Source: a virus (lineage: Duplodnaviria > Caudoviricetes). Taken from it: 30,922 nucleotides of DNA. Each line of letters starts with the position of its first letter. Positions within the stretch are counted from its first letter, which is position 1. The DNA lies in the IMG/VR virus record IMGVR_UViG_3300017988_000020, positions 1 through 30,922 of that record. One strand, given 5' to 3'. The notes under the pieces were generated by a model that was given only the letters and a program-made list of their open reading frames with translations, had not been told where the DNA came from and made no database searches. The translations under genes and the position numbers were made by a program. This document shows, in pieces, positions 1 through 30,922 of this stretch.

Positions 1-120
1 CACGCCACCGCCCACGCCGCCTACGCCGCCGCCGACGCCGCCCACGCCACCGCCCACGCCACCGCCGACGCCACCGCACACGCCGCCCACGCCGCCGCCT
101 ACGCCGCCGCCTACGCCGCC
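1..120 (+). repeat. Low-complexity GCC/(T,C,G)AC/ACC codon repeat
   Basis: Directly visible. Related tracts at ~876-963 and 30849-30922. Confidence 0.95.
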
Positions 121-336
121 GTGTTAAAAATCAAAATTTTGTCCCATGGATTAAAACTACTGGAAGCGCAAGGCGGGTTGTTGAAGGCCAAGAATAGCAG
201 CTTGGACATGGTGGACGCTTGTAGTTCTGTGCGGGCTGTCCATGCTTTTAGAGGCAACGCATGCCACTGCTCGCTAAGTTGTAGCCGAAATATCTCGACG
301 AGAAAAAAAAGACTTGACAAGTTAGCACAAGCATGA
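1..336 (+). CDS. 3' part of Ala-rich repeat (Imm5-like) protein, probably continuing the ORF that starts at 30522
   Basis: Frame 1 is open from base 1 (HATAHAAYAAAD...YAAVLKIKILSHGLKLLEAQG) to the stop at 334-336. Same GCC/TAC/CAC/GAC repeat as the window end. Confidence 0.7.
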   Translation, partial: HATAHAAYAAADAAHATAHATADATAHAAHAAAYAAAYAAVLKIKILSHGLKLLEAQGGLLKAKNSSLDMVDACSSVRAVHAFRGNACHCSLSCSRNISTRKKRLDKLAQA

Positions 337-342
337 TATACA
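314..342 (+). promoter_or_regulatory. sigma70-like promoter
   Basis: TTGACA (314-319), 17 nt spacer, TG-n-TATACA (334-342), A-tract upstream. Precedes the ORF at 419. Confidence 0.6.
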
Positions 343-418
343 AGTAGTATAGCGCAGGACGCAGGACAGCCGGAGGCCCCGCGATTTAAGCGGTAAAATC
401 TAAGTAAAAAGAGGGATT

Positions 419-757
419 ATGACCAAGAAAACGAAACACACGCCGGGACCGTGGAGATACTGTAAGAGCCGCAGCGGTGATGAGGCGGTGTACGGTGTGA
501 TGGAGCTTGACCGCGCTGATGGCAGCAGGCTGATAACCGTACATACGGGAAACTTTTTCAAACGGGGGTGCTACTCTGGCGAAGCCGCCGCCGAGGCAGA
601 AGCGAATGCCCGCCTAATCGCCGCCGCGCCGGAATTGCTTGGGGAGTTGAGACGGATAAAAGCCGCGCTTGAAGACGGCGAAGCGCTGACACAAGAGGGG
701 ATAGAGGACATGCACACCATAGCCTGCGTTGCCATAGCCAAAGCGGAGGGGAAATAA
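419..757 (+). CDS. Conserved phage hypothetical protein (HTPGPW...ANARLIAAAPELL family)
   Basis: Common phage early-gene motif, GAGGG RBS, TAATG overlap with the next gene. Confidence 0.85.
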   Translation: MTKKTKHTPGPWRYCKSRSGDEAVYGVMELDRADGSRLITVHTGNFFKRGCYSGEAAAEAEANARLIAAAPELLGELRRIKAALEDGEALTQEGIEDMHTIACVAIAKAEGK

Positions 758-1254
758 TGTCCGGCACTATTTCGGACGGTAAAAACAAGGCCAAGTTGTC
801 GCCGGAATTTATCGAGATGCTGAACGAAAGCGGCGATGTTTTCAAGTTGGTGGCATCCGCGCTGGAAACGGAACGCGCCGCCGCCGCCGCCCACGCCGCC
901 CACGCCGCCCACGCCGCCGCCGACGCCACCCACGCCACCGCCTACGCCGCCGCCTACGCCGCCGTGTTAAAAATCAAAATTTTGCGCTATGGAGTAAAAC
1001 TACTGGAAGCGCAAGGCGAGGAGGGAAAGGCTGAGGAACGGGCAAAGTATGCGAAGGTGGTGGAGGCGGCGGCAAAGGTCCTAGACCTAATTGAATGCAC
1101 GGCTTGTGGAGATTTTAAAAATCCGGGATGCAATGCAAAAAACAAGCATCGTTCTTGCCCGAAGAACACCCTTAAATCCGCGCTGGCGAAACTGGAGGAG
1201 AAATCCAATTTAAATCTTGTCCCCGTCGAGGGAGAGGTGAAGGATGGAAAATAA
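757..1254 (+). CDS. Chimeric hypothetical protein with Ala repeat and duplicated VLKIKIL..G.KLLEAQG helix
   Basis: Coupled start. About 75 nt near-identical to 100-175. Cys-containing C-terminal part. Confidence 0.75.
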   Translation: MSGTISDGKNKAKLSPEFIEMLNESGDVFKLVASALETERAAAAAHAAHAAHAAADATHATAYAAAYAAVLKIKILRYGVKLLEAQGEEGKAEERAKYAKVVEAAAKVLDLIECTACGDFKNPGCNAKNKHRSCPKNTLKSALAKLEEKSNLNLVPVEGEVKDGK

Positions 1255-1453
1255 AATCAAAGTTGGAGATGTCTGGCTTATCGCCGGTGGCTGCTGTCAG
1301 GATTTGGTGCAAGTAATCGAGGTTATCGAGGGTGGTAACTGGGGTTATATCGGGATTTCCGTTGACTGCTCTGACCATCCGGGCGTTAGCGGATACATGT
1401 CTTTTAATGAGGATCATCTTGTGAGGAAAATCGAGGGAGCCGATGGAAAATAA
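1244..1453 (+). CDS. Small hypothetical protein
   Basis: RBS GAGGTGAAGG, overlaps both neighbours, KIKVGD N-terminus typical of small phage beta proteins. Confidence 0.7.
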   Translation: MENKIKVGDVWLIAGGCCQDLVQVIEVIEGGNWGYIGISVDCSDHPGVSGYMSFNEDHLVRKIEGADGK

Positions 1454-1505
1454 ACCGAAGCTGTGCAAGGATTGTGCGCATGTCTCGCTATGGGAGGGCA
1501 AGTAA

Positions 1506-1589
1506 ATGTGCTACGTCTGGCTTGTTACTGGCTTTGTGATTGGTGCGGTCGCTATGGGTATCTGCGCAGCCGGCGGGAGGCGGCTGTGA
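1506..1589 (+). CDS. 27-aa single-TM peptide (MCYVWLVTGFVIGAVAMGICAAGGRRL)
   Basis: Manual translation. GGAGGG RBS upstream, hydrophobic core with basic tail, TGA overlaps the GTG start at 1586. Confidence 0.55.
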   Translation: MCYVWLVTGFVIGAVAMGICAAGGRRL

Positions 1590-1915
1590 ATCCTGCGGAA
1601 TTGCTTGCGGGAGATTCAGCAGCCTGGGCCGTTTGTGGCCAGTATCTCGCACATAATCGCTCGCGCATAAATTCTGCATTCCAAGACGACTTTGACGAGC
1701 TTATCCCGCAGGTCATTCTGTATTGTGCAAATCGATACAATCCAGAGCGCGGCACGTTTAATAATTTTTTGCTACTGGTGATGCAGAGCCGATTGCGGAA
1801 CCGGATGAAGCAAGTCCGGGCCAAACGCGTTATATTGGCTAATTTTGCGGATAAAGCGATCATACATCGCGGGCGCAGGGTGAGGCATGTGCGATTTGAT
1901 ACTGACGAGCTTTAG
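1586..1915 (+). CDS. Sigma-factor region-2-like protein with no region 4, candidate late sigma factor
   Basis: DDFDELIPQVILYCANRYNPERGTFNNFLLLVMQSRLRN resembles sigma70 regions 2.2-2.4. GTG start with GGAGG at 1576-1580 is preferred over the ORF-track start at 1463. Confidence 0.65.
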   Translation: MNPAELLAGDSAAWAVCGQYLAHNRSRINSAFQDDFDELIPQVILYCANRYNPERGTFNNFLLLVMQSRLRNRMKQVRAKRVILANFADKAIIHRGRRVRHVRFDTDEL

Positions 1916-1940
1916 CTTTTTTCGGGCCAAAATGAAAAAT

Positions 1941-1966
1941 GCCGGGGAACCATCCCCCGGCACTTT
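1941..1966. terminator. Bidirectional intrinsic terminator between convergent genes
   Basis: GCCGGGG/CCCCGGC stem with an A-run on the left and T-rich sequence on the right. Confidence 0.7.
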
Positions 1967-1992
1967 ACGTTTTTCGGGCCAATCGGGCCAAC

Positions 1993-2199
1993 CTATTGCC
2001 ACCTCAGGCAAGGGCAATCAGGAAAGCTATTCTGCAATAGCGCCCGGTACGCCAGCCGCGGCGCGGATGCCGCGTATATCCATTTCCGGATAGTATTTAA
2101 TGGGGCGGGGACCGCCGACGCAAATGTAGCATCGGACAGCCCTTTGCTTTTGAGCCATGCGCGGAGTTCCGCTCTGCGGGCTTTGATTTCATCATTCAT
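1993..2199 (-). CDS. XRE/Cro-like HTH transcriptional regulator
   Basis: LRAWLKSKGLSDATFASAVPAPLNTIRKW fits an HTH pattern. GGAG RBS on the minus strand. Only credible minus-strand gene. Confidence 0.75.
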   Translation of the reverse strand: MNDEIKARRAELRAWLKSKGLSDATFASAVPAPLNTIRKWIYAASAPRLAYRALLQNSFPDCPCLRWQ

Positions 2200-2320
2200 T
2201 CTATTTCTCCCGATTGATTTTTACTTCTATCGCCCGGCGTTCACGCCGCCGGGACACAGAAGCAAAAACTATATTTTAAATCCTCCCATATCCTCTATAT
2301 CCCGGTGTCAAAAGGTGCAA

Positions 2321-2370
2321 CGTAACTTTTGTGTAACTCTTGCGTAACTTTTACATTACATTTTTGTAAT
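2321..2370. repeat. 11-bp phased GTAAC direct repeats (putative operators)
   Basis: CGTAACTTTTG, TGTAACTCTTG, CGTAACTTTTA, with cores at 2322, 2333, 2344 and GTAAT at 2366. Confidence 0.75.
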
Positions 2371-2410
2371 GGAGGGAGGGATAGATATAGAGGGGGGGGA
2401 GGGCTAGCTA

Positions 2411-2423
2411 TTGTATATTTTAT
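2411..2423 (+). promoter_or_regulatory. Putative late promoter TTGTATATTnTA, copy 1
   Basis: TTGTATATTTTAT immediately before the terS ATG. Recurs at 6391, 14855 and 19003. Confidence 0.7.
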
Positions 2424-2912
2424 ATGCTAAATCTAAGGCGGGAAAAATTTTGTAGGGAGTATATCAAAGACTTAAATGCGACTCAGGCGGGGATTCGTGC
2501 CGGATTTTCTGCGAAAACTGCGTATGCCATCGCCGGGAAATTATTGAAAAATGATGAAATCCAAGCGCGCATTTCGGAATTATCGAAATCCTCGATGGAA
2601 AAATGCGAGATCACGACGGAGTATATCTTGCGCGGGATTAAAAAAATAGCTGAAATGTGCGCGGAGCCGCTTGATTATAAAGAAAATCCCATTAGCGGAA
2701 AGCCATCCCATCGCGCCGCAGCGGATGCGCAGGCTGCCCTCCGCGCATTGGAGCTGCTCGGAAAATATAAATCTCTTTTCGCGCAAGAGAAAAAAACTAT
2801 TTCCATCGATGGTAGCCCCGAGGGGGGACTGCATATCCAAATAATTGAGGATACTTATTCGCCGAGGGAAAAATCAAAAATCCCCGACGACACTAGAGAG
2901 CAGGCCGCATGA
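2424..2912 (+). CDS. terS: Terminase small subunit
   Basis: FCREYIKDLNATQAGIRAGFSAKTA...KLLK is the Terminase_2 signature. ALELLGK motif. Upstream of terL. Confidence 0.95.
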   Translation: MLNLRREKFCREYIKDLNATQAGIRAGFSAKTAYAIAGKLLKNDEIQARISELSKSSMEKCEITTEYILRGIKKIAEMCAEPLDYKENPISGKPSHRAAADAQAALRALELLGKYKSLFAQEKKTISIDGSPEGGLHIQIIEDTYSPREKSKIPDDTREQAA

Positions 2913-4219
2913 GCGCTATCATCCGCGTCAGTTTGACCGCCGCTCAGCGCGATATCCTCGCCGCAAAAAAACGCTTTACGCTCATCCGCGCCGGGCGAAG
3001 ATTTGGCAAGACGTGGCTGGCACTGTATTGGCTAATCAAAATGGGATTGACTCATCCGGGAGCGGTGTGTTGGTTTGTGGGGCCGGATTTAAAACAGCCC
3101 CGCGAAGTCGCGCTGCCTGCGCTCAAAGCTCTGCTGCCGACTGGGATATGGATCGAGCATAAGCAGGATATGTATCTCGCGTTTCCGAATGGGGCAAAAA
3201 TATTTTTCAAAACGTGCGATAGCATGGATGCACTGCGGGGACGTGCGATTGATTTTCTGGTGTGCGAGGAATTCGCATTTTGGAAGCACTCGGAGGAGCT
3301 GTGGTACAAAATCCTGCGCCCGCAACTCATCGATCGGCGCGGCTCCGCAATGATTATTAGCTCTCCTAATGGTTGCAACACTTTTAAGCGATTAGAGGAG
3401 GATGGACGCACTGATGCAGAGTGGTCGATTCATCACTACAATATCCGCGATAATCCCTACCTGCCCGCCGCCGAAATCGCCGCGCTGCAAGCGTCTTGCT
3501 CTGATGATGATTGGGCGCAAGAGTACATGGCGGAGTATCTTGAGTGGTCGGGATTGATCTATTATGAGTTTAATCCGCAAAAACACGTCAGCGGTCAGCC
3601 CCATGGCGACATCAAGTACACCGTGCGCGGCATGGACTGGGGCATTGCAGATGAGACTGGCTGCGCGATCATCCACGTCCTCGGAAATGATGCGCTGTAC
3701 GTCGCCGACGAGTACACCGCTAATAATACGCCCATCCCGGATATCTGCGCCGACATAAAAAAAATGCCATACAGCCCGCGAGCAACCATCATGGACAGCA
3801 GCGCCTGGCGGCGCGAGAGCGACATGCAGAGCGTTGCCGCCCGCTTCCACCAGTCAGGGATTGATTTAATTCCCGGAACTCGCGACCTCCAAACCTCAAT
3901 CTCCGACGTTAAGATGCTCATAAAACTGGGTAAGCTCATTGTCGCGCCCCGATGCAAAAACATCATCCGTCATTTGCAGGGATGGAATTTCGGCGAGCAT
4001 GAGCCGGATATTCTCGCGGCTATGCGGTATGGGTTGGCTTTTTTAATCGCCAAGGGCGCGGTGTCCATGCCGCGCGTTCCTAAGCCCGCGCCGGAAATCA
4101 AGACGAACCCAAACGGCTGGATGAGCATGAAGGAGATGGACGCATTTGAGTCAAAAATAAAGGAGCGGCAAAAGCCGAGCTTCACTTTTTCCGTCGTAAA
4201 TCCAAATAGAGGATGGTAA
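2909..4219 (+). CDS. terL: Terminase large subunit
   Basis: Walker A AGRRFGKT, LRG...FLVCEE Walker B, ISSPNG motif III, nuclease GMDWG. Confidence 0.95.
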   Translation: MSAIIRVSLTAAQRDILAAKKRFTLIRAGRRFGKTWLALYWLIKMGLTHPGAVCWFVGPDLKQPREVALPALKALLPTGIWIEHKQDMYLAFPNGAKIFFKTCDSMDALRGRAIDFLVCEEFAFWKHSEELWYKILRPQLIDRRGSAMIISSPNGCNTFKRLEEDGRTDAEWSIHHYNIRDNPYLPAAEIAALQASCSDDDWAQEYMAEYLEWSGLIYYEFNPQKHVSGQPHGDIKYTVRGMDWGIADETGCAIIHVLGNDALYVADEYTANNTPIPDICADIKKMPYSPRATIMDSSAWRRESDMQSVAARFHQSGIDLIPGTRDLQTSISDVKMLIKLGKLIVAPRCKNIIRHLQGWNFGEHEPDILAAMRYGLAFLIAKGAVSMPRVPKPAPEIKTNPNGWMSMKEMDAFESKIKERQKPSFTFSVVNPNRGW

Positions 4220-4220
4220 C

Positions 4221-6140
4221 ATGGCTATAAAAAAAACTGAACGCAATAAATCAATCTGCGACGAGGTTTTGGACAAGCAGAAAACCTACGAAGGCAAGAT
4301 GATGTACCGTCTGTCCGAGTGGTCAGAGCTCGGCGCGCTGCTACTCGGAAAAGAGTCAACCGTTCGCGGCGAGAACACAAAGCCGGTGCAGAACTGCGCC
4401 GAGCTACTCAAGGCCAACCGCGCACTGACCGCCATGAGCTATCGCATGCTGACCAGCCAGCGGCCCTTTTTTGAGCTTGAGGCCAACGACGTGATGGGCC
4501 ATCAGGACCCGCGCAGTTTGGTCTACGGCGAGCAATACGTCCAGCAGCAGCTTGAGCTGTCCAATTATAACAATAAACTCTACAAAGCGCTCTACAACAC
4601 ATGGCTTTATGGTACCGGCGTTGTCCACGAGCCGTACGAGCCACTCAAGACAACCTTCCTCGGCGCGCCGCGCTCCTGCACGCAGTTCAACGTCGTGCCG
4701 CTTATCAACTGCGCGTTTTCTCTCGATGCCTACGATATCAGCGAGAGCGCATGGATGTGCCTGTCGGATATCACGTCAAAGCAATACGCCGAGGCGATAA
4801 AGCGCACTGACCCCAAAGGCAAGATTTATGACCTGTCCGAGGTGCAAAAGGCGCTGGACGAAACCTACAATCCCGGCGGCGATGCTAACATGTGGGTTAA
4901 GCAGCGTCTTGCATGGTCTGGCTATTTTGACACCACTTTCCGCAACGGCTTAGAGGTTACGACCTATTACGGGCCGCTGGATGCAAAGTATGACGGCGAA
5001 AACTATATCGTCTGTATACTCAACCGGACGCATTTAATTCGTTGTGAGCGGTTTATAGGCTTGCCGCCTGTGCGCGTTGCCACAATCAACAATCTGGACG
5101 TGGAGCCGCTCGGCAATGGCATCGGCACGTTGTTCCGCCCGCTGCTAAAAGAGATGGACGACACGCGGGCGGCGTTGTTAGATACGGTGCGCTTTGCCGG
5201 GGCGAATATGTTCGCTAAGTCCAAGAGCGTAGGTCAAGAGGATAGCGCGTGGACGATGCGGCCTTTCGGCATCGTGGAAATGGATGGGCAGCTAACGCCG
5301 TTGCAGCCCGCGCCCGCAACATTGGGCGTATTGGGCGGCGAGTATAACGCGCTTGTACAAGAGTTCCGGCAAGCGTCTGGTGCGACCGATACGCTACAGG
5401 CAATGGTGCAGGGTGATTCCGCGACGGCGACCGAGGTATCACTGGCGATGAACGAGGCCGTCCGCAATATCTCCGTTACGTCTGAACTGCTTGCTGGCCC
5501 ATTCGTCCGCGACCACATCAAGGTTATCCTGCAAAACTGCTTCCGGTACCAGGACAAGCCGGTAACGCTCAACATTGGCAAAACGCCCGTAACTGTGGAG
5601 CCGACGCTGATCAAAGTGGACTATAATGTCCGCGTCAAGACCATGACCGACCAGGATTTCCGGCCCTCCAAAATCAATCATCTGCTGCAAGCTCTGCAAA
5701 TCATGAATAGCGTACCGCCCAATGCTATCAACGGCTACAAGGTCTCCGTGGCGCCGACGTTTATAGAGCTGCTCAAGACCATGCAAGTGCCGGACTGGGA
5801 AAAGAGCGTGCAGCCGATAACCGAGGCCGATATGCTCCGCATGAACGTGATGGCGCAGATGGCGAACCCGCAGCCGCAGCAAGCCGCAGGGCCGCAGGAT
5901 GGCGCAAGCCAGATACCCGCCGGAGAGCAGCGCATAGCCGCCGGAAAGCCCGGACGCAGGGAACAGCGCGGCATTAACCGCGGCAACAACATGCAGGATA
6001 TCGGCGCGGCACAGACTTCCATCGTCCCCGGAGGCCAGCAGGTGCTACAGGCTCCCGGAGATACCGCAATGACCTCGCAGGCGATACGCTCAAGCGTACC
6101 GAGCCTGCCGCAGCAGCAAATCCCCCCGAGGAGCAAATAA
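4221..6140 (+). CDS. Portal protein (P22-like)
   Basis: Follows terL, 639 aa, YGTG and TATEV motifs, Q/P-rich C-terminal tail. Confidence 0.85.
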   Translation: MAIKKTERNKSICDEVLDKQKTYEGKMMYRLSEWSELGALLLGKESTVRGENTKPVQNCAELLKANRALTAMSYRMLTSQRPFFELEANDVMGHQDPRSLVYGEQYVQQQLELSNYNNKLYKALYNTWLYGTGVVHEPYEPLKTTFLGAPRSCTQFNVVPLINCAFSLDAYDISESAWMCLSDITSKQYAEAIKRTDPKGKIYDLSEVQKALDETYNPGGDANMWVKQRLAWSGYFDTTFRNGLEVTTYYGPLDAKYDGENYIVCILNRTHLIRCERFIGLPPVRVATINNLDVEPLGNGIGTLFRPLLKEMDDTRAALLDTVRFAGANMFAKSKSVGQEDSAWTMRPFGIVEMDGQLTPLQPAPATLGVLGGEYNALVQEFRQASGATDTLQAMVQGDSATATEVSLAMNEAVRNISVTSELLAGPFVRDHIKVILQNCFRYQDKPVTLNIGKTPVTVEPTLIKVDYNVRVKTMTDQDFRPSKINHLLQALQIMNSVPPNAINGYKVSVAPTFIELLKTMQVPDWEKSVQPITEADMLRMNVMAQMANPQPQQAAGPQDGASQIPAGEQRIAAGKPGRREQRGINRGNNMQDIGAAQTSIVPGGQQVLQAPGDTAMTSQAIRSSVPSLPQQQIPPRSK

Positions 6141-6383
6141 ATGCCCCAGAATATACCGCTTATCAACAAAGAGGCCGTAGAACGCGCCGTCCGCGTTAAC
6201 AATTTCATGGGCCAGCTTATGGCAAATGAACTGTTCCGCGAATATCTCAAGGAATTGGAAAAAATAAAGCAGGAAGTGCTATACAATTCCTACGCGGACA
6301 AGGGCAATGCTGACCGCATCATAGGCCTTTGCCACGGCCTTGATATTGCGTTGAATCTGCACAAAAGATACGAGCGCAAATAA
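6141..6383 (+). CDS. Small helical head-module protein
   Basis: Abuts the portal stop, a position common in podoviruses. Confidence 0.75.
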   Translation: MPQNIPLINKEAVERAVRVNNFMGQLMANELFREYLKELEKIKQEVLYNSYADKGNADRIIGLCHGLDIALNLHKRYERK

Positions 6384-6390
6384 CCAACTA

Positions 6391-6403
6391 TTGTATATTG
6401 TAT
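6391..6403 (+). promoter_or_regulatory. Putative late promoter, copy 2
   Basis: TTGTATATTGTAT in the intergenic gap upstream of scaffold and capsid. Confidence 0.7.
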
Positions 6404-6433
6404 AAGCCGCCAATTTAAAAGCGAGGTAACACA

Positions 6434-7096
6434 ATGACCGATACTGAGATTAAGACCGCCGCCGCCGCGACCGCCCAGAAGGCCGCAGAAGTGAAAGCGG
6501 GGCAGCCTGGACAAGCCGGAACGCCTGCGAATGACAATAAGAGCGCCGAGAGCGCCGAACTGAACGCGACCTCTAAAGCGAATTTCGCGTTTATAAAACT
6601 CCGTCAGGAGCGGTCCGCTCTCAAAAAAGAGAATGCCGAGCTTAAAGCCAGAGGCACCACCGGACAGGCAGCGAGCGCCGCCGATGGGAAGGACGTGGAA
6701 GCCGAAATATCTCGCCGTGTCGCGCAGGAAGTGGAAAAGGAAACGCATAAACTGTCCATAGCGGGCAAAGAGGAGAAAGCCCTGTCAGACCTTGCCAGTG
6801 ATGCAGAGATATCCGCGCTGCCTTCGGGCGTGATGGATGTCATTGACCTGGTGGATTCCGATAGCCGCCTTTCCAGATTGTATGCCGTGGACCCAGAAGT
6901 TGCCATTTCCGAAGCCCGGAAACTCTATAAGGCCAGAAAGGGAATCACCTCAACCACCGTGCCAGTAGATCGCACTCCGACCGCTAAACTTACTGTAGCA
7001 GACGCGAAAGATAAGCAGGCCATACTCGCAAAGATGTCAAAGCTTCAACCCACGTCCAAAGCGTGGAAAGAGCTATACAAACAGCTCAAATCTTAA
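6434..7096 (+). CDS. Capsid scaffolding protein
   Basis: Charged coiled-coil protein directly before the major capsid gene. GAGGT RBS. Confidence 0.75.
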   Translation: MTDTEIKTAAAATAQKAAEVKAGQPGQAGTPANDNKSAESAELNATSKANFAFIKLRQERSALKKENAELKARGTTGQAASAADGKDVEAEISRRVAQEVEKETHKLSIAGKEEKALSDLASDAEISALPSGVMDVIDLVDSDSRLSRLYAVDPEVAISEARKLYKARKGITSTTVPVDRTPTAKLTVADAKDKQAILAKMSKLQPTSKAWKELYKQLKS

Positions 7097-7114
7097 TCTC
7101 ACGGAGTTATCACC

Positions 7115-8008
7115 ATGTCGGATACAATATTTAACGAACTGCCAGCGCAGGCTAGCGACCCTGCGTATGGCGTAGCAAGTCAGGTATTCGCCGCTGATTA
7201 CATCAAGGCACTGTATGACCATGTAGGCGCGTGGCAGCATACCCGCAACGAAACTGCCGAGGTTACCGCCTACGGGCAGAAAGTAACGCTGGCTTCCATG
7301 CCGCGTCTGACTGTCGTAAGCATTGACCCTACGACCTCCGCACTGACCGGCAACACGCAGCAGATAACCGCCGCGGTGGTTACTGTCGACCAGTACAAAG
7401 GCGTTCCGTTCAAGCTGGACTGGGCGACGCAGGTACAGTCCCGCGTGGACCTTCCTGCCGCGTTTTCTGTCAACGCCGCCGATGCGATATCGTCCAACAT
7501 GGACCTGCGTCTCGCGGTTCTCGCGCAGTCGCTGACCACGAACAGCGTCGGCTCTCTCGGCTCCAATCTCACGGAGGCCGTGCTGGACACCGCCATCGGC
7601 AAGCTGGTGCAGAATCACGTCCCGCTGGAAAACCCGGAAGACCTTGTATGGGTGCTTCCCGGCAGCCAGTGGTCCACCGTCAAGCAGCTGACCGCCTCTT
7701 ATGCGACCAATTACCGCATAATCAAGGGCATGGACGGCGATGGCAACGAAAAGGACATCCAGCTGCGCGTGGAAACCCTCCACAGCATCCCGATATTCTG
7801 GAAAACCGATACTTCGATGGCGGTTTCCGGCGGGCAGGTGGGTGGACTGTTCTACCGCGATTGCGTCGGCACCGCAATCCAGCGCAACCCCGCGCTCAAA
7901 GGGCCGTTCCCGATGACCGGCTACGCAGCGGACCAGATAGTCGCATGGTCCCTGTACGGCATGAACATCATCAAGGACCCCGTAGGCTGCCAGATTCTTA
8001 CCGTGTAG
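7115..8008 (+). CDS. Major capsid protein (HK97 fold, P22-coat-like)
   Basis: Position, size, G.KVT and VTVDQYK elements, C-terminal SLYG strand, strong codon bias, followed by a hairpin. Confidence 0.85.
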   Translation: MSDTIFNELPAQASDPAYGVASQVFAADYIKALYDHVGAWQHTRNETAEVTAYGQKVTLASMPRLTVVSIDPTTSALTGNTQQITAAVVTVDQYKGVPFKLDWATQVQSRVDLPAAFSVNAADAISSNMDLRLAVLAQSLTTNSVGSLGSNLTEAVLDTAIGKLVQNHVPLENPEDLVWVLPGSQWSTVKQLTASYATNYRIIKGMDGDGNEKDIQLRVETLHSIPIFWKTDTSMAVSGGQVGGLFYRDCVGTAIQRNPALKGPFPMTGYAADQIVAWSLYGMNIIKDPVGCQILTV

Positions 8009-8021
8009 CGGCTCCTCCGTT

Positions 8022-8061
8022 CCCTCCCCTGCTTCTCTCCGGCGGGGGAGGGTTCATACTT
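8022..8061 (+). terminator. GC hairpin after the capsid gene (terminator or mRNA stabiliser)
   Basis: CCCTCCCCTGC (8022-8032) pairs with GCGGGGGAGGG (8042-8052). U-tract is weak. Confidence 0.6.
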
Positions 8062-8077
8062 CCAAGGCGGTGTAAAA

Positions 8078-8725
8078 ATGTCAATGACAGTCCAGGGCGT
8101 GATAAACGAAGTCCGGGCGATGGTGCTAGAAACCAACCCGGCTAATTCCCATTTCACAGACGCAAACGTATTGACATATGTCAACGAGTGTACGCTTCAA
8201 CTGATGGCTTATCTCGGCTCATTTCCCAAGGTCAATTATACGCTGACCAGCGCCACCACCATGACGATGGGAGAAAACCTGCTCTGCCTGGACTATGCCG
8301 CTATTCAGAACCCCGACGCATCCTACAAAAAACTAAAGTCAACCGATTTTGACAGTTTCGTATTGCAAAACCCTGATTGGCTGAACGCGCCGCAGGGTAT
8401 CCCGACCTTCATAATCCGCATGGACGTGCTAAACTGGATGCTTTGGCCGGTTCCGCTGGCGATCTATACCGGTGTGCCGGTCGAGATTTACGGCAAGACG
8501 CTGCCGGCGCAATTGACTGTCGCCACGCAGGAATTGCCGCTATCCATTCTGTTCAACAACTGCTATCTGTTCTATGTGGCATGGAAGGTTTATCTAAACC
8601 ACCTGAACCAGCCGGACAAGGCAAAGGATGCCTTTGAAACCTTTGACAACTTCCGAAAAATCAACACGCAAGCCGCCACCGCGACCCAAGGGACGCTAAA
8701 GTCCTTCAATCTGACCAAGATGTAG
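8078..8725 (+). CDS. Head-tail adaptor (tail tubular A-like)
   Basis: MTVQGVINEVR...FTDANVLTYVNE and LWPVP pattern. Position after the capsid gene. Confidence 0.8.
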   Translation: MSMTVQGVINEVRAMVLETNPANSHFTDANVLTYVNECTLQLMAYLGSFPKVNYTLTSATTMTMGENLLCLDYAAIQNPDASYKKLKSTDFDSFVLQNPDWLNAPQGIPTFIIRMDVLNWMLWPVPLAIYTGVPVEIYGKTLPAQLTVATQELPLSILFNNCYLFYVAWKVYLNHLNQPDKAKDAFETFDNFRKINTQAATATQGTLKSFNLTKM

Positions 8726-8735
8726 GGAGAAGCCC

Positions 8736-11510
8736 ATGCTCCGCATAATCGCCGCTCTGTTGCTGATTGCCGCGCCTGTAATGGCGCAGGATAAGCCGTT
8801 TGATCACGCCTTCCGCAACATGACCGGCGGCGTGAACCCTACCAGCGCGCCCATGTATCTGCCGGATGCGCAAAGCCCTTGGATGATGAACATGGACGAG
8901 GACCAGACCTTTGGCGCACTGACATCCCGGCGCGGCTCCGTGGTGTGCGGCAACTATCCGACCGGCAATCAGGTGGTCAATATGTGGCAGTTTTCGCGAA
9001 ACGCTGGCACGCAATATCTTGTCGCCACGGACGGATATAGCGTTTACGCCACGCAGGATTGTAATAGCTGGACGAAAGTTAAAGACGGTCTACCCTACGA
9101 TTATTACGAATTCGCCACAGTCAACAACAAGCTATGGGTAACGTCGCAAAGCATCGCACCGTTTACATGGGACGGCAGCAATACCGTGCTGCTGGACGGC
9201 TCCGGAACTTCCACCACCGCGCCGCTGGCAAAGCATATCCTTTATTGGCAGTCCCGCGTATGGATGGCAAATACGAGCAGCAACGGCAGCGAACTGGATT
9301 TTACGGTGCTGGCCGACACAACGGGCGCGCAGATAGACCCGACGCTTGCAGGGTCATTCTCGGCCCTCTATCAGCTTTGGATAAATCCCTCCGATGGCGG
9401 ACAGATAAACGCAATCATTCCCTATCGCGGCTATTTACTGGTGTTTAAGGATTCCGGTATCTGGCAAGTGCAGTTTCAGGACGAGTACAATCTCTCGGTC
9501 AGCAAAGCGCTTTCTTCCGTAGGTTGCGTGGCTGGCGACACGGTGCGAGAATATAACGGCAGCATCTATTTCCTCGGCAAAGACGGAGAGATGTATACCA
9601 TAAACATGTGGATGCAGGTGCAGCATACCGCGCACCAGCTTAATGCCATTCTCAAGAACGTAACGCAACCGCAATTCGGGCTGACGCAGCAACTTTATAA
9701 TACCGATGTGATGTGGCAGACCGGGACGATTAAGCCATCCGGCGCGTTTGTGCAGGGAGATAACCTTCTGGAACTATCCAGCGCCGCAGCATCTTATACG
9801 CTTCCCGTCTGGCCCGCTGAACCCTCTACAACGATTTCCACGCCTGCTTATTCCGTCAATATGTCAACGGCGGTCAGCTGTATGTACTGTGATATGAGGT
9901 TTTATAATGCACCCGTTAATACTACTTTCGGGGACGACATAACTATGAGTGGCGCAGAATATGTTCCAGAATTACAATTTTTTGGAGATGATGAAGCGTC
10001 TGCGAATGCCTATATGGTAAGTACATCAACCGGTAATCTTTATGGAAGCAGCACAATTCTTTTCACTCCCGGATATCCAAAGGAAGCATACTCTGACCAA
10101 AATTCAGCTCTAGTATCTCAATATTTCGTGATAGCATCCAATTCCAATAATCTGAATATAGGTAGCTTTACTGGCATAGGCGTTGGGTGTCAAACTTCAT
10201 TTGGCATTAATTCTGCCATAGACTACACCCAAGCAACAATGAGTGATTCCTTTTCGACAACTTGTTATCTTGACAAATTCACGAACAGCGGTGTTACTAC
10301 CGGTGCGAGTTTGTTTACTAATACCGGCACCGGAACTGCAAATATTTCCAATATAGGTGGTAATCCTGGTGATTGGAATTTAAACTCATGGACTATGACA
10401 GGCAATTTTCCGATATATATAACCTCAAGAGTTAATATTGATGGTGGCGTTGCGCTGGCTTTCTCTACTGCCACTACCGGGGTGGTTTATTTCTCCACCA
10501 CAACTTACACGCTGCAACCCGGCGCACTCAGTACCACTTCTGTTTATACAGGTCTTTCTACGACCGTTACCGATACAGTTATGGAAAACTTTATTATGTC
10601 AATGCCTTTCGGCGACTTCACAACACCGATTAATTCTGGCCAGCTTAAAGGCTCTTGGACATCGCCCGATATTTACGCCTCCAATTTGACAAACTGGGTT
10701 TCATCAAGCATTTCCAGTTCCTCTTTATATCAGGTTGCCATATCGAGCATAAGCTTCTATTACCGCGCCGCGCCTACGGCTACGGCACTTTCTACTCAAA
10801 CATGGCTTCCACTAACCGTCGGTAATCTTTCTATTCCGGCAATCGATTATTACGCGCAATTGCATGTGGATATGGCTGATTGGGCTGTAACTGCAAGCAG
10901 CAGAAATTATGTGTCCAGCCTCGGGCTGTCATGGAAATATGGTTCCGCATCCGTAGGTGGCATCCCCCATGCCATGATTTACAACAACCGCTATTATGTC
11001 GCTGTCGCGTCCAGCAATGCCACGACCGATAATCTGATGCTGAAACTGTCCGTTGAACCGGCGGAGCATTGGAGTTTATATAGCCTCGGCTGCCCGGCGC
11101 TGCTCAATTATCTAAATTCGCCAAAATGCGCGATAAATGGCACGTCGAAAATAGACACGTTTGATACCGGCTACAGCGATGAGGGCAAACAAATATCATT
11201 TGAATGGCAGTCCGGCGACCAGTTGGAGAACGCGGCCTACTATCCGAAATATCTGCAATATATCCTGCTGGACTATCTGGCTACTGCTTCAACAGCGTTC
11301 AATTACGGGTTCAGCATTGACCAAGGTACGACCTTCACCGATTACACAGAAACCAGCGACGGCTCCGGCATCCGGGAAATTCACCGCGATAACGTGATTG
11401 CCAATCAGGCGCCACAATATCGCCTGCACGTTACCGGCGCGACCAACACGCCGATAACCATTTATGGAATTGATGGCATGGGCTTTGTGCGTCCGACCTT
11501 GGCTCAATAA
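8736..11510 (+). CDS. Tail nozzle / packaged-DNA stabilisation protein (P22 gp10 or T7 gp12-like) with N-terminal signal peptide
   Basis: GGVN...GALTSRRG N-terminus and beta-propeller motifs LLVFK, VGCVA, IYFLGKDG. Begins MLRIIAALLLIAAPVMA-QD. Confidence 0.8.
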   Translation: MLRIIAALLLIAAPVMAQDKPFDHAFRNMTGGVNPTSAPMYLPDAQSPWMMNMDEDQTFGALTSRRGSVVCGNYPTGNQVVNMWQFSRNAGTQYLVATDGYSVYATQDCNSWTKVKDGLPYDYYEFATVNNKLWVTSQSIAPFTWDGSNTVLLDGSGTSTTAPLAKHILYWQSRVWMANTSSNGSELDFTVLADTTGAQIDPTLAGSFSALYQLWINPSDGGQINAIIPYRGYLLVFKDSGIWQVQFQDEYNLSVSKALSSVGCVAGDTVREYNGSIYFLGKDGEMYTINMWMQVQHTAHQLNAILKNVTQPQFGLTQQLYNTDVMWQTGTIKPSGAFVQGDNLLELSSAAASYTLPVWPAEPSTTISTPAYSVNMSTAVSCMYCDMRFYNAPVNTTFGDDITMSGAEYVPELQFFGDDEASANAYMVSTSTGNLYGSSTILFTPGYPKEAYSDQNSALVSQYFVIASNSNNLNIGSFTGIGVGCQTSFGINSAIDYTQATMSDSFSTTCYLDKFTNSGVTTGASLFTNTGTGTANISNIGGNPGDWNLNSWTMTGNFPIYITSRVNIDGGVALAFSTATTGVVYFSTTTYTLQPGALSTTSVYTGLSTTVTDTVMENFIMSMPFGDFTTPINSGQLKGSWTSPDIYASNLTNWVSSSISSSSLYQVAISSISFYYRAAPTATALSTQTWLPLTVGNLSIPAIDYYAQLHVDMADWAVTASSRNYVSSLGLSWKYGSASVGGIPHAMIYNNRYYVAVASSNATTDNLMLKLSVEPAEHWSLYSLGCPALLNYLNSPKCAINGTSKIDTFDTGYSDEGKQISFEWQSGDQLENAAYYPKYLQYILLDYLATASTAFNYGFSIDQGTTFTDYTETSDGSGIREIHRDNVIANQAPQYRLHVTGATNTPITIYGIDGMGFVRPTLAQ

Positions 11511-11511
11511 C

Positions 11512-14394
11512 ATGAAAACAATAATCCTGATTGCGCTATTTGCAAGTATTGCCTCGGCACAGTCCACCACGCCGAACACTGTTGAAACGTCCGCAACCCC
11601 GGCATCCATAGCCTCGGAACTGGACACGACCATAAACCATACGGTAACGCATCCGGCGATTCGCCAGAATGTGCAAAGCGGTCATGTAGACAGCGCGGGT
11701 AACCCGAATTATGTAAGCTGGACGGCTGGTAAACTTTATGTTGATGGCTCCGTAACGCCGCTTACTGTTACCGTTGCCGATGGCGTGAATGCCTATGGCA
11801 CGGTGGACTATAACTTCCAGCTTAAAAGCAAAATGGCTATGACGCGGCCTGGCGCAAATGCCTACATCTTCATTACCTACAATCCCAACACCAGCGCTAT
11901 CAGCGTGGGCGCATCAGCCTCGCCGGTGCAGACGGTGAACGTACTGCCCACTTCCGGCGTAGCAAATGTATGGTATTGGATTGTTGCATTGCAAAAAAAC
12001 TATATGTACGTTTCCGGGCGTATGCAGGATACTCCGTCGCTTTATCTCGGCATGTTCTACAGTACCGGCTCATTTGTGTATGCCAATTTCCAAAAGACCT
12101 CAGTCGCGTCCGGCTCCGGCACTGGCACACTGCCTATGGATTTGGCCTATGTTGACCAGTCAAATACATTCACCAGCCCCAACACTTTTACGCAGACCAT
12201 CAGCGGTAGCATTACCGGCAATGCCGCGACTGCCAACTACGCCAGCACGGCGGGATTCGTCTCACTGGCTCCTGGTACTGGTGGAATACAAAGCACGTTA
12301 GCGGGAGAGGGCACTAATGCCATAGATTTGCAAACTATCCAGTCAAGCAATACGCAAATAGCGAGCGGCAATTATTCCTCGCTATTGGGTGGATGGGGGA
12401 ATACCGCGTCTGGTTCATATTCTACGGTACTCGGCGGCTATGGTAATACCGCATCTGGCAACTATTCCATTGCGGGCGGACAAAGCACAACGTGCGGCGC
12501 GAATAACGCGTTCTGTTGGACCGACGGGCTGACCCCTACGGGCGGCGGTGCGATTGGCGGCATTTCTTACGGCGCGTGGTTCAAATCACAATATTTCCGG
12601 GTCACGCAAAGCACCAATCCTGCAGATGGTGGCTTCTTTGTTGACAATCACGGTTATGTCGGCATCGGCGAGACGATGGGGCAAGCTCCGGCGTATCCCC
12701 TTGACGTCTGGGGCATCGTGCGTTCCGCGAATGGCGGGTTTATGTTCCCTGACGGGACCGTGCAGATAACCGCAATATCTACAGTCGACGGCATCGCCCA
12801 TCTCGCAGGAGACAACCAGACCTTTGTGCAAGACATAAATACTTTCTCCGGACAGACCAACCTCAACGGCGGCGTGAATATTTCCACGCCTGCTTTCAAC
12901 CAAAACGCGGGCGGACTTAATATCAAGGGAATCATCGATCTTGTGGACGGCACGACTATCCAAACCAACGGTTACGATATTGTTTTCAATGGCTCCGGTC
13001 CGAAGGGTGTTCACAATACTAGTGCGTACGGTGAAACCATAGATGGAGCATTAACGGTGGGCGGCGGTGTCGCCATTACCGGTGGATGGCCCATAACTGC
13101 CGGGAGTATGACTGTAACATCATCTGCAACTGCGTCTGCTTTCTTTGGCGACGGGTCACACCTGACTGGGATATCTACCACTGACGCGGGCGCGGGGCAT
13201 CTTGTAAGCACTCAAACATGGTCCGGCGTAAATACTTTTCAGGGACCCATCGTTATAAATGGTGGTGGCGGTTCCAACCTGTACCCATACATGGCGTGGA
13301 TATCCACCAGCAGCATTCCGTACGCGCAATATCGCGGCGTGTGGATGGCATTCGACCCATCCTATAACGGTTGGTGGGTCACAATGCCAGAAACCAACAA
13401 TCCATACACGAATTGTCCGGACTGCTATATGATTGGGAGCAATATTTCAAAAGGCAAAGTAGTGCTGTCTGGCGGGTATAACACGTGGCCGAACGCTTCT
13501 TTTGATGTGGTAGTATCGTCTGCCCATTATGTGGGCATAAGCACCGGTATGCCGCAGTATCCGCTAGATGTGAATGGTGCGGCTATGTTCCGCAGTTCCG
13601 CAACCGCTTCCGCATTTTACGGCGACGGTTCACATTTGACTGGACTACCGTCCGGCGGCGGGATAACTGCGCTTACCGGCGACGTTACCGCATCAGGTTC
13701 CGGCAGCGTGTCGGCGACGCTGGCAAGTATTAGCACCCCGGGAACATATGGCAGCGCAACGGTAGTCCCAACAATCACCATGGACGCAAAGGGCAGAATT
13801 ACAAGCGTTTCCAGCAACACTATTGTGGCAGCACAGACTAACCAAGCCAATGTATTCACGCTAACGCAAAACATAACTAATTCAATCCCTGGGCAATTAC
13901 ATATTACAAACCCTTCGGCTTCGGGAAGTGAGTCTTCAATATATCATTACACTGTTAACGGTTCAACATGGGTCGCCGGTGCTGGTGGCTGGGGTAATGG
14001 AGATACATATACAATCGGAAATATATCCAATGGTGCGCTATTAAAGGTTTCCAACAATGGCAATCTGAATGTGGCAGGAGCATTGACAGTTGGAGCACTG
14101 TCCCCACAAGCTATAGCAACATCATACACATCACCCTCATATGTGCAATTAGGTTCGCTGATTATTCAATGGGGAACAGTGTCTCTCACTGACGGTTCAA
14201 CATCCACCATTACTTTCGCGAAAACCTTTACATCCGGAACAACATACGTGGCGACTGTTTCGGAACTTGGCAGTAATGGTGATGACCCCTATGTTAACGG
14301 TTTCCGAGTAAATTCACAATCTGCCGCAAGTATGGCTGTTCAGAGTAAAACAAACGGCACTAATAACTGCAACTGGATAGCTATTGGATATTAA
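11512..14394 (+). CDS. Tail fibre / receptor-binding protein with N-terminal signal peptide
   Basis: Start 11512 follows the upstream stop (MKTIILIALFASIASA-QS). GG.GNTASG.YS adhesin repeats, YVGI...YPLDV.G modules, C-terminal LIIQWG...WIAIGY domain typical of tail fibres. Confidence 0.85.
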   Translation: MKTIILIALFASIASAQSTTPNTVETSATPASIASELDTTINHTVTHPAIRQNVQSGHVDSAGNPNYVSWTAGKLYVDGSVTPLTVTVADGVNAYGTVDYNFQLKSKMAMTRPGANAYIFITYNPNTSAISVGASASPVQTVNVLPTSGVANVWYWIVALQKNYMYVSGRMQDTPSLYLGMFYSTGSFVYANFQKTSVASGSGTGTLPMDLAYVDQSNTFTSPNTFTQTISGSITGNAATANYASTAGFVSLAPGTGGIQSTLAGEGTNAIDLQTIQSSNTQIASGNYSSLLGGWGNTASGSYSTVLGGYGNTASGNYSIAGGQSTTCGANNAFCWTDGLTPTGGGAIGGISYGAWFKSQYFRVTQSTNPADGGFFVDNHGYVGIGETMGQAPAYPLDVWGIVRSANGGFMFPDGTVQITAISTVDGIAHLAGDNQTFVQDINTFSGQTNLNGGVNISTPAFNQNAGGLNIKGIIDLVDGTTIQTNGYDIVFNGSGPKGVHNTSAYGETIDGALTVGGGVAITGGWPITAGSMTVTSSATASAFFGDGSHLTGISTTDAGAGHLVSTQTWSGVNTFQGPIVINGGGGSNLYPYMAWISTSSIPYAQYRGVWMAFDPSYNGWWVTMPETNNPYTNCPDCYMIGSNISKGKVVLSGGYNTWPNASFDVVVSSAHYVGISTGMPQYPLDVNGAAMFRSSATASAFYGDGSHLTGLPSGGGITALTGDVTASGSGSVSATLASISTPGTYGSATVVPTITMDAKGRITSVSSNTIVAAQTNQANVFTLTQNITNSIPGQLHITNPSASGSESSIYHYTVNGSTWVAGAGGWGNGDTYTIGNISNGALLKVSNNGNLNVAGALTVGALSPQAIATSYTSPSYVQLGSLIIQWGTVSLTDGSTSTITFAKTFTSGTTYVATVSELGSNGDDPYVNGFRVNSQSAASMAVQSKTNGTNNCNWIAIGY

Positions 14395-14397
14395 ATC

Positions 14398-14649
14398 ATG
14401 GGAACTGAAGACCGGCTTGTACGGATTGAAGAGAAAATAGACCTGCTGCTATCGCGGCAGGCCACGCACGACGCGCGTATCGAAGCCATAGAAAAAAATA
14501 ATGAAAAGCTCGACAAGATAGTCATGGGCACCGGTGAGACTCCCGGACTGATGGAGCAGACGCGCCAGACTGCCCGCGACGAACGTCTAATCGCTATCGG
14601 CATATCAACTATCATCAGCGGGATTCTCGGCTGGTGGCAGCATCACTAA
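14398..14649 (+). CDS. Holin-like coiled-coil protein with C-terminal TM helix
   Basis: EDRLVRIEEKID coiled coil and LIAIGISTIISGILGWW helix. Upstream of an endolysin remnant. Confidence 0.6.
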   Translation: MGTEDRLVRIEEKIDLLLSRQATHDARIEAIEKNNEKLDKIVMGTGETPGLMEQTRQTARDERLIAIGISTIISGILGWWQHH

Positions 14650-14658
14650 AGGAAACAT

Positions 14659-14808
14659 ATGGAAAATCAACAACTGACGGAGCATTTCAGTTTTTATGAG
14701 TTGACGGATTCGGCGGCGCATCCGGATCTGGTGGACAGTAACCGCACGGACGCGCAGGCATATCTGCGCTCGCTCGCCGACGTCTGCAAAATACTGCTTG
14801 AGCCCTAG
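14659..14808 (+). pseudogene. Truncated peptidase M15-type endolysin
   Basis: MENQQLTEHFSFYELTDS...VCKILLEP*R matches the M15 N-terminus (LT.HF...EL..S...LEP.R). The catalytic SGYR/SxH region is absent. Confidence 0.75.
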
Positions 14809-14854
14809 CGGGCGGGATTGAATTTATGAGCGCATACATAATTTAAATCAGCAA

Positions 14855-14867
14855 TTGTATATTATAC
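14855..14867 (+). promoter_or_regulatory. Putative late promoter, copy 3
   Basis: TTGTATATTATAC directly before the AGGAGGG RBS of the gene at 14878. Confidence 0.7.
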
Positions 14868-14877
14868 AGGAGGGCAA

Positions 14878-15597
14878 ATGGCTTTCTCGGATGAACTTTC
14901 AGACGTTTTAGGCTACAACCGCCGCACGGCGCAGCTTTCCGGCGTTACCCCGTATCAGCAGATAATTGGCGCGGCTATAGGTATTGGCGGCACAGTCGGC
15001 GGTCTTATAGGCGCATTTGGCAGCAAACCGCCCAATTACAATATTTCTATGCCCTCGAATGAATACAGCAACCTGTTGAGCAGCCAGCAGGCAGGGTTTA
15101 ATTCAGCTACGGCGGCCTACAATACCTCCATGACCAATCTTGGTACACAGATGGCGGGGCAAGCCGTTTCGGGCCTGTCCGCACGCGGTATAGCCAACCA
15201 AGGAACTATTGCGGCAACCAAGGCCAGCGTCGGCTCCTCCATTTCCAGCGCAAGGGCCGCAGCCGCGCAGGCATTGCAGGAAGCACAGCTTAAAGCGGGC
15301 AATCAACTGGAATCCTCACTTGCCGGATACAACATGCAACTTTCAAACAACGCCTATAAAGCAGCCATGCAGAAATATGCAGCGCAGCAAGGGCTTTGGG
15401 GCGCATTGGGCGGCGTGGGCGCGGGGCTTTCGATGCTGGATAAACAGCAGTTGCCAGTACGCGGTTCATTGCAGCCTGGACAACTTGGTGATGAGGATGT
15501 AACTAACCCCGAAACGTATGGACGCGGCACTGGGCCAATAGGGCCAGAAATGGCATCAGACCAGACTACAAGCCTGCTTAAAACAGGAGGTCAATAA
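14878..15597 (+). CDS. Internal virion / DNA ejection protein
   Basis: Gly/Ala/Gln-rich with glycine-zipper segments and an LSARGI motif. Confidence 0.7.
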   Translation: MAFSDELSDVLGYNRRTAQLSGVTPYQQIIGAAIGIGGTVGGLIGAFGSKPPNYNISMPSNEYSNLLSSQQAGFNSATAAYNTSMTNLGTQMAGQAVSGLSARGIANQGTIAATKASVGSSISSARAAAAQALQEAQLKAGNQLESSLAGYNMQLSNNAYKAAMQKYAAQQGLWGALGGVGAGLSMLDKQQLPVRGSLQPGQLGDEDVTNPETYGRGTGPIGPEMASDQTTSLLKTGGQ

Positions 15598-16100
15598 TGT
15601 CTTTACTTGGTAATATCGGCCTTGGCGTGTCTGTAGGCGGCCTGCTTGGCAGCGTTTTAGGTTCCGGCAATCAGCCCTCCTACGATTATAGCGGCTATCA
15701 GAAGGCCCTCGACCTGATAAATCAGCAGCAGGCCAATGTCAACACCTATTATCAGCAGGCGGGGCAATCGCTGGAATCGCAATATGGGCAGATGTATGGC
15801 ACGACTATGCAGAATGCGGTAAACGCCAGCGCAGCGAAAGGAATTTATAACAGCCCCGTCTCTCAAGTCGGCCTCAATCGCACGACCTCGCAGCTTGCGA
15901 ATGTCTACGCAAACGCACAGGCCAATTTGCAAGGTCAAAAACTAGAAGCGCAGAATGGCATAGATAGCCAGATGGCGAGCTATTATACCAATCTGGCGAA
16001 TACGCAGTATCAAACGCAGATGGGGCAGTATCAGAACCAGCAATCAACTTTCGGCGCAATCGGCGGCTTGGCTGGCGGCGCGCTTGCCGCAATACTCTAA
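15597..16100 (+). CDS. Internal virion / DNA ejection protein
   Basis: TAATG coupling, glycine-zipper ends, Q/N-rich core. Confidence 0.7.
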   Translation: MSLLGNIGLGVSVGGLLGSVLGSGNQPSYDYSGYQKALDLINQQQANVNTYYQQAGQSLESQYGQMYGTTMQNAVNASAAKGIYNSPVSQVGLNRTTSQLANVYANAQANLQGQKLEAQNGIDSQMASYYTNLANTQYQTQMGQYQNQQSTFGAIGGLAGGALAAIL

Positions 16101-16112
16101 GGAGCTTAAAAC

Positions 16113-17669
16113 ATGGCAATGTCCCAACAGGCAGGAGCAGCGAATATCCCGGCGGCAATGGGCGGCGACGCGTCAATTAACCCGCAGGCGCTTGATGCAG
16201 CCAGTCAGTCCGCATTACAGGCCGCGCAGCCAGCGCAGGGCTACGCTTCCAATTCTGACCCCGCTATGCAGGCGGTGCAGTCTGTCCGCAGCAATCCGCT
16301 AAACCAGTTGACCGGTGTACTCGCTGGCGGCGGCATGGGCGCGGCAACAACCAATCCCGGCGGGAGCAGCGCGGGTAATTTCTTGCAGGGCTTCACGGCT
16401 GGACTACAGGCTCCAGCAAAAGTCTATGCATTGAAACAGGCCGAACTTCAAAGCACGATAGACGCGACCCCGCTTTCCGCGACATATCCGAGCATTGCGG
16501 ACAGGTATCCGGCGTTTTCAGGAATGCCAACTAAAATAGCGCTTGACCATATCCAGCAGATTTCAAAAGATGCGGTGGACCTATACACCAAGAATCAGGA
16601 AATTAACGCCGCTGCGCAGGCGCAAGAAGTCAACCAAGTTAATGCAGGGTCATACCGCAACAGCGTGGCGCTGGCGTTGGGTTCTGATGCATCAGGTATA
16701 AATCTTAGCAAGCCAAATAACTTACTGGATAGCGCAGTGGACACCAACGGCAATCCATTTCCTGATGATGTGGGCGCACACGTCGGCACAAACGGCATTG
16801 TGGTGGACAAGGATAATCAGCCTATACAGGGTGCACATATTGTGCAGGGCGGAAAGCTCATAGGAATGAAAGATAACGATGTTTCCGACTTTGTGCGCTG
16901 GAACATCATGCAGAAGCAACAGGGCAATGACCAGCAACAAATGACGCTCAACCAGCAGGAAAACGCCTGGAATATGTTGTTCCGAGAAACGAACCAGTAC
17001 GTTGCGATGAGGGGTTCGGCGTTAGGATTGGTAGGGCAACTGAATATGCGTTCCGACCGTGCGCTTGCGCTTGTCTCGCAAGGCCAAATAACGCCGCAGG
17101 AATTACAGGCGGTTAATGAGGATATTGCCGCCATAATGAAGGGCGGAGTACCGGCAGAGGCCGAAGTCAAAGGCATATCTTACGGCAGTCTTAAGGCCGA
17201 CCTCGAAAAGAAAATAGGCTATCTGATGAATAATCCCGCCGCAGTTACGCTTCCGGATATTCAGGCCAAACTCAAGGACGACCTCACACGCATTAAAGAC
17301 ATTGACCAAAAACTTGTGCTGGCGAATCTTAACCAAGCCGCCATAGCGCATGGCACACTTATAAATTCATCGACGGAGAATAAGCAACGCTGGCACGAGT
17401 ATGCCAACAACATAACTCAGGACGTTCTGGGCGGCAATTTCACCATCCCAGACGCTAAGGGAAATCCGACCTTTGACACACAGAGGTTTACTGCCGCGTA
17501 TGGCAGCCAAGGAATAGGCGGACCGGCGAATGTTTGGGGCGGTCCGGCAGGAAGCAACCAGATGCTTACGCCGCTCAGCAATGGCCCCGCTGAAGGTACG
17601 CAAGCCACGAAGGTAATCAATGGCAAACCTACGCTTTTAACTTTCACTAAAGGACGGTGGGTATACTAA
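16113..17669 (+). CDS. Internal virion / DNA ejection protein
   Basis: AAGGAG RBS, Q/A/N-rich helical protein within the ejection cluster. Confidence 0.7.
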   Translation: MAMSQQAGAANIPAAMGGDASINPQALDAASQSALQAAQPAQGYASNSDPAMQAVQSVRSNPLNQLTGVLAGGGMGAATTNPGGSSAGNFLQGFTAGLQAPAKVYALKQAELQSTIDATPLSATYPSIADRYPAFSGMPTKIALDHIQQISKDAVDLYTKNQEINAAAQAQEVNQVNAGSYRNSVALALGSDASGINLSKPNNLLDSAVDTNGNPFPDDVGAHVGTNGIVVDKDNQPIQGAHIVQGGKLIGMKDNDVSDFVRWNIMQKQQGNDQQQMTLNQQENAWNMLFRETNQYVAMRGSALGLVGQLNMRSDRALALVSQGQITPQELQAVNEDIAAIMKGGVPAEAEVKGISYGSLKADLEKKIGYLMNNPAAVTLPDIQAKLKDDLTRIKDIDQKLVLANLNQAAIAHGTLINSSTENKQRWHEYANNITQDVLGGNFTIPDAKGNPTFDTQRFTAAYGSQGIGGPANVWGGPAGSNQMLTPLSNGPAEGTQATKVINGKPTLLTFTKGRWVY

Positions 17670-18994
17670 TGCCGATACTTACGCAGGATGAGTTTAATGC
17701 ACTTCCAGACGGACATACTGTAGCCGCCGTCCATCCGTCCAATGTTTTCACGCCGGAGGAGTTTAATGCGTTGCCAGATGCACAGCCTGCCAATATTTGG
17801 CAAACGGTAAAACACGGTGCGCAGGAAGCCGTAGGCGCAGTACAGGATATGCTAAATCCGGCGCAGGCTGTGCGAGGATTGGCAAGTCCACGCGGCGAGG
17901 ACATAATAAATGAGCTTCCGGCTGTCGGCGCAGGCGTTGGAAGCCTTGCGGGGCCAGGCGGTACGGCAATTGGTGCAGCGTCCGCGCAAGTGCTGAAAGA
18001 AGGCGCACAGGCATTTACGGGGAGCAATGCCGTCCCGCAATCCGCATTATCAGCCGGAGCGCAACCCATAGAGCAGGGCGCAATCCAGCTAGGAGCCGAG
18101 GCTGCTATGCCGTATGCTCTTAAGGCGCTAGATTGGACTACAAAAGCCGTTGGTGGCGTGTCTGATTGGTTCGCAACGAAGGCGGGGCAGTATTTCCTCA
18201 ATGCCTATAAGCGGGATTATTCGTATGGACACAATCCAGCGCAGGCGTTGGTGGATGAAAAAATTGTTGCGCCCACATGGGATAGCCTGATTGAAAAAGT
18301 CGGAGATGCAAGGGCGGCGCTTGGCAAGGAATACGACAAAATTTTTGCCGCGCGTCCCGATGCAACTGTTGATCTCTCTGAAATATCACAGCCTATAGAA
18401 AAAGCCATAGACGAAGCGGGGAAAATGCCGGAGCGCAATGCCACGCTCATAAATAATCTTAACGGGCTTTGGTCGGATGTGGAACAGTATGCAGGCGTTA
18501 AATCATTGCCAGAAGCGCAGGATATTAAATCCATGCTATATTCTGCGTCAAAATTCACTGGCAATCCTTCGGATGATGCCATTCTGAATCGTACACAGCA
18601 AGCAGTCGCGGGGAAAATAGCCGCAGGAATGAAAGAAGTCGCGCCGGAACTTGGGCCGCTGAATATCCGCTATGGGAATCTTTCATCTCTGGCGACCGCC
18701 GCAGCGCGTCGGGCCGATATAGTCAACGCTAACCCAATCCCGTATTATGCAGCAGGCGGCGGCGCATTGATTGGCGGTCTTGCTGGTGGCAGTGTCGGAG
18801 CAGCGACAGGCGCAACTATAAGCGCAGGAATGAAAGTCCCTGCTGTTGCCACTCCCGCAATAGCTGCTTTGGGACTTCCTTCCGAGGCGGCAGAGGCATT
18901 GCAAACGCTGATTAAGTATCTTGCGCCAGCAGAATTCCGCGCCGTCTCACAGGCTGCTACCGCCACCGCAGCAACGCATTTTCAGCAAAAATAG
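17669..18994 (+). CDS. Internal virion / DNA ejection protein
   Basis: TAATG coupling at 17669, EFNALPD twice at the N-terminus, glycine zippers flanking a helical core. Confidence 0.7.
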   Translation: MPILTQDEFNALPDGHTVAAVHPSNVFTPEEFNALPDAQPANIWQTVKHGAQEAVGAVQDMLNPAQAVRGLASPRGEDIINELPAVGAGVGSLAGPGGTAIGAASAQVLKEGAQAFTGSNAVPQSALSAGAQPIEQGAIQLGAEAAMPYALKALDWTTKAVGGVSDWFATKAGQYFLNAYKRDYSYGHNPAQALVDEKIVAPTWDSLIEKVGDARAALGKEYDKIFAARPDATVDLSEISQPIEKAIDEAGKMPERNATLINNLNGLWSDVEQYAGVKSLPEAQDIKSMLYSASKFTGNPSDDAILNRTQQAVAGKIAAGMKEVAPELGPLNIRYGNLSSLATAAARRADIVNANPIPYYAAGGGALIGGLAGGSVGAATGATISAGMKVPAVATPAIAALGLPSEAAEALQTLIKYLAPAEFRAVSQAATATAATHFQQK

Positions 18995-19002
18995 CCTTCA
19001 TG

Positions 19003-19015
19003 TTGTATATTATAT
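19003..19015 (+). promoter_or_regulatory. Putative late promoter, copy 4
   Basis: TTGTATATTATAT upstream of the lysis and glycosyltransferase block. Confidence 0.7.
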
Positions 19016-19040
19016 ATATCCGCAGCAAAAGGAGCGCATT

Positions 19041-19205
19041 ATGAGCATTCGCAAAGTCGGAGGCAAATACTTCAACATAGGCAAGACTGGCAAGAAGCAC
19101 GGCGCGTTCAGCAGCAAGAAGGCCACAGCCGCGCAGACCCGCGCCATGTTCTCTCACCGCAAGCCGGGCGCGAAGTGGGGCAAAAAATCAGCCAGAGGGC
19201 GGTAA
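19041..19205 (+). CDS. Small very basic protein (54 aa)
   Basis: AAGGAG RBS. MSIRKVGGKY...KTGKKHGAFSSKK resembles small basic phage late proteins. Confidence 0.7.
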   Translation: MSIRKVGGKYFNIGKTGKKHGAFSSKKATAAQTRAMFSHRKPGAKWGKKSARGR

Positions 19206-19206
19206 T

Positions 19207-19377
19207 ATGGGGAACATGGATGAGCGCGTAACTGCTTTGGAGGGCGATATGAACGACGTTAAAATAAATAACGCGCTCACCGCTGACCGTGTACGTTTGT
19301 TGCTTTGGGTTCACGGACTTGAAGCGACAATTGCACTAGGCATCCTTGCCAAAATCGCATTTAATAAGGGGTCATAA
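19207..19377 (+). CDS. Holin-like coiled-coil protein with TM helix (56 aa, not in the ORF track)
   Basis: MGNMDERVTALEGDMNDVK...LLLWVHGLEATIALGILAKIAF. TAATG overlap with the amidase gene. Confidence 0.65.
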   Translation: MGNMDERVTALEGDMNDVKINNALTADRVRLLLWVHGLEATIALGILAKIAFNKGS

Positions 19378-19826
19378 TGGACGAAAATAATCATCTCAAG
19401 GCATTGTGTGATGCCGCAGTATCTGCGCCGGAATTCCAACCTAAAGACGGAGTAACCCACTGTAATCAGGCAGTCCGAAGTATAGCCCTTGGCATGGGCT
19501 ATACCGGTTTTGCGCCGGATGAACTTGCCACGCACATGATAGGCTTTATGGCTGCGTCTCCCGATTGGGAAGCCGTGAATATGGAACATGCCGCGCAGTT
19601 CGCGCAGGCGGGGCGCATGGTGGTTGCTTGCATGGTAGAGCAGTCGCATGGCCATGTCGCCGTGCTTTATCCCGCACCCATGCAGCAAAGCGGCTCTCTC
19701 GGCTATGAAGTACCGATGATTGCCAACGTCGGCAAGACAAACGGCGTAATGCGGGCTTCTCAGGCGTTCCCCGTCGCGCAATTCCCGCGCTGGCCTATCT
19801 ATTACGCACTCAAGGCGGCACAATGA
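19377..19826 (+). CDS. Putative endolysin, Cys/His amidase (CHAP or NlpC-P60-like)
   Basis: THCNQAV and HGHVAVL candidate catalytic motifs, next to a holin-like gene. Confidence 0.7.
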   Translation: MDENNHLKALCDAAVSAPEFQPKDGVTHCNQAVRSIALGMGYTGFAPDELATHMIGFMAASPDWEAVNMEHAAQFAQAGRMVVACMVEQSHGHVAVLYPAPMQQSGSLGYEVPMIANVGKTNGVMRASQAFPVAQFPRWPIYYALKAAQ

Positions 19827-20686
19827 AAATAGCCCTTTGCCTCTGCTGTCATGTCCGCACTTATAAGGACACTTATTCCAACCTGTTCAACAACGTAGTC
19901 CAGCCACTAAAGGACGCTGGTCATTCCGTCGATGTGTTTATGCACACATGGTCAACGGTGGACGCGCTTAATAAAACATGGTGGAGTGCCGGAAAGTTTG
20001 AGGAGGTGCAAAAGCTCGCCGCCGTTCCGGTCAACAAAAAAAGCATTGTCGGCGTGTACGCGCCTAAAAAACTTGTTGTTGAGGAACAAACCGAGATTGT
20101 TCCAACTCCCGGTTATGCTGCGATGGATGTGGCATATGTCAACAAGGCATATGAGAGCGCAAATAAGGCGTTCCGGCTGGCAATGGATGCGGACAAGTAC
20201 GATTACATCATCCTGACGCGCCCGGACGTAAACTACACTTCGGCGCTTGACGTCAAGGAAATTGAACGGCAGGGCCTCACCACCGCCGCGCATGGCTATT
20301 TCCTCAAGAAAGGCAGCTTAACGGATATTTGGCTCATGGGACAGCCGGAATATCTGGCGCAGTCCCTGCAAATGTTCTGGCGCATGTGGAGCATACATAA
20401 ACCCGCGGTGAAGCATTTCGAGGACAGCTACGCGGAGCATATCGCCGCGCTTAAAATCCCGGTGCATGTTTCTGATTTGCATTGGGAAGTCCTGCGAATA
20501 GATGGTTCCAAATTCACGCCAGAGCATTACACGGACTACCATCCGAAAGCCGCCCCGGTTACTTTCGCGGATATTGTAAAAGGCCTCCGTCCCGATCCCG
20601 CGATTGCCGCGCAGTTCGCGCAAGCCGTCAAAGATAAAAACACCGCCAAAATACGCGGCTGGCAGCATGTGGGGCTGCTTAAATAA
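19823..20686 (+). CDS. Putative glycosyltransferase (GT-A-like)
   Basis: MKIALC...R, DVFMHTW and YDYIILTRPD pattern seen in viral and LPS-locus glycosyltransferase-like proteins. Confidence 0.7.
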   Translation: MKIALCLCCHVRTYKDTYSNLFNNVVQPLKDAGHSVDVFMHTWSTVDALNKTWWSAGKFEEVQKLAAVPVNKKSIVGVYAPKKLVVEEQTEIVPTPGYAAMDVAYVNKAYESANKAFRLAMDADKYDYIILTRPDVNYTSALDVKEIERQGLTTAAHGYFLKKGSLTDIWLMGQPEYLAQSLQMFWRMWSIHKPAVKHFEDSYAEHIAALKIPVHVSDLHWEVLRIDGSKFTPEHYTDYHPKAAPVTFADIVKGLRPDPAIAAQFAQAVKDKNTAKIRGWQHVGLLK

Positions 20687-21399
20687 TGTCCGAATTGACC
20701 GTTATCGTTACCACGTTTCTCAGGCCGGAGCTTTTGGTCCGGTCTGTAGAACGCACGTTAACGGTCATTCCCCACGGCTGGACGGTACTTATTGGCGACC
20801 AAACCCATACCAAGGCCACGGAGGAGGCACTGGAATCGCTTGAGGCGCATTATAAGCGCACAGTCAATTATATACCGCTTGAATACGATTGCGGGCTATC
20901 CAAGGCCCGTAATACGCTGGCTTCAATGTGCAATGGCCCGGTGCTGATGTCGCAGGATTCTATTGCCGTTATAAATCCCACGGCAATTAAATCCGCGATG
21001 GGCTTACTTGGAGCATATGACCTCATAGGCTTCAATCTGGCGAGGGGGTCCGGCGAGATAATGCGCTGGTGCGGAAATATGCAAAATGGGACATTGGTAA
21101 TGTCCCCTCCATACCATCCCATAATGCCGGTGGACATCTGCTACAATTATTTTATTTGCGACGCGAAACTGTTGAAAAAATACCCATATGATGAACGCCT
21201 TAAACTCTGTGAACATGGGACATTTTTCCAGCAATTAAAGACCGCTGGCAAGCGCGTCGCGAATTATGAAGCAGCCGCCGGTCTAAAGCTGGATTGGGAC
21301 ATGGGTATCCAATGCGAATATAACCGGCTCCGTAAGCGCGAGTGGCAGGAATTCCGCAAGCTTGCGCAGGAATTGCACGGCGCAAATATTTTCTTTTAG
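20686..21399 (+). CDS. Glycosyltransferase family 2
   Basis: VIVTTFLRPELL, LIGD, DCGLSKARN and YDERLKLCEH..FF motifs. Confidence 0.85.
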   Translation: MSELTVIVTTFLRPELLVRSVERTLTVIPHGWTVLIGDQTHTKATEEALESLEAHYKRTVNYIPLEYDCGLSKARNTLASMCNGPVLMSQDSIAVINPTAIKSAMGLLGAYDLIGFNLARGSGEIMRWCGNMQNGTLVMSPPYHPIMPVDICYNYFICDAKLLKKYPYDERLKLCEHGTFFQQLKTAGKRVANYEAAAGLKLDWDMGIQCEYNRLRKREWQEFRKLAQELHGANIFF

Positions 21400-21508
21400 G
21401 AGGAGATTATCATACGGCAGTATATTTGCACAATCTGCAACAAGACGTATCACAGACCAGGCATTTGCCCGCGCTGTGAAACAAACTCAATCAGGAGAAT
21501 GACAAAAT

Positions 21509-22036
21509 ATGAACAGGAAGATTATGAAAAGTATGTCTCGGCTGGCGGCCTTAATGCTCTTAGCATTATGGTGCATCGGTATCGCCAAACCCGCGAAGGC
21601 AGACGATTCAACGACAACCACAACGGCAAGCAGCACAAACCCGTTTGTGTACAGAAACGGGAACTTCAGCACTGGAATCGTATCCGGTGATGCTTACCAG
21701 TCGTGGGATATTTTCCACTCTGTCGGCAACATAAACGCGCGCGCCGGCGGCAGCATAACGCTGGCACAGTACGGGCGCTTCGGCGCGTTCGTGGGCGCGG
21801 CGGCTCCGTCGAATGACCCGAAGTCCATAGCTCTGACCGCAGGGCCGCAGCTTAACCTTGATGACGCAATGAAAGCGGCGGTTACGGGGATGCTGGAAGT
21901 GCTGCCCTTTAATCTGGACTCCGGGACGATAAGCGCGATATCATCGGCGTTCACGCTCAAAGTTCCCTTCGGCTATGACTTCCGCAATCTGGGATGGGCT
22001 ATTGGCGCGGGCGTCGGCGTCAAGAAGGTGTTTTAA
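21509..22036 (+). CDS. Secreted or outer-membrane protein
   Basis: Signal peptide ending AKA-DD, S/T linker, amphipathic strands, C-terminal Phe. Confidence 0.65.
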   Translation: MNRKIMKSMSRLAALMLLALWCIGIAKPAKADDSTTTTTASSTNPFVYRNGNFSTGIVSGDAYQSWDIFHSVGNINARAGGSITLAQYGRFGAFVGAAAPSNDPKSIALTAGPQLNLDDAMKAAVTGMLEVLPFNLDSGTISAISSAFTLKVPFGYDFRNLGWAIGAGVGVKKVF

Positions 22037-22037
22037 T

Positions 22038-22523
22038 ATGGAAAAACTCATATCGCTAATCACGCAGCATCTCGCCATATTCGGCGTAAGCACCGGGCTT
22101 GTCGGCGCGGTGATACGTCATTATCTGCCGTCGTTAATCAGCACCGCGCAAGCTAAGCTCTCCGGGATTTACACGTCGGAGTTTAGCTGGATTTTCGGCT
22201 CGCTGGCTGGGAAGCTGGACTATAACGCGCTGCCGCCGGAGAAGCGCGATAAGGCGCGTGTTTACGTCCAAAACATCATCATATACGCGGTGCGGCTGCT
22301 GGACCTGATAATGCCGGACGACGGACTCGGCGCGCAGAAAAAGCAGTCGCTTATGCTATGGTTCCAGACCATAAAAATGGACCCGCAGACTGCCGGGGAA
22401 ATCAGCGACTTCATAGACTTCGCCGTCAAGTCGCTTAAAGAGCAGGCCGCAAAGTCAGCAATGGACGCACAGTCCGTAGCCGCTGCACCCGCATCCGCCC
22501 CGCCTGCATCATCTGAGAAGTAG
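22038..22523 (+). CDS. Membrane protein, LL-H-holin-like
   Basis: N-terminal hydrophobic helix and GLGAQKK...ISDFIDFAVKSL pattern. Start placed just after the upstream stop. Confidence 0.55.
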   Translation: MEKLISLITQHLAIFGVSTGLVGAVIRHYLPSLISTAQAKLSGIYTSEFSWIFGSLAGKLDYNALPPEKRDKARVYVQNIIIYAVRLLDLIMPDDGLGAQKKQSLMLWFQTIKMDPQTAGEISDFIDFAVKSLKEQAAKSAMDAQSVAAAPASAPPASSEK

Positions 22524-22540
22524 CGCAGCCTCCGCGCAAC

Positions 22541-22576
22541 CCCCCGGCAAACTATCCATCCGCCGGGGGCTTTTTT
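22541..22576 (+). terminator. Intrinsic terminator ending the late region
   Basis: CCCCCGGC/GCCGGGGG stem followed by CTTTTTT. Confidence 0.9.
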
Positions 22577-22588
22577 ATTGTCCCGTCG

Positions 22589-22630
22589 GTACGTTACATG
22601 AAAGTTACATAAACGTAGCACAAAAGTTAG
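22589..22630. repeat. 11-bp phased GTTAC repeats, inverse of the 2321 array
   Basis: GTTAC 22593, GTTAC 22604, GTAGC 22615, GTTAG 22626. Confidence 0.65.
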
Positions 22631-22659
22631 TTGCAAAGTCTGCACACAACTACTAAACT
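22631..22659 (+). promoter_or_regulatory. sigma70-like early promoter
   Basis: TTGCAA, 17 nt spacer, TAAACT, immediately after the terminator. Confidence 0.7.
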
Positions 22660-22664
22660 AGGTT

Positions 22665-22790
22665 ATGGCGCAGGCGAAACAAGACACGGTTTTGACGGAA
22701 ATTTCTCATGCTCGATTTACCGGAACCTCCCGTTCCGTGTCGCCCTCCGTGCAATCTGCCTGCGCCACATGCAGCGTGCCGGAGGGTAAT
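22665..22790 (+). ncRNA. Structured leader RNA, c4/CI-antisense-like candidate
   Basis: Closing stem 22666-22675 with 22758-22767, inner stem 22683-22689 with 22735-22741, and CCCTCCG/CGGAGGG pairing. Begins at the predicted TSS. Confidence 0.5.
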
Positions 22791-22811
22791 TTTTTGCAGA
22801 AAAGAGGGATT

Positions 22812-23051
22812 ATGAACATCTGGAACTGGCTGTTAAACAAGACCGATGAACCGCGCAAGCCGCTGGAAACGCTGGACATAGTGGAAGGAATCGTTTATTC
22901 CACGCACAGTAATAAGCATAAAGTGGCCCTGCTGATGGTGCTGCTTGATGAGGAAAAGACGCGCTCTCGCGCAATGGGCCGCTTGCTGGCGGCTGATATT
23001 TCCCGCCCGCTCCCGGCAACAATGGCGCGGATGATGAAGGAGGGCGCATAA
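22812..23051 (+). CDS. Hypothetical protein, first early gene
   Basis: GAGGG RBS before ATG 22812, TAATG coupling to the next gene. Confidence 0.7.
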   Translation: MNIWNWLLNKTDEPRKPLETLDIVEGIVYSTHSNKHKVALLMVLLDEEKTRSRAMGRLLAADISRPLPATMARMMKEGA

Positions 23052-23263
23052 TGCCGATCATAGCGCGATGGAATAAGGACTGCTGTCATGAGGTAATATT
23101 TGAAGTGCGCGTCCCTTGCAGCTTTTGCAATCTGGACGTAGAAGAACCCGTGACGCTGGAATTCCAGTCATGGGCAGAGGCGATTACATGCGCCTACGCC
23201 ATCGCCAAATGTGAAACCGCCGATTATCAGAAAGTTGTCATTGAGGATAAGACGGTTAACTGA
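23051..23263 (+). CDS. Hypothetical Cys-containing protein
   Basis: Coupled start with AGGAGGG RBS. Confidence 0.6.
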   Translation: MPIIARWNKDCCHEVIFEVRVPCSFCNLDVEEPVTLEFQSWAEAITCAYAIAKCETADYQKVVIEDKTVN

Positions 23264-23297
23264 TTTGGACTAAAACCAAAAAAACAAAGGAGATGTT

Positions 23298-23807
23298 ATG
23301 AAACTGGAAGAGATACTGACTGAACAGACAGTAAAGGAAGCACTTAAGGAGTACATCAGGGAGAATTTCGACGAAGAATTGTATAGCAAACTTGAACGCG
23401 AGATACGTGCAGATTTACAGGAAAAGGCGCAAAAATATTTCGTGGACAAAATGGAGAAAGAACTTGCCATTATAGCAACTGATTTCCTTAATCAGCCCAT
23501 ACCTAATACTAATCAATGGGGTGAAAAGAAGGGTGAGCCTGAAACTATAACTGAACGGGCAATCAAGATCATGAAAGAATGGATGGAGGAAAAAGTCGAT
23601 TCTAACTGTAGCCGCTCTTATAACGGCATCAACCGGCTTGAGCAGATAGTAAGACAACATTTAGACAAATCCACGGAGAAACAAATCCTCGAAATAAAAT
23701 TTGAATTGCGGGATGCCTTCACCAAGGCATTTATCGATGATGTGTCAAAAACCCTCGTGCGTGCTGTAAAGATTGACGATAAAGGTAATATCTCGGTCGC
23801 GCAATAG
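23298..23807 (+). CDS. Hypothetical helical phage protein
   Basis: AAGGAG RBS, charged AT-rich ORF. Confidence 0.8.
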   Translation: MKLEEILTEQTVKEALKEYIRENFDEELYSKLEREIRADLQEKAQKYFVDKMEKELAIIATDFLNQPIPNTNQWGEKKGEPETITERAIKIMKEWMEEKVDSNCSRSYNGINRLEQIVRQHLDKSTEKQILEIKFELRDAFTKAFIDDVSKTLVRAVKIDDKGNISVAQ

Positions 23808-23835
23808 CACCCACACTACTAAAACGGAGATTAAA

Positions 23836-24468
23836 ATGGAAAATGCAAAGGGTGTTTACAAAAAGATTTGCGCCGTACAGGGCGAAATATGCAAAGTAGG
23901 CATAGGCAAAGACCGCAAAAACGAAAAACAGAATTACGCATTTCGCGGAATTGATGACGTATACAATGCACTTGCGCCACTCTTGTCAAAAAATGGGCTT
24001 TGCATATTGCCCCGTGTTTTGTCCCGAACGGTTACAAAAGAACCGAGTAAGACCGGCGGCATGTTGTTCTATGTGGTGCTGGATATGGAATTTGATTTCG
24101 TCGACGCAGATGATGGCTCCATGCACACAGCCAAGGTATCCGGTGAAGCCATGGATACGGGCGATAAGGCCACAAATAAGGCCATGAGTGCCGCTTATAA
24201 GTATGTTTGCTTGCAGACATTTTGCATACCGACGGAAGGGGATAATGATGCCGATGCCAAAACACATGAGGTGTCAACGAAGGTATCACAAAAACCATTA
24301 TCCGCGACAGATATTGCGCTTATCGCAAAATGCCAGACGATTGATGAACTCAATAAGATCAATGTCGAGCTGAAAAAACTGGGCGCGGCGTTCGACACAA
24401 GTCGGCTTGAGTGTTGCAAAGAACAGGCCGCAATAATCAGAGGCAACGATGCAGACAAAAAATCATAA
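23836..24468 (+). CDS. erf: ERF-family single-strand annealing protein
   Basis: YAFRGIDDVYNAL and GEAMDTGDKATNKAMSAAYKY...IPT. GGAG RBS before 23836. Confidence 0.9.
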   Translation: MENAKGVYKKICAVQGEICKVGIGKDRKNEKQNYAFRGIDDVYNALAPLLSKNGLCILPRVLSRTVTKEPSKTGGMLFYVVLDMEFDFVDADDGSMHTAKVSGEAMDTGDKATNKAMSAAYKYVCLQTFCIPTEGDNDADAKTHEVSTKVSQKPLSATDIALIAKCQTIDELNKINVELKKLGAAFDTSRLECCKEQAAIIRGNDADKKS

Positions 24469-25051
24469 CGTTCAGCAAGGAACGCCGGAATGGTTCACTC
24501 TGCGGCTGGGAAGGCTTACGGCAAGCGAAGCGCAGGCGATAGCCACGGATGGCAAGGGGCTAGAAACCCTTTGCATCAGGCTTGCAGCAGAGCGATTGAC
24601 AGGACTACCAGCAGAGAAATGGGAAGGCAACGCGGATACCGAGCGCGGCAAGGAACTGGAAGCAGAAGCCCGCAGCCTATATGCCCGGACGCATGACGAT
24701 ATCGAGGAGGTAGGATTCATAGAATATGGCGACTATGCCGGATGCTCGCCGGACGGTCTTGTAAGCTTTGATGGCGGCATGGAAATCAAAAGCCCTAATG
24801 ATGTGCGCTTTTTAGACCTATGCCTGACCGGGAAAATTGACACCGGATACATTTGGCAAGTGCAAATGAATCTGTTGATAACGGGACGCGAATGGTGGGA
24901 CTTTATCGCTTACAATCCGCATTTCAAAAACCCGCTTTATATCCAGCGCATAACGCCAGACATGAAAAAGCACCAGGCATTACTCGCAGGAATTGAAAGC
25001 GGCACAAAAAAAATTCAGGCTATCATAGCCAAAATGGAGGCAGCACAATGA
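24449..25051 (+). CDS. YqaJ / lambda-exonuclease family nuclease
   Basis: QGTPEWF..RLGRLTAS, RGKELE, SPDGL, EIKSP and WQVQ motifs. Confidence 0.95.
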   Translation: MQTKNHNVQQGTPEWFTLRLGRLTASEAQAIATDGKGLETLCIRLAAERLTGLPAEKWEGNADTERGKELEAEARSLYARTHDDIEEVGFIEYGDYAGCSPDGLVSFDGGMEIKSPNDVRFLDLCLTGKIDTGYIWQVQMNLLITGREWWDFIAYNPHFKNPLYIQRITPDMKKHQALLAGIESGTKKIQAIIAKMEAAQ

Positions 25052-25320
25052 AGGTATTATCAAAGGTGGGCGGGTTCGCAATGTTTCAGGGCGAGAAAAG
25101 ATCAGACGGGAAACCGTTCTACAAGTTCGAGTATAACCATAAGAACAAGGACGGTACATGGGAAACACAGGAATTTTTTCTTTTTCCCGAACAGTCGGCG
25201 GCAATGGCATTAGCGGTAAATATCGGAGCGCAGCGGATATGCGCTATCGAGGCCGAGAACGCGACAAATGCTATGCAGGAGCGCATGGCGAATAAGCAAG
25301 CTGACGAGGATAAATTCTAA
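25048..25320 (+). CDS. Small recombination-module protein, possibly ssDNA-binding
   Basis: ATGA coupling, KDGTW motif, acidic C-terminus ending DEDKF. Confidence 0.6.
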   Translation: MKVLSKVGGFAMFQGEKRSDGKPFYKFEYNHKNKDGTWETQEFFLFPEQSAAMALAVNIGAQRICAIEAENATNAMQERMANKQADEDKF

Positions 25321-25742
25321 TGGAGCAGCAATTCTTGCAGTCGGAAAAGGAGCTTATCGCTCTGACTGCTATCCTGCGAGAAACGCTGAAAGAGGGGCCA
25401 GTAGATGTGCAATACCGGCTCCATAAGCGCAGCAAAAGCATGGAGCAGTTGGGCTACTATTATGGATGCGTGTTGCCCATACTCCGGCGAAGATTGAAAA
25501 AGGACGGCAATGATTTCAGCATTGACCAAATTGATGCCTTCCTTAAAGATAAACTCTTTGCCGAAGAGATTTTCAGCCCGCTTGACGGGAAATTAGTGCG
25601 CGTCGTAAAAATGAAGCGCAACGCTACCGTTACGGAAATGTCTGAATATCTCCAACTGGTGATTGATTTTTGCCAGCAGGAATTGGGGCTTAAAATCCCC
25701 GGGGCAGAGGACTACATCATGCTAAAGGAAATAGGGATATGA
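25320..25742 (+). CDS. NinB/Orf-like recombination protein
   Basis: SMEQLGYYYG and TVTEMSEYL...LGLKIP pattern. Confidence 0.7.
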   Translation: MEQQFLQSEKELIALTAILRETLKEGPVDVQYRLHKRSKSMEQLGYYYGCVLPILRRRLKKDGNDFSIDQIDAFLKDKLFAEEIFSPLDGKLVRVVKMKRNATVTEMSEYLQLVIDFCQQELGLKIPGAEDYIMLKEIGI

Positions 25743-25918
25743 CCCTCCCCGCCATCCTCAAGCGCCTGATATGGCGGCTCCACGCCTCCCCGCGCTGCCG
25801 CCATTGCAAAAGGCCGCTGAAAGACGCAAAAAGCAGACGCGCCGGGATTGGTCCTGGCTGCCAGAAACAACAAACCGTGGCCCTGGCGGATTCCGGGGCA
25901 AGGAAAAAATATGATTAG
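25739..25918 (+). CDS. DUF6011-like zinc-finger protein (59 aa, not in the ORF track)
   Basis: CRHCKRPLKDAKSRRAGIGPGC motif, ATGA coupling. Confidence 0.75.
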   Translation: MTLPAILKRLIWRLHASPRCRHCKRPLKDAKSRRAGIGPGCQKQQTVALADSGARKKYD

Positions 25919-27155
25919 AATAACTACGCAGGCAGAATGGGATTCGCTCCCAAAAAAGTTTGATGTTTTTACCGAAGTGGAAATTTCTGCAAAATTGGGG
26001 GATATCTTATCAACTCCCATAAATGCGTCTATAAAACTCTGTGGCGGCACCGTGAATGACATCAAGGGCGGCACAGTGAATGACATATGTGGCGGCACCG
26101 TGCATGCCATCAGGGGCGGCACCGTGCATGACATCAGGGGCGGCACAGTGAATGCCATATGGTGCGGCACCGTGAATGACATATGTGGCGGCACCGTGCA
26201 TGACATCAGGGGCGGCACAGTGAATGCCATATGTAGCGGCACCGTGCATGCCATCTGTGGCGGCACAGTGAATGTCATATGGGGGGGCACAGTGAATGCC
26301 ATATGTAGCGGCACCGTGCATGCCATCTGTGGCGGCACAGTGAATGTCATCTGGGGCGGCACCGTGCATGACATCAGGGGCGGAACCGTGAATGCCATCA
26401 GGGGCGGAACCGTGAATGACATCTGGTGCGGCACCGTGAATGTCATATGTGACGGCACCGTGCATGACATCAGGGGCGGCACCGTGCATGACATCAGGGG
26501 CGGAACCGTGAATGCCATATGGTGCGGCACCGTGAATGCCATCAGGGGCGGCACCGTGCATGCCATCAAGGGGGGCACCGTGAATGACATATGTGGCGGC
26601 ACCGTGCATGCCATCTGTGGCGGCTCCGTGAATGACATCTGGGGGGGCACCGTGCATGACATCAGGGGCGGCATGGTCAAATTCCTAGCTGATATGACCG
26701 TCAACTTAGCTTCCTTCAATGCCTTGATACTTTGCGTCAATTGCAAAGTTTCATTTGGGAAAAAGCAAAAAAGTGTACAAGTTGTAAACATAAAGCATGA
26801 TTTTAACGCGCCCATTTCGCCTAAATCTTTTGCAGAAGGTTGCGAAAAACAGGACGGGAAAATCATACTTTACAAGTCGGTCAATCCCACAACAGGGTGC
26901 GACTTCAAGACGGGTACAATAAAATACGAAGTTGGGAAAGAAGCCATTGCTCCCGATTTCGACCGCGACGAAAAAAGACAATGCGGAGGAGGTCTTCATC
27001 TTTCTCCGACACCATATCAGGCACTATCATATAATGTCGGTAAAGTGCTTGTATGTGCCGTCGATAAAAAGGATATAGTTGTATATCCTTGTGATGTTAC
27101 AAAGGTTCGATGCCGCAAGGTTAAAATACTGAAAGAATGGGAAGGGAACAAATGA
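25911..27155 (+). CDS. Octapeptide-repeat (beta-solenoid) protein with conserved phage C-terminal domain (DUF7666-like)
   Basis: 26 copies of GGTV(N/H)(D/A/V)I(K/R/C/W). C-terminal YK...YEVG...CGGGLH...KVRCR domain. Confidence 0.8.
   Translation: MIRITTQAEWDSLPKKFDVFTEVEISAKLGDILSTPINASIKLCGGTVNDIKGGTVNDICGGTVHAIRGGTVHDIRGGTVNAIWCGTVNDICGGTVHDIRGGTVNAICSGTVHAICGGTVNVIWGGTVNAICSGTVHAICGGTVNVIWGGTVHDIRGGTVNAIRGGTVNDIWCGTVNVICDGTVHDIRGGTVHDIRGGTVNAIWCGTVNAIRGGTVHAIKGGTVNDICGGTVHAICGGSVNDIWGGTVHDIRGGMVKFLADMTVNLASFNALILCVNCKVSFGKKQKSVQVVNIKHDFNAPISPKSFAEGCEKQDGKIILYKSVNPTTGCDFKTGTIKYEVGKEAIAPDFDRDEKRQCGGGLHLSPTPYQALSYNVGKVLVCAVDKKDIVVYPCDVTKVRCRKVKILKEWEGNK
26043..26666 (+). repeat. 26 tandem 24-bp units
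   Basis: Consensus GGCGGCACCGTG(A/C)ATG(A/C/T)CAT(C/A)NNN, counted by hand. Confidence 0.95.
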
Positions 27156-27505
27156 CCACCAGCAATCTTGAACGTTTCGCCCTGCTGATGATTAACGCCG
27201 CCGGACTGCCTCAGCCGGAAAAGGAATACCGCTTCCATCCTACGCGCAAATGGCGTTTTGATTTCGCGTATCCGGCGCAGAAAATCGCAATAGAAATTGA
27301 AGGCGCGGTATGGTTCGCAGGGCGGCATACTCGCGGCTCCGGGTTCCTTGCAGACTGCGAAAAATACAATACCGCCGTATCTTTGGGCTGGAAAGTATTC
27401 CGCTTTGGCGTAAAGGATCGCCAGATATTTCCAGACCTTGCCGCAACGCTAAAACCGATATTTTCAGAGGATAAAAATGAAACCTTGCATAAACTGCAAA
27501 ACTGA
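27152..27505 (+). CDS. PD-(D/E)xK endonuclease (Vsr or DUF559-like)
   Basis: EYRFHPTRKWRFDFA, IAIEIEG, GRHTRG, DCEKYN and GWKVFR motifs. Confidence 0.9.
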   Translation: MTTSNLERFALLMINAAGLPQPEKEYRFHPTRKWRFDFAYPAQKIAIEIEGAVWFAGRHTRGSGFLADCEKYNTAVSLGWKVFRFGVKDRQIFPDLAATLKPIFSEDKNETLHKLQN

Positions 27506-27740
27506 AACCGCCGGAAGCTGGACTGTCGAAGGAAAGAAAATACACATTTGCGGCAATTGCTTGCAAGCCGCTGCCATGGCTGCGCCGGAGCATATTACCA
27601 CGCAAAAGGCGCGGCTGGCGTGGCTGAAAACGCAGAACGGGCAGAAGGCGCTCGGCTCCTGTAAGCAATCCGCCTATTCATTCTCCATTAAGCAATCCGC
27701 CTATTCATTCTCCATTCAGCCTGAAATGGGACAATTATGA
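27477..27740 (+). CDS. Zn-ribbon hypothetical protein
   Basis: CINC...CGNC, GAGG RBS. Confidence 0.65.
   Translation: MKPCINCKTETAGSWTVEGKKIHICGNCLQAAAMAAPEHITTQKARLAWLKTQNGQKALGSCKQSAYSFSIKQSAYSFSIQPEMGQL
27662..27715 (+). repeat. Perfect 27-bp tandem duplication
   Basis: TAAGCAATCCGCCTATTCATTCTCCAT occurs twice in tandem. Confidence 0.95.
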
Positions 27741-27964
27741 CAAATAATCACAAAACGCGCCAGGATGCTATTTTAGGGCCGCAACTTGAGCAGCAGCCCA
27801 TTATCCCCTACCGCGTCCTTTCGCGCATGGCAGGGGCTGGAATAGGCCTTGTGGTGATGCTGGCAGGGATGCTCGCGCTGGCAGAAGTGGACAGGGTGAT
27901 ATTGCGGCCCATTGCGGACAGGTACACGGAGGCACATCATGCGGGATTGCAAAAATTGCAATAA
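27737..27964 (+). CDS. Small single-TM protein
   Basis: ATGA coupling, hydrophobic helix AGIGLVVMLAGMLALA. Confidence 0.65.
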   Translation: MTNNHKTRQDAILGPQLEQQPIIPYRVLSRMAGAGIGLVVMLAGMLALAEVDRVILRPIADRYTEAHHAGLQKLQ

Positions 27965-28034
27965 AATCAAATGGCACACTCAATCCGAAGAAGTGCAAAG
28001 GGCATTCTGTGAATCATGTAAAGAGAGGAAGAAA

Positions 28035-28221
28035 AATGGACTTCCGTGACTTCGACCGCCATCCGCGCCGCAAAAGGGACGCCAGTTTACCGTCTTCAAA
28101 AGAAATCCTCGCTTTGCACAAAAAAGGTGCAAAGCCAGTCCCGCCGCTCAAGGTACCGGGTTATTTTGTGAGAGGCAAAATAGGACCAATTCAGGTTAAT
28201 GACAAGCCTGGGAGAATATGA
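28035..28221 (+). CDS. Small basic hypothetical protein (start approximate)
   Basis: GAGG RBS before MDFRDF. Stop overlaps the methylase start. Confidence 0.5.
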
Positions 28222-28646
28222 ACATGAATGCCGGAATGTATAGCAGCAAGACGGCAGAATGGGCCACGCCGCAGGCGTTTTTCGACAAAGTGAATGCGGA
28301 GTTCCGCTTTACGCTGGATGCCTGCGCCACGCAAGAAAATGCTAAATGCAAATATTATTTCAATTCAACGCAAAACGGGTTGGAACAAAAATGGCTTGGC
28401 CGTGTCTGGTGCAATCCGCCTTACGGTCGAGGGATCGGCGCGTGGGTCAAAAAAGGCTACGAAAGCGCGCAAGCCGGTGCATTGGTGGTTATGCTGGTGC
28501 CTGCTCGTACAGATACCGCATGGTGGCACGACTACGTCATGCGCGGCGAAATCCGTTTTATCCGTGGCCGCTTAAAATTCGGCGACGGTAAAAACAGCGC
28601 TCCGTTTCCAAGTGCGCTTGTGATTTTCAGTCAAAAAATTAGTTGA
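28218..28646 (+). CDS. Phage DNA N6-adenine methyltransferase (Dam family)
   Basis: EWATPQ..F, FTLDACA, WCNPPY, LVPARTDT.WWH and IRGRLKF motifs. Confidence 0.95.
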   Translation: MNMNAGMYSSKTAEWATPQAFFDKVNAEFRFTLDACATQENAKCKYYFNSTQNGLEQKWLGRVWCNPPYGRGIGAWVKKGYESAQAGALVVMLVPARTDTAWWHDYVMRGEIRFIRGRLKFGDGKNSAPFPSALVIFSQKIS

Positions 28647-28671
28647 CACACCCGCCCACATCGTGTATGAT
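28643..28671 (+). promoter_or_regulatory. Near-consensus sigma70 promoter for the replication gene
   Basis: TTGACA, 17 nt spacer, TATGAT. Confidence 0.85.
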
Positions 28672-28712
28672 GTATGCGTTTACACGCAGCGGACCGCCAG
28701 CCGCGAACAAAT

Positions 28713-28747
28713 TTGGGACCCTCTGGCGGGGGTCCCAATGCTTTTTT
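28713..28747 (+). terminator. Leader hairpin with U-tract before the replication gene (possible attenuator)
   Basis: TTGGGACCC/GGGTCCCAA stem followed by TGCTTTTTT just ahead of the RBS. Confidence 0.6.
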
Positions 28748-28758
28748 AGAGGGGCAAG

Positions 28759-29556
28759 ATGCCACGAATCAGATATATAAAGCCTGAATTCTTTCAGGAC
28801 GGCGACGTTTCAGATCTGCCGCCAAATGTCCAGCTTCTATTTATTGCTCTTTGGTGCTACGCTGATAAGGCCGGACGGCTGGAAGATAAGCCGCGAGAAC
28901 TCAAGGCCCGGATATTCCCATTTCGGGATGTTGATGTTGACTCCGGGCTACAACGGTTAAGCACCGGAGCGAAACGGTTCATTAACCGTTATCAGGTGGA
29001 TGGACGCGGGTTTATCCAAATCATGAACTTTGCCAAGCATCAGCGGCCCCATCATACGGAATCTGATAGCAAATTTCCCGAACCACCAATACAAACGGTA
29101 GGACAACCGTTAGATAACGCACCTTTAACCGTTAAACACCCGTTAGAGTTGGGTAGGAATGGGGATGGGGATGGGGATGGGGATGGAAAAGGGAATGGGG
29201 ATGGAAAAGGGAATGGGGATAGGGAGAGGAAGTGTGCTGACGCACAGGCTCCGGTCCCACAATGCCCTCACAAAGATATAATAAGTCTTTATCATGAGTG
29301 CTTGCCGACGCTTCCCCGCGTGATGGAGTGGACACCGGCGCGGGCGGCATTACTGGCAGCGCGGTGGAAAGAAAAGACTGAACGCCAGAATCTTGAGTGG
29401 TGGCGGGGATATTTCCAGTACGTTGGTAACAGCGACTTTTTGACCGGGAAAACCAACAGCCCGTTCATGGGGTGCAATCTTGAATGGCTCGTGCGCCCTT
29501 CTAATTTTGTAAAGGTCATTGAGGGGAATTACGAAAACAAGGCCGGGAGGCGATAA
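28759..29556 (+). CDS. Phage replication initiator (replisome organiser)
   Basis: MPRIRYIKPEFF...LLFIALWCYADKAGR...NFAKHQ N-domain, G/D/K linker, SDFLTGK...LEWL...NFVKVIEGNY C-domain. Confidence 0.85.
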   Translation: MPRIRYIKPEFFQDGDVSDLPPNVQLLFIALWCYADKAGRLEDKPRELKARIFPFRDVDVDSGLQRLSTGAKRFINRYQVDGRGFIQIMNFAKHQRPHHTESDSKFPEPPIQTVGQPLDNAPLTVKHPLELGRNGDGDGDGDGKGNGDGKGNGDRERKCADAQAPVPQCPHKDIISLYHECLPTLPRVMEWTPARAALLAARWKEKTERQNLEWWRGYFQYVGNSDFLTGKTNSPFMGCNLEWLVRPSNFVKVIEGNYENKAGRR

Positions 29557-29957
29557 TGGCGTATTCAGGCAAAACCGCAGAAGTTACGCCGGAAGTGAAG
29601 CAGATGGGCGAATTGTACCAGCGTTGCCGCCGCTGTTTCTACGATGGCGATAAAATTATAGCCGGAGTTAAGCAAGAAGGCCGCAAGGAGTGGGGCAAAA
29701 GGCTGGCAAGCCTCATTATAGCCATAGACCATAAAGACGTGGCTTGCGGGGCATTCTGCGTAGGCTGCCATGCATTCTATGGAGTTCGACCTTTGGGAAT
29801 CGGCACAACAATGCAACTTAATATGGCCCAATTGCGCGAAATGGTCAAAACGGGATGCAACGGACTAACAGTAAAACTGAACTATACCAAAGCCGAATAT
29901 GAAGCGGCGAAAGCGGAACTGCGGATTGTTTCGGATGAACCGCTTTATACTATGTGA
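29556..29957 (+). CDS. Hypothetical protein with two CxxC motifs
   Basis: TAATG coupling to the initiator gene, CRRC and CVGC. Confidence 0.7.
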   Translation: MAYSGKTAEVTPEVKQMGELYQRCRRCFYDGDKIIAGVKQEGRKEWGKRLASLIIAIDHKDVACGAFCVGCHAFYGVRPLGIGTTMQLNMAQLREMVKTGCNGLTVKLNYTKAEYEAAKAELRIVSDEPLYTM

Positions 29958-30163
29958 GCGAGGTTATGACCGACACTTATAAGAAACACAGCCGTAAAAG
30001 CAGAGCGTACAAGCGCGATCATGCTCGGTATCTGGCGGATAGGGAAACGAAGCTGGCGCAGTCCCGGCGCAACCGGCAGGATTATTCATCGCCGCGGAAA
30101 GGCGCATCGTACGGCGCGATGCCTGCAACTCCCGCGAGTGCGGGAAAGGAGGTGAAGCCATGA
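29954..30163 (+). CDS. Small basic hypothetical protein
   Basis: Overlap-coupled at both ends. Confidence 0.55.
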   Translation: MSEVMTDTYKKHSRKSRAYKRDHARYLADRETKLAQSRRNRQDYSSPRKGASYGAMPATPASAGKEVKP

Positions 30164-30376
30164 CATTAGATAAAGCCGTATACGCAGAACAGGCCGCGCT
30201 TTTAGAAAAATGGAGCGCAGAGTTGCACAACACTACGGGCATGGTTTGTTTTTTTGGTGGACGGCAAAACCGGCTCCTGTAGCCACCTGTTTCACAATAT
30301 CACGGCGCAGGAAATGTTGATGATAGCCAATATGCTTACGAAACGTGGGCTGGCAAGATTACAGGAGAAGCCATGA
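30160..30376 (+). pseudogene. Small gene split by a frameshift at a T7 run
   Basis: Stops at 30280-30282 as written. Removing one T from 30249-30255 gives an ORF ending in an ATGA overlap at 30373-30376. Confidence 0.5.
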
Positions 30377-30525
30377 CCGAACCAAAGAATGTGATTTGCG
30401 AGAAGGCGAAAAGATGCGGAAAGGTGACATGTAAATGCGCCCGTCCGCATCGGCGCGGAGGAAAAAGACTCGCTGCCATACTGTGTTACAAGCGCGTCCC
30501 CGTAGGGAGAGAGGATAAAAAATGA
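30373..30525 (+). CDS. 50-aa Cys/Lys-rich protein
   Basis: AGGAG RBS. Stop overlaps the ATG at 30522. Confidence 0.55.
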   Translation: MTEPKNVICEKAKRCGKVTCKCARPHRRGGKRLAAILCYKRVPVGREDKK

Positions 30526-30922
30526 AAATCACGGAAAAAATGTTACTCAATATCCACGGAGAAAAAGCATGTGAACCTGGGCTGGAATGGTTCCGCGCCC
30601 AAAACGAAACCAACGCTAAAAAATTGCTTGCCCTTGCCATAAAAGGCGATAAACTCTCATTCGCCAATTGGGCTATTTCTCGGTTCCTTAATCGAGAAAA
30701 CAAAATCCGATACGCGATTTTTGCGGCTGAAAAAGTTCTGGATATTTTTGAGAAAGAGTATCCCGACGACAACCGTCCCAAAATGGCGATTGAAGCGGCT
30801 AAAAAATATCTGAATAATCCAACGGCGGAAAAGAAAAACACAAAAGTCGCCGCCTACGCCGCCGCCGCCGCCGCCCACGCCGCCCACGCCGCCGCCGACG
30901 CCGCCTACGCCGCCGCCGACGC
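30522..30922 (+). CDS. Imm5-like Ala-repeat protein, runs off the window end
   Basis: Manual translation MKITEK...YAIFAAEKVLDIFEKEYPDDNRPKMAIEAAKKYL...AAYAAAAAAHAAH, with no stop before the end. Confidence 0.8.
   Translation, partial: MKITEKMLLNIHGEKACEPGLEWFRAQNETNAKKLLALAIKGDKLSFANWAISRFLNRENKIRYAIFAAEKVLDIFEKEYPDDNRPKMAIEAAKKYLNNPTAEKKNTKVAAYAAAAAAHAAHAAADAAYAAAD

Follow-up and report, generated by a model that had tools for sequence, protein, structure and literature searches.

Predicted Sec-type leaders on the tail nozzle and a fibre-like protein of an uncultured podophage point to probable tail maturation outside the cytoplasm

The window studied here, i.e., the whole stretch of DNA that was analyzed, is a single contig of 30,922 bases (IMGVR_UViG_3300017988_000020). 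Both of its ends lie inside one alanine-rich tandem-repeat gene and the final 25 bases recur at position 14, an arrangement that fits an apparently complete circular phage genome opened within a repeat. Family scans with Pfam and PHROG revealed genes for small and large terminase, an SU10-type portal, a major capsid protein, recombination and replication functions and a holin-like protein, and none of the 26 ORFs of the window scanned by family searches matched a tape measure, tail tube or integrase. The window stems from an uncultured short-tailed phage (podophage), the features of which are compiled in Table 1.

Table 1. Features of the window, with the evidence on which each assignment is based.
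Feature	Position	Strand	Basis and remarks
Small and large terminase	2424..4219	+	Family scans; no leader by heuristic
Portal	4221..6140	+	Pfam SU10_portal (PF23899), 34.6 bits, cut-off 30; no leader
Probable scaffold	6434..7096	+	Position and weak BLAST match to same-position gene of L020; no leader
Major capsid protein	7115..8008	+	phrog_267, E 3.7e-10; no leader
Portal adaptor	8078..8725	+	BLAST to adaptors of related loci, profile match to 8jov; no leader
Shine-Dalgarno-like GGAG	8726..8729	+	6 nt before nozzle ATG, directly after adaptor stop codon
Predicted Sec/SPase I leader of nozzle, residues 1-17	8736..8786	+	Heuristic; conserved in relatives
Mature tail nozzle/hub, 907 aa	8787..11510	+	AlphaFold2 model and Foldseek; P22 gp10 / T7 gp12 / SU10 gp17 type
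Cys71 (8946-8948) and Cys109 (9060-9062) of nozzle	8946..9062	+	Co-conserved pair, likely disulfide
Predicted Sec/SPase I leader of fibre-like protein, residues 1-16	11512..11559	+	Heuristic
Mature fibre-like protein, 944 aa, Gly/Ser/Thr-rich mosaic	11560..14394	+	Position and C-terminal Pfam domain
Four probable ejection (internal virion) proteins	14878..18994	+	Position and composition; no leader
Probable endolysin	19377..19826	+	36% identical to same-region gene of L020; function inferred by eye
Holin-like protein	22038..22523	+	phrog_6918, E 3.8e-5

Neither the four ejection-like ORFs, in the PHROG and Pfam scans, nor the putative endolysin yielded a family match. BLAST connects the adaptor with genes at the same position in related loci, E-values going down to 3e-13; 19 of 21 aligned adaptors match Pfam SU10_adaptor, the window's own protein not being among them, and the adaptor profile matches a chain of the GP4 portal-tail structure (PDB 8jov, E 3e-9). 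With regard to the host, a first scan of host genomes gave no match, and a second one returned a single 13.5-kb contig in an archaeal metagenome-assembled genome that consists nearly exclusively of a phage tail/head region, is likely mis-binned and was discarded as host evidence. A metagenome search for relatives retrieved only the window's own contig.

The gene following the adaptor had been proposed in the first-pass annotation to encode a gp10/gp12-like nozzle, and structure prediction bears this out. An AlphaFold2 model of the mature protein, built from 80 sequences, has a mean pLDDT of 76.3, scores at least 90 at 503 of its 907 residues and consists of an N-terminal beta-strand region, a Ser/Thr-rich insert of low confidence in the middle and a C-terminal beta region. 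It features a beta-propeller core and a platform formed from N- and C-terminal parts, and the gene is located behind those for portal, capsid and adaptor. In a Foldseek search the top 29 rows were all podophage tail chains, followed by generic propellers, and included the nozzles of Pa223 (9nwi), VP1 (8zkk), T7 (gp12; 6r21, 7boy), SU10 (7z47), GP4 (8jov), P22 (gp10; 8eap) and Pam1 (7eeq). E-values for these 29 matches ranged from 6e-15 to 7e-6 and target-normalized TM-scores reached 0.70, while query-normalized scores stayed at 0.21-0.36, likely because the insert is poorly modelled. As judged from the predicted fold, the first ORF is thus a podophage tail nozzle. On the sequence level this kinship is hardly visible: none of 39 aligned members matched a Pfam family, PHROG gave nothing for the window protein, and neither the protein nor its profile found a match in a PDB sequence search. 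The profile does match the "minor tail protein" gp25 of Arthrobacter phage Jasmine (probability 97%), and tblastn uncovered distant relatives in 13 phage records including Jasmine gp25 and gp54 of Roseobacter phage CRP-603. When the two terminal parts of the nozzle were co-folded with two adaptors, a score of 0.46 was obtained compared to 0.01 for the best control, to be read against a calibration in which 18 of 157 solved pairs attained the mark at 0.60 or under, as did 2 of 215 mismatched ones; the runs agreed in at least 75% of contacts and partner pLDDT was at least 81. This score lends weak support to adaptor binding and may also reflect likeness to solved tails.

The second protein had been taken for a tail fibre. 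A fibre-type C-terminal domain is indeed present (Pfam Gp53-like_C, PF21882, residues 882-960, 38.8 bits vs. a cut-off of 24.9), and a weak match exists to a putative tail fibre of a cyanophage (E 4e-4); beyond that, the identity is suggested by position. Homologue searches with residues 1-220 found no orthologue and Atlas matches stayed below 0.9, a PDB sequence search gave no match and Pfam no match to S74. The SU10 gene whose number follows that of the nozzle encodes the tail needle (accessible text of PMC9509320), so that the protein, by position, could be a lateral fibre or an axial needle-fibre. Homology of its N-terminus to the small proteins encoded after the nozzle in related loci was considered and dropped, as a profile of these proteins lent it no support.

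Both proteins begin with segments resembling cleavable Sec leaders. We searched for such leaders with a custom heuristic, distinct from SignalP, that demands a basic n-region, an uncharged core of eight residues and small residues at positions -3 and -1. It was passed by four of 40 window ORFs, namely the nozzle, the fibre-like protein, an ORF at 21509 and a weak case at 19823 with a cleavage-site score of 0. For the nozzle (ORF 8736-11510) the eight-residue hydropathy is 3.56 and the predicted cut follows Ala17, for the fibre-like protein (ORF 11512-14394) the corresponding values are 3.44 and Ala16. Internal windows of the same two proteins never passed (0/834 and 0/870, respectively). Portal, scaffold, capsid, adaptor and all four ejection-like ORFs failed the heuristic. 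Leaders of signal peptidase I type on nozzle and fibre, together with leaderless portal, capsid and adaptor, were exactly what the first-pass annotation had described.

The same annotation considered both translation starts as fixed by adjacent stop codons. This is true for the nozzle, where an in-frame stop lies eight codons upstream. It does not hold for the fibre, for which three further in-frame starts (11464, 11473 and 11485), all within the nozzle gene, precede position 11512. The latter lies 1 nt past the nozzle stop, is not accompanied by a Shine-Dalgarno match and relies on coupling to that stop. Every version of the fibre start nevertheless keeps the leader because the hydrophobic core begins downstream of all four candidates. 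Further along, no alternative start occurs before codon 54, which again has no Shine-Dalgarno match. Starts downstream of the hydrophobic segments, which would have undone the original proposal, do not explain the leaders as judged from cleavage register and a survey of start sites and Shine-Dalgarno sequences.

A profile search with the nozzle returned 623 relatives at E-values up to 0.001, the best 150 of which were inspected; 146 remained once the window's own fragment and three matches confined to the C-terminus had been removed. Leaders occur in 108 of these 146 (from the best 150 of 623), 86 passing the full test and 22 having a core without a basic residue or with an atypical site, a fraction that may be inflated since the search profile included the leader columns. 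The remainder of the same set comprises 31 leaderless proteins, four ambiguous cases and three fragments. Among the matches listed, 40 of 44 members of the window's own nozzle clade carry a leader, and ten of the 31 leaderless relatives form a real signal-less clade; by eye on the protein records, many others of the 31 look like entries whose starts were called inside the leader. The leaders share no sequence with each other while the tripartite pattern is kept across more than 100 sequences. In viral contigs neither single-protein nor two-sequence searches retrieved anything, and word-indexed protein searches brought up one relative.

The distance from the predicted cut to a conserved GG motif has a median of 17 residues among 95 leader-bearing nozzles and is 14 in the window, and signal-less nozzles have 17 (n=23) and 15 (n=43) residues between start codon and GG motif. 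Predicted cleavage restores the usual nozzle N-terminus. In the model this mature N-terminus is ordered from residue 1 (pLDDT 95, strand 3-9). [quoted passage not shown] An uncut leader would therefore likely interfere at this site.

Cysteine pairs such as CMYC and CPDC had been put forward in connection with folding in the periplasm. The motifs named are not the conserved ones: CMYC of the nozzle resides within the variable, low-confidence insert, and the closest relative lacks it. The conserved pair is instead Cys71/Cys109, both residues being present in 43, neither in 162 and one alone in none of 205 sequences. A disulfide between them is likely, as inferred from this pattern. Of 118 leader-bearing sequences, 80 lack the pair, which counts as one event because it sits mostly in one clade. 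Total cysteine numbers are odd (nine in the nozzle, five in the fibre) and their parity is no guide to whether a nozzle bears a leader, even numbers occurring in 65/110, 8/18 and 21/39 of the sets compared. Glycosylation motifs of the types N-x-S/T and D-S/T-aliphatic were not enriched. A pattern noted post hoc, [IVL]-S-[ST], is enriched 1.64-fold in the inserts of leader-bearing nozzles and 2.27-fold in the two window proteins, compared with 0.78-fold in the inserts of signal-less nozzles; it was rejected as evidence since proteins without leader also show a 1.44-fold enrichment.

Comparison of related loci taken from viral contigs indicated that the predicted export boundary differs by lineage. 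In the first state, represented by the signal-less clade (L004-L019 and L094, uncultured; 16 loci counted), neither the nozzle nor the small gene behind it has a leader, and a leader-bearing protein of at least 500 aa is encoded in nine of nine loci long enough to reach the fibre region. The second state, a nozzle with a leader, is found in L020, L035-L037 and the window. Where the nozzle bears a leader, the next gene also passes the test in eight of ten loci, compared with none of nine loci with a signal-less nozzle, five loci giving no call and two not being included. The third state is seen in L038 and L039, where the adaptor also carries a leader in the form of a clean N-terminal extension before the normal adaptor start. 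The predicted boundary accordingly encloses fibres only, nozzle plus next gene, or additionally the adaptor. Across loci, the test was passed by 0/14 terminases, 0/16 portals, 0/14 capsid proteins and 2/36 adaptors. Counted over all ORFs, 55 of 233 and 39 of 134 passed in two clade sets vs. 26 of 638 in 59 distant loci. In our view, the predicted leader is a real and lineage-wide feature. As to its history, a single origin without loss for all leader-bearing nozzles was rejected (AU p 0.001) in an origin test on 26 of 42 selected rows with three long-branch rows left out. Two trees favour, without forcing, the view that the signal-less clade lost its leader secondarily (support 96/94; AU p 0.33 and 0.19), and we do not claim such a loss.

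Because both start with predicted Sec/SPase I leaders, nozzle and fibre likely undergo export and cleavage and fold outside the cytoplasm, and this reading gains support because the nozzle fold held, homologues keep their leaders and internal starts fail to explain them. Export of the two proteins with folding outside the cytoplasm is, as a prediction from sequence, well supported. Both would pass through Sec, lose their leaders to signal peptidase I and reach their fold in the periplasm, a host with periplasm and Dsb system being an assumption of the model; there the nozzle hexamer and the fibre would assemble. Meanwhile the closed portal would hold the DNA in the head, in line with a proposal made for T7, and after the holin has breached the inner membrane the exported tail would dock spontaneously on an adaptor-bearing or bare head. 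Taken as a whole, i.e., including the joining to DNA-filled heads at lysis, we regard this model as slightly better than an even bet. For T7 it has been proposed that the closed portal holds the DNA until the tail arrives, and the adaptor there stabilizes the open portal (accessible text of PMC6702177). A cytoplasmic adaptor without nozzle would consequently pose a problem of DNA leakage for the model, and the adaptor is probably either kept waiting until the nozzle comes or blocked. Of these two options, the lineage with a leader on the adaptor fits the former.

The common view, to our knowledge, is that tailed phages complete their virions in the cytoplasm prior to lysis. If the nozzle, a core part of the tail that seals in the DNA, crosses the inner membrane, infectious particles would arise only at or after membrane breach and heads would have to hold their DNA without a nozzle, while virion proteins would gain access to disulfide formation and to envelope modification systems. 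The outer tail of this phage and of many relatives likely folds outside the cytoplasm and would join the head late, unlike that of well-studied tailed phages. A benefit, albeit a speculative one, might be that STAND sensors of the cytoplasm such as Avs13 do not encounter the folded nozzle: the bacterial sensors Avs12 and Avs13 recognize portal adaptor and tail nozzle (accessible text of PMC13581612), and leader addition could therefore be a general escape from them. In the broadest form of the proposal, a large group of tailed phages builds its virion in two compartments, with heads filled in the cytoplasm and tail parts delivered via Sec to mature outside it, and the boundary moves between lineages from fibres to nozzle and partner and on to the adaptor, maybe hiding tail folds from Avs12/Avs13; we consider this reasonably probable.

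Four other explanations deserve attention. Joining of the exported proteins to heads could be guided at the inner membrane ahead of lysis: the tail would assemble on the outer face, retained there by a leader that is cut slowly or not at all, and heads would dock through a phage-made opening. This would avoid the inefficiency of mixing at lysis, and the fact that no lipoprotein-type spanin was found among the plus-strand genes of the window hints that envelope breakdown may be unusual. Tethering of tail assembly by the leaders had also been named as an alternative in the first-pass annotation. It is disfavoured by the short leader cores, the absence of any 19-residue transmembrane segment beyond the leader in both nozzle and fibre and a residue at -1 that is Ala in 73 of 95 leaders and Ser or Gly in the others, the latter being partly a consequence of how the test was constructed. 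In addition, no candidate channel gene besides the holin-like ORFs was seen in the window. We judge guided joining unlikely. Less probable still is that each gene serves two ends, a cytoplasmic copy from an internal start or incomplete export building the virion and the exported copy acting as receptor decoy or superinfection blocker. The window nozzle does have a Met at position 16, adjoining the cleavage site, and several database relatives were called from starts inside or after the leader; however, Met16 lacks a Shine-Dalgarno match, only eight of 95 leaders contain a Met within four residues of the predicted cut, the fibre offers no alternative start between codons 2 and 53, and the co-conserved Cys71/Cys109 fits an oxidizing compartment.

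It is highly improbable that the N-terminal segments are hydrophobic assembly peptides or chance features. The heuristic does have false positives, as the passes recorded for distant loci show, some of which resemble real leaders, and yet a chance origin does not agree with a tripartite pattern kept without sequence identity, the register match, the co-variation with the next gene and the complete lack of passes among 1704 internal windows. An equally slim chance is given to nozzle and fibre having left the virion as secreted host-surface adhesins akin to the Bdellovibrio MAT fibres, for although phage-fibre-like bacterial adhesins with signal peptides exist (accessible text of PMC10769870), the nozzle gene has its place in the core operon after the adaptor with its fold kept, no second nozzle-like gene was seen in the apparently complete window genome, and L020 and L035-L039 have the same arrangement.

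Compared with the podophage nozzles of P22 (gp10), T7 (gp12), SU10, Pa223, VP1, GP4 and Pam1, the window protein has the same fold, an SU10-family portal and adaptor at its side and a shared gene order of portal, capsid, adaptor, nozzle and ejection-like genes. It differs by the Sec-type leader, a long Ser/Thr-rich insert and an identity of only 7-15%. Podophages such as P22, T7 and SU10 assemble their virions in the cytoplasm. Whereas leaderless synthesis is a defining trait of the nozzle type, the window nozzle bears a predicted leader. In the cultured representatives Jasmine gp25 and CRP-603 gp54, about 11-12 residues separate the protein start from the GG motif, with no extension. Jasmine gp25 passed the loosest leader setting on its own first strand, which is a false positive by register.

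Among phages, cleavable leaders are familiar from the inovirus coat proteins pVIII and pIII, which mature at the membrane and stay anchored in it, and the inovirus virion is extruded and has neither portal, capsid nor tail. The window proteins have the leader in common with pVIII and pIII and lack their transmembrane anchor. Mosaic adhesive trimer (MAT) fibres of Bdellovibrio are phage-fibre-like proteins with a signal peptide, and this likeness indicates that such folds can mature after export; their leader is followed by a conserved domain of about 130 aa and most members have S74 (accessible text of PMC10769870). On the other hand, MATs are chromosomal adhesins, 13 of 21 with S74, that have no nozzle counterpart (same source), while the window fibre is part of a virion operon and has no S74. 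A preprint on phi24B describes a processed virion esterase and mentions no signal peptide in its accessible part (10.64898/2026.04.10.717836). The literature on signal peptides of tail and virion proteins, covered with few subscription papers, contained no report of an exported nozzle; the parts described here belong to known podophage families, and the implied maturation route appears in no paper that we found. The signal-less sister clade constitutes a natural control. It resembles the window in nozzle, adaptor, portal and capsid as well as in the leaders of the fibre region, and differs in that nozzle and next gene have no leader, that Cys71/Cys109 is missing and that two small head-region genes carry leaders of their own, which the window lacks.

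Leaders, i.e., predicted signal peptidase I-type signal peptides, are not confined to nozzle and fibre-like proteins. Two viral loci (L038 and L039) encode SU10-family adaptors with an added predicted leader, so that, judged from sequence, export in these viruses would extend to all of the tail beneath the portal. Furthermore, leader-bearing nozzles from four loci (L093, L046, L050 and L045) are placed outside the main clade, and this placement, which depends on long branches, suggests further independent gains of the leader.

Coordinates of leader-bearing, glycosyltransferase-like, lysis-type and repeat-containing features
Feature	Position	Remark
Small leader-bearing proteins	L004:3291-3638; L004:5447-5836	
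Adaptors with added leader	L038:9267-9998; L039:5513-6235	SU10 family
83-aa holin-like ORF	window 14398-14649	precedes 49-aa ORF
49-aa ORF	window 14659-14808	looks truncated
Two glycosyltransferase-like genes	window 19823-21399	one matches Pfam GT2
Third leader-bearing ORF	window 21509-22036	directly upstream of holin-like gene
414-aa protein	window 25911-27155	numerous short tandem repeats with Cys residues (21 Cys)
Ala-rich repeat gene	window 30522-30922 + 1-336	divided between both contig ends

Small leader-bearing proteins also occur in the head region of related loci. In L004, one is encoded between portal and scaffold and the other immediately downstream of the capsid gene, and equivalent positions hold such proteins in further loci with signal-less (L005, L007, L009, L014, L016-L018) or leader-bearing nozzles (L035-L037). 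Capsid decoration proteins are often encoded at such positions. Those of the small proteins that were scanned matched no PHROG, and the window has no counterpart of these small proteins.

The third leader-bearing ORF of the window gave no match in family scans; its product resembles a small outer-membrane beta-barrel in its C-terminal Phe and alternating pattern. The 49-aa ORF, likewise without family match, has a start that, as judged by eye, resembles a peptidase M15-type endolysin. An o-spanin was not found in the window because none of its plus-strand genes carries a lipoprotein-type leader.

Across window 9700-14394, which covers the nozzle insert and the fibre, the triplet [IVL]-S-[ST] is enriched 2.3-fold over local shuffles. 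It is a possible glycosylation site pattern, but enrichment is seen in the control set as well. By eye, glycosyltransferase-like genes also lie upstream of the fibre genes in L005, L007, L009 and L017.

Family scans placed a DUF7666/rIIB-like domain at the C-terminus of the 414-aa protein. The Ala-rich repeat gene shares a paralogous C-terminus with ORF 757-1254, and a weak Imm5-like match was recorded here.
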